NCBI GenBank assembly: GCA_001662655.1
Contig: KV460225.1
Strand: one strand, 5' to 3'
DNA: 64,000 bases
From: Pseudogymnoascus verrucosus
Taxonomy: Eukaryota
Shown: piece by piece, positions 1 through 64,000 of the stretch
Position numbering within the stretch: position 1 is the first letter of the stretch
How the letters are laid out: the number at the start of each line of letters is the position of its first letter
Notes under the pieces: generated by a model
The model's input: only the letters and a program-made list of their open reading frames with translations
Told to the model about the DNA's origin: nothing
Databases searched by the model: none
Translations under genes and position numbers: made by a program

Positions 1-281
1 AGTGCCGCCATTACGCCCCATGATGTCTTGTTTTCGCCGAGTAAGAACCCGCATTAGCTTGTTCCCTGTGGTTATCAAGATCGACACGTGGGGTACTTTC
101 AACATCTTCCACGGCTTCGACGGCTTCGATAATTTGCGCCTCGATCTGAAGCCTGCTTCTTCGAATTCCATAAGTATGCCCGATATGCCCGCTATGTCTC
201 CTTTGGCTTTTCTCTCCGCTGCAAGAGCGCCCATCCTTCCTTGCTTTTGCTCCCTCGTTCGGCGCATTTCCCAATCACAAG

Positions 282-2083
282 ATGGTTCCTTCGACCGTGT
301 TCCTACTGGCCTCGCTCGTGCCGATCGCAGCTGCGGTTAAGCACGTCGAGAAGCCAACCGTCTTTGTTTATGTCTGCGGGGATGAAACATCGACTAGCTT
401 CCCCGGCGATCATGCCTCAACGAGAAGACCTGCGTTATCTTCCAGCGGCGTTGCCAGTGGTGTCGATAGCACCACCGCGCCCGGCTCGTTCCTGACCAGC
501 ACCACGATCGGCGATGCGACCAGCACATCTATAAGTATAGAGCTGTCGACTGAATCAGCTTCGCCAACTGATTCGGCTTCGTCGACTGATTCGGATTCGT
601 CAACTGATTCGGCTTCGTCAACTGATTCGGACTCGTCAACTATTGTCGAGACTCCCACCAGCAGTGTTATCACCACTACCGGCAGCACCGTCTCCTCCAC
701 GTCCGAAGCACCAACGAGCTCCGCGACCACCCTCCCTCCCACTCCAATGAGTTGCGCCAACGCGCAGCTGAGCTGCCACAACACGACCGCTGTTGCCGAC
801 CTCTGCTGCTTCAATGCTCCCGGAGGACAGCTGCTCCTGACCCAGTTCTGGGACACTGCCCCCAGCACCGGTAATTATTAGCCTGGTCTCCTGTCCTCAG
901 TAACGCCTGCTGACACCCCCAGGTCCTGCTGATGCGTGGACCATCCACGGCCTCTGGCCTGATCGTTGCGACGGCACCTACGATGCCAACTGTGATGCGT
1001 CGCGCGAATACACAAACATCACTGCTATCCTGAACTCGTTCGGCAAGACGGACCTGCTCACTTACATGGACACCAACTGGAAGGATTACCAGGGCAATGA
1101 CGAGAGTTTCTGGGAGCACGAGTGGGGCAAGCACGGAACTTGCATCAGCACTCTCGATACGACGTGCTATGACAACTACAAGCCCCAAACCGAGGTTGTG
1201 GATTACTTTGAGAAGGCCGTCGAGCTTAACAAGGGATTGAACAGCTACAAGGTAAGCAGAACTCAGAAAAACGCAATACGCTTGTTCTAAATACCGTTAC
1301 AGATTCTCGCCGACGCTGGCATTACTCCATCTCAAACTGCCACCTACACGCTTATCCAGATCCAGAACGCACTCAAGGCTGCCCACGGATTCGTCCCAAC
1401 ACTGGGATGCAAGAGCGGCGTTCTGCAGGAGATCTGGTACCACTACAACGTTCTCGGCAGTGTTCAAACCGGCCAATTCGTCCCAACTGAGCCAGGTACT
1501 GCCCCATCTTCCAACAACCCCCGATCCTTTTCCATTCGCGGACACTAACAAGACACCAGATGGAACCAAGTCCACCTGCCCCGCCACCGGCGTCAAGTAC
1601 CTCGTCAAGTACGCCACTGGCACCCCTTCTGGCACCGCGACCGCACCAGCCCCAACTGGAACTGGTGCTCCTTTCTCTGGCAAGGGTTTCCTCCAGGCCT
1701 ACACCAGCGGATCTAACAAGGGCTGCCTGATCGGCGCTGGCACCTGGTACACCACTGGCACATGTGCTGGATACACCGCCACTGAATCTGGCGCCGGATT
1801 TACGCTCAAGTCCAGCAAGGGAGACTGCGGTATTGTTGACAGCGTGTTCACATGCGCGGCTGGCGTTACACCGTCGGTTTTCACTGTATGTTATCACTCT
1901 TGTTGGCCTATTGATCTCTAGCGATACTCTGTACTGACATATTCATAGGATTCTGCTGGTCTTTTGGCCTACGAGGGATCTTCTAACTTCTACACCACTG
2001 CTGTCCCATCTGGGTCCGTGCAAGGAAAGGTTACCACCGCCCAGCAAGCTGTTCTTGTGACTTTCAAGTGGCAGAGCACTTAA
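282..2083 (+). CDS. RNY1: Secreted ribonuclease T2 with Ser/Thr-rich N-terminal linker and C-terminal extension; introns ~871-922, 1252-1302, 1496-1559, 1886-1948
   Basis: Spliced product contains the RNase T2 active-site segments WTIHGLWPD (CAS I) and FWEHEWGKHGTC (CAS II). It has an N-terminal signal-like peptide and canonical introns. Stop TAA at 2081-2083. Confidence 0.92.
564..641 (+). repeat. 18-bp coding tandem repeat (STDSAS/STDSDS), about 4 copies
   Basis: tcaactgattcggcttcg-like units repeat in frame within RNase T2 exon 1. Confidence 0.85.
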
Positions 2084-2669
2084 GCACTGTAGCAGTGTCT
2101 GTACGCAAAAACCATGGGGTGGGGGGATAGTGGATAGTTAATAATTGATATATTGTACAAGTTATCCTATTGTTTCGATTGCCATAAAACTTTCGAGAAG
2201 ATAGTTCTGTATTTATCTCCCATATTGGTATCTTCTGTTTGTCAATGTCGATTCACATAATCCATGTGTAAACCCGCGATACCCTCTTCATCTGAGCTTC
2301 ATGCTCAACTGCGAATCCTCGAAATCGATGGGATTCACGAGGTTATGCAACCCTAGAAGATTCATCCAACTCGATCTAGAGTACAGCCTCGTTGAATTGG
2401 TAACATGAAGTCCACAAGGCTGGGGATGGTAGTTAACTTACAGTGAGATTCCACTAAAAACGGTTAGGCTCGTGGCTAGGATGCATGTGCACAGCCTCTT
2501 CAAACAACAAGGCTGTAATCTACGAACTTCACAGGCAGGCATTTTAAATAAGCCGCACAGAGGCTACCAGAAAATATGTTCGAGATGTTTGCGCTGCCGA
2601 CCAAGGTATCTTAGTCTTTCCCAGGGTTATCAGGCCTCTTCTGCAACTAACATTCCGGTTCTTTTTGGT

Positions 2670-3606
2670 AGATACTATGCTCTTATAATGACTTGTATTT
2701 TTTACCGCAAGGTCATGTGGTTGAATAACGCCTGTATGGCTGCTGTATGGCTTTTCCCGGCTGTTACTGCTCTGCATGCAATTATCATAGCTTCTGTACA
2801 TGTAAATGGTAAGTCTTTATACAAAACGGATATCTCTCCTAAGCTGACATGTATATCCGATAGGTGCTGTAGATATGGACATCTACGGATCTTTCCAAAT
2901 ATGTTTAACGGGAGTCTTGAGCGCCCCGGTAACGTTCAGGCTGTCCCGGATATTCTATAATCGTAGTCCTGGTCGGAATACCATCTTGTTATGGACTGCT
3001 CTTGTTCTTGGCGGTAAGTGTCGCCCTTTAAAAGTTGAGAATAGCAAAATAACAAAACCCTTCTCTACAGGAATTCTAAGCCTACTAGTTGAATTCCTCC
3101 GCGCCCAATTCTCCCCCTGCGCACAAACCGACTCCGAACCCCCCATTTCCCCAGACCCCTCAAAATTCCCCTACAACACCACCTGCAACCTCACCTGCTC
3201 CGTACAAGACGGCCCATTCTCCCCCCTACGAGAAGGCTCCGGAAACAACATCTATGTCATCCCTGCTCCCAACAAACTTACTTTCGGCACAGCCACGCTC
3301 TTTGCAGCTGCTGGCTGCGTCCAGGTCATCTTATCGCTTATGTCTATGTGGAGAAGCACGCTGGAGTTGAATTGGCAGGAACGCTTTGGTGGGAAAGAGG
3401 AGGAGGTTGAGGGCGCGCGTGTGGATGAGAGTACGGGGGAGATCGATAAATACACTAAGATATTTCTAAGGGCGATTTCTCTGCCGCTTTTTATTGCGGC
3501 GCTGCTGGCGGTTATCGAGAAATTGCAGCCACAACGAAGTGGAAGAAGTTCCACCTTCACCGGCCTAGATATCTCAATAGCATACCACACACAGCATCGG
3601 AGATAA
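2670..3606 (+). pseudogene. Multi-pass fungal membrane protein of unknown function, apparently truncated or degenerate
   Basis: Intron-split hydrophobic reading frames (YYALIMTCIF..WLNNACMAAVWLFPAV; AVDMDIYGSFQIC; CNLTCSVQDGPFSPLR..NNIYVIPAP). No clear start, and the C-terminus drifts into non-hydrophobic sequence. Confidence 0.45.
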
Positions 3607-3834
3607 AATACATCATATCATATAATACGTATCCTATCTACAACAATCTCCACAGAATTGCCACCACCACATCTCCATCGAAATGTTACAAACTGTCTCC
3701 TCCCCACACCTTCTCTCCATTGCGGAAAATATCCCCTGCATTGATTACATGTATATCCCTCCCAAAGCGCCATATCTAGACCCGGTAAATCGCCTCGGTT
3801 TCCCTGGAATGTAAAAAAAGAACCCATCCCATAT

Positions 3835-6800
3835 TTACACGTCCGCAGCCGGTTGATCTACATCCTGCAGCACCTGGTCCACGCCATCTGGGATACTAGC
3901 TTCTTCAGCCTCCTTCGCTGCCGCTTTCTTCACTGCTGCATCCTTCACATCGTCCCTCACAACATCTTGCACGCCGTCCTGCACAGTGTCCTTCACGACA
4001 TCGCCATCCTCCCCAACCTTCTCATCAACATCCATCTCCCCCTCCGGCTCCACACGCCGAATCTCCTCAACCCTCTTCAGCGGCTCCTTCCACCAACTCC
4101 CCATCCCCAACCCCACAATCCCCTGCGCAGGCGTAGGATCCCCACGCACAAAGCTCTCAGCAATCCCATCCTTATTCCTCGCAACCTCATCATGGTGCCC
4201 ATTTCCCACCTGCAGCAGCGCCGCCCACGCTGACTCCCGCTCCAGGTCGTCCTCGCGCAGCTGACTATCAATCCGCAGCCTGCGCGCGCTACCTCGAGTC
4301 TCCTTCGCCGTGTCCACCCCGCTCACGAACTTGACGCTCATGATTTGGAAGGAGAGCCCATCATGCGTGTTCGCCCAGGCACGTGATCGGATGCCCCAGC
4401 GCGTGGTGCTGGAGTACTTCTCGAGTGCAGGCAGGACGAGGATGGTGACGTGGAGGTCCTTGGATGGTGGTGGGAGCATAGGGCCTCGGGCGGGGGGCGC
4501 GGTAAGCGTTATGTCCCCGTTCTTCGAAGTTGCCGTGGAATTGTCCTCGGCGGAATCGTCGATGACAAGATCAAGGACAGAGATGTCCACGTCGTCGGAC
4601 CACTCGCCTCGGATCCACCCGCCGTGAATGCACGCAGCGACAACGTCGGTGTCGTCGGTGTAGATGTCGGTTCCCCAAACGCTTCTTCGTGCTGTTATCT
4701 CCTCGCGGCTTGCCGGTTCGAGGTATACGCGTGGAACCCTGACGGTGAGGGTGCAGTTTTCGCTTCCCTCCATCTTGGGCAATGGCTCTGGGTTGCTATT
4801 GAATGCGCGACGACGTTGGTGGTTGTGTATCACTGACGGCGGATCTCCGGGCTGCAGGACTGTCGAGTACGTGAAATGTCCAAGGTGCTTCCTCGGCAAA
4901 TGCGCCACAGAGTCGAGCACGGCATTGGATTTGACAACCGTCTTGGGCTTTGGCATGATGATTTGGGGGGCGGGTTTCGGGTGCGGGCTACCGTGGTGGT
5001 GGTGATGATGGTGGCGGTTAATGTGATGATGATGAGGAACAATTTTCGGCGGAGGCGATGGTGCTGCTCCGTGACCAGGATGGCCGAATGTCGGGGTCAA
5101 ACTTGGGCCCGTAGGCGACGAAAGTTGGGCGACAGGTTCCGGTCGTTGATTTTCGGAGCTGTATACCATATTAGCATTTGTTAAAAAAAAGGATACGGAG
5201 AAGGGTAGGTTGACTTACTGTCGATGTGGAGCACCTGCGGAATGTTGGTGTTTCGGTCGCTTCGTGCCACGACCACTTGGAGTATGTCTTCCGGTGCTGC
5301 TATCATCGCCATCTTTGCCCTCGCCCGTTTGAAGCTTGCGCCTCCTTCCTCCTCGTGACGAAGACCGAGCAATCTTATGGCCGTTTTCAGTTGGCGAGTC
5401 TTGCGCAGCAACCCCATCCAAATCGTCTCGTCTGAGCTGGGCAGGTTGTGAAAACGGAGTCTGCGAGCCGCCACTGGCGTTGCTTGTGCTTCCCAGGCCA
5501 CCAACACCGCTCCCGATCCCCGAGAACATTTTCCCAAACTCGCTCTTGATGCCAGGCTCGCCAGCTGGACCATTTACCAGCCCCTGCACACCTTGAACGG
5601 CCTGGGGGAATGGAGAGTTCCGGCCCTTCCTATTAATCTCTTGCTGAATGCCCAGGTATACACCGCGCTGCATTTGCTGGGATTCTTCGTTTGATCTTGA
5701 CCGGGGTGATTCATTCGATCGAAATGGTCCAGGTGGTTGTCCGGAATATTGCTGATGGGGTCCTACAGGTCCTCCGATTCTCTCGCGCTCTTGTACCGGG
5801 CTGCCGTATTGTTGCCCCGGCTGTGGCTGTTGGCTTGGCTGATTCTGTGGCTGGGTGTCCCTGTAATCCCTTGATGAATACCTTTGGTCTTGCCTTTGGT
5901 CTTGTCTTTGGTCTTGGGGTCCGTATCCAGAAGTTCCGCCGTAAGGTTGCGACGTATTTCTTGGGAATTCATACCCCATGCCACCAGAAGCTTGCTGGGG
6001 GGCTGGTTCGCGAGGTTGTTCCTCTGGTCTTCCTCTCGCCCAGGGACCTTGCTCGGTCTCTGGACGTCCAACGAATGCGCCCTGTTGAGCAGGTCCATAC
6101 TGGCGGCCATACTGAGGGCCTTCTTGCCTTCCAAATTGTGCCGATTCTCTGTTATGATTCATGCGCTCTCTTTCGCGATCTCGCATTATGTCCCTCTCCC
6201 TATCCATGCGCTCCCGTTCGCGCGCGAGCTCTCGCTCTCGGTCCTTCTCCCTGTCGCGCTCACGTTCTCGCTCACGATACTCTCGGTCGCGCACATCTCT
6301 TTCGCGTTCTCGTTCACGTTCGCGGTCACGCTCGCGCTCACGCTCACGCTCTCTGATGTCACGCTGCTCCCGTTCCCGTTCCATGTCCCTCATCATTATA
6401 GCTTCCTCTATCCTGGCTTGTTCGCGGAAGGCGGGTATATCCTCCCTGCTGCCATAACCGATACCTCTAGGCGCATACCCAGCCTGCGGCCTCCCGTTTT
6501 CCGACCGTACAGATTCCGGCATAGATGCCTCGCGTTCCCTGACGGGTTGGTTGTATAGTGCTGGCTGGCTGGTTGGTCGGGGGGGAGGCGCATTCGGATT
6601 TGGCACGCGGACAGGATATTGCTCGCGTCTTTCTTCGGTCGGACCAGGCTGGTTTGGCATGTTTCGCTGGGGGGCGGCTTGAGGTGTGTTATAGCGATTC
6701 GATTCGGGGCTTGGGATGTTCGGGACCCTCTGGGGGCTGCCGGCAGAAACAGCCCGATGGCCATGGTGCAACTGTGATTCGGGCAAGTGATGGTGTTCGG

Positions 6801-7509
6801 GCGTCTCTGGGCGTCGGAATCTGCCATAGTCGGGACCTGCTGTCGATTGTCTGGGCGAAGGATGTGTGGGAGGCGCGTATGGTGTACTTGGACCTGACGG
6901 CGCCCCTGACGGCATCATCGCTTGTGGAGCTGGGTATTGAGACGGAGGAGGGCCCGATTCGCGGCCAGCAGCTGAAGGACCACCTAGCATTGATGATATA
7001 GACATGCTGCTGCTATTGACACTGTTCGGTCGATGTATTGACGACAGCGCCGGCAGATCCCGATTCGTGGGGAAGGCCGCAGGAGGCCCAATAGCTGGCG
7101 CTGGCTGCCTCGACGGCGGCGGCGGTGGCGGTGGGTATGCTTGTGGATGTGGTCCCTGGGGATGAGGTGCTTGTTGACTCTGTTGTTGTGGTGAGGAGGG
7201 TGGTGGCATATTCCGAATCAGCGGTGTCCCGTGGCCGATGGATGACGCGCTCGCGGTTCGGGAGTGCGTCGAGGTATTCGGGATGGGAGCAGCGTCGCGA
7301 GGATAGGTCGGCGGCGCGTGTTGGAAGTATGTGTTCTCCGAAGTCCTTCGCTGGTGCTCTGGTCGGAAAGGAGGCGCGTTTCGAGGATCGGCACCCGGTG
7401 AGTAGGGCGGTGCCTGGGTGGAGGGTGGTGGCTGCTGAAAGGTGGTATGGGGAGTGTATGGCGAGGCAGCATTCCGCGAGAACGGATGCTGAGGAAGTCG
7501 AGGGTCCAT
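3835..7509 (-). CDS. RXT3: Rpd3L histone deacetylase complex subunit Rxt3-like; one intron near 5162-5217
   Basis: C-terminal VWGTDIYTDDTDVVAACIHGGW...HDGLSF motif of the Rxt3 domain. Long P/Q-rich and RE-repeat N-terminus and a His tract. Confidence 0.88.
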
Positions 7510-7655
7510 TGTCGAGTGGTGATGACCGGACTGTTAGGAGGAAAATAGTGTGAAATGGGGAGATGCTGTTCTGTCTTGTTGGTTAAGGTTTCGGCCGGTC
7601 TTTGAGCGGCGGGCCCTTGCTCAAGACAAATCGAGTCAAGCTCCAGAAACTAGTC

Positions 7656-7686
7656 GGACATGGACATGGACATGGACATGGACATA
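7656..7686. repeat. (GGACAT)n microsatellite; a (GA)n tract also lies at ~7850-7872
   Basis: Directly visible in the sequence. Confidence 0.9.
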
Positions 7687-8679
7687 TTTACGCTGGAGTT
7701 GTTTGAGATCGCTTGGAGCAGAAGACGCACGATGCGCAAGAAGAGAAGAAGAAAGCGACAGCGACGATGACGATGACGACGATAATAGCGACGGCGACGA
7801 CGTGGTCATGAAGTGTGTAGTGTGTCTGGGTTGAGGTTGTCGATCTGAAGAGAGAGAGAGAGAGAGAGAGAGGAAGTGAAGGGAAGGGAAGCTTCTGTTT
7901 GGCTGGTGTTTAGTTGGGGCGGAAGGTGTGGCTACGACAGAAAGAGGGTGGGAAGGGAAAGGTGGACAAGCTACTGGGGAAGTACGTCGGGGTTATGGAA
8001 GAATACTTTGTGAGCAGTGCAGAATTAGCTGTGACGAATAAGTACTCTAGCACGGCTGCAAAGTACCAAGGTCGCTACTGACACGCGCTTTTGCGCTTTT
8101 TCCATCGCCGCTAGCGCCGTTTCTGCGCCAAATCGGCTAAATCTGACCAAAACGGCCTAAGTCAGCTAAATAAGCCAAGTAAGACACGCTAAACCGTGTT
8201 TGGCATTCCCCAATCCCTGGTGATGCCTGCATTAGCGTGTCGGGTCGGAGATACATATTCCCCGTATTCCCTGTTTCCCCGTCTCTCCGCTCTCTCTCCA
8301 AACAAGGTACGTACCTCTCAGTGTGAACCCCATGCTCTCTCTCTCTCTCTTATCTATCTTCACTATCTATCTTCACTATCACCACACAAGACAACTCTTG
8401 GGATTCTTGACTCTTGACCTATCTCAACCTCATAGTCTCCTCTGTACCGCCTCATTTTGACAGCTGTGTCTGTGTCAGCTATGGGTATAGGCGCAGCGTA
8501 GCAGTATACAATACATGGCTTGAATCCTACCCTCGCAACACCTACGCAAACACACCATCCAGGTACCAGGCTCATGGCCGTTTCATCCCCTCGTCATCGG
8601 CATCATCGTGCGAAGTCATCTCTCCACTGGAACAGTTGAAAGCGAAAACAGGATTGGACCCTCATCTCATACTCTTGCA

Positions 8680-10091
8680 ATGACCACGTTGTCACGGTCG
8701 TCCTCCCAGATGAGGCTTCCCATGCCTGGCTCGGCCGGCGCATCTTGGGCAGCCTATCGCGCCCGCTTCAAGGCAGTCTTCAACGGCGCTGATCCGGCAG
8801 TGCTGGTTGCCTTCTGGCTATTTGGTACAGCCCTTTCCCAAAATCCCCGAGGCAACTATACCAGTCACTAACATTCTCCCCAGGACTCATAAATAATGTC
8901 ATATATGTCATCATCCTCTCCGCCGCCCTCGACCTCGTCGGCCCCAACATCCCCAAGGGCGTCGTCCTCCTCGCCGATGTCATGCCCTCCTTCCTCACGA
9001 AACTCGTCGCTCCATACTTCATCCACAGGGTGCCGTACAGCGTGCGCATACTCAGCTTCGTGTTGTTATCATCGAGCGGCATGCTTCTTATCGCCCTGAC
9101 ACCACCAACCGCAGACGGTGGGTCTGTCACGATCAAGATGATCGGGGTCATAATATCAAGTCTCAGCAGCGGCGGCGGAGAACTGAGCTTCTTGGGTCTC
9201 ACTCACTACTACGGACCCTTCAGCTTGGCTGCCTGGGGTAGTGGGACTGGAGGGGCTGGCCTAGTCGGTGCTGGCCTCTATGTGCTCCTCACCACTACGA
9301 TAGGGTTCACTGTGCAGAACAGCCTGCTCGCCTCTGCCTTCCTACCCCTCATCATGGCCATCAGCTTCTTCCTCATTTTGCCCCAAGGACCACTCAAGTT
9401 CGCGAGGCAAAAGAAGGAATACCGAACTGTCCCGGGCGACGAGGGAGCTGACGACGAAGACTTGCCAACAGAGAGTCTTCTTCGGGATACCACCGGGAGT
9501 ACTGGCCTCCTTGACAGCACACCTGTCAGCGCCCCAACATTCCGCCAGAACCTCCGACGAGCGAAGTCGTTGTTCTTCCCATACATGCTTCCTCTCCTCC
9601 TCGTATACATCGCCGAATACTCCATCAACCAGGGCGTAGCACCCACCCTGCTCTTCCCGCTCCCGTCCACTCCCTTCACAGACTTCCGATCCTTCTACCC
9701 GTTTTATAATTTCCTCTACCAAATCGGCGTCTTCATCGCCCGCTCCTCAACACCATTCATTCGCATCCGTGCGCTCTACCTCCCGTCCATGCTCCAGGTC
9801 GTCAACCTGATGGTTCTCATCTCGCACGCCATGTATAACTGGATCCCGAGCGTTTATCTCGTCTTCATGATTATATTCTGGGAAGGGCTACTTGGTGGGG
9901 CAGTATATGTCAATACCTTCGCAGATATATTAGAAGAAGTCCCAGAAGAGGACAGAGAGTTCAGCCTGGGGGCTACCAGTGTCAGCGACTCGGGTGGTAT
10001 CTGTATAGCTGGGTTTATTGGAATGGCACTGGAAGTGTCTTTGTGCAACTGGCAGGTTAACAGAGGGCGGACATTCTGTAAACAGTTATAA
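8680..10091 (+). CDS. BTN1: Battenin/CLN3 vacuolar membrane protein; intron ~8825-8883
   Basis: [52 protein letters not shown] and [13 protein letters not shown] are CLN3-family motifs. Confidence 0.95.
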
Positions 10092-10487
10092 TTTAGCTAC
10101 GTAGACGTATTATGAAATCTATAGACTTGAATCCCAGTCTTTTCCTCAACTTTTCCAACTTATCCAACTTCCCCATCTTCTGGTACGCCACACCTGTGGC
10201 GCTCCATCACAGATTCATGCCAAACTGTGGCTTAACACCACCATCCCCAGACAAAGAGCACTTTGTCGTCACGTGAAGTTGCCGTGCCATTTATGATGCC
10301 TAATATTTCCGGTAGAAATACCTCCATGTACCACCGCGTCTCCTATTATTGACGCGACGACCCTGAATATAAGACCCTCAAAGAAACTCCACGCCAACAA
10401 GCCAACGACGCCAACAACGCCAACAACCCCAAATTTTGATGCGGCCCCAGTAATCTCCAGCCCTTGGGCTTCCAACCTACCAAAAAA

Positions 10488-13400
10488 ATGGCCACCCACG
10501 ACCTCGCCATCGGCCAGACCGTCGAGCTCGCAGACGGCAGAATCGGCATCATCCGCTACGTAGGCTTCCCGCACTTCGCAGCCGGCGAATGGGTCGGCGT
10601 CGAGCTCGAAGATGATACGGGGAAGAACGATGGCAGTGTGCAGGGGGAACGCTACTTCGACTGCGATATGGGGAGGGGCATGTTCGTGAGGCCGCAGGCT
10701 GCGAATGTTTTGGAGCAGGCCCCCCCTCCGCCGCCGCCGAAATCTGCTCCGGTGCCGAAGAGGACGAGTAGGCCGTCGAGTGTGGTGGTGCCGCCGGCGA
10801 GGAGGGTGGGGAGCGTGAGTGACCCGGCGGCGGGGAAACGGATGAGCATGAATGCGTCGAGCCCAAGTCCGGCTGCGAGGTTGGGCAGGCCGAACAGTAT
10901 ACTGAGGGTTTGTTGGTCTTTGTCATTCTCCTTGATCATGCCGCTTACAAGAGTATTATAGTCTCCGACTAAATCACCGACAAAACAGCTCGCTTCAGGT
11001 GCCACATCTGGAGCGTCAACGCCGAGAACTACAACCCCATCCATAGGCTCCAGGCCAACACCGGGATCCGTGAAACCACGACAGAGCTTAGCAGGCCCAG
11101 GGAATCGAACATCTATGGGCCCGCCGCCTATACCAACACCGAGAACCTCGAGACAGTCTATATCCGCAGCACCAGGATCAAGACTAGCATCTGGCGCTGG
11201 TCGGGTAGCTGCTGGTCGGCCGCCCTCGCTCGCTGTTCCTGATAGGCATCAGAGCATCTCCCAGAGATTAGGCTCTGGAGGCAGCCAAGTGAGCAGCGGG
11301 CAGGGAAGCGACAGTGGTCGGCAGGGAGAGGATAATGATTATTCATCAGGATCTGATGCTCGATCGCAAGCGCTCTCGCCAACATCCACATCATCGAAAG
11401 CAATAAGTCCCGTGCTGACACGGACCTCTGCTGCTTCGAAGCCAGCCGCCGCAAGCCCTACTACCACTGTTCGGAGCAATGCTTCACAGGTCACCTCGCG
11501 AAGCACGGCTGGAAACTCGGCAGCTACGAACCGCGAAATCGAGGATCTAAAGACGAAGTTACGATTGATGGAGAAGAAGCGCATGGAGGATCGAGATAAG
11601 ATCAAAGCGCTCGACAAGATCCAAGCTGAGCGTGACAAATTCGAAGGCATCATTCAGAAATTACAGTCCAAGTACCAGCCACAGCAGCAAGAACTTACCG
11701 ACCTACGAAAGGAATTGAAAGAGGCGGCTGCCAAGTTCGAGGACATCGAGAATTCACAGGCTGATCACGATGTCGTCCTCGAAATGGCTACTCTTGATAG
11801 GGAAATGGCTGAGGAGACTGCTGAGGTCCTAAAGCACGAGCTAGAGGCTCTGAAGATGAAGGCCGAGGAGCTTGAGCTTGAAGTCGAGGTGCTGAAGGAG
11901 GAGAACGCAGAGTTAGGAGGGGAGATGAGTGAGGAAGATAAAGCGAGTCAGGGCTGGATTGCCATGGAGAGGAATAACGAGCGATTGAGGGAAGCTCTGC
12001 TCAGGCTCAGAGATATAACTCAGGAGCAGGAGGCTGAGCTGAAGGACCAGATTAAACTGCTAGAGGAGGATGTACGAGACCTTTCGGGCGTCAAGGAACA
12101 TTACGAATCGGCCAAGGCGAAATTGGCACAGTCTGAGGCTACGGTTGAGGACTTAAGGCAGCAGCTCGACAACGCGCTCGGGGCGGAAGATATGATTGAA
12201 GATCTCACTGAGCGGAATATGAGTATGAGCGAACAGATTGAGGAGATGAAGGTCACCATCGAAGATCTGGAGAGCCTGAAGGAGCTGAACGACGAGCTGG
12301 AGGTCAACCATGTAGAGACCGAAAAGGAGCTTCAGGAAGATCTCGACTTCAAGGATACGGTTATCAACGAGCAAGCGAGGAGAGCTGCAGAGCAGCAAGA
12401 CGCGCTTGGGGATATGGAATACACTCTCTCCAGGTTCCGAGAGCTTGTCACCAGCCTTCAGAGCGATTTGGACGATATGAAGGCTTCTCATGCCCTTACT
12501 GAGACCGAATCAGAGCAGCTGAACAGTCGCTCGAGGGCGATGATGGATCTTAACTTGAAGCTCCAGGTCTCGGCTTCAAAGACTCAAATGAAGACCATCG
12601 AACTTGAACTTAGACGCCTCGATGCGCAAGAAGCATCGGATCATCTCGCAATTGTTCAGCTATTCCTTCCAGATGGATACCAGACAGAGAAGGACTCGGT
12701 CTTGGCTCTGCTTCGCTTCAAGCGTGTCGGCTACAAGGCGAACCTCCTCCATGGATTCGTCAAGGAAAGAATCGGCAGCCATCACCGTGGCCACGAAGAC
12801 GATATCTTCGCTGCCTGCGATGTCCTTGACAAGCTTGTCTGGGTTACGGCTATGTGCGAACGCTTCGTCAATGCGATCAGCCACTGCTCAACTGAGCAAT
12901 TCGCAAAGTACGAAGGAGCTCTGTACGAGTTGGAGCCTGTTGAGCGCGCACTGAACGCCTGGATCGATGGCCTGAGACGCGACGAGCTCAAGGAGAGGCA
13001 GTGCGCCAGCGACCTCCAGCGTACTATTGCATTGATGTCTCATCTGGCTGAAATCCACATCTCGGATGGGCTGGAAAGCTACGCTCACGATGTGCACATG
13101 CGCGCACTCGTCATTCAGAGCCACCTCGATAACACAGCTACTGCCCTGTCGAGCGCTAGAGCCCTGGTGCAATCTCACATCACAGCAACTGGCGAGGAAG
13201 ATGAACTCGCACAACACTTTACGCGCAAGACGGATGCGATTATCAACAGCACGCGAAGCGCCAAGGTCATTGTCAGCAAAGCCGTACGGTCGCTTGAGGA
13301 CCTCAAATCACGTTCCCTGTCCCTCACACCAGACACTATCCAGAACTTCGAGCAATGCGAGACCGCAACGGAGGAGCTTGCACTCTTCTCTCGCCACATC

Positions 13401-14570
13401 GGCATGGACCTCTTCACGCTACTTTCCGAAGAAGGCCGCGCCGAGCCATTCACCTACACCGAGGTACAAAGCTCCATCCACCGCACCACCACAGCTATTT
13501 TCCAATCCAGCGAAAGCGACATATTCTCCACCTACGCCAACAAAATCCGCGCCGCAACAACTCACATCACCGACCTCGCAGCCCTCGCCAGCGACCTCGA
13601 GATGACGCAGGAATTCGAAAGCGCCCCCGCGCCATGGATAATCCGCAGCAAGGAGCTCAGCTCCAGCGGCACCATCCCCGTCGACGCGGAAGAAGAGCTC
13701 CGCCGCCTTCGCGAAGACAACCACGAGCGCGCGCGCACCGTCGCCCTGCGCGATCAGACACTCGAGGAATCAAGCGTTAAGATCGAGCTTCTCGAGTCGC
13801 GCATGCGTGACGCCACGAAGAAGAACGAACGTATCACCCAACTAGAGACTAAGATCGAAGAAGCTAAGAAGCGCGAGACGGAGCTGGCTGAGAGCCTCGA
13901 GGCTCAATCCAAGGAACTCGTGGCTATGGAGCAGGATCGCGAGAGGTGGCGCAAGGTGGCGGGTGAGAACAAGATCGTGGAAGAGGCAGATCCGGCGACG
14001 AAGGCGGGTAAGGAACGCGCGGTCGCGACGGCGAGGGAGATGGACGCGCTGAAGGGCGAGATCGAGGCGCTGCAGGCTGCTGTGCGCTACCTCCGTGAGG
14101 ACGCGAGGAGGGTCAAGCTATCGACCGTGCAGCCTGGGAACCTGGACTGGCTGAACGAGCCACTCGTCAAGCCCAAGACCGCAGAGGCGCACAGGAAGGA
14201 GCTCGTCCAGACAGAAGGCGCGGACGTGCTGTTCGAGCTCGTCAACCTAGCAGCGGAGAGTAAAGTCTTCGACCTCTCCACGCTCCCAGAGAACAGACTC
14301 GCATGGCGCTCAGCGAGAAGCACGCCACAATGGCACGTCGCCCGACAGCGCGAGGAATGGGAATCCTGGAAGGGGTGGAACGAGAGCACGACCAAGAAAG
14401 CTAAGGCGCTGGAGCCGAGGAGGATCGTGCGGAGTAAGAGGGGCCTTCAGATCGCGAGGGTTGATCTGAGGCTGCCGACGCTGGAGGCGAAGGGCGTTTA
14501 CGGAGGGGAGGTGGAGATTGTGGATCCGGGGCTGTTTGAGGGGTTCAAGGAGAACTGGGGGATTGTATGA
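10488..14570 (+). CDS. ro-3: Dynactin p150(Glued) subunit; intron ~10908-10961
   Basis: N-terminal CAP-Gly domain (GEWVGVEL..GKNDGSVQGERYF), a basic S/P-rich region and long coiled coils (EMATLDREMAEE, LDNALGAEDMIEDLTERN). Corresponds to ro-3/nudM/NIP100. Confidence 0.95.
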
Positions 14571-14986
14571 TGGGGAGGGGGAGCTAGGATGTGCGAGTTG
14601 AGCGTTTATACCCACTGGCATGGTTGTAGGATGTAGCATGAATGGAAGACTTTACCTTTACGTGTGTGTGCAGTGAGCAGGTCTTGTTGTTTTACTTCGT
14701 CTCAGTATACTTCTGAGGGGATTCTCGTGTGAAGTTTAGTTCAGCCTTACTGTTTCGTTGCTTACGGGTTGGTTGATATGTGCGGCGAGATGCACCCATG
14801 GCGGATTTATGTGGTTCTAGACCAATGGAACGGTCAGAATTGGAGATTGTTAGAAAAGCATTATAAATATTTAGATAATGTGGATTTGGCCTTTCCAATG
14901 AGAGTTTTGCCCGAAGCGCATACGGAAATGTCTGAGCGTTTGTTTATTTGGAGTAGGTAGCTACTCGGCGCCGAAAGCGATGATAT

Positions 14987-15412
14987 CGTCCGTGAAGCAA
15001 TCAAGGATATTTGGAAGGGCGTAAGTTAATTAAAAAATATAATATTCTGACCAACTGCTCTGCATTGTCCTAATGATGATGATCTGAGCTTGTATGAGGT
15101 CTTCCATAGTAACTACATCGTCGCCAAAAGTGTTTATGCCGTCCGTGAAGCCATTAAGGATGTTTCGTATATGCGTAATTTAATTAAAAATATAATATTA
15201 TGACTAACCTAACTGCTCTGCACGCACAGTCCCAACGATGAGTCGGAACCTATATGAGGTCTTTTGTAGCAACTGCGTCGTCGCCTATAGTGTTTATGCC
15301 ATCCGTGAAGCCATCCAGAATATTTGAAAATACGCAATTTAATCAAAAAAATATAATATTGTGACTAACTGCTATGCATTGTCCCAACAATGACTCCAAG
15401 ATGTTAATATGA
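14987..15412 (+). repeat. Degenerate tandem repeat, ~155-bp unit, about 3 copies
   Basis: (g/a)tccgtgaagc..ttaat..aaaatataatatt.tgac.aac..actgct.tgca..gtcc.aa recurs at ~14988, 15141 and 15301. Confidence 0.85.
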
Positions 15413-16967
15413 GGGATATTATGATACTTTTTAAAAATAACCATCATTTATCAAATATGGAATCCCGTATTCTTCCCTCTTTGCATTGAACCGTGGACTG
15501 CCGTGCTTACTCTCGATTGTTGCCGTTGGGCATGAAGAGGGTGGCGCGTCGTCGCGGAAATATTCCCTGTCCGATACGCTAGTCAATTCTAGTCTAGTCT
15601 TCTATAATCTAGTCTCTCATTGGCTGACGTTCCCGTTCTTCGATCTCCCTCCCTTCCTTCCCTTCCCGGTCTTACCTAATAAAGCTTAGATGCATCGCTG
15701 ACTAAGGCAGATCTGCCAGTGGCTGCTACAACCCGTTGCGCTAATTCTTCGGAGGCTTCGGCAATGGTCCTCACCGCCTTGGAAAAACGGAAAAACCGTT
15801 GAACGCGGAATCGTTGAGTGGCAGAATGGACGGAAAGGGTCATTCGTGATGTCATTAGTGATGTTCTGTAAGGATCAGTTAAGCCGCACGCAGAGTTTTT
15901 ACAACGTCGTTCTCACCTGATGGTTGGCGGTTTTTGTTATGAGTAAACAAGGCTGGATTAATGAAAGACATGCGGGAAGGGGATATGATAGAAATGGCTG
16001 TGCTGCATTGGATTCATGAGAGACATTTTTTTCTGCATGGACACATAATACGGCGAAACGAGGAATCGGCGAGACAGTGATAAAATTGTGGAGAGACATA
16101 AATGTGGAAACCTTTAGGCCCATTTTGTGCATCTTCCCCGAGATGCAATTAGCATACGATCCTGATCCTAGGATCCTAGGTGACGAACATAGCCTTATCG
16201 CGGGGTTTCAGTGCCAAGATGACCGGTTCGTCGTTCGTTCAGCTCACATCTGGGGAAATTATTGGGGAATTGTTGGGGATAGTTGCCTTCCCCGCAGCGA
16301 AGAGGGTATTAGGATCGCATTAGAAGAGTTAGAACCCCCTATAGAAGGAATGAGTTTGCGGGGGAACATGTTCCAAGTACGTAAAAGACGTAACATACGT
16401 ATCATTTACAGCGGGCCTCAACACGGGAAAGAGGAGCTCGGAGTTGAAACAGGACGAGTGCGACGAATTATCATTAGAGAGTGGGACTGAGAAACGTAAT
16501 AGAGCATCATCAAAACGCACCACGGACGCCCCGGAGTGAGGCAATTTCCTTCCATGCTATTAACTAAACAACTAAACAAGTAGGTGGCCACTGGTAGGTC
16601 GCCGGTAGTCCCTCCTAATGTATGCTCTAACGTTGCTCTAATGCGATTTTAGTTGTGTTCTAATCTGATTTTACGGCCGTCTACGGCGTTCTACGGCGGT
16701 AAGGGGGCTTCGCCGTGGTGGCGATGTGGGTCGGCGAGATATCCCATCCCCACAACCTCCAGCGAGTCAAGATTGTCTAGAAGGTTTAGGGCCCACAACT
16801 CTCAACTAAACCGATTAAAAGAGACCGGTTTCGCACACGTATTCATGCGTATTGTATTCATACATTACTATCTTCTCTCTTTGACAATCCGTCAAAAAAG
16901 CGGTTGCAAGATCAGGCACCGCCACCCTTCCTCTCTTCCTCCTTCACAATAGAAATCAACTTTCACA

Positions 16968-18448
16968 ATGGACTCTGCACAAATGATGGAGAAAGGCAAG
17001 GCCGAGTCGCCGACGCCGACGCCCAGTCCCCCCAGCGGGGTGGTCTCCGACAAGGACAAGAGCCTGTATGGCAATGCCAGCGAGAGCGAGAGGGAGAGAG
17101 ACATCTATGAGGAGGGTATGCAGAAGTACAACCGTCTGGGCTGGAAACGCCTGACCGTCGTGCTCATCGTCGAGGCCATCGCGCTGGGAAGTCTGTCCAT
17201 CCCAGCCGCCTTTGCCTCGCTGGGAATGTTCGCCGGTGTCATCTGCTCTGTCGGAATTGGATTGATCGCCATCTATACCGCCTACATCGTCGGACAGGTC
17301 AAGGTCAACTTCCCCCAGGTCGCCAACTACCCTGATGCCGGAAGGCTGATGGGTGGTCGTTGGGGCTACGAGGTTATCAACGCCATGCTTATCCTGCAAC
17401 TGCTCTTCCTGGTTGGCTCTCACTGCCTGACGGGCACCATTGCCTTCCAGAACATCACGGGAAGCGGCATCTGCTCCATCATCTTCGCTGTTATCTCGGC
17501 CATCATCCTCATGATCATTGCCATCCCGCCCAGTTTCACCGAGGTTGCCATCCTCGGCTACGTCGACTTCGCCTCCATCATCCTCGCCATCGGCATCACC
17601 ATCATCGCTACTGGTATTAGAAGCTCTAACGAGGAAGGCGGGCTATCCGCCGTCAACTGGTCTGCATGGCCAAAGAAGGACCTCACCTTCACAGAGGGCT
17701 TCATCGCAATCACCAACATCTGCTTCGCCTACAGCTTCGCCATGTGTCAGTTCTCATTCATGGACGAGATGCACACGCCTACTGATTTCATGAAGTCCGT
17801 CTGGACACTAGGCGCAGCTGAGATCTTCATCTACACCGTCACCGGTGCGCTGATCTACGCCTTCGTCGGCCAGGAAGTCAAGAGCCCCGCGCTGCTCTCC
17901 GCTGGACCGCTAGTTAGTCGCATCGCATTCGGTATCGCCCTTCCAGTCATCTTCATCAGTGGCTCCATCAACACCACTGTGCTCGGACGTCTGGTGCATA
18001 CCCGCATCTTCAAGAACTCCAACATCCGCTTCGTCAACACCAGGATGGGCTGGATCACCTGGATCATCTATATCGTCCTCGCCACCATCGCCGCCTTCAT
18101 CATCGCCGAGGTCATCCCCTTCTTCTCCGACCTCCTCTCCATCTCGTCATCCCTCTTCATCTCCGGCTTCACATTCTACCTGCCGGCGCTCATGTGGTTC
18201 ATGCTTCTCCGCGAGGGCAAGTGGAACACCCCGAAGAACCTGATGTTGGGCGCTCTCAACCTCGGTGTTTTCATCATTGGTATCGTGGTCCTGGTGGCCG
18301 GTATCTACTCTAGTGTCAACGACATTGTAAGTTGGATCCCTCTAGAAATCCATTTCCCAATGAGTAAATTACTAACAAAGCCCGATAGATCATCAGCTAC
18401 GGCGCCGGCAAGGTCCGGGGCCCATTCTCCTGTGGTTCGCCAGAGTAA
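16968..18448 (+). CDS. mtr: Neutral amino acid permease (Mtr/AAAP family); intron 18327-18388
   Basis: LGWKRLTVVLIVEAIALGSLSIP, FSFMDEMHTP and KSPALLSAG motifs with multiple TM segments. The spliced last exon ends GPFSCGSPE*. Confidence 0.9.
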
Positions 18449-20103
18449 GAGGCGGCGTCTGGTTACCCACCCATCATATCACCGACTGCAGGTGGCAGTC
18501 TTCTTCTTTTTGCGAATCATCTTACTATCAGCCATATATACCAATACTACTTTCTCTGTATTTCACTTTTTGACCATATACGGCCGCACTCTACATGTAT
18601 ATTACTGGGGAACTTCATGTTATGTTATCATAGACGTAAGACGCGATAGCGCGCAACTAGAGAGACATAGAATAGAGGAGAGAGGAGGAGAGAAATAGAG
18701 TGGAGATATAGAAGAAAAGATATAGATGAGAGAATAAACTACCATTAGATTTCAATCCTGCCTCCTGACACAACGTACTCGGAATCATTGCTGCCGTTCC
18801 ACCCGTTCGTTCCGTTGGGTGAAATCTGACCCATGAAGGCTAAGACGTAAGCTGAATTGGATCCGGACTTGATCCCCAGCCAATCTGGCACGTCGATGAG
18901 GAGGTTAATGGGGCTGTAGCTATTTGAGCCGATAAACCCGGTGAGCCAACATAGGCATTTGTTCTTGGATTCTTAACGGAGGAAGGCTGTTCCAGCTTGT
19001 AGCCTCCACCATAAAGCTGCACATAACAATACGTCAGGCCACTCAAAACTCTCAAAATAAACACTACTAACTCGACCGTCCCCCCGCAGTGCGCCCAGCC
19101 CATTGGCGATTTCTACATCCAGATCCCTATCGCAAATCATCCACCACATACCCAACTGACCCACCTTGCAAGGTTTCAGCTCCCTACCCCGCCTCCCCAA
19201 AGCTCGAGACCACGTTCAAGAACTGGTGCCATGTTGGCCCGTTGCCACGTTTCCCCCAGACTATAGGATAGGTAACGACAGTGCAGATCCGTGCTTTCAA
19301 TACTGCAATACTGTCAGTAATGCCAGGTGGTGGACACCGATTCTGAATGATGGTTCTGGTCGAGCGGTAGGGGTGTCGGCGAGTTTAGGTGTCGGTTATA
19401 GGGTTGTCGTTGATGGGAGTGTGAGGGTGTAAATGTAAGAATAAATATCACGAGCTCTGTTTGGTGGCTGGAATATTCATAGAATGTAAACTTGGTATAA
19501 TTTAATTGTATAGATAACTAAGTCGTAAATTTTAGAATGTGGTGGCTTGCAAGGCGCAATGCAGCTTGGTAAACAAGCTTTCCGCCTCTCAGCCTCATCT
19601 CAAATGCCGGATTGAAGTTTTTCCACGCCCCTGAGGATATTCACAGCTCGAAAGACTGACCTCACGAACGGGTCTATGTTAGGTATCTGTAGATGGCAAA
19701 AAGTTTTGTCATATTGGTGTTTGACATGTCCCCGCCATGCAAAAGTCCTTGAGTATGCAAATAAATTGCATAGATTTGATATAATCACTCTCCCCTATCC
19801 TACCTCTCTGAGAAAATGAGCACGAGGCTGAGACGGACAGTTCCTAAGTGAAGTTTAGACATCATGGGGATTCCAGGAGCTCCTCTTCTTGCTGTCATTG
19901 CGCCTGCTGCTGCCATTACGCCAACCCCAAAATAATTGTGCGCAGGATAGATTCTCCCTCCACAACTTCACCTTCTCACTCATCCTAAATTCACTTTCTT
20001 TCCAACAACCGGCACTTTTCTTGTCTCTTGATCAACTCCATCAACAACTTCAATCATCTTCACAAGTCCACACACACATCCAAATCTCGACTTTCACAAA
20101 ACA

Positions 20104-22858
20104 ATGGCGCCGAGGCCACCGATCTCGAATCGACCTCTTCCTCAAGTTCGCGGCACGCCCATGAACCCCGGGGCGCTGACCACACAGCTCAATACTCATG
20201 GTATGTGCATCTTATCTCTCCACCCAGAATATCACCATTCTGTAGATTATGTATCTCAAAGGTCAATCTGACCCCTCTCTAGGAACTGTAGCAGCATCCT
20301 CCACTGAAACCCAGACAATGTCGAACCCCGGCCAACACGTCCAAGTCCAACGGGCTCTGCCCACCAGCAATGGGTCCAGGCCCAGCACACCCCCATCGTC
20401 CGCGAACTCCACGGCTATCACAGACGTGGCAGAACAAATGCGCTCCATCATGGAGAGCCTCGAGCGACAACCTCCGACGGCGGAAAATAGGGCCCAGGCG
20501 GCGATCATGGCACGCAATCTTGCAGAGCTGAGGGAGAAGATGGATGCCGCTGCTTCTGCTGCGCAGCCACGCCTCAGTGCCGACGCGCCAGAGTTCACGC
20601 CCTCGCCATCTCAAGAGCGCGGTAGGCAAGGTGCGCCATCCGCTGGCAACGAACGTGGTGCAGTCGGAGGAGGTAATCCTTTGAACCAGGGCGGAATGGT
20701 GGTGCCGACGTTCACGTTCACGAGCGAGTCGCCGGGCCAGCCACAACAGCAGTATACGCAGGAGGAGGTGCGCACGCAAATCGCTGCAATCTATGGCAGC
20801 TCGGCGCAGAACAATGTTTCGCAACTTCCGGTGGTGAATGGGTCGGCAATGGCATCGTTTCATGGGCATATGGAGCCGATAACCATAAACCCGGTGACTG
20901 GTCGGCCTCGGACGCCTCTTTCGCACTTGACGGCTATTTCGAATAATGCTCGGCGTCGTTCCCAAGAGCGAGCTGAGCGAGAGGCGGTAGTGTCGCAGGC
21001 TCAGCTAGATCAGATAATCCAGCAAAATCTGGCTCAAGAGCAGCAAATGCAACAAGCTCAGCAGCTCCAACAAGCCCAGCAGGCTCAGCAAGTTCAAGCC
21101 CAGCAGATGCAAGCACAGCAATTCCAACAAGCCCAGCAGGCCCAACAAGCTAAAGCTCAAGCCCAAGCTCAAGCTCAGCAAGCTCAAGCGCAGCAACTTC
21201 AACAAGCTCAAGCTCAGGCTCTACAAGCTTATCAAGCCCGGCAAGCTCACCAAGGCCAGCAGCCTCCACCACCCCTCCAGATGCCCCAGCCACATCATCA
21301 ACCCCACCACTTCCAAGGCCAGCAACCTAGCAATGGGCAAATCTTCAATCAAATTCAGCAAAACTTGCAGTTTGCACCACAGCAACCCCAGCAGCAGTAC
21401 CCATTCGGCATGAACGATATGTCTTACGGCCAATCGAACCACTCCCACATGCACCCACAGCAGCAGACGGGCAATGATCTTGCTTTCAACAACATGCAAG
21501 ATTTCAGCCAGGGACCTCCTGTGGGTCCTTTCATTCCCCAGAATTACGAGTACCCCAGCATGGGCCAGTTCTCGGCGCAACCAGCCAGCCAGCAGCACCA
21601 GAACATGCCCTTCAATAACGTGAATTCGTTGCCAGCGCAGACGGAGACCCAAAATGGAGTCCCATTGACACACACGCTAGACGCTCCGATCCCCACTAGA
21701 CCCAATAACGACAACGTCACCACAAATCCGTCTATGATGACAAAGTTCACAGGTACCCCACCTCAGACTCACTCCAGGCCTGCCGTGGACGGATCATCAG
21801 ACGACGTGGCAGGCTACTTCCCCAGCGCATACGAGCTGACTGGGAAGTGGCACACGCTGCCGGCGACTATGCGAACGCCTCCTCCACAAACGGTGCAGCA
21901 GCAAAACGGCAGGGACAGGCCGCGGAACGGCGATGATCCGGACAATGGAGCGTCGGGACCGAGCAATGGCGCCAACGGTGGTGTGACTGGTAATGGAAAC
22001 GGTAATGGAAATGGGAATGGCAGCATGTCTCTACCAACTGCGAAGAGTCCCAGAAATGGCGCTATGAATGGCAATGGAAATGGGAATGGCGGCACGACTC
22101 TGTCAATTTCGAAGCGTACCTATGACCAGAACGGCAAAACACACAGCCGTGGACCTAGCCAGGATAACTCAACAACCCACAAGAATGGCAACACTCGCCC
22201 CCAAAGCGCATCACACACGTGGCGCTCCCATACGCACACAATCTCAGGAGACTTCACAACCTTGAGGCGCAACGCGGGACACCTTGATCTCCTGGGTTCC
22301 CCGGCCTTCCCAGTATCCGCATCTGAATATGCTGGTCTGCGGGCTGATACACTTGCGGAGAAACAAGCGCGCCTCACAGCGCAGCTGGGCGAGATGATGA
22401 AGATGAAGAAAGAGCAGCAGCGGGTTGCGGAGGCAATGATGGGAAAGGTGCTATATGGGTATTCAGCGGTGTTGGCGGAGAAGGAGGATGTGTGGAGCGT
22501 CAATGGTAGCACCGGAGCCGGCTATCCAAGCGTTGCAGAGATGAAGAGAGAGCATGCGCTGGCGGTTTCCGAAACAGGGTCGTCTCCAGGTCGTTTCTTC
22601 CCTAGGCCAAAGGGGATGGTGGCCAGTGTCCAGCAGGGATATATGGAGGTGAGAGAGCCGGATTTGGTGTTGGCAAACATGCCTCGTGAGGACTGGAGTG
22701 TGAAGAGTGTCGAAAAGGCGAGGGCTTGGCAAAATGAGCACGCCTGGGGGGAGATCGTGGCGAAGGCGAGCAAGGAGGCTGCGCAGAAGGTCAACCAGAT
22801 TCCAACGAATGATTCAGAGTGGCTTGTCGGACGAGAGTTGCTTGACCGGTTGGTTTGA
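20104..22858 (+). CDS. Glutamine-rich low-complexity hypothetical protein; intron 20201-20282
   Basis: Long uninterrupted ORF. An upstream ATG at 20104 joins in frame through a GTATGT..CTGAC..TAG intron. QA-rich and GN-repeat segments. Confidence 0.75.
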
Positions 22859-25540
22859 GGCGGGCTATCCTGCAATGGGCTGCTCCCTTGTTGATTGCGC
22901 AGACCATGGCGGATTATGCCATGGGGGCTTCATATTAGGCATCTAGCGAGGCGTTTTTTTTTCCGGTGGTGTTCCAGAGCGTCAATATCCCCCTCGAGTA
23001 TTTGCGTTACCCCACTCGATATGGTTCGGCTGGGAGGCATGTTTGTTCGTTTTTTTCGTTTCCTTTGCAGAGTACCTCTCAGCCTTGCTGGGGATGTATA
23101 GTTAGTACTTTGTTCAGCAATGAGAATAAATTCCCAGCTCATCCCAAAGCAGCCATCTGAGAGACCAAGTACAGGTAATAGTGTGGTGTGCCGCCAAACG
23201 CGTGGCAGATAGAGGGTGTGTGTATCGGGATATCACTTGATAGGTGTGAGGCGTATGTTGTGCGAGCATACGAAAGCGTCAATGGCGCTCATGTGATGCC
23301 GCGTGCAATATGTAAAAGGAGGGGAAGATGAGATCCTGGCAAGACCGGAGAAATAACGCCTTATGAAGACGAGGGGGATGAGGGGGATAGGGGGGTTGAA
23401 AGTATGGTATATGGAAGGTATGGTATGGTGTATGACAGGGAGACAATGAGAGGGTGAGAGGTTGAGAGACATGACAGGCACGTGGTTAGAGCACCAGAAA
23501 CGGAAATATAGAGAGTATACTTGTATGAGGATATTGATATGTATGCTGATGGAGCATATACATACCCATTATCGAGTTATACCTGAATGATAAACAGCCA
23601 GAGATGAGAAAGATGAAGATTTTGAGGATGGGATTGGGGATTGGGGATTGGGGATGGGGATGGGATTGGGGAAGGGATGGATTAGAGATTAGAGATTAGG
23701 GGACAAGAGAAGCTAGCCGAAAGGAGACAAGTACTTCGTTATTGTCAAGAAGTCACGAGACACGAAATGTTAGATCCGTTGGCCGCCGAGAATCGGGGCG
23801 GCCCAAATATGGAAAAACACGGGGGTGGCCGTGGGGGGATTTTCGTTGGATTTTCGTGGGGGGGAAGGGGTACTTACTTTACAGACCGACGGCGGGTCCC
23901 ATATTCAAATTCGGGGATTGGGGGGATCAGGGGACGAGGGAGGGCAAGGGAGGGCCAAGAAGGGCCAATTGGCAATTGGGGAAAGAGCCGTGGGTAGCCG
24001 TAGGGAACGAAGTATACGGATTTTATATACGGCTTACATACATAGATAGATACATATTATACATATTCCAAGATATAAGCAAACATGTCCATTGTCGCCG
24101 GCTGGTTTTCTTTTTTGTATGGTAAATACCACTGGTAACTCCAGTTAGTATAAGATTAGTAGATGACCAGGATTGTGGCTTAAGCCAGGCCCATACTAAG
24201 GAGACAGGAGACAGCATGCATGCACGTATGACAAGCCGTGCACAGAAATAGATAGCTGGAGAGGGCCCTCGTGATGAGAAAACCCACAGATGGAGATGAG
24301 AGATGATCAGAAAAGAAAAGAGTAGGCACAGTAGATACCGAGTATATAGAGACCTAGTCCCCTCAATGTCAGCTTTTCCCCGTACTATATGACCTTAGCC
24401 GCCTCTATACCACCAGACTCTACTAACGGATCTACTGCACTTAGTCAACAGCCCTGCATTCTTGGTGTTTCCCAGTGTCACCGTCCAAGACAAGTTACCT
24501 CATCGCCCCGTTCGCCCCTTGGGCCTAGACACAGGATAGACACAAGATAGACACGAGCCAGACACGGGATAGACACAGCTCAGACGCAAGCTGGAACACT
24601 AGCCATAAGACACACCTACAGTCAGACCGACACCGACACCGACACCGACACCACCAGAGAAACACACGACACACGCGCGACAAGATATCCACTGTCGTCT
24701 ACCGCCTACCGCCTGTCGTATACCGTTTATTATTCATATATCAACAATTTGCATCTCAATCGCTGCCATTCATACGTCTCTCTCTGCCGTCCGTTGTGCG
24801 TCCTTGCCGTCACGAGAGCACCCCGAGGGCACTTTGAGAGCTCCACAACTACGACGACAACCACGAGAGCACCGTCACAACCCTCACGCCCCTCTTATCG
24901 ACAAACCTTCCCCGGATATCCCTACCAACCCAGGGATAAGGCATAACCCGCCATACTCCCCAGCCAAAAAAATACATTCCATAGGCTTCCCTCATTCGGC
25001 AATCCTGTGGACTTTGTCGACTTTTGTAGTCGACTCTTTGGTTCCTGTGTGGTCCGATAAACGAGCCAAGGCCGCCCGCTCACCCGCAATCCACCGACTT
25101 GGCCCCAAAGGTTGCCGCCCTCCGCCCTCCAGTTTCCCTGGTTGCCCCCCCCCCCCCCCCCAAACCCCCAAGTTTGCCCCTCCATCACAGCTGCGCCTGG
25201 GCAAATTTGTCCACCTTTCCGTTGATCCCTAGCAATTTCTACTCAACCTAGTCCTCCGTCATCTCTCCCTCATACATCTTCAATCTTTCAAATCTACCAA
25301 AAATATTCAGCGTTGAAAGCTGTTGTGCCAGGCCCTTTGTTCACACTCCCCAAAAAAAGGTTCATACCCCGCCAACCCGTTACCCGCGTGCCTCGGGACA
25401 TCTCTGAACCCTCCAAACCCGCGAAACCCACTCCCAAAACAGCCGATTGACGCGGACTCGACCTTCCTCCATGGTCTCGTAGGAATCTGCGACCCCCCAT
25501 CCCCTTCAACCCCCACCCCCACAGACGACAAACCGCAACG

Positions 25541-27101
25541 ATGGTCGAGAAAGGCCTAAAGAAGACGAATGGCCTCGGCGTCCAGGTCGAGAACACAAAG
25601 ATATGTGTCGTCATGGTCGGCCTGCCTGCTCGCGGCAAGAGTCTGATTGCACAGAAGGGTGAGTTATACACGGCTATGTCTAAATTAGTTAATACGGAGA
25701 CTGACTGGGGATATTACAACAGTGACACGATACCTCAAATGGCTCTCTATCGAGGCCAAGGTCTTCAATGTTGGCACCTACCGCCGCACCGACACCCCAA
25801 AACCGACCGCCGACTTCTTCGACACCAACAACCCAGCGGGCGAGAAGATGCGCCGTGCAGCAGCCGAGGCTGCCCTTTCAGACATGCTGAAGTGGTTCCG
25901 AGCCGGTGAGGGCACCATTGCCATCCTCGACGCCACGAACTCGACTCGCGTGCGCCGCCGCTGGATCTACGACGAGTGCACCAAGGAGGGCATCGACACG
26001 CTGTTTGTCGAGTCCCGCTGCGACGACGAGAGGCTCATCATGGCCAACATCCTCGAGGTCAAGACCACCTCGCCCGACTACCAAGGCACCGATCCCGAGG
26101 CTGCGGCGCTCGACTTTAGGAATCGCATCCGCAACTACGAGAAGGTCTATGAGACCGTCGATGGGGATGGCGACGAGAAGGACCTCACATATGTCAAGAT
26201 TATGAATATTGGTGCTCAGGTCATCATCAACCAGATCCACGACTACCTCCAATCCCGCATTGTATATTATTTGATGAACCTGCACATAAAACCCCGCTCC
26301 ATCTGGCTGTCACGAGTAAGTGCGCTGATCTCCCATACACTTCGAAGCTAACAAGAATAAAGCACGGCGAATCTATGTACAACCTTTCCGGCCAGATCGG
26401 TGGCGACGCAGAGCTCTCCTCGCGAGGAAAGCAGTATGCTCTCAAGCTTCCCGAGCTGGTCCGCCAGTCCGTAGGCGTAAGTTGCAAACCTCATAATCCC
26501 CTACCCATCAAAACTGACAACCCGCAGGACGGCCGCCCTCTCACAGTCTGGACGTCCACCCTGCGCCGCGCCATCTCCACCGGGGCCCATCTCCCCGCAA
26601 ACTACAACCAACTACAATGGAAAGCACTCGACGAGCTCGACGCCGGCGTCTGCGACGGTCTCACATACGCCGACATCAAGGAGAAGTACCCTGAGGACTT
26701 CGCTGCGCGCGATGAAGACAAGTACAACTACCGCTACCGCGGCGGTGAGTCGTACCGCGACGTTGTCATCCGCCTCGAGTCCATCATCATGGAGCTAGAG
26801 CGATCAGAGGATATCTTAATCATCACGCATCAAGCAGTGCTGAGATGCATCTACGCGTACTACAAGGAGAAATCGCAGTCGGAGTCGCCATGGATGGCTG
26901 TGAGTTCCATTTTCTAGCCCCAGATAGAAGACAAATACTGACAGAAATCAGGTCCCCTTACACACTCTCATCAAGCTCACGCCCAAGGCGTATGGCACGC
27001 ACGAAGAGCGCACGGCTGCTGGCATCGACGCCGTCAGCACATGGCGCGGCAAGGGCTCCGTCGCAAAGCACGAGGACCCAGTCGGCGAACCAACCTTCTG
27101 A
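25541..27101 (+). CDS. FBP26: 6-phosphofructo-2-kinase/fructose-2,6-bisphosphatase, 4 introns
   Basis: VMVGLPARGKS P-loop, LDATN, spliced LSRHGES phosphatase histidine motif, ELDAGVCDG and GGESYRD. Confidence 0.93.
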
Positions 27102-27964
27102 GAAGACCACACAAGATCAATACACCGCGCCGTGCACAGCCTCAACATCCACATACACAGCACCCCCACCAATACGTGACTGGGACGGGTTTCGACCCGG
27201 ATGTTTGTTGAGTGCTTAGCGGCCATGCGCGGGCGGAGGAGGGATGGGATGTACACGCGGAAGAGCATCTGTGCTATTTACCTGCTGTTAGCGAGGCGTT
27301 GGGTCGCATGGGAAAGAAGGAGGGTTTAGTAAAAAATGGCTCGGGCTCAGGGGCCTTGGGATGGCGTCGAGGAGACATGTTTTGTCACAGTGGGTGACTG
27401 GGGCTGGTCGGCCCCCAACGACTGTATCATACGTAGCTAGGCTGGCGAGAGATAGGCAGCTAGGACTATATTTGTAGATGGTAGAGATACATATGTCTGC
27501 TTTTGGGGATGGCATAAATATAGGTTGTCGCTATGATTTTGTTGCCCATGATATGATGGTGGTAAAGGTATTTGATTTTGATGTATAATTATTTATTATT
27601 TTAAATGGAAAAAAAATATTGAAACCACAAGGAAACCACAACACAGCGAGAAGTGTGTGCTATATATTTGAAAATATTAATATGATCACCCGAAGAGATT
27701 TAAAAAACCAAACCCTTTCTTAGAAGCTTGCAAACCTTGATTTTATATCCTTACCTGTTGAAAATACCCTTCACTTCATTTCGTTGGGACCCTGCACCCC
27801 CACACCAATTTACCCCGCCATCACACAGATCACGCAGCTTCAGCCTTACCACCCACATCGGCGCTTAATTAAGCTCTGCTGCCCTGTCACCAGATCCATC
27901 ATGCATTCCAGGCGCCGTTGAAACTCATCTCATCTTCCTGCTATATGCATGCTCGTTTGAGATA

Positions 27965-29479
27965 ATGGCGTAAGAAACACCTTCCCCCTCTCTGATCCTA
28001 GCTAATAGTTATAGGGAACCCGTAGGTCCAGCGCCAGGCGGAGTTGAGGAACAGATCGCGCTGTCTGTCCCACCGCCGAGTGGTCCTCAGCAGCTACCAG
28101 AATCGACGGCTGGTGAAGTCCCGAAAGATGGAGCAGAGATGTTCATCGCCGCGGCTGGTGACAACAGCGCCAGCGATCCAATACAACCGCAAGCAACGAC
28201 AATAGATGCTTCCCACACTGCACCCTCACCAGTCACCCTCCCACCAACCACTCTCCCACCAACCTCTACACCCCTCCAGCCAACACTCCCCACCGCCACC
28301 GCTCCCACACCTTCAACACTGGGCAACCCCCCCGAAATCCCGGCTCCAGCTCCAGCTCCCGTCGCAGCCCCCATCCCCCCACCCTCCCTAACATCAACCC
28401 ACTCCCACCCCACCACCTCCCTAAGCCTCTCCAGCACCGCCCTCCTAGCCTCCACCTCCACCGCCTCCCTCTCCACCTCCCCCTCCTCAACAGACACACA
28501 GACGCTAACCTCCGCCCGCGCCGCCCTCGAAGCAACAATCCTCTCCACAGGAACTGCTTACACCCACCCCATTGAAGCCCGCGCGCGCGATCTGCACGCT
28601 ATGAACATCGCCCTAGCCACACAACAGGCGCAGCTGCTCAGCGCGACTGGGGCGCTGGCAAAGGAAAACGACCGCCTGGCTAAATTAGCCGAGGAGGGGA
28701 GCAGAAGGCTGAAAGAGGCCGGCGCGCTGGATGTATGGGCTGAGGTACTCGAGGGTGATTTAGCAGCGGTGGAGGAGTGTTTGAGGATAGTGGAAGGGGG
28801 AGGAGAGGAGCACTGCGAGAGCTGCGGGGGGGATTTAGCTGCCGTGGACGAGGATGCCGTGAGGTGGTGTGGGGGATGTGACGGGCTTTGGCATGCGGGG
28901 TGTTGTGGTGAGGAGGGGGTGAGTGTTGATACTGCGGGGGAGACGGAGGGTGGGGTGGATCGAGATGCGGAAGTTGAGTGGAGGTGTAGGGAATGTGCAC
29001 TGAGAGAGGATCTGGAGGCTATGGTGGGGGAGTTGGGTGGGTTTGTGGATGATGAGATGGATACGAGTGGGGAGATCACGGTTGAGCCGCCGAGGGGGGA
29101 TTTGATTCATGATGGGAGGGGAGAGATGGTGTATGATGAGGGAGGAGAGGCTGTTATGGAGGAGGCGAGGAATTGGAAGGGAAAGGGTGTGGTGTATCCC
29201 CAGGATGAAGACGTGAAGGTGGCGGAAGATGGGGTTGAGAGAGGAGAGGAAGTGGGTGCGGTAGGTGGCGCTGTGGAGGAGGGAGGCGCGACAGGCGGAG
29301 CTGAGGAACTGGAGAAGCTGGACGTCCATGCAGATACCCTCTCGGACTCGAAGCAGGCGGATCCCATCCAAAGCCAGGAAGTCACGGACGCTCCCAACAG
29401 CGGAGATCGGCCCTTGGAGATGGACCTTTCCGAGTTGGAGGTTGCACCGCGACGAGCCGTTTGGACGTGGGGGGTTTAG
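27965..29479 (+). CDS. BLOC-1 subunit 1 (BLOS1/GCN5L1)-like domain followed by a PHD-like zinc finger; intron ~27970-28014
   Basis: ATG GC|gtaag..atag|G GAA CCC joins the 28139 ORF in frame. The coiled coil ARARDLHA...RLKEAGALDVWAEVLEGDL resembles BLOS1 LKEIGDVxNW. It is followed by CxxC..CxxC....H..C..WxCxxC. Confidence 0.7.
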
Positions 29480-29831
29480 TTCATTGACTGATATGTGGAT
29501 GACGGGCGGAAATGCAGGGAGGATTGGATATGGGTGATCTCTGAAGTGTTATTTTTGGAATGGGTGGAGATTTGTTTACGATTTATGAAGAATGATCACG
29601 ACCGTTTTCCACGTTATATACCAAGGCGAGCGTTCCTGCACATATATACAATTCGATAAGTCAGCAAAACATGCACAAATCACTCATAGCCTCGAAATTG
29701 TGGTTATTGCGATCTTTTGATTCGTTCAGCAACTGAGTGCTTTGCTTCCCTGACACCTATCCGGAGCCCTGTAGCTGATGCTCATGCCACAAACAAAAAA
29801 TACACGCCCCAGTAAACACCTAATTGACAGT

Positions 29832-30539
29832 CTACTTGCGGAGTTGGCGCTGGTAGAAAGCAAGCTCCTCACCCTCAAGAACGTAACCGTCAACACGGCC
29901 GCTCTGGCCGGGGCGGGACGAAACGACGGCGAACAGGCGACCGGCCTCGAACTGCTTCTCGAGAGCGGCCTCGACCTTGCCCTGGGAGGCCAGGCGCTCG
30001 GCGTGCTTCTTCTCGACCGACTTGGACTTCTTCTCTGGCTCGACGACCTCACCAGTCTTCTGCTGGCGACGGCGACCGAGGTTGGCGCCGTAGTGGGCCT
30101 CGTACCACTGACGGAAAGGAACGGCGTCGATCTGGACGACGGCGGAGCGGGTCAGGGTGTTGGTGCGGACCAACTCGTTGTTGGAAGGGTGGAAAGCGAC
30201 GGTGATGACGCGGACCTTGCGGGCAATACCCTCAGATCCCCACGAGAAGTTGCCGGAGTCGAGGCGGAGGGCGCGGAACTTGCGGTTGCCACCACGGGTG
30301 CGGACGAGATGGATGCGCTTGGCGCCGATACGGGTGTTGGCTGGCTGGCGGCCGGCTTCGAAAGCGCGCTTCTTCCCTGCAACAAAAAGATCATTAGAGA
30401 TATTTTCGACAGGTTGGAACGTATCGTGGACACCCGGTGAAGGGTGCCCAGCTCATACGGGCTTCTACTACGCACGGTAATGGGAACGCTTGGCTCCTGA
30501 AGCGGAGCGCTTGTGCCTGGAGTCGCGAGAGATACCCAT
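29832..30539 (-). CDS. RPS8: 40S ribosomal protein S8 (eS8); one coding intron ~30378-30475
   Basis: MGISRDSRHKRSASGAKR...RPGQSGRVDGYVLEGEELAFY. Confidence 0.97.
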
Positions 30540-31575
30540 GATTGCGATTCTGCCAGTGAAGAAGAGGTTAGCCTGTGTCTGTGTATATGTGTGATGGTGG
30601 AGGTGTGCGAGTGGAGGTGTTATGGGGGGTTTGTTGTGATCGTGAGGAGTCTTGTGCTTCGGAAGATTGGAGGACGACGAGTCTGTGGAACGATGCGGCG
30701 GCAATTCATTGAGAGGTTCGGTTTGAATGTGCGCATCGATGCCATCGACTCTGGCTTGTACATACCAGGTGATTTCTGAAGCGCAAATGTGTATGTGGTG
30801 GGCGTTTGGCGGAGGTGTCGTGCGTGGAGTTCGTCGAAAGTTCAGATCTCGAACTTCGAAATATTCTTGCAGTGGGGATGAGGTAAGCAAACCCTAATGG
30901 CGAAGAATTGAGTTTAGCGTGGTTGTGTGTTATTTAACCGAAATGTTGGTGCCATAAATGTCAGGTTGAAATGATATCAGGCCCCACCACAACCAAAATG
31001 GACATCACGTGCATTTCACCACCCAAACCAGAATAGCTCCATAATCCGTACTTGCAGTAGACCGGCACGGACCCTTTATTTAGCCGATGGCCAGTGCGCG
31101 TGTGTGTGGTTGGCCAGCCCCTCAAGACTCGGTCCCTCAAAAGAATTTGGCCCTTTGGCTCTTGAGGTCCGTGAGTGGAGTTTGATAATGCTGTGGTGTG
31201 CTCCAAGTGTGTTACGTACGACACTGTGAATCCCTTCATGTTATCTTGCGCCTTTCTGTACTATCTGCCTGAACTCCATTTGATTTTGTACTGTATTAAC
31301 AATCTCTGACGCGCAATTGATTGCTGTGGTCTTCTTGCGACCGTGCCCAAAACGATTTCCCACTCTTTATCGGTACCTGTCAGACTTTCAGGGGTATCTA
31401 TAATCGCATTGACACTTCTGTAATCCGACCTTCTTGACGCGAACCCAACTCGACCAAAAAACCCGCGACCGTGGATTATTTCGAAGCACAGAAAGGCCCT
31501 CGACCCTGATGACTTGTGACAATCGATCATAATAGGGTCTATCAAAAGTCCTGAAGTGAAGGCGCAACGAGAGCA

Positions 31576-34500
31576 ATGCCCTGGCAACCCCTACCTCGGA
31601 TCGCATTCGCTGTCGCAACTTTTCCCTTCCAAGCTCAGAATGCGGCGGACCTTCCACTCGAACTCGGCGATGAACTCTACATAATCGAACAGGGTGGGAA
31701 GAATGGAGATTGGTTCAGGGGATACCTCATTGCGCCGCCATCTCTACTGGCAGGCTTGACCAGCGTGAAGGGCCAGACGCTGGAATCTCGGGTCTTCTCC
31801 GGCATCTTCCCCAGAAGCTGCGTAGAGGTCAGGGAAGTCTTGGGCGATAGCAGTGAGGAGGATTTGACAGAGAGCCCCCAACTCAATGGCTACCATGACG
31901 ATACTTTGAGCAAGAGCGAAGGCAGCGCGAATAGCTTGAACAAAATCGCACAGAGTCTCACGAACGGGACGAAGAATGCGAAGAAGAGAAACAGCCTGCG
32001 CGACGACCTGCGAAATGGAACGCTACCACCCGTCGCGCGAGATACGAATGCCCCCAAACCTGCAGCTCCCGTCCCCATGCTGAACATTGGAGACGAGACA
32101 CCGACCTCCCTCTCCGAACCACTCGTGGACGAAATCGCATCGTGCCTACGAGAATGGCACTCGGCGAACCTCCACGAACTGTTACTGTCGAGGCAATACC
32201 CGCTGCTGGATAGGATGACGAGCCTCGTCCAAGGGCTGGATAAATCGAGACAACAACTCTTACACAACGTCTTGACCACCCACGAAGTGGAACAGCTCCG
32301 AGAGAAGACCATATGGGATCTGGTGAAGGGGAACAAGCTTGTGAGCGGCGAAGTTATTGTCAGGAGCCCTACAGAACGAGGCAGGGTCTTGACGGGGGAA
32401 GATTCAGCCGTGGAGATTACATCGCTCCAGTCGATGATGAGCTGCCTCGAAGAGAATCCTCAACATCAAGTGGAGTCGGTTGCTCTGCACCACTTGCTGG
32501 TAGACGTCAAAGGATTTGTTGGCGCGTCGACCGAGACGACAACCCTCGTCTTATACCTGGCGTCCAGAACACAACAAGCATTTCCAGCTACCTTATCGGA
32601 AAGTTTCGTGCTCGAGATCCCTCCCAATGGATCATTAGAAAGTCTGGCCACTGCTCGAGATATGAGGACGCTGTTCATGGACTTGACGTCGGCAGACATT
32701 GGCGACACAAACTCGGCGGACACTGAGGTGTTCCTCGTAGCAAAGGTCCAGCAGAATCAACAGCCACTGCATGGCAAGCAGCCCGAGTCTCGGTCCGGAA
32801 TGGTGTCCCGTGAGAACCTTCCATCATCTGTTGGCGAGAAGACATCATTGTCTGGAAGTGTTGGAAAATCGGCGCGCAGAAGCTTGATGTGGGGGAAGAG
32901 CTCGCAGCGGGCCACCCATTCGCGAAACTCGCCAGTTTCCAAGATGAGTTCCGTTGCTGAAAAGGAAGTGGAACACCTGCCAAATACTTCAGACTCAAAA
33001 ACAGGAAGGACGCCTCCACGAACTGCAACCGGAAAGGTTGTCTCTAGGACAGTCGGTGTGGGTGCTTTGAAGCTGACTTCGATTATGAAGCAAGACGCAG
33101 ATGTGGAGCAAGTAATGTCTATATGGACGCCTTCAGCAGACTTCAATCCGGATTCCCAAACTCTGGGCGAAGGTTGGGATGAAGTCATTCGGGATCTGCT
33201 TGAAAGCAACACAGGCTGCTATGAGAAGTCCGCAAAGGCTGAGCGCATGCATCTGAACCTTCGGCATTTCGCCAGTGAAGATGGAGAGAGTTTAATCAAG
33301 GCTACGCCGACTCTCCTGTCGAATATCAGCCGCACGAACAAACTGGGATTCTCTGGAGCACCAACAAAGCCGCGATCCGATATTTACGTCACAATTGACA
33401 AGGCGACGCTCCCACGAGGTGCGCTGCTGTCACGCGCCGCTGGTTCTGCCACAGCGCTGTCAACGCAAATGACTTGCCACAACTTGCAGGTCACCATGGA
33501 AGTCCGACGGGCAACTGGTGAGAGGATAGAAAATTGCATATATCCTTCTTCGAATGGCGAACCTGCCAGTTCTTGGGAGTCGACGGTTACAGAGCGTGGT
33601 GAGGCATGGAATCAGACTATCAGGTTGGTCGTGCCGCCCCAAGATGTTCCTGGCTGCCACCTGGCAATACTCGTTTCTGACGCGCCAAACCAACCATTCG
33701 CCATCTCCCACCTTCCTCTGTGGCACCAGCAGGCGTTTATACGCGATGGCCACCACTCATTACTGATGTACAAGTACGACGAGACGACAACTCACACAAG
33801 GCCAGACACGAACGGCCGGGGAGGCTATCTTGGAGCGCCCTGGAACGCACGCGGCAAAGATGATGTTTCTAAAGACGAGGCAATTACCGGACCGTTGTCA
33901 AAGATGAGAGTACAGACGTATCTGTGCAGCACTCGATTTTCGCAAGATAAAGTCCTACTTGGTCTCTTGAACTGGAAAGATCAGTCTATCGGCGAGTTGT
34001 CGGATCTCCTCAAACGGCTGGTGTTTGTTCCGGAGATTGAGATTGTTAAGCTTTTGAATGATCTTCTCGACTCCATGTTTGCAGTGTTGGTTGAGCATGC
34101 TGGCAATGATACGTTTGAAGATCTTGTGTTCAATGCGTTGGTCACTGTCCTTGGAATCGTTCACGACCGCCGATTTAATCTCGGTCCTCTTGTCGACCAT
34201 TACGCGGAGACCCAGTTCAACTATCCCTTTGCAACTCCTTGTCTGGTCAGAAGTTTTGTTCGCCTTCTTTCGGATCCAACCGATGCCGAGTCTTCGAAGC
34301 GACTGCGAGCTACATTCAAGGTTACCCGACACATTTTGAAGTTCATTACGCATGCGCGAGGACAACAAATTGTGAAGGAGGCCGACATTGGAATCTCAAA
34401 CGGTTCTCCTGGATTCTCCCGGCACCTTCGAGGGATTTTCAAGGCGCTGGATGCGCTCATGCGCAATACGGCACCGATATTAGTCGGCAGTCAGACGCTG

Positions 34501-37500
34501 GCTGTGCAGCATTTCCAGGGCTGGCTGCCCGAGCTGACTGGATTGCTTTCTACGGAGGAAATTTTGCATATCGCGATTGACTTTATGGACTCGTGTTCAG
34601 CAGTCAAGGGGAAGCTCGTCTTGTACAAGCTTATTTTGATCATCAACTACGCGAAACTCGAACTTTTCTCTCAACCGGACCAGAAAGCCGCGTTAGCAAC
34701 TAATACGGTGAGGTGGATTGCGCCTCACTGGGGCAAGACCGCAGAGGTTACGTCGCAGTGGCACGACCAAGTTAGACTTTGCTGCTCTGTCCTGTCGACA
34801 CAGATTGAGATGCTTGGTCCTGAAATACCTGATCATATTCCCAAGATCATCGACTCTTATCTCGCGATCCAGAGGGCACCGAGGCGACCAAGCAGCCGAC
34901 TGTCCTTGCTGTTTCCTTCTTCATATCCATTCCCGACCAAGCCAATCGAAGGCAGCAAGCCCGAGTTTGATGAGGCGCTTGTTGAGCTGTCCGCAATCTT
35001 GTCCGCTGTATCGAATCGTCCACAAGGAATGCAGCTGGAGTTGGCGGAAGATGAGATGTCCACGCTCTTGCAAGATGCGCTTCGCGTTCATACGAGCATT
35101 CTGGAGTGTGAGGCGTTCCCGAAATCATGGCTGAGCATACGCATTTACCACCACCGATCTACCATGAAAACTCTCGAATATATTGCAAAGATCTTGCTCG
35201 AATCATTCCTGCCGGACCCGGAAGAAGAGGCTGGCATGGATTACAATACGGATCTATGGAAGTCGTTCTTCACCACGCTACTGAAGCTTATTGGCAGCGA
35301 CGCACTCGCGTTGGAGACATTCCCCGAGCAGAAGAGACGCGCCGTGTGGAAGATTGCGGGCGATATCAGAGAACAGGGAGCCGAACTCTTGCGACGTACC
35401 TGGGAAGCGATTGGCTGGGAAACGACCCAGGAAGAGAAGCAACGTTATGGGCTGCAGAAGATTGGCGGTTACCAAGTGCAGTATGTGCCAGGGCTTGTCG
35501 GTCCTATCGTGGAGTTGTGCCTGAGCGTGCATGAAGGTCTACGTCGCGTTGCCGTCGAAGTGCTGCAGACCATGATTGCGAGCGAGTGGAATCTAAGTGA
35601 AGACCTCTCAACAATACAAATGGAGATGATTGACTCTCTCGACCTGCTCTTCAAGTCGAAGCCTCTAACCGAAAGCATACTGCAGAAATTCTTCATCAAT
35701 GAGCTCTTGGAGCTGTTTGAGCCTCTGTCCACAATGCAAGACGACAACATGTATGCCTCGCTGAGCGATATGATTGCGACTATTGACGAGTTCTTGGATC
35801 TGCTCGTCGCCGTGTACAGTGCGGACAATGCAAACGAAGCATCAGGACTCATCGACCGATTACGCCTGATGGACTTCCTCAGAGACATGCAGAAAGAGGA
35901 GATATTCATCCGTTATGTTCATCAACTTTCGGTTGTACAAGCAGAATCCCGCAACTTTACGGAAGCAGGGCTTGCGCTGCGCCTTCATGCTGATCTGTAC
36001 GATTGGGATCCTCTAAAGATTCTTCCACCCCTATCGGATCCGGATTTCCCCGCTCAAAGTGCCTTTGAGCGCAAGGAACGCATCTACTTTGATATGATTA
36101 GGCATTTCGAAGAAGGCGATGCTTGGAGCAGCGCTCTTGTCGCGTACAAGGAGTTGCGGGAGCAGTATGAAGAGAATGTGTTCGACTTTTCGAAGCTGGC
36201 TAGGACGCAGAAAGCGATTGGTTCTGTCTATGAGTGTATAGCCAAGAGCAACAAACCGATGATGAAGTACTTCCGTGTTGCCTACCGAGGATTGGGATTC
36301 CCACCTGGCGTGAGAGACAAGGAGTTCGTATTTGAAGGGGCACCGGCAGAGAAGACGTCGGCCTTCACAGACCACCTTCAAGAGCAGTACCCAGGCGCAC
36401 AGATTGTCACCCAACTCGAATCTGATGATGTTGAAGGTCAGTTCTTGAAGGTCTCGTCACTTGGTCCTTATCGAAACCTGGATCACGCCGTTTTCCAGCG
36501 AGCCAAGGTGGCGAACGTGACGAGGGATTATCTCTTGTCCGCCCACTGCCAGCAATTTGCCACGACTGTGTCACGAAACACTTCTGGACCAGTTGAGGAG
36601 CATTTCGCGGAGAAGATGGTCTACATCACGGCCGATCAATTCCCTACGATCTCGCGGAGGAGCGAAATCATCACCGTGGAGAGGATCCGCCTGTCTCCGC
36701 TGCAGACTGCTCTTGAGCGGACGGTTCGAAAGACCCAAGAAATGACTTCTGTTGAAAGAAAGGCCGCTGATGGCGACGAAGCTGTGGTTCCTCTTCTCAT
36801 CGAAGCAATCTCCATATCTGTATCCCATTCATCGGAGTCGTCGATTGCACGATACAGAGCCCTTCTTCCGCTTCCTTCGTTCGACGAGGATGGCGAGGAA
36901 CAAGTGGTCATTCTCTCGCCTCTTGAGAGCGCACTGAAGATGGCCCTGATCGACCATGCCATCATGATCAAGCGCATCCTGACCATGTTCTCGAGATCCA
37001 TGCACCCCACCGTCCGCTACAGACAAGAAGAGCTGACTTCACGTGAGTTTATGAGTTCCTATTATTCATCGTTGCTAACAGTTTAGATTTTGAATCAACC
37101 TTCGGCCCCGAGCTCGTCACCCTCGCGCCGGTCCAGCCGCGTCAGATAACGCCTGCGCCAACGTGGTCCGTCGCCTCGCCACAACTCGCCTCTGATTTCC
37201 CAAGCCCCCCTCAGCCAAAGCCAAGTCTGAAGCACAGCAGCACGATGCAGACGACCTCGAGTATGCCGGAGAGTCCCACGCGGCGAAAGGAGCTTGGAAA
37301 GCTGAACTTTCTGAACCGACCGCCAAAGACGGGGCCGCCCGTATCGTTCAAGGGGGGACAGGCGAGGAAGGAGAGCAGTGACGAGGGGTCGTCGATCCGC
37401 AGTGGTGTCAGTCGCGGGAAGGAGAACCGCCGCAGTTTCTTTGGGCGTGGCGATAGCGAGGGGGATTGGAATACGGATACTGCGGATGGAAGCGGGCTCC

Positions 37501-37667
37501 GGAGGAGCGAGAGTCATGGGAGTGAGGGGTTGAACCGACCGACGACGGCCACGAGCGTGGGGAGCAAGGTTGGGAGCGTGAGGAAGCGGCTGAGCAAGCT
37601 GACCCTCGGCCGGAAAGAGAGTAGGAGGGAATTCCGGGCTGGAGTTGTGATTAGGGAGACGGAATAG
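31576..37667 (+). CDS. DCK1: DOCK-family Rac GEF (SH3, C2-DOCK/DHR-1, DHR-2); intron 37043-37086
   Basis: N-terminal SH3 (LPLELGDELYI..WFRGY..GIFPRSCV), LREW motif and DHR-2 motifs (FIRYVHQL, NFTEAGLAL, YFRVAYRGLGFP). Splicing joins the frame ending at 37667. Confidence 0.92.
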
Positions 37668-37788
37668 GTGTACTGTATATGGGTGGTGACTTTGGCGCAT
37701 GTAGTGTGTACGGACGAGCGAGTCGTCTTATACCCTCGTTTGTTGGTTTGGGAGGATAATAAGTGTTTATATACTCTGTTTACATAGC

Positions 37789-38045
37789 TACTTAATGGCG
37801 ATATGTACTTTCCCATCTGTTCTCTACATTGACCGATCAGGTTTACTCAATAGCGATTATGTACTTTCCCATCCTTTCTCTACATAGATCGAGCAGGTTT
37901 ACTCAATAGTGATTATGTGCTTTCCCATCCGTTCTCTATATATAGATCGAACAGGTTTATTCAATAGTGATTATGTACTTTCCAATCCGCTCTCTGCATA
38001 GATCGAGTAAGCCTACTCAATAGTGATTATGTACTTTCCCAATCC
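37789..38045. repeat. 56-bp tandem repeat, ~4.5 copies, overlapping the 3' end of the MDR reductase gene
   Basis: tactcaatagtgattatgtactttccc..atcc.ttctc recurs at ~37789, 37844, 37900, 37958 and 38014. Confidence 0.9.
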
Positions 38046-39122
38046 GTTCTTTTTCTCTACTACCGTGGCCAAAGCCTTCACCCGCTCCAGATCCGCCAGG
38101 TCCGCAGTATCACCAACAATCGCCTTCACCGTTCCGCTCTGTGCCCATTCGCCAACCCTCTGCAGATCATAAACACTCATCTTGGTAAATACTGGTTTAT
38201 AGGCAACCCCCCATCGCGACACTCTCCAAGTTTGGACCGCATTGGCAACATCCAAGATTTTCGCCACCAGCCAGGGCGCGGTAGGGAAGTCCTCTCTGAG
38301 GTCCGCTCCCTTCTTGCCGGTGAGCGTGTATAGGATGCCTGTTCCCGGTTTCATGATTTGGATATATTTCATGGACGAATAGCAGGTGTCCAGCATGAAG
38401 TCCACGGTTTGCGGCCCAATCGCCTCGACGACATTTTGGGTGGTGTAGTCAATGGTCTGGTCTACTTTCCCTTCACCGAATAGCTCAATGATGCGGGAAA
38501 CCTTGGCGGTGGAAACGGTTGTGATGACCTTCTTCACGTCGTACACGGGCTTGAGGAGTTGTAAGGCGAGCGAGCCAGTTGCGCTCAGACCTGCAGGGAT
38601 GAAGACTGTCTTGCCTTTGAGGCCGCCTGGGATTGCGGCCTCAGCGGCGTCAAGGGCCTGGATTATCGTGAGGGACGTCGAAGGGAAATAAGACGCATCT
38701 TCAAATGATATATTATCCGGGAGTTTGGCCAGACAGAGCATGCGGTGTGGTTTCAGCAGGAGATACTCTGCTGCGCCGCCGCCGTTGACGGTGAATCCAA
38801 ATACGCGGTCCCCGGGGCGGAAAGCTGTGACGGCCGACCCAACTGCAGCGATAGTTCCAGCGAAGTCAGAGCCGATAATTACAGGAAGTCTAGGAAATTA
38901 GTGTGATTCTCGATGTAGAAGGGAGACGAACTTGATGGTCTGGACGATGCGCAAGGTCCCCGCCGCGCGGGCAACGTCAGGACCCGCGAGAGAAGTCGCC
39001 TTCACACGCACGAGTATGTCTTCATCGCCTGTGATGGTAGGGATAGGGAGGATGAGGTGTTCATATTTCGCAGGCCCAGCAAAGGCAGACACGCCAACGG
39101 CGCGCATAGTTGGTTCCGCCAT
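38013..39122 (-). CDS. Medium-chain dehydrogenase/reductase (GroES-like, quinone/enoyl reductase type); intron ~38890-38931
   Basis: LPIP..DILVRVKA, GSDFAGTI..VGSAVTAFRPGDRVFG and GKTVFIPAGLSATG nucleotide-binding region. No catalytic Zn cysteines seen. Confidence 0.85.
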
Positions 39123-39294
39123 GGGAGTTGGTAGAGATCATTTTTAGTCGGGGGAGAGGTACTATATGAGAATGCGCTCGCCATCTCGGAGGTTTAGAGA
39201 CACGCCGAAGGATTTGAAAGAGTGCTGCCATCGTTCATAGGTGGTAAGGTTCCTCCGACTCCGAGCCTCGATATCGTTTTAGAGGGTTTAAATG

Positions 39295-39980
39295 TTCCAT
39301 TTCCCATTACCCTCGCCATTCCCCATCGCGCCCGTTTCCCTTACTGTTCCATATTACGATAGTTACCCTCGTTGTTCCCTATCGCGTCCATTCCCCATCG
39401 CCTCTGTTTCTCTCATCGTTCCCTATCGCGCCCGTTCCTCTCGCCATTTCCCATCGCGCTAGTTCCTCTTGCTATTCCCTATCGCCTCTGTTTCTCATCA
39501 TTCCCTATCACGCCTATAACCTTAATTTACACTCTTTAATAAAGATGACTATTTACTATAATAGTAAGAAATAATATAGTAGGTAATTAACTACATCTAT
39601 TAAACTCCCTATAATGTACCTACCTAACTACAAATAAGATTAATTATCCTTATAATCTATTACCCTAAGCCATCCTAGCTATTTAAAGTATTATAGATAT
39701 ATATAGATGTTTTTAAGGAGGACCTTGTTCTTTACGTCTAGTAGCTGCCCCCCTCTTACCCTCTTTAATCACTAAAACCCTTTACTGTAATTACGTAGTA
39801 TAAGAAGAACTCTTGTTAAGCTCTGTCTTAAGGTGGTTAATTAGCAGGAGCACTATAGTAAAGGCACTCGCTAGCAGCCCGAACGCGAAGATGTTGACTT
39901 GATCCTCTAGCTACTCGATTAGTTCTAGCATGCTTAACTACAGCTTCACCGCCTCCCCTTCCTAAGATCCTCCTCTAAAC
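39295..39980. mobile_element. RIP-eroded repeat relic (ttccc(c/t)atcgc low-complexity array followed by TpA-rich DNA)
   Basis: Strong TpA excess (ctag, ttaa, tata) and no ORF. Element family cannot be identified. Confidence 0.5.
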
Positions 39981-39983
39981 CTA

Positions 39984-40523
39984 TCACGCCATACCTCCTC
40001 TCTTCTTCAAATCCCTCGCCTCCCTCTCCAACCTCTTCTCCTCCTCCATAGCACTCATCTTCTCATACTTCCCATCTAATACCCTATTAATATAACCCCC
40101 ATCCCACACCGCCCTGTTCCTCTCCCCTACAACCACAAGCACTAGCAATGCCGCCTCCACCGGCACCTTCCACCACCACTCGCCGTGGGACAAGGCCTTC
40201 CGCACCCCGCTCCTCGTCCTCCGGAGAGCGGCGTACGCCAGCAGCGCCAGGACCGAGTACAACACGACGACGAGGAACACCAGCTGCCGCGACCTCCGGT
40301 GGTGGCGCCACTTCGCGTGCGTGGAGTAGCGGATGGCGGCGAGGAGGCAGAGCGGGCCGACGCAGGTCGTAAACGGGGAGAGCAGGGTGGCGAGGTGGTG
40401 GGAGAGCGGGGTGAGGATGGGGATGGGGCCGCGTTTGAAGAGGTCGAAGTGAACGGCTACCATGAGGACGAAGGAGATGTAGAGAAGGGTGGCGCGGGTG
40501 AGGAGGAGGTTGGTGGAAGCCAT
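39984..40523 (-). CDS. Small hypothetical multi-pass membrane protein
   Basis: 179-aa intronless, GC-rich ORF with about 4 hydrophobic segments. Confidence 0.55.
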   Translation of the reverse strand: MASTNLLLTRATLLYISFVLMVAVHFDLFKRGPIPILTPLSHHLATLLSPFTTCVGPLCLLAAIRYSTHAKWRHHRRSRQLVFLVVVLYSVLALLAYAALRRTRSGVRKALSHGEWWWKVPVEAALLVLVVVGERNRAVWDGGYINRVLDGKYEKMSAMEEEKRLEREARDLKKRGGMA

Positions 40524-40880
40524 GGCCGAGGAGGGTTATTGTAGATCTGATTGATGGGGGATAGGTCGGGTTACGTTACAAATAACACGGCGTTACAAAT
40601 GACAGAACGCTATAAATAACACGACAGTACTACAGTAGAAGGCGAATATAACCTCTACTACCCCGGAATCACAATGAGGGATTTTGCTGCTGCCTTAGGC
40701 CGCACCCACCCCTACACCTACCCTTCTAAATTAGGCTGTATCCCCTACGGTCGCAACGTTAGTGCCACCTCAAACTATAGCTTTAGCTATTCTACTTAGT
40801 AGCAGCGACTGTAGACAGCTCAACCTTTGTAAAAAGCTATAAATAGGCTCTTATATGCTTTATTACTATACCTTACCTAC

Positions 40881-41422
40881 TGTTACGGCTCTCGGAGGAA
40901 CTATGGACCGTGTAGGGTTCTGGTGTTATAACAGGATATCTACTACCGGACTCTCGACATGGTCAATTTCCACTTCCGTCTTTGGTCCTGAGCTGTTGCT
41001 GCTTTAACCTGAGCTTTGGGTGAGCTAGACTGATCTGTGACTGAGCTTGGCTGAGCAAGCATGAGCCGGGTCTGCATTAGCGCAGACCCGGCTCAGGCGA
41101 TGCATTAGCGCAGATGACCGCCAGATTATGCTGCTCGACAATATTTGCTGCCCGCTAAAATTGGAAATTTCCATGTACGCCAGTTCTGGGCTTCTATCTC
41201 ACGTGGTACTAAGTGCGTGCGACGCTAGCACTACCATTCGAGCAAGCTTTCCATTAGGCTCTGATCTTTGGCAATGCTTGGCATGCGGGGAAACTACAAT
41301 GCTGACAAATATTTGACTCCAGACTCCAGATCGCCCTGTTTCCCTATAGAACTATTAGGCCTGATGCATGATTAGACGAGCTTCTAATCCAATAAAGGCA
41401 TACACACTATAACTACCGTACA
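40881..41422. mobile_element. Candidate solo LTR
   Basis: Starts TGTTACGG and ends CCGTACA (near-inverted termini). AATAAA lies ~30 bp before the end. No target-site duplication visible. Confidence 0.3.
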
Positions 41423-41601
41423 TGTCGCACACGAATCAATCATCGGGTCTCAAAAATAGCAATACCTCCAGTCTTATCATCGACATATTTTCAGAGGGGG
41501 TACTTGACCGTAAAATTCGCGACTGCAACATAACTCCTCCATTGAAGAGATTATTGCTCACGATAAGTGAATGACGCCCCGCATTCTTGCATATATACAT
41601 C

Positions 41602-44170
41602 ATGTCCACAGGACAAAGAAATGTCTCGTACAGCCGCGCTGTCCAAGCGTAATTACACATGGTGAACGTCTCGATACTTTGTTTTGCGCTGACTTGCGGA
41701 CAGATGCAAGCGATGCAAGAGACGTAAGACGAAATGTAGTGGTTCTCGTCCCTGCCGAAGCTGTGGGGAGGCCGAGCACGACTGTGTCTATCCAGATACT
41801 GGGCAACAGGCCCAACAGGTTCTTGTTCCTAGAGAGTAGGGCCGCATTCTATCTGTTTGATCCTTCTACTTGCACGGGCTTATGAGCTGCAGGTACCTGA
41901 ATTATCTGGAGGGCCAGATACGCCTGTCTAAACCCCATGACGAATGTGCCACACCGCTGCAGCATGCACAGGGAATTTCATCTCAAAATGAAGCCACGGC
42001 AGCAGCATGCCTTCCTCTTCCATTAGACCAACAGCGTCGCAGTCCCTTGACCAGTGCACTTGATGGTACCAGCGATTCCGATGTCCTTGAAAATCCTCTG
42101 ATTAGGGACATGGCACGACTTGTTTTAGGCCCATCTGGAACACATCGTAAGCCGTCTCCGTCACTGAGGCTGTACTCTGATGATTAATTCTGAGCAGACT
42201 ACTTAGGAAACTCCTCATCAACATCCCTTGGCCTTCAATTTGGCGATGTTGTCAAGTCGCTCAAACCTGACGACTATAGTGCTGATATAGACGTTGATTA
42301 TTCAACTTGTAATCATACAGCATGGCCTATCGCGCGTCCGCTTCGATCAACAATTCGGCCTTTACCTTCTTACAGCACTGCCATGCATTTGTATGCTGTA
42401 CAGCATATGTATATTGGTACAGTATTTTCATTTGTTGACCCGCACCTGTTTCAGCAACGATTGGCACAAATGTACGAGAAAGCGCCCGACCTTTCGCAGC
42501 TAGATACACGTCTCTCGTACTGTCAAATAATGTTGGTCTTTGCGTACGGCCAACTGTATTCGATCAACCAGTCGACTGGACATGACGGGCCACCAGGGTT
42601 TTCGTACTTCACGGAAGCTTTGGATTTTCTTCCTGACATCCGTGAGGAAGGGTCACTTCTCTTTGTAGAAGTACTTTCTCTTGTTGGATACTTCATGATG
42701 ATATTGAACCGCCGAGACACGGCATTCCTTTATGTATAAGTTCTCTACTCATTTGTATATGTCTCCGTGATGAGCATCTAACACTTCGTTTAGAACGGGC
42801 TTGCATTCCGGATGGCAATATCACTGGGGCTACATCAAGAAGTGCCGGAGCTTGTTTTGATGGATACATCTATGCGAATATATAGAAGGCGCTTATGGTG
42901 GGCTGTATATAGTATGGATAGGTATGCACTTATCTCTAATGTCGTTACGAGTTCACTTACAGTTTAGGATTTTATCTTGCAAATCTGGCAATCCAATCAG
43001 CATTGCTGATGAAGACATTAGCGTCTTGCCACCTTCACCTTTAGTAAGGGCGGTTATACCTTTTACAGATGTCGCTAATGTATTGAAGCCAGGAGAAGAC
43101 CATATCACGGGCTCAGCAGCAATATTATGGCGATATACAACGCTGACGAAGATTCTCGGAGATATTTCAACAAGTATGTGTTCCACAATTTGTGAAGCTG
43201 AACACAAGACTGATTCTTGTTGAGAAATTTATCGTAGAACCCGGCAGACAGCATCCGAACTGATCGTTTCGGTCCTTGGTCTACTTAATAACCTTTCAAG
43301 CTGGCTTCACGACTTACCAGAAGAGCTACGTCTGAATCTCACCGATATGGACAAATGTCCAAATCTATCGCGAGAAATCATTTCAATATACCTTCACTAC
43401 TTCCAATGTATTACAATGACCGCGCGCCCGCTACTCTTCCACGTGGTGGAAAACAGACTCAAGAGTCAGCTAGGTTCCGATACTGGGCCCGCCGCCTGGA
43501 GACAAACCCTCTCTCCTATAACTGTGGCAGTTATCGATACCTGTGTATCAACTGCTATTGATAGCACTGCCGTTATATATGCGGCAGCCAAACAAAATCT
43601 CATCGGTCAGTAATTACCGTCTGCTTCTGTCTTCTCTATATTTCACAGGGATAAGCTCACACTTTGGCAGCTACATATGGTTTTATGGACAGCGACCATG
43701 TATTTTCCACTACAATGGTGCTGGTCATGGGCAACCTCGCCACTCCCTACAATGCTCGTTGCCGTGCATCTACAACAACTGCCCTGTCAATGCTTCAATG
43801 GATGGCAGAGCGAGGTAACCATCAAAGCAAAGCGCGTCATGAGTTTCTCCTAGGCCTGCGAGCCAAGACTAAACATCTCTGGCTGTGGTGCCCACCAGAA
43901 TCCCAGACAGCCGATAGCCAGCCTGAGACTGTGCCAGGGGTTACAACCATGCCTGAGCCTGCCATAGAAGCTTGTCCGTCAACATCGGAAGTATTTGGTG
44001 ATAGAATGGGGAATGATGATACAAATAGAGCGTACGGAAACGTGGCGCCTCTCCAGCTGCACGGTTGGGACGATGAGCTTGGAGTTATGGACGCCACATT
44101 TTGGGAAGATAGCTATGGGAATCTAGAGGTTGGGATGGACTTCGATTGGACTACTGTAGCGGAGAAATAG
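41602..44170 (+). CDS. Zn(II)2Cys6 transcription factor with fungal-specific TF domain, about 8 introns
   Basis: Spliced ACKRCKRRKTKCSGSRPCRSCGEAEHDCVY. Middle region GLAFRMAISLGLHQE..RRRLWWAVYSMDR. Acidic C-terminus. Confidence 0.88.
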
Positions 44171-45127
44171 GTTTTGATGGACTCTATGTACTAGAATAGT
44201 GTAAAGGAGCGGAATATAAGGTTGGAGGCGAACCTGCTGCAAATAACCCTGCGCACAAACGTAAACCAGAGCAATGTCTGACATTCGGGATGCACCTTGC
44301 CTCTATCTACTCGGACCAGCTATTGACACGATTACGAGTTGCTCCTAGCACTACCCGTTTAACGCGGTGATTGCTATCGCCATACTCAGCAATGTATTAC
44401 TATAAATCAAGTATGAAACGTGGATAGAGGCCATTAGAACGTGCCGTCGAAATTTTCTGCTATGGGCTGTGTTGTATCACTGCTATTACCTCGAATCTAA
44501 GGAGCACGCCTGAAATTGAGACTAGGGCAAGTATGCAATTAAGAGCCTATCAGCGTCCAAATAATATAGCAATATGTGACGGTCCCAGGGACAAAAAGTG
44601 ATGCTTCGAAAGCAAGAATGAATTGCCCTCTTGCTTGCGATACATTGTTTATGACTAAGGCGGTAAACAATAAGTTATCATAGATGCGTGTAAGACGCTG
44701 ACACTGGCAAATCTACGCCAACTACGGTAAGCGCGGCCTTTCGGAAATGCCTAGCGTACGCGAATCTTCCATCCAATCGCTGACGTCGGCGGTGCCTAGC
44801 GCGCCTCTTACTTTCAGTTGGTTCCTAGAGAAAACAGAGTTGGTTTAGAACACTTACCGATGAGAACCATATTGCTGAACCCTCCCGATGTCGAGCAGGG
44901 AAATGGGCCTAATAGCTCCGAAGTCAACCCGAACAGCAAGTTTCTCCACGATGAAATTCGTGACATCTCCTCGCCCGCAGGGAATTTCACTCATCACGTG
45001 CTGACCTCTGGCCCAGCATCATTTCTCAAGTCTTATTTGCTCTATATCCTGCCCATATCGTGCCATCATTTTCTTGTCTGCCGCCCTCATACTCTTGAAC
45101 AAGGTATATTTTACCTCTCCGATCCTA

Positions 45128-47580
45128 ATGAATTTACAGACCCATCAATTTCGCTCCTCCGCACCCTCAGAAAAATCTCCGAGTCGGCGACATGGTCGCC
45201 AGCCTAGCTCTGGGACATCCCTCCAATCTGTCAGCAAGCGCTCGAGATCGTACTCTACGGTATGGTAGCCGCCTGCACAATGGTGGCCTTTTAATTTCAG
45301 CTTGACAGAAATCTGCTGATATTGGAAATTTGTTGTAGATCGTCGCAGACAACGTGCCCAGCGATGCATTAGGGGCGTTACAAGCAAAACTATCCCTGAG
45401 AAGGGGAAGCCTAGGTAAGCTTGTAGTTGCTGCCGTGTCTACTGTTTGCCGACGTATTGACATTTTATCCTATCAGATGTGTTGTCTATTAAACCACGAA
45501 CATTTTTGATACCAGTACAGCCGACGCTGAGGGCTCTGTTGCAAAGGGAGGATACTGATAACAATCTCCAGATTACTATCGAAGACAAGGGGCCAAAGGT
45601 ATTCTCTCTTTGAAGCCATATCACTATTTGTACTGACTTTATGCCGAAATAGGTCCTCTCTGTTGGAACCGCTTCTTCGGGCGGAAACAAAAAGTTCCAT
45701 CTTCGCGGTACTTATGTGCTCTCCAACCTCCTGCAAGAGTTGAGTCTAGCAAGCGAATTGGACAAAAGCCATGTAATTATACCGGAAACGCGGCTCAATG
45801 AGAATCCGGTATCTCGACTATCTAGAATCATCAAATACTCGTACTGGGATCGCCTCACTCGCAGAATTGATGCGAACAACATTGAAATCGTCGGCAGAGA
45901 CCCTAAGGATTGGACAGATGACCCACGACCTCGGATATACGTTCCATGGGGAGCTCCGGAGCAGTATGAGTATTATCAGGAGGTTGCTAGAAATCGGCCT
46001 GAGATCCGCTTAGATGTGAGGCGACTCCCCGAAGGCCCCATCAACCCGGAATATGCTCGGGATATGGATATAGCTGCACCGGGGCTTCTTGCGTTGGGAT
46101 TAGAAGAGTATGTCGACGAATTCGGCAAAATTTCAAAGCGCGGACTGCCTTTCGTAGTACCAGGTGGTAGATTCAACGAGCTATACGGCTGGGATAGCTA
46201 TTTTATTCTCCTCGGGTTATTATCGAATGGCCGCACTGACCTCGCAAAATCAATCGTGTCCAATTTCTGCTATTCCATCAAGCATTATGGCAAGATACAT
46301 AACGCGAACAGGTCCTACTATATTACTCGCTCACAACCTCCTTTCTTAACCGATATGGCTATCCAAGTGTACGATCACATTCGAGATGAGTCTGGCGCAC
46401 TGGATTTTCTTCGACAGGCCGTTTTGGCATCTATCAAAGAGTACTATGGCATCTGGGTCGCATTGCCACGTTTGGATCATGTCACACGTCTGTCCAGATA
46501 CCGATCAGATGGTATCGGCATTCCTCCGGAGACCGAAGCATCACATTTCACCCAAATTCTCAAACCATACGCCTTGAAACACAACCTAAGCGTCCCGGAA
46601 TTTATTAAAGCCTACAATCTGTGCCAGATTACCGAACCGGAACTGGACGAGTATCTTCTTCACGATCGGGCTTTAAGGGAATCTGGCCACGATACTACAT
46701 ACCGGTTCGAGGGCGTTTGTGCTAACCTGGCAACTGTGGATCTCAATTCACTTCTCTATAAATATGAGACCGATATTTCTCGCATAATCCGCGACAATTT
46801 TCAAGATAACCTAGAAATTCCTAGGGAGTTCCGCATCTGCGAGATGCAAGTTGGCAATGAAAGTTCTGCTGTGTGGGATCGGAGGGCCAAATTGAGAAAA
46901 CGCATGATGGACAAGTATCTGTGGAACGCAAAAGAGAATATGTACTTTGACTACGATACAATCAACAAGAAGCAAATGTTGTATGAGTCTGTAACAACCT
47001 TCTGGCCCATGTGGGCCGGCGTCGCTAGCCCTCAACAATCCTCTCTCTTGATGCGCCATGCGCTTCCTAAATTCGAAGTCCAAGGTGGGCTTGTTTCCGG
47101 AACGGAAAAGTCACGTGGCAAAATTACCCAGATTCGCCCCAACCGTCAATGGGATTATCCTTACGGCTGGGCTCCACATCAGATGCTTGCCTGGAAGGGT
47201 CTGTTAAGGTATGGATACCAAGAAGAGGCGGAGAGACTTGCGTACAAATGGCTTTGGATGATGACGAAGGCTTTCGTTGAGTATAACGGTGTTGTGGTGG
47301 AGAAATACGATGTCACTCGTCCTATCGGCCCGCACAAGGTTGATGCTGAGTATGGAAACCAAGGCGCTAATTTTCAAGGTGTTTCAAGAGAAGGGTAAGT
47401 CTTCGGTTGGCCATATCCTACATGTCCATTTGCTGAAAACTGTCCGAGTAACTAATGGGGCTTTCTAGATTTGGCTGGGCAAACGCAAGCTATGTCTATG
47501 GATTGCAAAACCTCAATACGCACATGAAGCGCGGTTTGGGGGCGTGTGTTCCATATGAAACATTTAAGAGAGCTACTTAA
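45128..47580 (+). CDS. NTH1: Cytosolic neutral trehalase (GH37); introns ~45260-45338, 45416-45477, 45599-45652, 47395-47469
   Basis: RSRSYST and RRGSLD PKA-type sites, Ca-binding [12 protein letters not shown], and GH37 motifs [49 protein letters not shown] and GFGWAN. No signal peptide. Confidence 0.95.
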
Positions 47581-47801
47581 CGATATGAAGTCTCAAGGAA
47601 AAGATAATTGTTGAGAGTGCGGCACGTTCGGGGCTATATAGTTAGAAGGATGAATTGCAAAAGTTATTTGAATTTAATGACAGTAGGGTTGGATTTACTG
47701 TTGCTTAGGGTTAAGTGTTGTATTAGGGTATATGTTACTGATAAACTATGCTATACAAAATATTAACCCCTCCTAGCCTTATAGGTATTTCTATAACTTT
47801 C

Positions 47802-49421
47802 CTAAGGATCTTCTGCAATAATCGGTTCGTCGCTGAAGAGGTCAATGTGAGTTGTAGCAAACTTCCTCGCTTTGATTTTTTGGTCGAACAGCGCATCTAA
47901 TTCCGCAAATGTACGGCCTTTTGACTCGGGCAGCCGGAAGAAGCTCCATACAAGGCATAGGGTGCAGGATCCCGCCCAGAAGAATCCCGTCTTCGCTTTC
48001 CAGTTCCAAGCCGTTGGGTTAAGCATGTATGGAGTGATAACGCCGTTCACGATGCTGAAGACATTGTACACGATCCTTGCTAGCACGATCGTCTTGGCGC
48101 GGAGCCGTAGCGACGAGATCTCTGAGACAATTGAATAGCATACAGGGCCCACAGTCAGGTTGTAGATCAGAGCAAAGACAAGTAACATGGAACCAGACGC
48201 CCACTGTGCGCCTTTGTTGGAGTTTGGAGCAATGCCAGTGAAGCCAATAATGTACAGCAGGGCGGCAAGTATAGTGAGACCGACAACGTATAGCCTACGT
48301 CGACCGAAGTGGCTCAGTAGAAACCAAGATAAGACGGTTCCAATAAAGCCGATAGCGTACTGGCCCATGGAAAAATTGAAGGAGTTGGTAGGGTTGATTC
48401 CAGCCTGGATGAAAAAGTAGGTCGAATTGTTCATGAATGCCGACCCACAGAGATTTTGGATCGCCCATGTCACGCACGAAATTTCCGTTCGGCGAAGGTC
48501 AGTACCTTTGAAGCAATCGAAGTACGAGGTTCCGCTTGACATTTCCTTCTCGATTTCGTTGGTGTGGATCATCATTGCCACCGTGTTATCAGCACTTTCG
48601 ATGTCGTCGGGGTCTTGGAGTGCCAGGCGCTGGATAACCGCTTTAGCTTCGGCCTCTCGTCCTTTCCTAACTAACCACCAAGGCGATTCAGGTGCAAAAA
48701 GAACGCCAACTATAATGGGCATTGGCCACATCCATTGGAGTGCGTATGGAATGCGGTAAGCCCATTCGCCCTGACGCGTGAGACAGGCACGTAAAATACC
48801 AGAAGCCAGCAATTGACCCATGACCCAGCAAAGGTTGACGTATGTTGTTAAGTAAGCTCTGAGAGCGACAGGGCAAATCTCAGCCGCGTATGTGGTCGGG
48901 ACTGTTTGAAAAACACCCCATGGAATGCCCATAAGAATACAGCCGATTTGGAGTGTTATAATGTTGGGTGCGAAGAATGGGATAAAGATGAAGGCAGTAA
49001 TAATAGACAATGCTATAAGCATTATCTTCCTGTAGCCGATCCGTTCCGCAAGATAACCAGCGACGAAGAGGCCGAGTATCTCCCCAACAGCGGCTCCGTT
49101 ATAGAGACCAGCCTGCCACGCTGCTGAAAGTTGATAGCTGCCATCAGGTTGGCGCTGGCCGTACTTCGTTGTCCAGGGAAGAAAGGCGAGGAATGAGGTG
49201 ATGAGGAGTAGATCATACCCCTCCATGACAACAGCCGTGGAGAGGAGTATAGACCAGCCAATGGCTTTGGGGTAGCGCCTGAGTGCTTCGCTCAGGGACA
49301 TTCTCAGCTCCTTTTCCGTCGCAATCTTAGCCTGTGCTTTGAGGTCTGTCTTTAAGCATGTATTGTCCGTTCCTAAGGACTGGTCCTCAACCATCTCGAC
49401 ATCGTCCTTGGTGAAATTCAT
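47802..49421 (-). CDS. Alpha-glucoside:H+ symporter (maltose/trehalose permease, MAL11/AGT1-like MFS), intronless
   Basis: YPKAIGWSILLSTAVVMEGYD, GIPWGVFQ, LRAYLTTYVNLCW, PESPWWL and PESKGRTFAELD are maltose permease subfamily motifs. Confidence 0.92.
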   Translation of the reverse strand: MNFTKDDVEMVEDQSLGTDNTCLKTDLKAQAKIATEKELRMSLSEALRRYPKAIGWSILLSTAVVMEGYDLLLITSFLAFLPWTTKYGQRQPDGSYQLSAAWQAGLYNGAAVGEILGLFVAGYLAERIGYRKIMLIALSIITAFIFIPFFAPNIITLQIGCILMGIPWGVFQTVPTTYAAEICPVALRAYLTTYVNLCWVMGQLLASGILRACLTRQGEWAYRIPYALQWMWPMPIIVGVLFAPESPWWLVRKGREAEAKAVIQRLALQDPDDIESADNTVAMMIHTNEIEKEMSSGTSYFDCFKGTDLRRTEISCVTWAIQNLCGSAFMNNSTYFFIQAGINPTNSFNFSMGQYAIGFIGTVLSWFLLSHFGRRRLYVVGLTILAALLYIIGFTGIAPNSNKGAQWASGSMLLVFALIYNLTVGPVCYSIVSEISSLRLRAKTIVLARIVYNVFSIVNGVITPYMLNPTAWNWKAKTGFFWAGSCTLCLVWSFFRLPESKGRTFAELDALFDQKIKARKFATTHIDLFSDEPIIAEDP

Positions 49422-50178
49422 GGTTGTGACAAAAAGGGAAGGAGATGTTCTAAGACGATTGGTCGGTGGAACGACAAGTCGAAGTCACGATGATAAAGAG
49501 GATAGAGTATCAAGGTAAAGATAGAATGAACAGAGAAAGACGGGGAATCGACGGACGGAGATTCATGCTCTATTTGTTCTCGGCTTACCCCAGACATTTA
49601 CCCCGGAGTGGGGCCTCGGAGAGGGCGCTACTGCTCTCTTTAACAGGCTGCGCTCTGAGAGGTCGGGAGTGCGGGGAGACAATTGAAGGCAAGTCTATAC
49701 CGACGCTCACAATCTAACCATCTTGGTGACATCTCACGGTTGTGGCAGGAGGGACGAAGTACAGGCTATCCAATATGTCTTAGGTTTCCGTTTAAGCTCG
49801 CTGGACCACTTCCTATCCATGCTTCAAGTTGCAAACTATAAAATCAGTAGCTACAGCGCGTGTACACTAAATGGCAAAGGTTGTACAGACAGATTCAGCG
49901 AGAGTTACTAAACCACGACGTTAGTGTACTAATGAGGCCTTGCCCTCAACACGGATGACTAATAGTTTATACAAAATACTCATAGCCTGCCCCTACAGCG
50001 CAAGGTGCCAATTGAACCACAGAGCCACAGATCTATTGCACAGCACCCTGAGACTCCGCTCTCCGAGCTCGGTACATACATACTTACTGAGGCAATTAAA
50101 ACGTATGATCCGATCGATTTAATGGTGAAGCTACGAAGTGCGCCCGAGTGATGCGGCGTTGGCCATTAGACGTAAGAC

Positions 50179-50375
50179 GCGCGCTAGGCCTTTCCGACAT
50201 GCCGGCTCTTGAGGCCAATATGTGATTGGAGGGGCGAGGAGTGTGCGCTAGGTATTTCCGAAGGGCCGTGCTGCAAGAATTTTGGCTTGCGGGGCGAGGA
50301 GCGTGCGCTAGGTATTTCCGATGGGCTGTGCTGCAAGAATGTAGGATTGCGGGCAGAGGCGCTAGGCATTGCCGG
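50179..50375. repeat. 60-bp direct repeat (2 near-identical units plus 2 partial)
   Basis: ggggcgaggag.gtgcgctaggtatttccga.gggc.gtgctgcaagaat at 50231 and 50291. GCGCTAGG also occurs at ~50181 and ~50359. Confidence 0.85.
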
Positions 50376-50776
50376 TAATGTTGCGGGGACAGACATTGGT
50401 CACACACACGTATCTGGAAACAATTGAATGAGGAGAGGAAACTCGATCTTGAGACCCAGTAGCTTATGACTAACCCGCTCAAAATCGGGTGAAACACACT
50501 ATTTGGCAATTGCAATTGTAACAGCGGCGAAAGATTCAATGATGCCAAAGGATAGTGGAGACAGAAGGGAGCTTCGCCTTTTTTTAAGAAGTCCGGAAGT
50601 TTTGCTGGTGAGGGTATATATATTGCCGTTTACCTTCTCCTATGACCTTTCTCATAATACAGATTTTCCCAGCAAGAGACGTCCTGTATACACGAAAACT
50701 ATCACTCTTTACGAAAGTTTCTTTGTAGGAACGTAAGGGAAGATTTGTGGGATCTAATAAAGTAGGCAATAGGAAA

Positions 50777-52395
50777 ATGGCGTGGGAAGAACCGCGGAAA
50801 ACGGGAATGCTCTATCGCAAGGTGGGCAATTCGGGCCTCCATGTTTCAGTGCTAGGGTTGGGGGGTTGGTTAACGTATGTATTTCCTGTTCTGCTCCCTT
50901 CCTAGTGCCTAATTCTGTGAGTTACTACAAATACTGATATGAGGTGCTGGATAGTTTTGGCGGACATGTTGAGAATGGTGAGTGTTAGTCCTTTTTTTCC
51001 GGGGATTGGGGGGGGGGGGAGAGGTTGCGCGTGAGAGATACGAGTCAAATGACAGATTGACGCTCCTTCGGTAGGGAACTGGTAAATTGGGCTATAGGAC
51101 TGACTTGGTGATCTGATGTGCAGAGAAGACAGCCGCGGTTATGAAGCAAGCGTATGACTGCGGTATCAACTTCTTCGATACTGCCGAGAGGTATGTGCCA
51201 ACCCTATTCCTACCCATATCTGAAATTTGACTTGGGAGCTTGAGAGTCAACTCCGAGACTTTTGCGAGATTATGCTGAGATTATTTTGAGGATAATGCTA
51301 ATGAGGTACTAGCTATTCTGCTGGTCAATCTGAAATCGCGATGGGCAAGGCGATTAAAAAATATGGATGGAAGCGAAATGATCTTGTTATCTCGGCCAAG
51401 GTAAAGTTTTTAGACCTCAGACTTGCTCCTTTCAGACACAACAGCGCGTCAAGCATAACTTTCCCCATTTGTTTCCTCTACATATCAAAACTCGCGCCAC
51501 TCTCTCTATTAGCTGCTCCTAACACCGCATAGCTCAACTGGGGCGGCGCCTATGGCGAAATCTTAGTCAATAACCACGGCCTCTCGCGCAAACACATCAT
51601 CGAAGGCCTCTCTGCCTCCCTCGAGCGCCTTCAGCTCAGCTATGTCGACATCATTTACGCGCACCAACCCGATCGCCTCACCCCCATGGAAGAAACCGTT
51701 CGAGCCTTCAACCATGTCATTAACCAGGGACAAGCCCTCTATTGGGGAACTAGCAAATGGTCTGCAGACGAGATAACGGAAGCATGCGGGATTGCGAAGC
51801 AGCTTGGGATGATCGGGCCCATTGTAGAACAGCCCTGCTATAATGTCCTGGAGCGGACGAAGGTGGAGGGCGAGTTCCAGCGGTTATATACGAGGTGTGG
51901 GATTGGATTGACGACCTTTAGCCCGCTGAAGATGGGCATGTTGAGTGGGAAATATGAGGGCGCAAAGACGTTGCCATCGGGTAGCAGGTTTGCAGAAAGC
52001 GAAGATAAGTTTGCGGTTTTCATGAAGGGACAGGTTGGGGGTGAGGATTGGAATACTACAGTGGAAAAGGTGACCAAGCTGAAGGTTCGTTATCTACCCT
52101 GCTGTCCTAGTTTTGACCCTACTTTCCCTGGATGGCCGCGTGTGAGGATAAGAAACTAACATGGCTGTAGCCCATCGCACAACGTCTTGGTGTTACGCAG
52201 AGTCAGCTGGCGCTGGCATGGTGTCTGAAGAATGAAAACGTAGCGTCAGTGATTACGGGTGCGTCAAGGCCAGAGCAGATTGTCGAGAATGTCAAGTGTC
52301 TGCAAATTCTGGACAAGTTGACACTGGAGGTACTAAATGAGATTGATGGGATATTGGGGAATAAACCGCCCCTTGATCCTGCGAGACAGGACTAG
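50777..52395 (+). CDS. Aldo-keto reductase, Kv-beta (KCNAB)-like subfamily, multiple introns
   Basis: [61 protein letters not shown] and [11 protein letters not shown]. Confidence 0.88.
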
Positions 52396-52752
52396 GTGAA
52401 TGTGTAAGGGAGGGGGTATGGGGAAAGAACGGCATGGGACGGGAGCATGCAGAATGAGAGACGGAATCAAAAAGAAAGATCATATTAAGTAGTAACTTAG
52501 ATGAGATTTGATTTTCTGAATGCTTTAGTTGAAACACAGACTAAAGACGTTAGGGTTAGTGAAAACTGTTAAGAGTAGATACCGGTGCTCGTTGGCGCGC
52601 TTCTCGCCTCCGAGAGCTGCTACCGTCCTGCATGCAGCATCCCCGTCCGTCCCCGCGTCCTCGCAGCATCTCCCTCCGCGTCCTTGCCGGCGTCTTCTCC
52701 CGCGCCTGCTGTTCCACCTGCAGCGGCGACTGCACTCCCGTCCGCACAGCCA

Positions 52753-53485
52753 ATGGCACCTGCCGTCGACCCCAAGGTTTGCTGCCGGCCAGCTAATGCA
52801 AATACTCTCGATTCCCAAGAGGATCAGATTGGCCGATCGCTCGAACAACGACGTCCGCAAGGCCATCTCCCCTGAGGTCCGCGAGACCACCATCCCCGAG
52901 CACCGCGGCGTTCGCAACATTATATCCGGCCACAATAGGGCGGTCTCCATGCCGATCCTTCCCATGACGGTATACGAGTCTATCCACCAGGGGTTCCACC
53001 CCCCAACTCGCACCCCTACGACGTTGCACGAGGAAATCTCCACCCTCATCAACGACCAATACGGTCCTGGCCCTGCAGAGCAGGATGAGGATACGCCTAT
53101 GATCCCGGACAATTTAACCAACAACTCCGCTGAATCTTACCGCCGCTATGCGGCTCAGCCCTATGTCGCCACGTCGCCGAGCTTCGGGAGTTCCATAAGC
53201 ATTACTCGGGCTACCGTCAACTCCACGGGACCCTCTAACAACACTGCCGCGGTCGACTTCGCCGCAGGCAACACTAGCCCTACGAACGAAACCAGCGAGG
53301 CCGAATTCCGGGCTGCCAGCCAAAGGGCAGCTGCCGCGACCCGCGCTGCCTGTCTGCTCATACGAAATGCTCCTAACTTCAACGTTGCGGAAACTTGGAT
53401 GGAGGATTTAAACAATGACCTTGAGGATGTTATCGAGGACGAGCACGAGTTTAGTATGGAAATCTACAGGCCAAATGAGAACTGA
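52753..53485 (+). CDS. Hypothetical orphan protein; probable short intron 52777-52819
   Basis: MAPAVDPK|gtttgc..gctaat..aag|RIRLADR joins a GC-rich open frame ending at 53485. No recognisable domain. Confidence 0.45.
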
Positions 53486-53599
53486 AGCTTCCTCCTATAG
53501 TTTACAACCACAATTTGTTTCCTTTCACTAGCGCATCGTCCCTACGGCGCCACAATGGCCTCCTCCCGCGACTGCTCTTTGTTTCTGCTCCGGTGCTAG

Positions 53600-54757
53600 T
53601 AGAGATCGACTTACCTTAGCTTAGTGAAGGCGAATCTGCCAATAGTATAATAGAGGCTATTACAACAGCTTATGGTAGAAATATACTCATAGCGTATATA
53701 AGGATCAGTCGCTTTCCCTATGGCTGCAGTTAAGAGAGCTTCTAGGACTAAGCTTATGCTATAGGTTAATACTACAAAACTAGCGGCTATAGTTACTCTA
53801 ATGACAGCGATAGATGCTACAGATGTCTAAGGATTCATAAGGTGCATCTTCGCGTACATTCTAGATTCTTAATAGCTATTACATAGGGTAAGGGTTAGGT
53901 AGTAGAAGTATAAGTCTTATTACTTAATTAGGTAGGTAGTAGCAGTAGTAGTAGCGCGTATAGGGTTACTAAACCTAATTAGGATTGTTTCTACATTTAA
54001 GTAAGGCATAATACCTAATTAGGATTGTTATAACATACTAATACTAATTTAGATTATTACAACAGGTAAGTATATGCTTAAAGAGGAAGTAGTACTTATT
54101 AATCTAAGCATAGAGGAAGTTAAGGAGGTCCCTAGTTAGAACAATATAATATAGCAATAGAGAAGAGCCATTACCTTTGTTATTAGCATTATAGAGGTCC
54201 TATTACACCTACTACTAATAGATCTCTTCTATTATAGACATAGAGATCTAATGCTCTTCTTAGATGCTATACAACTTCTATTAATTATTAAGTAGGTTAG
54301 TATAGGCCTGCTTCTTACTATAGAGGTAGGAAAATTCATATACCCCCTTTAAGAAGGTAATTCCTCTACCTTCCTACTATAGAGATCTTATATATCTAGG
54401 ATCTAAGGTAAGATTCTCTATAGAATTGTTATTAAATACATAAACCTTTACTAAATTAAAAGGCGTCTTAATAAGTCTATAAAACTAAGAGTATATTAGC
54501 CTATCTTTAGTCTTAGCTCCCTATAGTGCTATAAAAAGCGTCTAGCCTATTATATCCTATATTATAGCCTAGGTATATATTATACACTTTAGGTTGCCTT
54601 TAGCCTTACTTCTGTTAGGATTAAGGACTGCCTATGTTTTTATATATACGTTAAGGTAGCACTTCTTCTATAGGAACACCTTAGCCTTATAATCCTTAAG
54701 GAGCTAATTATAAGGTAGTGTACTATCTTTAGACATTACCTACTTTATACAATAAAG
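53600..54757. pseudogene. Heavily RIP-mutated, AT-rich relic with residual intron signals
   Basis: Extreme TpA enrichment. Several gtaag/gtagg...ctaat..tag intron-like remnants on the + strand. No ORF. Confidence 0.5.
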
Positions 54758-55221
54758 CCACTTCTCGGGGTCGGAGCTGCTGGATTTGGCAGGGCGCGGT
54801 TGCTGCTTTACGCACCCTTTACCTCCACGCTAACCCAAATGCACGTGATCACAGATCGCGTCACAGCCCCCCACATCGGTTACCCTTCAAACGGTTCCTG
54901 GTTCCTGGTCCCTATGGTCTGCTTTCTAGTTTCCGTTTCTCTCTTTTCTGCTCGCCCTAAGGTACCACCCACCGGCCATCATGATCATGAGGGCCACTAC
55001 ACGGTGTACCACCCGGTCGCTCGGACTGGCCACTTGTTTAAATACCTTGCTATCCCGTGGCCTACATCGTGTACCACCTATCTCTTCCTAAAAGCTGCCC
55101 TCACGCCCTCGAACAAGTCAGCCTAATAGGTATTCGTCTCCTAAAGGCAGCCCCCCGCGACTTAGCATTTAGAGCTCTGCGTTCATCTCATCATCCTAGG
55201 TCTATCGCTAAGTCGCCTGTC

Positions 55222-57785
55222 ATGCCCACTAACGGAATAGGCAACCGGCAACTGCCTACTCTAAAGCAGAACATGATAAGCTTCGTCACTAAACGGACGA
55301 GACAAGCTCAACAGCTAAAGAAGCCTAAGCGTACCGCTAAGGACTACCGGGTTATAGGACGAGAGCTTAGCACTAAATCTTAGAAACCTAACGATGCTAA
55401 AGCTACGAAAGAGAATGTCTAAGGCATATAGCGCAAGTAGTCTAAGTAAGTCAACAATGTCCCCTTTAAGGCTCCTATCACTTACTCGAGATAAGGTTCT
55501 GCGCTTTTTAGGGTGTGAAAGACGTGCGAGGAGCTATTTAACAATGCGATAAAGCGACGACTATGTTGTTCCTATGCTTCATCTACGAGAATTGTAAAGT
55601 TAAGGCGTTTAACTCTGTCTACTAGTACTTGCTGTAGTTTAAACAACTCTATAATCGGGTTAATAGGTGCTACATAGATACAAACGATGCAAAAGAAGTG
55701 TTTAAGGTATGCTCTTGTATTCTATGTTATTTATAGAAGACATGGCACTAACACCACCGTTCTTATAGTATCTAGATATGACCTTAGCAGACGAATTCAA
55801 ACTTAGACGGACGATGAAGGCTAAACTAGTGTTAGGAGCAGACGATATCCTTCTCCTCCTCACTTACCTCTAGGCTTAGGATACCTCCGTATTTCCGACT
55901 AAGGACTAACGGTTAACGACTACAACAATAATGCTCCTTTCTATCTATACTAGTTGTCGACCTATAGAGCTAGTTGACGCTTTAAAGCGTGTAGGCGGAA
56001 AGACAACCTCTTGCAAACGCCCACATATAGAAGTCTAGGATTCCGTTGATGACTTAGATGAAGATGAGAGTGTAGATAAGGGAGAGGGATTAGATAAGCC
56101 GAATTATTAAGGGCGAGCACCATAGGATAATAAAAGCGATTCTGAATATAATAATGATAACTTCGACCCTAACACTATAGAACGGAAATATAAGAGTTTA
56201 TGCTATAAGGACATCTGCCTCTAGATTGTTCGGAACCCTACATAGGGAGAACGAGACCTCCTAGGCATAGAGATCACTTTCTCCCATTATAAAGGTGCTG
56301 ATAGGAAACCGAAACCGTATGTCCCTCTATAATGCCTCTCCCTTATCCTAACTAACTTCACGACTTTAGCACGACTTTCCTCTTTCATAAAGAGGCCCTT
56401 CCTATACTTTGCCCTATTAGCCATGTCTTGGCTCACGTAATAAAGGATGATGCAATTGAGGTTAGAGGCTCGTTGCACGCAGAGCCTTTCTTTACAAGTC
56501 ATCTGCAGCACCCTACGAAAGCCGTATTGATTCACTAGAAGCTAGAGATGCTTAAAAGGCCTATATTTCGTCAGGTGGTGCACTCGTGCGATTTGTTCCG
56601 TACGTTGGAGTAGAAGGCTCTACGCTACTCGACCTACGCTTACTACCTTGATCGTCTCGGCTAGGCGACTGGTTTTAAGCAGAAGTTGACGAGCTACTAT
56701 TTTCGCAAAGGCATAGGAAACGCTGTTGACGGTAAACTTCTCACTGACCATAGCTTGCTTTAACTGACGATTGCGTAGGGGCTGCGACGACAGCAGTTCG
56801 CGACTAGATACTAAGGCACAATCCCTAGACTAGAGTATTCTCTAGATCATACATCAATGAGAAAGTCAGATTCATCGTTCAAGATGCAGTGCTAGACCAG
56901 CCTACCGACTCTGGCTTTCTCTAGGCCTTCACACACATGAGTCTCACCTGTGATCCCCGCGCGCCTCAGACAGTACCTAACCATGTTCGCGATGACCTCC
57001 CGCCTAATCTAGAGCTAGTGCAGCTAAAGCTTAAGCAGCAAGAGCTTCGCTTAGAGCTGAAGCGTTTGTATGGACACGCATTTGTTCAGGGTTCAATTGG
57101 CACAGAAGCTAGTGAAGAATATCGTCAATTAAATCGACAGATTGCTACAGTAACTAAGACGTTTAAGCGAGAGCTCAAGAGGGAGTACCGCCGAGACTAC
57201 TTCTACCAAATCCACAACGAAGAACTTAAGAAGATCATTAAGAAGGTCAAAGTCGTGACACCGACTTATGTTGAGCCAGTCGTTAAGCACCAGCTGTCGG
57301 AACGGACCTAGCTTCAAGAAATCATGTGCAACCTTTCTAAGGATCTAAGTGCACGTGATATCGTCATACGACGGATTCATGCCATCGACACAATGGTCGC
57401 TCTATCTCGTCGCTAAGAGGTCTAGTGTCATAAGTCACGGCTAAGCAAATCGTCCTCGGGGTCTCCTCTTGTAGGGTCCCCCGAGGTGAAGGAAGAATCG
57501 CCTGTTCCTGAAACATTTCCCGTGAAGTGCAAGGAAACTCAGTGTATATTTTGTATTGGTGACGATCGTCAAAGTTATGACAGGCGCATGCGCACATTTT
57601 CGAAACCCGACAAGATGAAGGACCACGTTGAGAGGCATTTAGAAAAGAGGACACTAGGAAAGTATGAATGCTGCCATCCAGTTTGCAAGGCCGAGGGGCT
57701 ACTTCTCGACAACATCATCCTTTTCAAGAATCACGTGGAGATGGTGCATGGCATTAGACTTCGAGACCTAAAATACATCTCTTGA
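55222..57785 (+). pseudogene. RIP-inactivated DUF3435-type tyrosine recombinase (Starship captain-like) with C-terminal Zn-finger-like region
   Basis: Reading through stops gives YT(S)CRP.EL (~55950), LTSYYFRKGIGNAVD|GAATTAVRD*ILRHNP*T.VFS.SYINEKVRFIVQDA, MSLTCDPRAP, EYRRDYF and CIFC..H..RH..CCHPVC..H..H. Stops are mostly TAG/TAA at Q/W-like positions. Confidence 0.8.
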
Positions 57786-57970
57786 AGAGCAATTGGTCCT
57801 TGTAGCATTGTCCATTCTGAACCCCACCTTAAACATTGCCTTCTGCCTTCATTCTGCAAGTATGTGGCGTATATACTAGGACATCGTTCAACTAATCGTA
57901 TATCCCCGTAACCATCAAGCCGTCACGACGTTTCTACCGCGAAGTGAAATAGATGTTCCCGTGCAGGTTC

Positions 57971-58755
57971 TCAACGCCGACTCCGGAGCCAGCGCTGCAC
58001 GTTTCGCAAGGGTGGATCTTCGTCCGTCCAGCGGCCCATAGTCTAGTCTGAGTTACGCAATAAATTGTAGATGTTCTCATCGGTGACTGTTGCGAGTTCC
58101 TGTATTACCTGTCAGCACTGTATCCTCGCTCCTATCGTGGTGGTTTTGTTTCAAAATTCGCCAAATCCAGAGGGGAAGAGAACAACTGGGTCATGTAGTA
58201 AAAATGAAAAACGCACAGCTCGCAGAGCTTGGTCGCCAGATACCAAAGCAGGCACATGTGATGGATCGGGCCTCAGTAACACGCTATCCCGCCATGCGAC
58301 CCAGCGCATGGCTGCACTCTGCCTCATACATATCTTCTGCGCCTCGTGTCGCCTCGAAAAACTATCCAGCAGCACCTGCGTCAACTCCGCCTTCTCCTGC
58401 TCCGCCGGGCCGCTCCGGCCGGTTGGCACGCGCGTGTCGGCCGCCACGTTCAGGACATGCTGCCCGTCCACTGAGCATTGGCGGAGCGCCGCGTAGCCTT
58501 CGGTATAGAAGCCATCCGGGCGAGGAGAGTCGCAAGTTACTGAGACAATGCTGTACTGGAGGGCGCGGAAGTCGGAGAGGAGGTCGGCGACGCGGGTCGC
58601 CCGCGCATCGTTTACTGGAAAGTGGATCAGTCTCGATTGCACCGTGCGGTGGCAAGGTGGCAATTTATGAGCATCTTGTCAAAGTTGGAGTCGATCAGGG
58701 TGGCGGAGACGGGCGGGAGCTTAAGAAATGTGGAATACTCACATCCGTCTGCCAT
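57971..58755 (-). pseudogene. Conserved-looking small fungal hypothetical protein gene (2 introns) with one in-frame TAG at 58043-58045
   Basis: MADG|LNDARATRVADLLSDFRALQ..FYTEGYAALRQC..ALRA|ELATVTDENIYNLLRNSD*TMGRWTDEDPPLRNVQRWLRSRR*. Confidence 0.65.
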
Positions 58756-59127
58756 TGGGGCGATAAAATATATCCGAACCAACTGCGTGGTATTTGGGCC
58801 GAATGCCGCTCTTGGCAGTCCCGTGCTTCCATATAAAATCGGCCACACAAGGCAAATACCGCTCCAAATACCGCTTAACAGGTGAGATATTATTCCCCCT
58901 TTCGAGAGCCAGTAGAAATCCCAAACCCCAGTAATCGTATTGTAGAGTAGTATTTGAGTGTAGAACCAATTTATATCTTGGTCCGAATTATATTGCGTTG
59001 AATAACCTAACTCCTTATTTGGGGTTACCCCAAGCCGTGCACCCAATTATAAATATCAATATGGAAAATCAAACGCAACTCTGGCAATTGATAGCCTCGC
59101 GGTCCATAATGGTCTGGCCTATTACTA

Positions 59128-59545
59128 CTAACCCACCGATCTAAAGTTTATGCAAGGCAGAGCGGACGGGATTGCGTAGTTCTCGAGGCTCTCGATGACG
59201 CGCTTGATGAAGGGGTGGTGGGGGACGGAGCCCAGGGCGTCATTACCAATTCCCGTCGGGAGACTGCGACGCAGCCAGGCGGGGTATTCGAGCATAATCT
59301 CGAGGCGTCTTGCGCATCCGTCGTCGAGATCAAGGTAGATGCCGCCATAGTGGTCGAGGACGAAGTAACGTATCGCGTCGGCGCGTTGGACGGGGAAGGG
59401 GTATGAGTCGAAGGTCTCGAGAAACCCGCCGTATTCCTTCCGAATGAATTCGCGGGAGAGAGAGTTAGTCAAGAGCTTTTATTCGCAGTCTGGATGCAAG
59501 GCGATGCATGATTTCTGGCTATGCACCCATTGTGCGGGGGGTGCC
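59128..59545 (-). pseudogene. GT32 mannosyltransferase (MIPC synthase SUR1/CSG1-like) fragment
   Basis: SCIALHPDCE*KLLT..SREFI..FLETFDSYPFPVQRADAIRYFVLDHYGGIYLDLD..PTGIGND..PHHPF. It has an in-frame stop, no N-terminus and is cut after LPCI. Confidence 0.8.
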
Positions 59546-60619
59546 GTGAGCCAAATTGGGTACAAGCCTGTATAAACCAGGAGAACAACCTCTGTTCTCT
59601 TTCCGCTCGATGGCACGAAGCGATGCATTTCGTTCGCAAGCTGGGCAATATTAATACGCGAACGAAGACTGCTCAGGAAGTGGAACAATAATTGATTTCG
59701 GAGAAGAAGGTGATGGCAATTTCGACCAGTGTCACACCCTTGACCAACCCGCCAGGTCGGTATTTGGGAATGACGTAGGTCCCATTCATCCAGGTATGAA
59801 ACAAGGCTCTCCACCGTGACCAAGGCTCTACTTTGCTAACAGGCAGTCTAGTGTTTGTGACACAGGGTACTGAAGGCGAGGAGACATGCTTCGAGGAATT
59901 TGAAATCGAATCCGGATATTGCCAGGGTTTTGGGTTTGATTTGCGGTCTTGGAAGGGGCGTAATTGAATAGTACTGCACAAGCCCGTCTCCGCAAAATAT
60001 TCGGGGCTACTCTGCAAGTCTGCGTGTTTGCAGAGCTAAGGAGTTGACGGGGTGGAATCAACAGTTTCTTTTCTACTGTAGCCTACTGTACGTAGAACCT
60101 ACAGTCCTCATTTGGACTGGGTGGGAATTGAACAACTTTACTCGGGATAAATATATGCCGCCACAGACACCGGAGATGGGCTCATTGCTCATACGTCGTC
60201 ATCTGCGGGCGCTGTTCATTATACTGTTTTGCTCATCGTAATTCCCGAGAGGTAGAAGTGCTACCCTAGTTTACGGACCTCAGCCGGAGTGCGAGTCATT
60301 GTTATTATCAGGCTCAGCGTCCTTTAATTCCTGCTCTGGGACCACCGAGAAGCTAGGAGAGAGAAGACCTTGGATAACGATCTTCGTGGATAGTCTTCCA
60401 ATATATGGATGTTGAAGGACCTCACTGATGGAGCCTGCCTTAGTGTCTCCCGTTTTGTAGATAAGATAAAGAGATAAGTAAGCCCTGGAGCATAAATAGT
60501 TAGGCCTTGCCCTTCAAATTGACGTGAACCTATCGAAATCGCCAATTTTTTTTCCATTCTAATTCGAGCTCCATTCCTTATATTCGTCAATAGCTACCAC
60601 GAACATAATATCCATTACG

Positions 60620-61807
60620 ATGGCTCAGGTCCAAGGCCACTGCGACGCCCGGTTTTCCAAGCTACGCGACTTAATGCAAGAGTTTATCGTGTCCGGACAA
60701 GACGTCGGTGCCAGTTTGTGCATTAATATTAACGGCGAGGATAACGTGGTGGACATATGGGGGGGGTACGCTGACCCATTGACCAAGAAACCATGGGAAA
60801 AGGATACGGTAGTGAGCGTCTTCTCGACCACGAAGCTAGTCACCAACCTGGCGGCTCTAATGCTAATATCGCGTGGTGTGCTTCGCCCCGAGGACAAGGT
60901 GGCCCAGCACTGGCCTGAGTTTGCAGCAAACGGGAAGTCCGAGGTTACTGTCGGCCAAGTGCTAGCCCACACAGCGGGTCTCAGCACGTGGCAAGACAAT
61001 ATGACACTGGAGGAAGCGTGCGATGTCGAGGCAGCAACCGACAAGCTGGCGCGCCAGGCACCGCTGTGGGCTCCCGGAACCGCCATGGGATACCACGCTG
61101 TGACGCAGGGATTCCTCGTCGGGGAGCTGGTGCGAAGGAAAACGGGAATGTCAATCGAGAAGTTCGTAACGGAGGATATTTGCCGACCGCTGGGCGACGG
61201 GGCGGACTTCCAGCTCGGGTGTCGCAAGGAGGACTGGAACCGGGTGGCCCCCGTCGTACCTCCACCGGGACCTTCGATCCAGAAGGTGCTTAGCCAACTA
61301 CCGGAATACGATCCAGACTCGCTCCTCGTGCGCACCATTTGTAACCCCATGTTCAGCGCCGAGGATGCAAACTCTGTGCTCTGGCGGTCCAGCGCGTTGG
61401 GCTCAGTCAACGGCCACACAAACGCTAGGGCGTTGGTTAAGATCCTCTCCTGCTTCTCGCTCGGCGGTACATGTGCCGAAGGAGGCCATCGCCTGCTGTC
61501 GGCCGAGACGGTAAAACTAGCGCTTACGGAGCATGCGATTGGGAAGGATGTGGTAATGGGGCGGAGCGGGAGGCGTGGACTTGGGATTTACCTCACCGGG
61601 TCGGGGTCGGGGGTCGTCGAAGGCAAGTTACCGGAGGGCAGTGTTGGGTGGGGTAGCGGATGGGGCGGTTCGATCGTGGTTATGGATAGCGATAGGAAGC
61701 TCACGATCGCGTATACCATGAACAAGATGCTAAACGATAATCATCCTTCTCCAGCAGCATACATTAAGGCAGTCTATAAGATACTTGGAGTTACCCTGGC
61801 TGTCTAG
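60620..61807 (+). CDS. Beta-lactamase-fold serine hydrolase (class C/family VIII esterase-like), intronless
   Basis: FSTTK (SxxK), LAHTAG, PGTAMGYHA (catalytic Tyr), GWGGS and AYTMNKM. Confidence 0.92.
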   Translation: MAQVQGHCDARFSKLRDLMQEFIVSGQDVGASLCININGEDNVVDIWGGYADPLTKKPWEKDTVVSVFSTTKLVTNLAALMLISRGVLRPEDKVAQHWPEFAANGKSEVTVGQVLAHTAGLSTWQDNMTLEEACDVEAATDKLARQAPLWAPGTAMGYHAVTQGFLVGELVRRKTGMSIEKFVTEDICRPLGDGADFQLGCRKEDWNRVAPVVPPPGPSIQKVLSQLPEYDPDSLLVRTICNPMFSAEDANSVLWRSSALGSVNGHTNARALVKILSCFSLGGTCAEGGHRLLSAETVKLALTEHAIGKDVVMGRSGRRGLGIYLTGSGSGVVEGKLPEGSVGWGSGWGGSIVVMDSDRKLTIAYTMNKMLNDNHPSPAAYIKAVYKILGVTLAV

Positions 61808-62415
61808 GATCACGGCGAATGGTCTACATGTGCCATTATCTGAGATAAAAGGCGCAGAGCCATTTCTTCTGTATCAAGTCTTAAGCACGGCCTCAAAGTG
61901 CTTTACAATCTCAAGAGTACTTTACAATCTCAAGAAACTAGAATTGATATAACAGAGAAAATTCACGGAACTGTCTCGCAGTTCTGCAACTAGATGGAAT
62001 CAAAGTGTGCAGTATGGTTTGCCCTGATTAGGTAAATAGAGGAATGATCAAGTAGGAAAGAGGCAAAAAGTGGCATCGTTAATTATTTTTAATCCAATTC
62101 CCCATTATAGTCCATATCCGTCCACGTCCTCAGGAAAGTGACGCGCAAATGATTCTTCATTCTTTCGTCCCTAAGAATAACCCCTACTCCATGTCTGCCA
62201 AGTTACTCTGGTTTCAGTAGAGGATTGTGCTACGAACCCTAGGAATGCTTATTGAAGGACAAACTACTATCAGATGTAGTCACATGAGGCAATATGACGT
62301 GTGCTCACAATCTCAACTCTGGTAACCTCTAATATCTTGCGGCAGGCTCCCTATCTCCGTGCACCTAAGAGTGATCCACGGTATCATTTCAAGATGGAGA
62401 AGGCACTTCCCAACT

Positions 62416-62478
62416 TCAGTTGGAGCCTATCTCCAGGATGATTTCGTCGGGAAGGCGGCAAAAAGGTATGTCACCCAT
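62416..62478 (-). pseudogene. Possible F-box gene remnant
   Basis: MGDIPFCRLPDEIILEIGSN* resembles the LPxEIxxxI start of an F-box, followed by an immediate stop. Confidence 0.25.
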
Positions 62479-62952
62479 CACGTATATTGACTGGTATGAG
62501 GGGTTATCATCGCATCGCGATGTATGTATTACCGACTGTCGGTGAGTCCGAGATGAGCTAAGATAATAGGGTTATCATCAAATACGAAGTAGATTCTGAA
62601 GGCGAAAACTCATGAGGGATGAAACTGGAGTCGGAGGTCTAGGTCTGTGGAGCGTTATGAGTTATGATGCCGGACTGTGTGATCGTGGAGGTTGAGGAGA
62701 TGCAAGGCGAGCTGTGGAAGATGTGTCGGGGGATGTTGGAGAGAGGAGAGATGAGAGAACAGAGAGGGATAGTGATGAACTTATATTTGAGGCGGGGTAA
62801 GGGTTCGCGATTCCTTGCATTTCAGCTGGTTGAGGCGCAGCCTTGCAGCTTGTTGGTAGTCACGGGCACACGCACCACTCCAGCCAGGTGCCTCAGTATA
62901 TACTATTTTCGACAGGCTTTTGTCAGCATATTTTTGCCCCAGAATAGTAAAG

Positions 62953-63115
62953 AGGTACCCAAAAAAAGTTAGGTACCTGCAATTAAAGGTACCTGACTTT
63001 TTTCAGGTACCCAAAATAAATCAGGTGCCTGCTTCTACAGGTACCTTACATTTCTCCGGTACCTATAAAAAATCAGGTACCTGCTTTTAAAGGCACCTGA
63101 CATTTCTCCGGTTCT
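62953..63115. repeat. Array of GGTACC palindromes in a 52-bp higher-order repeat, 3 copies
   Basis: Cores at 62954, 62972, 62988, 63006, 63024, 63040, 63058, 63076, 63092 and 63110 (spacing 18/16/18). Confidence 0.88.
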
Positions 63116-63210
63116 TCAACTCGTTACAATAGCGCACTTGAAGCGATCCGATGCTCCTCTCTGAAAAAGCACGAATAAACGCCAGATGGATCTCTTTCCA
63201 CGGCACGCCA

Positions 63211-63237
63211 ATGATGACTAATTGCGTTAGTCATCAT
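63211..63237. promoter_or_regulatory. Perfect 11-bp inverted repeat containing two TGACTAA (AP-1/Yap1-like) sites
   Basis: ATGATGACTAA-ttgcg-TTAGTCATCAT, about 550 bp upstream of the ATG at 63781. Confidence 0.45.
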
Positions 63238-63780
63238 AACCCAGCTGATCAGGCGCGTTTCGGCCTTTGAGATGTGCTGAGCTTTTTCTCGCTGACTCCT
63301 ACTAGCAACAATTTGAGTGCGTTGTAGATGACCCTATATCGGATGCAGTAAGCCTGCATGCTTTAATTGCTTCCAGTATGTACTCACGTATCGTGGAAAT
63401 TTTGCTCTCCCACGCCGCGCACGGTCAGTGCCACTCCCTTTTGAAGCTCGGACGTAACTGTAATTCCAATATAGAAGCAGGTACAGGATTCAGCTGCGAC
63501 AAAATAATATCCCTTTCATTTATAGGTAATATCATCAACAACATGACAACAATGGGTGGAGGATCATTGGATGGAGGATCGACAACCTTAAATGGGGGGA
63601 AGATGGTGCGGGTTTGCGGGATAATCCCGCCTTTTAAAACGTTTCCCCAATTAGGCAGGCCAACACGACAAGTTAAGGCACCAGGAACACCATACTTACG
63701 TGGTCACACTCCACATACATAGCACTCCCTAGTAAATTACAATTATTTCTAGATATATCACAACAATAAAGATCTCTAAA

Positions 63781-64000
63781 ATGGGCCTCGATAACGGCGC
63801 AAGCGCTACTATCCATAAAGTGGAAGAGGCGAACCTCATAGCTGCCTTAGAGGAAGCCGTTCAAGCTGGCCTTCCCGGCATTTCTTGCACCATTGCTACA
63901 AAGAAAGGTGTTATATGGCAGGGCTGTGCCGGAGATGCAGATATCGACACTGGCTCACCCATTGAGGAGCGGCATCTGTTTGGGATCGGCAGCATCACAA
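63781..64000 (+). CDS. Second beta-lactamase/D-Ala-D-Ala peptidase-fold hydrolase, 5' part (runs off the window)
   Basis: MGLDNGASATIHKVEEANLIAALEEAVQAGLPGISCTIA..GDADIDTGSPIEERHLFGIGSIT: the PG motif and F.IGSIT leading into the SxxK lysine. Confidence 0.75.
   Translation, partial: MGLDNGASATIHKVEEANLIAALEEAVQAGLPGISCTIATKKGVIWQGCAGDADIDTGSPIEERHLFGIGSIT

What the first reader, a model, noticed from the sequence alone, without database searches (positions are those of the whole stretch)
41602..52395. Candidate MAL-style trehalose scavenging cluster: Zn2Cys6 TF, neutral trehalase, alpha-glucoside permease and AKR
Known: MAL loci cluster a permease, a GH13 maltase and a Zn2Cys6 activator. Cytosolic GH37 neutral trehalase is usually an unclustered gene for mobilising stored trehalose, while external trehalose is typically cleaved by secreted acid trehalase. 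Yeast Agt1 plus Nth1 can use external trehalose but the genes are unlinked. Seen: an intact neutral trehalase is convergent with an AGT1/MAL11-type symporter, next to a Zn2Cys6 gene, inside accessory DNA bounded by RIP relics. Inference: a self-contained, possibly mobile module that imports trehalose and hydrolyses it inside the cell, with the trehalase probably a second copy. I do not recall this arrangement being described.
Basis: partly seen in the sequence, partly recalled or inferred. Interest (0 to 1): 0.8.

Follow-up and report, generated by a model that had tools for sequence, protein, structure and literature searches.

The report
Fungal trehalose import-and-split gene cluster
This soil fungus carries a second, intact cytosol-type trehalase gene beside a sugar-uptake permease gene, and the two promoters share a repeated 15-base element, so the pair likely imports environmental trehalose and splits it inside the cell, an arrangement I did not find described.

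Summary
Observation confirmed. The window (G000:C20, a Pseudogymnoascus-type fungus by best hits) holds a Zn2Cys6 gene, an intact 727-aa GH37 neutral trehalase, a convergent intronless AGT1/MalP-type permease and a Kv-beta-type AKR, between RIP-marked repeats. The trehalase is a second copy; the ancestral NTH1 is on C63. Factor and trehalase are neighbours in 5 other named Pseudogymnoascus assemblies, with the permease next in 3.

New here: the element CGG-N5-CCTAGCG occurs twice upstream of the trehalase and four times in the permease/AKR divergent promoter. The genome's other 14 matches are singletons. The two promoters share a copied ~50-100-bp block, which points to co-regulation.

Two corrections. 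The factor is not MalR-like; it belongs to a family whose paralog here sits in an oxoprolinase cluster, and the genome has true MAL clusters elsewhere. Mobility and horizontal transfer are not shown: the AU test gives p=0.23, and the nearby broken DUF3435 gene points away from the cluster.

Best reading: a likely trehalose import-and-hydrolyse regulon (about 0.6). Transport, induction and the binding factor are untested. New variant of a known kind.

The parts
41602..44170 (+). Zn2Cys6 transcription factor (PF00172+PF04082), multi-exon; oxoprolinase-cluster ('proline utilization trans-activator'-labelled) family, not MalR
44742..44756 (+). Shared element CGG-N5-CCTAGCG, copy 1, 386 bp upstream of the trehalase ATG
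44787..44801 (+). Shared element, copy 2, 341 bp upstream of the trehalase ATG
45128..47580 (+). Second neutral trehalase (GH37, NTH2), 727 aa; exons 45128-45259, 45339-45414, 45477-45598, 45653-47394, 47469-47580; Ca-binding domain, two PKA-type motifs, D457/E660 aligned to yeast Nth1 D478/E674
47802..49421 (-). Intronless sugar-porter permease of the alpha-glucoside:H+ symporter (AGT1/MalP) group, 539 aa, convergent with the trehalase
50182..50374 (-). Four tandem copies of the shared element (50182-50196, 50246-50260, 50306-50320, 50360-50374; spacing 54-64 bp) in the divergent permease/AKR promoter, 775-953 bp from the permease ATG and about 400-600 bp from the AKR ATG
50777..52395 (+). 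Aldo-keto reductase of the Kv-beta/AKR6 type, divergent from the permease; exon structure not fully modelled
39501..41000 (.). Left flank: RIP-marked stretches and a dispersed repeat (40632-40880), around a 179-aa gene
53501..57404 (.). Right flank: RIP-marked relics, including a stop-broken DUF3435 gene (56377-57404, + strand, pointing away from the cluster)

Best explanation
This is a lineage-restricted gene cluster in which a second neutral trehalase and an alpha-glucoside permease share a repeated promoter element, and it likely works as an inducible module that imports external trehalose and splits it to glucose in the cytosol. Step 1 (inferred): a Zn2Cys6 activator, most likely the adjacent one, binds CGG-N5-CCTAGCG and co-induces trehalase, permease and probably the AKR. 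Step 2 (inferred from family): the permease takes up trehalose by proton symport, as yeast Agt1 does. Step 3 (strongly inferred from sequence): the cytosolic trehalase, still carrying Ca-binding and PKA/14-3-3-type motifs, hydrolyses it. Importing the intact disaccharide would keep the glucose private, unlike the GH65 acid-trehalase route that the genome also encodes. The trehalase and permease promoters appear to have gained their common sites by duplication of one ~50-100-bp block (direction unknown). The AKR's role is the weakest link; it may handle reactive carbonyls from the sugar flux.
For: Second copy with the ancestral gene elsewhere: C63 NTH1 nests in Leotiomycetes+Sordariomycetes (100/99), and its neighbour gene lies near NTH1 in 10 of 80 metagenome loci. 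NTH2 is intact and constrained: between its a and b types 4 of 285 invariant columns differ against 38 of 356 variable ones (Fisher p 6e-7). Catalytic and regulatory positions align with yeast Nth1. No hydrophobic N-terminus. Factor and trehalase have consecutive locus tags in 5 other named assemblies, with the permease next in 3; a diverged b-type trehalase (91.5%) and permease (88%) share a contig in V502 (4 tags apart) and have the same longest contig in JGI records. Shared element: 6 copies in the window against 0.11 expected, 0 of 100 shuffles; 6 of 20 genome-wide matches, the other 14 single and on separate contigs; promoter-to-promoter alignment score 43 against a maximum of 30 in 200 shuffles; 10 core columns invariant while flanks vary; no exact copy upstream of core NTH1 or in the two MAL promoters; the block is not a dispersed repeat. 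Agt1 transports trehalose (PMC11595304).
Against: No expression or transport data. The motif was defined from these copies, so the shuffle figure is flattering, and tandem or inverted duplication alone could explain the shared letters. The four permease-side sites are closer to the AKR start than to the permease start. The adjacent factor is from an oxoprolinase-cluster family with no known sugar role, its own upstream region has no copy of the element, and no b-type factor was found (proteins up to 732 aa only). The genome has at least 15 other alpha-glucoside permease loci and a GH65 acid trehalase, so the function would be partly redundant. An assembly with a 74%-identical permease (P0123) shows no NTH2. 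NTH2 departs from 23 of 285 otherwise invariant columns against 5 for the core copy, which fits specialisation or relaxed selection.
Confidence: 0.6

Rival explanations
1. The genes are co-regulated through the shared element, but the binder is a trans-acting AmyR/COL-26- or MalR-type factor and the adjacent Zn2Cys6 gene is a bystander. This is compatible with the import-and-hydrolyse function and rivals only step 1.
For: The element reads CGG-N8-AGC, one letter from the AmyR site CGGN8(C/A)GG (PMC8180590). A one-mismatch copy lies in the C14 MAL divergent promoter. COL-26/BglR are needed for growth on trehalose (PMC5435353). No b-type local factor was found.
Against: The exact element is absent from both MAL promoters and clustered nowhere else in the genome. 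One-mismatch copies also sit in both divergent promoters of the paralogous factor's C34 cluster, though a matrix from the six sites does not rank them. The factor stays next to the trehalase in 5 of 5 other carrier assemblies.
Confidence: 0.3
2. The module is co-regulated but aimed at something other than free trehalose as food: a trehalose analogue or oxidised trehalose that the AKR reduces, a trehalase inhibitor, or re-uptake of the cell's own leaked trehalose after freeze or osmotic stress.
For: The AKR start is nearest to four of the six sites. NTH2 has 23 changes at otherwise invariant columns. The regulator comes from a non-sugar family. An acid trehalase gene already exists.
Against: The Nth1 motifs around the catalytic residues are kept. 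Nothing here identifies another substrate, and AKR linkage in other assemblies was not tested.
Confidence: 0.2
3. Unrelated accessory genes collected by chance in a repeat-rich region, with the shared sequence being the remains of an inverted duplication or transposon ends rather than a regulatory site.
For: The region is RIP-flanked, within about 50 kb of a contig end, and both neighbours are strain-specific. The two blocks form an inverted repeat around trehalase plus permease. The three conserved genes have different nearest relatives. The carriers are close kin, so conserved order could be passive.
Against: No other genomic copy of the block. Only the CGG and CCTAGCG columns are invariant across six copies. 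Extra tandem copies occur on one side only. Trehalase and permease stay linked across the a/b split, and NTH2 is under constraint.
Confidence: 0.18

Closest known systems
MAL clusters (Saccharomyces MAL loci; Aspergillus oryzae malP-malT-malR)
   Same: Alpha-glucoside permease, an intracellular glycosidase and a Zn2Cys6 gene in one cluster (PMC8180590); shared upstream sites.
   Different: GH37 neutral trehalase instead of GH13 maltase. Convergent genes with duplicated sites instead of one divergent promoter. Regulator not of the MalR family. The genome has true MAL-type clusters at C14 and C7, and the window permease falls in a separate clade.
Saccharomyces cerevisiae Agt1 + Nth1 route of trehalose assimilation
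   Same: Same two activities: Agt1-type uptake (PMC11595304, PMC7808424) and cytosolic Nth1-type hydrolysis (PDB 5jta aligned over residues 37-723). The two-pathway result is recalled; only its title was seen in a reference list.
   Different: In yeast the genes are unlinked and the housekeeping Nth1 is used (recalled). Here a dedicated second copy is linked to the permease and shares its promoter element.
Fungal oxoprolinase / D-glutamate-cyclase cluster regulator (G000:C34 paralog and relatives)
   Same: The window factor is 44% identical over 704 aligned residues to the C34-type factor and falls in that family's tree.
   Different: Long separate branch (0.94), no oxoprolinase genes nearby, linked instead to sugar genes.
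Starship elements (DUF3435 captain; definition recalled)
   Same: A DUF3435 gene lies 4 kb to the right, followed by a gene 92% identical to a Penicillium protein.
   Different: The DUF3435 gene is broken by stops and points away, so the cluster would lie outside such an element.

Membership tests
GH37 fungal neutral trehalase (Nth1) | Trehalase domain plus N-terminal Ca-binding domain | tested here: met
   PF01204 E 2e-169 and PF07492 E 1e-16 on P0001
GH37 fungal neutral trehalase (Nth1) | Catalytic Asp and Glu (yeast D478/E674; assignment recalled, search found no paper) | tested here: met
   D457 and E660 align to those positions of 5jta
GH37 fungal neutral trehalase (Nth1) | Cytosolic, with PKA-type motifs in the N-terminal extension | tested here: met
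   Maximum 8-residue hydropathy 0.12 in the first 40 residues; two basic-x-x-Ser motifs align with those of yeast Nth1
GH37 fungal neutral trehalase (Nth1) | Hydrolyses trehalose at neutral pH | not testable with these tools
   needs an assay
AGT1/MalP alpha-glucoside:H+ symporter | Sugar-porter domain and placement among alpha-glucoside permeases | tested here: met
   PF00083; named hits are alpha-glucoside or maltose permeases or general transporters; tree
AGT1/MalP alpha-glucoside:H+ symporter | Transports trehalose | not testable with these tools
   Agt1 was not in hand for alignment, so the residues of PMC11595304 could not be mapped
MAL cluster | GH13 maltase in the cluster | tested here: not met
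   the hydrolase is GH37; GH13-type genes sit at C14 and C7
MAL cluster | MalR/Mal63-type activator | tested here: not met
   against the C14 activator only a 43-residue zinc-finger match (E 8e-7) and one insignificant stretch (E 0.22); against the C34-type factor 44% over 704 residues
MAL cluster | Permease and hydrolase divergent on one promoter (recalled; true at C14 and C7) | tested here: not met
   genes are convergent; the site block is duplicated instead
MAL cluster | Induction by its sugar through the cluster's own factor | not testable with these tools
   no RNA data in hand
Starship cargo | Cluster lies downstream of an inward-pointing DUF3435 captain (recalled) | tested here: not met
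   the only DUF3435 matches on C20 are at window 56377-57404 (+), right of the cluster and broken
Horizontally transferred gene | Tree rejects descent with the host's own copy | tested here: inconclusive
   NTH2 falls outside the Leotiomycete+Sordariomycete clade on a long stem, but AU p=0.228; no close donor found

The most novel reading that the evidence does not exclude
A complete fungal trehalose-scavenging regulon built independently of MAL loci: a duplicated neutral trehalase gained the permease's activator sites by promoter-block duplication, and both came under a Zn2Cys6 factor recruited from the oxoprolinase-cluster family. That would give a dedicated fungal trehalose-responsive activator together with its binding site, CGG-N5-CCTAGCG.
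Probability: 0.33. Interest if true: 0.72.

Novelty: new variant of a known kind. Interest (0 to 1): 0.55.

Why it matters
Neutral trehalase is treated as the enzyme for internal stores and acid trehalase as the one for external trehalose (PMC13237430; PMC7808424). A dedicated, clustered neutral trehalase with its own importer would show a filamentous fungus privatising environmental trehalose, a sugar released by dead fungi, insects and stressed microbes (own knowledge). It offers a candidate trehalose-responsive activator with a predicted site, which is directly testable and could serve as an inducible promoter. It also gives a readable case of how co-regulation arises in a young metabolic cluster. 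Its reach is limited: so far one clade of one genus.

Tried and rejected
Expression: no RNA holder listed. The single run laid (X1) gave short contigs, one crossing trehalase intron 1 unspliced, so probably DNA; not used as evidence either way.

Intron positions as a clue to origin: the four introns match core NTH1 in position and phase, and the last two sites are general in the metagenome loci. This only rules out a retrocopy.

Identity as a clue to transfer (68% to Xylona and Eurotiomycetes against 65% to own core): rejected, because both copies have long branches and the AU test did not reject their grouping.

Low GC3 (NTH2 0.50, factor 0.43-0.48, permease 0.57, against 0.78 for core NTH1 and 0.59-0.64 for the C14 MAL genes; two rows with frame errors dropped): fits accessory or weakly expressed genes as well as transfer.

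Assigning the binder from near-matches at C34 and C14: inconclusive. AmyR-, Mal63-, Put3- and CreA-type pattern counts gave nothing decisive for these promoters.

The weak PF01204 hit on C12 is a rhamnosidase-type gene, not a trehalase.

Exact look-ups for the AKR fragment, core NTH1 fragment and six other sequences found nothing (8 of 10 not in the collection), so AKR linkage in other strains is untested. Full exon models of the AKR and the factor were not built.

Earlier scan findings: nothing that bears on this. No fold, complex or representative search was run.
Full report
Setting. The window is G000:C20:372001-436000 of a 30.2-Mb assembly; best protein hits are Pseudogymnoascus. The left 37.7 kb holds ordinary genes (for example a DOCK protein). 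From about 37.8 kb the sequence becomes repeat-rich and the contig ends 33 kb beyond the window.

Observation. The four genes are there. The trehalase model (45128-47580, five exons, GT-AG introns) gives 727 aa with no internal stop and is 1 residue from database protein P0001, which carries PF01204 and PF07492. It aligns with yeast Nth1 (5jta) over residues 37-723, including two basic-x-x-Ser motifs and the positions of D478 and E674 (catalytic roles recalled). The permease is intronless, 539 aa, PF00083. The factor has a six-Cys zinc cluster and database model P0405 maps over 41602-44167. The AKR is closest to Kv-beta2/AKR6 and has a 61% paralog on C3; I did not build its full exon model. 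RIP indices are high at 39.5-41 kb and 53.5-56 kb and negative or near zero over the coding regions.

Second copy. The genome has two strong PF01204 matches: this gene and one on C63, 65% identical over the main exon. The C63 gene groups with two metagenome loci (100*) inside Leotiomycetes+Sordariomycetes (100/99). Its neighbour gene (no Pfam match on the part tested; 'F-box-like' is my recalled label) lies near NTH1 in 10 of 80 metagenome loci. C63 is therefore the ancestral locus. In the same 80 loci no permease lay downstream of NTH1 (41 of 80 had at least 3 kb downstream; several loci are near duplicates); 2 of 80 had a weak sugar-porter match about 9.5 kb upstream, and none matched the factor or AKR. 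A GH65 acid trehalase gene is on C27.

Distribution. Among the best 120 of 8000 scored candidates, nothing lay between the 90% cluster and 69% identity. The cluster has 13 members. Setting aside records that may be this genome, factor and trehalase have consecutive tags in 5 assemblies (V499_01796/97, V500_02392/93, V501_00177 as a fused model, V502_04601/02, VE04_09198/99), and the permease follows in 3 (V500_02394, V501_00178, V502_04603). That is 5 of the 20 other named Pseudogymnoascus assemblies seen here's hit and cluster lists; absence rests on annotated proteins only. The four VKM carriers form two of the clades in PMC4438637 (parts 1-2 of 6 read). Two strains also carry a b-type trehalase (91.5% identical) and permease (88%): four tags apart on one contig in V502, on different small contigs in V500, and with the same 37,208-bp longest contig in JGI records. 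No b-type factor appeared among proteins up to 732 aa. Between a and b types, 4 of 285 invariant columns differ against 38 of 356 variable ones (p 6e-7), so the gene is constrained; yet it departs from 23 invariant columns where core NTH1 departs from 5 (70 reference proteins).

Origin. NTH2 sits on a long stem (0.63-0.94) outside the clade holding the host's own gene, but forcing the two together is not rejected (AU p=0.228, 27 rows), and no metagenome sequence joins it (78 of 80 loci used). The permease clade (Pseudogymnoascus a/b, P0123, P0124) is sister to an Aspergillus/Penicillium clade (99*) and apart from the genome's MAL permeases (quick tree). The factor has its own long stem. Old duplication and transfer from an unsampled fungus both remain open. 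The only DUF3435 matches on C20 are at 56377-57404 (+), with seven stops, pointing away from the cluster; the cluster is not shown to be mobile. Both neighbours are strain-specific.

The regulator is not MalR. The genome has a cluster of factor, GH13 and permease at C14 and a similar one at C7. The window factor matches the C14 activator only in the zinc finger (E 8e-7), but is 44% identical over 704 residues to the C34-type factor, which lies between a transporter gene, D-glutamate cyclase and oxoprolinase. JGI labels the family 'proline utilization trans-activator'.

A shared promoter element. A repeat search found inverted matches between 44730-44811 and 50172-50272. They resolve into six copies of CGG-N5-CCTAGCG: two at -386 and -341 from the trehalase ATG and four at -775 to -953 from the permease ATG, all in the same sense relative to those genes; the four are about 400-600 bp from the divergent AKR start. 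Expected in the window: 0.11, with 0 of 100 shuffles reaching 6 (pattern chosen after seeing the copies). Genome-wide there are 20 matches (reversed control 44): six here and 14 singletons on 14 other contigs. The promoters align with score 43 against a maximum of 30 in 200 shuffles. The ten core columns are invariant while flanks vary, and the trehalase pair resembles the two permease-proximal copies, which suggests a copied block. The 241-bp block has no other copy in the genome. No exact site occurs upstream of the factor itself, core NTH1, the held 520 bp before the GH65 ORF, or in the MAL and C34 promoters. One-mismatch copies occur in both C34 promoters and in the C14 MAL promoter, so the binder cannot be assigned. 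CGG half-sites are typical of Zn2Cys6 factors; AmyR binds CGGN8(C/A)GG and the MalR site is unknown (PMC8180590, passages).

Mechanism. Shown: gene content, intactness of trehalase and permease, second-copy status, linkage in kin, shared element. Inferred: the element is an activator site; the local factor binds it (about even odds against a trans-acting amylolytic factor); the permease carries trehalose; the trehalase splits it in the cytosol. Overall 0.6 for an import-and-hydrolyse module. Rivals: a different substrate or stress role (0.2) and chance clustering with duplication debris (0.18); the trans-acting-factor variant (0.3) overlaps with the main reading.

Literature. Searches combining trehalase with cluster, permease, transporter or Pseudogymnoascus terms listed 0, 4, 1, 1, 2 and 3 papers; none describes such a cluster in what I saw. 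Seen: PMC11595304 parts 1 and 3 of 6; passages of PMC5435353, PMC7808424 and PMC8180590; abstract and passages of PMC13237430, whose passages note multiple trehalases in fungi and show no fungal clustering; the others as listings only. The yeast two-pathway paper was not held. No supplements were read, and subscription papers are not searched, so a prior mention in a cluster survey cannot be excluded.

Verdict. Real and not a MAL locus by membership, though it likely works like one for trehalose. New variant of a known kind; interest 0.55.

Noticed in passing
window 60620-61807 (+): Intronless beta-lactamase-family (PF00144) gene, 92% identical to a Penicillium concentricum protein and in one 90% cluster with three Penicillium proteins and one other Pseudogymnoascus: likely recent transfer between fungal classes. 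It lies downstream of the broken DUF3435 gene, so possibly Starship-type cargo.
   Followed up: partly
window 56377-57786 (+): Stop-broken DUF3435 gene with a Cys/His-rich C-terminal stretch, RIP-marked; 19 DUF3435 matches in the genome, most with stops.
   Followed up: partly
window 63772-64000 and L006:1-971 (+): A second PF00144 gene runs across the window's end.
   Followed up: no
window 37765-38059: 56-58-bp tandem repeats that copy the 3' end of the Zn-dependent dehydrogenase gene at 38013-39120 (-).
   Followed up: no
window 62954-63112: Three 52-bp tandem units rich in a palindromic hexamer, also scoring as an inverted repeat.
   Followed up: no
window 39984-40523 (-): 179-aa membrane-type protein without Pfam match between two RIP-marked stretches; found in only one other named assembly.
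   Followed up: partly
window 52529-53485 (+): 318-aa open frame without Pfam match directly after the AKR, leading into RIP-degraded sequence; probably a transposon gene remnant.
   Followed up: no
L118-L119 (G000:C34:14.6-24.9 kb): Cluster of transporter, Zn2Cys6 factor, D-glutamate cyclase and oxoprolinase; each of its two divergent promoters has a one-mismatch copy of the window's element.
   Followed up: partly
L009-L028 (own genome): At least 15 further alpha-glucoside permease loci, several beside glycosidases or Zn2Cys6 genes: GH13-type at C14 and C7, GH32 at C38, a sulfatase at C15.
   Followed up: partly

What the first reader, a model, noticed from the sequence alone, without database searches (positions are those of the whole stretch)
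54758..64000. Starship-like element: RIP-killed DUF3435 tyrosine recombinase heading a cargo-like gene string
Seen: the ORF track shows only fragments, but reading through TAG/TAA stops across four introns recovers candidate catalytic R (YTxCRP), R (YFRKG), H (LRHNP) and Y (SYINE) plus a C-terminal Cys/His finger. Known: DUF3435 captains lie first in Starship giant transposons with cargo downstream. Inference: a derelict Starship starting near 54.76 kb and extending beyond the window. RIP damage is largely confined to the recombinase, so it may instead have moved as a small captain-centred unit. The upstream trehalase group may belong to a neighbouring or enclosing element.
Basis: partly seen in the sequence, partly recalled or inferred. 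Interest (0 to 1): 0.75.

Follow-up and report, generated by a model that had tools for sequence, protein, structure and literature searches.

The report
RIP-killed compact Starship-captain recombinase element
A fungal mobile-element recombinase gene, destroyed by the fungus's own repeat-mutating defence, lies in a sharply bounded 3.1-kb repeated unit, and the neighbouring genes are not shown to travel with it.

Summary
Window 55222-57785 (+) is a five-exon pseudogene of a DUF3435 "captain" tyrosine recombinase. It is collinear with intact 783-aa proteins of Pseudogymnoascus species. It carries 25 premature stops, all at Gln/Trp/Arg codons of intact copies, with a clear RIP mutation spectrum.

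Independent copies (5 metagenome loci, 17 contigs in 4 other genomes) begin to match the window at 54744/54745, each with an unrelated sequence upstream.

The same comparisons also show a common 3' limit at 57880-57889. Two apparently intact copies that are 93.5% alike share nothing outside this 3.14-kb unit. No copy shares the window's downstream genes.

I therefore read it as a derelict copy of a compact, multi-copy, captain-only element (confidence 0.5). The alternative is the head of a giant Starship whose cargo runs off the window (0.3). No terminal repeats, no 3' end and no empty site were found.

The downstream DNA is accessory. It holds a fragment of a MIPC-synthase gene and an intact Mest1/STE1-like esterase. 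That esterase nests among Penicillium proteins at 92-94% identity, a pattern suggesting horizontal transfer.

The parts
53503..54744 (.). 5' flank. After about 140 nt of ordinary sequence comes a heavily RIP-degraded AT-rich block holding scraps of other repeats. It is not part of the captain unit.
   Evidence: GC 0.30-0.32, TpA/ApT 1.6-2.0, (CpA+TpG)/(ApC+GpT) 0.34-0.66. A 15163-nt contig of run X5 follows the window to 53502 and then runs on unlike it for 2655 nt (table 8). Loose ends lie at 53967-54060 (table 7).
54745..57889 (+). The repeated captain unit (about 3.14 kb): leader, five-exon recombinase pseudogene and roughly 100-nt tail.
   Evidence: Homology to independent copies starts at 54744/54745 (L001, L002, L005, L009; L006 at 54752). 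It ends at 57882-57889 (L001, L002, L006). L001 and L002 are 93.5% alike over 3144 nt and unrelated outside it. Loose ends 'before' 54744/54745 occur in 17 contigs of 4 of 4 runs.
54745..54810 (+). Conserved 5' terminal sequence, beginning TTATA(C/G)AATAAAGCC. It is a candidate recombination site.
   Evidence: It aligns in 6 of 6 copies that reach the end, including L006, which is only 71% alike overall. The upstream sequences are unrelated to one another.
55222..57785 (+). DUF3435 tyrosine-recombinase (captain-type) pseudogene. Exons are about 55222-55446, 55494-55727, 55769-56317, 56371-56745 and 56778-57785 (HSP limits; splice sites not mapped).
   Evidence: Pfam PF11917 on three pieces. 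Collinear with P0005 residues 1-783. 25 premature stops.
57786..57889 (+). 3' tail of the unit. The common limit of homology lies at about 57880-57889, after ...ATACTAGGAC.
   Evidence: Alignment A1 of six copies. BLAST ends.
57896..57896 (.). Junction. In run X6 two contigs match from here rightwards and carry another, GC-normal sequence to the left.
   Evidence: table 7: '57896 before', 2 contigs, agreement 0.95. X6 contigs cover 58727-59347 with 1 difference and 59361-62418 with 13 differences (table 8).
59137..59547 (-). Fragment of a GT32 MIPC-synthase (SUR1/CSH1-like) gene. Only the central part, about residues 70-207 of roughly 326, is present.
   Evidence: Pfam PF04488. tblastn with P0157 and P0168 matches only this stretch. 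The 299-aa public model P0154 joins it to an unrelated ORF at 58046-58615.
60620..61807 (+). Intact single-exon esterase of the beta-lactamase fold (Mest1/STE1-like, 395 aa) with a distribution that suggests horizontal transfer.
   Evidence: Pfam PF00144, E 1e-60. Identities and tree.
62954..63112 (.). Three tandem 52-nt repeats rich in GGTACC.
   Evidence: family D1.
63111..63209 (.). Fragment of another dispersed repeat family.
   Evidence: Loose ends at 63114 (before) and 63209 (behind), with mutually similar continuations in X3, X5 and X6. There is an 80% match in L011 in opposite orientation.
63781..64000 (+). Start of a second beta-lactamase-family gene, cut by the window end.
   Evidence: Pfam PF00144, E 4e-4, below the gathering score. 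ORF listed.

Best explanation
Window 54745-57889 is a dead copy of a compact, multi-copy mobile element of Pseudogymnoascus-type fungi. The element consists of one gene only, a Starship-captain-type (DUF3435) tyrosine recombinase with a double C2H2-like finger. A 477-bp leader precedes the gene, with a conserved first ~60 bp, and a ~100-bp tail follows it.

Inferred mechanism, by analogy with tested captains: the recombinase binds the two ends, excises the unit and re-inserts it by site-specific recombination. This leaves no footprint and needs no long inverted repeats.

Because the unit was present in several copies, RIP hit this copy during sexual cycles and turned 25 Gln/Trp/Arg codons into stops. 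RIP did not touch the unique neighbouring genes. The copy is now immobile. It could move only if an intact relative acted on its ends in trans.

On this reading the genes to the right (a GT fragment, an esterase and a second beta-lactamase-family gene) are accessory DNA that the unit abuts. They are not cargo shown to move with it.

Shown: the gene's identity, the RIP, multiple copies, both limits of the unit and the lack of shared cargo. Inferred: that the 3.14-kb unit is itself the transposing entity, and the recombination mechanism.

Confidence by step: pseudogene identity 0.97; discrete unit with these limits 0.9; unit is the whole element 0.5.
For: Identity: Pfam DUF3435 on three collinear pieces. 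There is full-length collinearity with P0005, at 77-89% identity per exon block. In the family alignment R209, K320, R440/R441, H462 and Y473 are invariant or nearly so. The 16 best Foldseek hits of a poor model are all Cre recombinase.

RIP: there are 249 window-specific changes where L001 equals L002. Of these, 161 are C>T or G>A, 40 are the reverse and 48 are transversions. 99 of the 161 lie in CpA/TpG. L001 (18 vs 23) and L002 (38 vs 38) show no such bias. All 25 stops arise from such transitions.

5' end: homology starts at 54744/54745 in L001, L002, L005 and L009, and at 54752 in L006. That is 5 of 11 loci; the other 6 are truncated or cut by contig ends. Loose ends occur at 54744/54745 in 17 contigs (X2 7, X3 3, X5 3, X6 4) with unlike upstream sequence, agreement 0.56-0.64.

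3' limit: homology ends at 57882-57889 in L001, L002 and L006, the 3 of 11 loci that hold a full-length 3' part.

Nothing shared outside the unit: L001 vs L002 are 93.5% alike over 3144 nt and share nothing else. tblastx of window 41000-54744 and 57886-64000 against all 11 loci gives 0 hits.

Small-element behaviour: six loci come from records sharing one accession prefix, RCNJ01, each in a different context. L001 and L002 have no stops; L005, L006 and L007 are decayed. Internal-deletion copies keep the first 42-120 nt (L009; joints 54829>57612, 54833>56723, 54866>57836).

Core-type genes close by on both sides: L006 has a core-type TCP-1 gene 650 nt upstream and a DNA ligase I-type gene 6.5 kb downstream.

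Family spread: the 90% cluster of P0005 has 18 members from at least 9 named Pseudogymnoascus genomes, several with 2 or more copies.
Against: Flank asymmetry argues for cargo. The 300 nt upstream are AT-rich in the window (GC 0.32) and L002 (0.18, only 118 nt held), and the upstream consensus is AT-rich in all four runs. The 300 nt downstream are GC-normal (0.44-0.52) in 7 of 7 loci. A small element landing in AT-rich DNA should have AT-rich DNA on both sides.

The unit sits in the canonical captain position and orientation at the left edge of accessory DNA that contains a gene with a horizontal-transfer-like distribution.

L004, a 67%-identical but 5'-truncated relative, has a GST and a DUF3723 gene 4-10 kb downstream. 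DUF3723 is a recognised Starship companion (PMC9156397, passages).

One X6 contig joins 57844 to 62027 (table 5c). So another captain copy is followed by DNA like the window's 62-kb region.

Published same-navis Starships share on average only 13.4% of cargo (PMC11162782, passage), so unrelated downstream DNA is not unusual for Starships.

No empty site, direct repeat or inverted repeat defines the unit as a transposon. The 3' limit is less sharp than the 5' end (+/-5 nt).
Confidence: 0.5

Rival explanations
1. This is the derelict 5' end of a true Starship. The element starts at 54745 and its cargo (GT fragment, esterase, second beta-lactamase-family gene and more) runs rightwards beyond the window. 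Only the captain module was repeated in the genome, so only it was hit by RIP. Copies differ completely in cargo because cargo turns over fast.
For: The captain is the first gene, 477 bp from a sharp 5' end, and reads inwards. The upstream side is AT-rich while the downstream side is always GC-normal. The downstream DNA is accessory: the X5 contig leaves the window at 53502, and X6 contigs carry 57896-62418 at 99.6% or more next to other DNA. The esterase sits in a 100/100-supported clade with Penicillium proteins. L004 carries DUF3723. The X6 joint 57844>62027 links a captain tail to the 62-kb region. The literature describes RIP confined to the repeated parts of a Starship (PMC10104507, passage), cargo swapping (10.1101/2025.02.28.640899, passage) and AT-rich insertion sites for some families (PMC11162782, passage).
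Against: Four mutually unrelated downstream contexts (window, L001, L002, L006) all break from the captain unit within the same ~10 nt. Random cargo turnover would not do this. No cargo is shared with any copy. No DUF3723, FRE, PLP or NLR gene lies in 57.9-64 kb. The gene next to the captain is a fragment. In X6 the same right-hand DNA exists without this captain unit, with its breakpoint 7-16 nt from the unit's limit. L006 has core-type genes within 9 kb on both sides, whereas published Starships are 15 kb or longer. No 3' end, direct repeat or inverted repeat was found.
Confidence: 0.3
2. This is a chimeric junction made by ectopic recombination between two captain copies, or by a secondary or tandem insertion. 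The captain unit is a small element, but its present left and right neighbours were brought together by recombination between dispersed copies. Neither flank then reflects its insertion site or cargo.
For: The left and right neighbours have different partners in other genomes: X5 leaves at 53502, and X6 joins at 57896 to another sequence. Many dispersed copies are available as recombination substrates. This would explain AT-rich DNA on one side only.
Against: No reciprocal product or parental arrangement was seen. Run X2 holds the same left junction as the window: one contig covers 44001-54802 with 7 differences. The arrangement is therefore at least shared by two genomes. The idea is untestable with contig tables alone.
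Confidence: 0.15
3. This is not a mobile element. It is a decayed member of an ordinary host gene family; some databases label relatives 'FluG domain-containing protein'.
For: Database names only.
Against: The non-coding ends are sharp and shared, and flanks are unrelated in every copy. There are multiple copies per genome with deletion derivatives and RIP. It belongs to DUF3435, which the literature treats as the Starship recombinase family.
Confidence: 0.03

Closest known systems
Starship giant transposons and their captains (Hephaestus/HhpA, Voyager, Enterprise/Kirc and others)
   Same: A DUF3435 tyrosine recombinase is the first gene, close to a sharp 5' end and reading inwards. Insertion next to AT-rich or RIP-marked DNA is reported for some families. 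Inactivation by RIP gives a 'derelict' copy. Accessory DNA with a gene of horizontal-transfer-like distribution lies beside it. (Papers: PMC9156397, PMC11162782 and PMC10104507, passages read.)
   Different: The only sequence that copies share is 3.14 kb. No cargo is shared, no direct or inverted repeat and no 3' end was found, and no DUF3723, FRE, PLP or NLR gene lies in the window. Published elements are 15 kb or longer, because shorter predictions were discarded as likely false positives. The captain family (1 to 11) could not be assigned here.
'Orphan' captains, and Starship Family 11, for which no cargo-mobilising element is known
   Same: These are captain genes not associated with a delimited Starship. 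The literature reports that only 597 elements were delimited for 10771 predicted recombinases. In Paecilomyces about 19% of captains lie in full elements. The term 'orphan Captain' is used in 10.64898/2026.09.30.755575 (passages).
   Different: Orphans are treated in those papers as unannotated or fragmentary Starships. Here both limits of a small unit are mapped in several independent copies. Whether this family is Family 11 was not testable.
Engineered mini-Hephaestus and mini-Pegasus
   Same: These are small constructs made of the 5' end with the captain plus a 3' end, and they transpose. The captain can act in trans and leaves no footprint. They show that a captain-centred small unit is mechanistically plausible.
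   Different: They are laboratory constructs with 2 kb or more of native 3' terminal sequence and a marker gene. The natural unit here has only ~100 bp after the stop codon, and its mobility is untested.
Crypton DNA transposons (CryptonF, CryptonA)
   Same: It works like one: a compact element of one gene that encodes a tyrosine recombinase, without terminal inverted repeats (background in PMC13465315, passages).
   Different: The recombinase is DUF3435. PMC9156397 reports this as a clade as distant from Crypton recombinases as from bacterial ones. The 4-6-bp direct repeats of Cryptons were not found.

Membership tests
Starship captain (DUF3435 tyrosine recombinase) | Match to Pfam PF11917 above the gathering score | tested here: met
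   Pseudogene pieces score 32.7, 65.2 and 73.3 bits against a cut-off of 25.8. The intact homologue P0005 scores 228 bits over profile positions 2-418.
Starship captain (DUF3435 tyrosine recombinase) | Conserved catalytic Arg/Lys/Arg/His/Tyr positions | tested here: met
   R209, K320, R440/R441, H462 and Y473 are invariant or nearly so in 12 family members. The window keeps these codons in YTSCRP, YKGADRKPKP, YFRKG, LRHNP and SYINE. Assigning each residue to its catalytic role is from recall; there was no residue-by-residue alignment to Cre.
Starship captain (DUF3435 tyrosine recombinase) | Tyrosine-recombinase (Cre-like) fold | tested here: inconclusive
   The AlphaFold2 model of P0005 is poor (mean pLDDT 53, active-site region under 50). 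Foldseek's 16 best PDB hits are all Cre, but E is 3e-3 to 2e-2 and TM 0.40-0.46 by target. A PDB sequence-profile search found nothing relevant.
Starship captain (DUF3435 tyrosine recombinase) | Placement in one of the 11 captain families by the starfish models or reference tree | not testable with these tools
Starship element (definition in PMC9156397) | Captain is the first gene at the 5' end, in 5'-3' direction | tested here: met
   The 5' end is at 54745 and the ATG at 55222, on the + strand.
Starship element (definition in PMC9156397) | Flanking direct repeats (target-site repeats) at both ends | tested here: inconclusive
   No 3' end was identified. Local alignments of the unit's ends give no score above shuffles (p 0.49-1.0). 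Some 4-mers near the ends were judged to be chance.
Starship element (definition in PMC9156397) | Terminal inverted repeats (optional feature) | tested here: not met
   No partner of the 5' terminal 22-mer was found in the window with up to 3 mismatches, nor of its last 15 bases in the loci by exact match. No convincing pair appears.
Starship element (definition in PMC9156397) | Cargo that moves with the captain (sequence shared beyond the captain between copies, or an insertion polymorphism spanning captain plus cargo) | tested here: not met
   No shared sequence beyond 57889 in any of 11 loci, apart from scraps of 61 and 63 nt in L001 and a 99-nt repeat in L011. No contig bridges an empty site. 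This lowers 'it is a Starship', not 'it works like a captain element'.
Starship element (definition in PMC9156397) | Companion genes DUF3723, ferric reductase, patatin-like or NLR nearby (Starship-like region) | tested here: not met
   None among ORFs of 110 aa or more in 57.9-64 kb. A relative, L004, does have DUF3723.
Starship element (definition in PMC9156397) | Size of 15 kb or more | not testable with these tools
   The window ends 9.3 kb after the 5' end and no genome is held. The unit shared by copies is 3.14 kb.
Crypton | Crypton-type recombinase (for example DUF3504 for CryptonA), not DUF3435 | tested here: not met
   The only Pfam family hit is DUF3435.
Crypton | Compact single-gene element without inverted repeats, with 4-6-bp direct repeats | tested here: inconclusive
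   Compactness and lack of inverted repeats are met. Direct repeats were not found.
RIP (repeat-induced point mutation) | Excess of C>T and G>A, mainly at CpA/TpG, relative to unmutated copies, together with RIP indices | tested here: met
   161 vs 40 transitions, 99 of the 161 in CpA/TpG and 39 in CpG. TpA/ApT is 1.2-1.8 and (CpA+TpG)/(ApC+GpT) is 0.59-0.95 over 53-57.5 kb.

The most novel reading that the evidence does not exclude
Captain recombinases can live as ordinary small transposons. On this reading there is a self-contained 3.1-kb, cargo-less 'captain-only' element family with its own two ends. It multiplies to several copies per genome in Pseudogymnoascus and spawns internal-deletion derivatives. 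It tends to sit, always in the same orientation, at the border between AT-rich DNA and gene-bearing accessory DNA. Such units would be the minimal, perhaps ancestral, form of Starships. By occasionally using a distal surrogate 3' end they could be how new cargo, such as the horizontally spread esterase next door, is first captured.
Probability: 0.35. Interest if true: 0.7.

Novelty: new variant of a known kind. Interest (0 to 1): 0.45.

Why it matters
Most predicted Starship recombinases are not found inside a delimited Starship. The papers read here report 597 elements for 10771 genes, and about 19% of captains in full elements in Paecilomyces. Current pipelines discard anything under 15 kb.

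A family in which both limits of a 3.1-kb captain unit can be read off independent copies offers a concrete case to test. The question is whether 'orphan' captains are broken giants or a class of small elements in their own right, and what the minimal cis-sequences for captain-mediated movement are.

The family occurs across the genus that includes the bat white-nose fungus, with apparently intact copies in environmental DNA, so it is relevant to genome plasticity there.

The neighbouring esterase is a clean candidate for cross-class horizontal transfer (Leotiomycetes and Penicillium), whatever carried it.

If the plain reading is right, the locus itself is an inert relic.

Tried and rejected
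- No whole genome is held, so genomic copy counts and starfish-type comparisons were impossible.
- Earlier-findings look-ups returned nothing.
No contig of X3 or X5 lay on bins 59342-60008, 60676-61342 or 63344-64000. Almost none of X6 lay on 44001-53338. They would fit a presence/absence polymorphism of the right-hand block and absence of the left flank in X6, but a hole proves nothing. Summed contig depth over the unit (1.6-8 times the flank) is not a copy number either.
- Inverted- and direct-repeat searches were negative: (p 0.49-1.0 against shuffles).
- I considered short 4-mers shared between the 5' flank and the 3' limit in L001 and L002 as direct repeats. I rejected them as chance, because the supposed terminal bases are not conserved between copies that are 93.5% alike.
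- I considered 62.0-63.2 kb as the element's 3' end, on the X6 joint 57844>62027 and on L011 holding a captain scrap near a 63111-63209 match. This is not supported. 63111-63209 is a fragment of a longer dispersed repeat, because other copies continue alike on both sides. In L011 it lies in the opposite orientation.
- tblastx of both window flanks against the loci gave no hit.
- The 'loose end behind 57786' in X2 is not a boundary. The loose letters resemble the tail seen in the other aligned copies.
- The PDB sequence search found nothing relevant. The structure model is of low confidence.
- The Atlas look-up of ORF 58154-58678 gave no usable hit.
- Rfam on 39-64 kb found no 5S, tRNA or other RNA target.
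- Self-BLAST of the window found no second copy of the unit.
- Literature: searches for Starship with Pseudogymnoascus gave 1 paper, and its 3 mentions of Pseudogymnoascus (UVE1 loss and references) say nothing about Starships. Searches for cargo-less, solo, orphan or captain-only elements found no description of a delimited natural captain-only element in the held library. Supplementary tables of the starfish papers were not read and may list Pseudogymnoascus captains.

Full report
**What is there**

The window is fungal. Its first 39 kb carry housekeeping genes: Rxt3, CLN3, dynactin, an amino-acid transporter, PFK2, ribosomal S8e, DOCK and an alcohol dehydrogenase. From 41 to 53.5 kb come a trehalase, a sugar transporter and an aldo-keto reductase.

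Proteins identical or nearly identical to those encoded here are annotated in Pseudogymnoascus species.

In 1-kb windows the RIP indices are positive only for 53001-57500, 39001-41000 and weakly 24001-25000.

**The gene**

Three read-through translations with X at each stop hit Pfam DUF3435 collinearly. The profile positions are 2-83, 101-216 and 213-418, with E from 5e-8 to 2e-20.

The best full-length relatives of the C-terminal piece are two 783-aa proteins of Pseudogymnoascus (89% and 85% identity). Next come Rutstroemia, Sclerotinia and Monilinia proteins at 53-58%.

tblastn with P0005 covers residues 1-783 in five blocks between 55222 and 57782. The gene therefore has five exons and four introns, and it starts at the ATG at 55222.

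Against the intact copies L001 and L002, all 25 premature stops lie on CAG/CAA (13), TGG (9) or CGA/CGG (3) codons. No exon has a frameshifting indel.

Of the 249 changes private to the window copy, 161 are C>T or G>A, 40 are the reverse and 48 are transversions. 99 of the 161 lie in CpA/TpG and 39 in CpG. L001 and L002 show no such bias. This is RIP.

The family alignment keeps Arg, Lys, Arg-Arg, His and Tyr at fixed places and has two C2H2-like fingers at the C-terminus. A structure model was of low confidence. Even so, its 16 best PDB matches were all Cre recombinase at weak scores.

**The unit**

Contigs of four other genomes were laid on 44001-64000. In 17 of them (X2 7, X3 3, X5 3, X6 4) the match begins at 54744/54745, preceded by mutually unlike, AT-rich sequence.

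A scan of metagenome contigs with P0005 gave 11 loci. Homology to the window starts at 54744/54745 in L001, L002, L005 and L009, and at 54752 in L006. The other six loci are truncated or cut by contig ends.

Homology ends at 57882-57889 in L001, L002 and L006, after a shared ...ATACTAGGAC. L001 and L002 have no stops in their recombinase. They are 93.5% identical over 3144 nt and share nothing outside.

What recurs is therefore a 3.14-kb unit: a 477-bp leader with a conserved first ~60 bp, the gene and a ~100-bp tail.

Deletion copies keep the first 42-120 nt joined to later parts of the unit (L009; three joints). The 90% protein cluster of P0005 has 18 members from at least nine named Pseudogymnoascus genomes.

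**The surroundings**

To the left, 53503-54744 is mostly very AT-rich, RIP-degraded DNA. One X5 contig follows the window at 99.5% identity to 53502 and then goes on differently for 2.7 kb. One X2 contig covers 44001-54802 with 7 differences, so that genome shares the same left junction.

To the right, the 'glycosyltransferase' is only the middle third of a MIPC-synthase gene. The public 299-aa model fuses it to an unrelated ORF.

The gene at 60620-61807 is an intact 395-aa esterase of the beta-lactamase fold. Its identities to named proteins are:
- 98.7% to a Pseudogymnoascus sp. protein
- 92-94% to two Penicillium proteins (P. concentricum, P. cf. viridicatum) and 87% to P. fimorum
- 83-88% to proteins of Thelonectria, Aspergillus, Metarhizium (named Mest1), Fusarium, Clonostachys and other Penicillium species
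- only 51% to the nearest listed Leotiomycete outside the genus

I built a tree of 34 proteins, picked for taxon spread from the proteins returned; all other hits were left out. In it the window protein sits in a 100/100-supported clade of six with the three Penicillium proteins.

Two X6 contigs carry 58727-62418 at 99.6% identity or more. Two X6 contigs that match from 57896 rightwards have another sequence to their left.

**Weighing the readings**

For a compact captain-only element:
- the same two limits in mutually unrelated contexts
- no shared cargo
- several copies and derivatives per genome
- L006 with core-type genes within 9 kb on both sides
- RIP confined to the unit

For a Starship head with cargo:
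- the canonical position and orientation
- AT-rich DNA upstream in many copies, while the downstream side is GC-normal in 7 of 7 loci
- the accessory nature of the right-hand DNA, including a gene with a horizontal-transfer-like distribution
- DUF3723 downstream of the relative L004
- one X6 joint from 57844 to 62027
- the published low cargo similarity within a navis

I put the compact reading at 0.5, the Starship-with-cargo reading at 0.3 and a chimeric junction made by recombination between copies at 0.15. Nothing found here defines a 3' end, a direct repeat or an empty site.

**Comparison with what is known**

The recombinase is a member of the captain family by Pfam and by its conserved residues. 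Its family among the eleven described could not be assigned.

The locus does not meet the element-level definition of a Starship (flanking repeats, cargo that moves with the captain). It also does not meet the 'Starship-like' definition (companion genes), both as given in PMC9156397.

It works like a Crypton in being small and single-gene without inverted repeats, but its recombinase is not of the Crypton kind.

Engineered mini-Starships show that captain-centred small units can move, and that a captain can act in trans. In the held library I found 'orphan captains' mentioned but no delimited natural captain-only element. I did not read the supplementary tables of the starfish papers.

**Verdict**

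The copy itself is an inert relic. The interest lies in the family's compact architecture and in the neighbouring esterase.

Noticed in passing
window 60620-61807 (+): An intact esterase of the beta-lactamase fold. Its closest relatives outside Pseudogymnoascus are two Penicillium proteins (92-94% identity) and then proteins of Nectriaceae, Metarhizium (named Mest1) and Aspergillus (85-88%). The nearest listed Leotiomycete outside the genus is at 51%. The tree places it inside a Penicillium clade with 100/100 support. It is a candidate for cross-class horizontal transfer.
   Followed up: partly
window 58046-59628 (-): The public 299-aa gene model that is 100% identical here joins a central fragment of a MIPC-synthase (GT32) gene to an unrelated ORF with no known family. 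True homologues match only 59137-59547. The model is probably a mis-annotation of a gene fragment.
   Followed up: partly
window 39500-39900 and 40540-40900: Two short AT-rich, RIP-like blocks bracket a small GC-rich ORF on the minus strand (39987-40535, no Pfam family). They sit at the transition from housekeeping genes to the trehalase/transporter group. Just upstream, at 39316-39514, lies a direct repeat of a ~72-nt unit.
   Followed up: no
window 62954-63112: Three tandem 52-nt repeats built around GGTACC/AGGTACCTG. They are followed at 63111-63209 by a fragment of a dispersed repeat that is present in several copies in three other genomes.
   Followed up: partly
window 57931-58773: This stretch recurs at about 93% identity in other contexts in runs X3 and X5, in X5 inside a 66.9-kb contig. 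The copies replace 58111-58209 with 100 other letters. It is a low-copy repeat or paralogous fragment of unknown nature next to the captain tail.
   Followed up: no
L004 1829-13935: A 5'-truncated relative of the captain (67% identity) is followed by a glutathione S-transferase gene and a long DUF3723 gene on the opposite strand. This is the pairing used in the literature to call a region Starship-like.
   Followed up: partly
L002 3446-5002 (+): The gene directly downstream of an apparently intact captain copy is an F-box/LRR-type protein by Atlas look-alikes (scores 0.97-0.98).
   Followed up: no
window 14957-15396 and 37789-38050: Short local direct repeats (74-84% identity) in intergenic DNA, seen in the window's self-comparison.
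   Followed up: no
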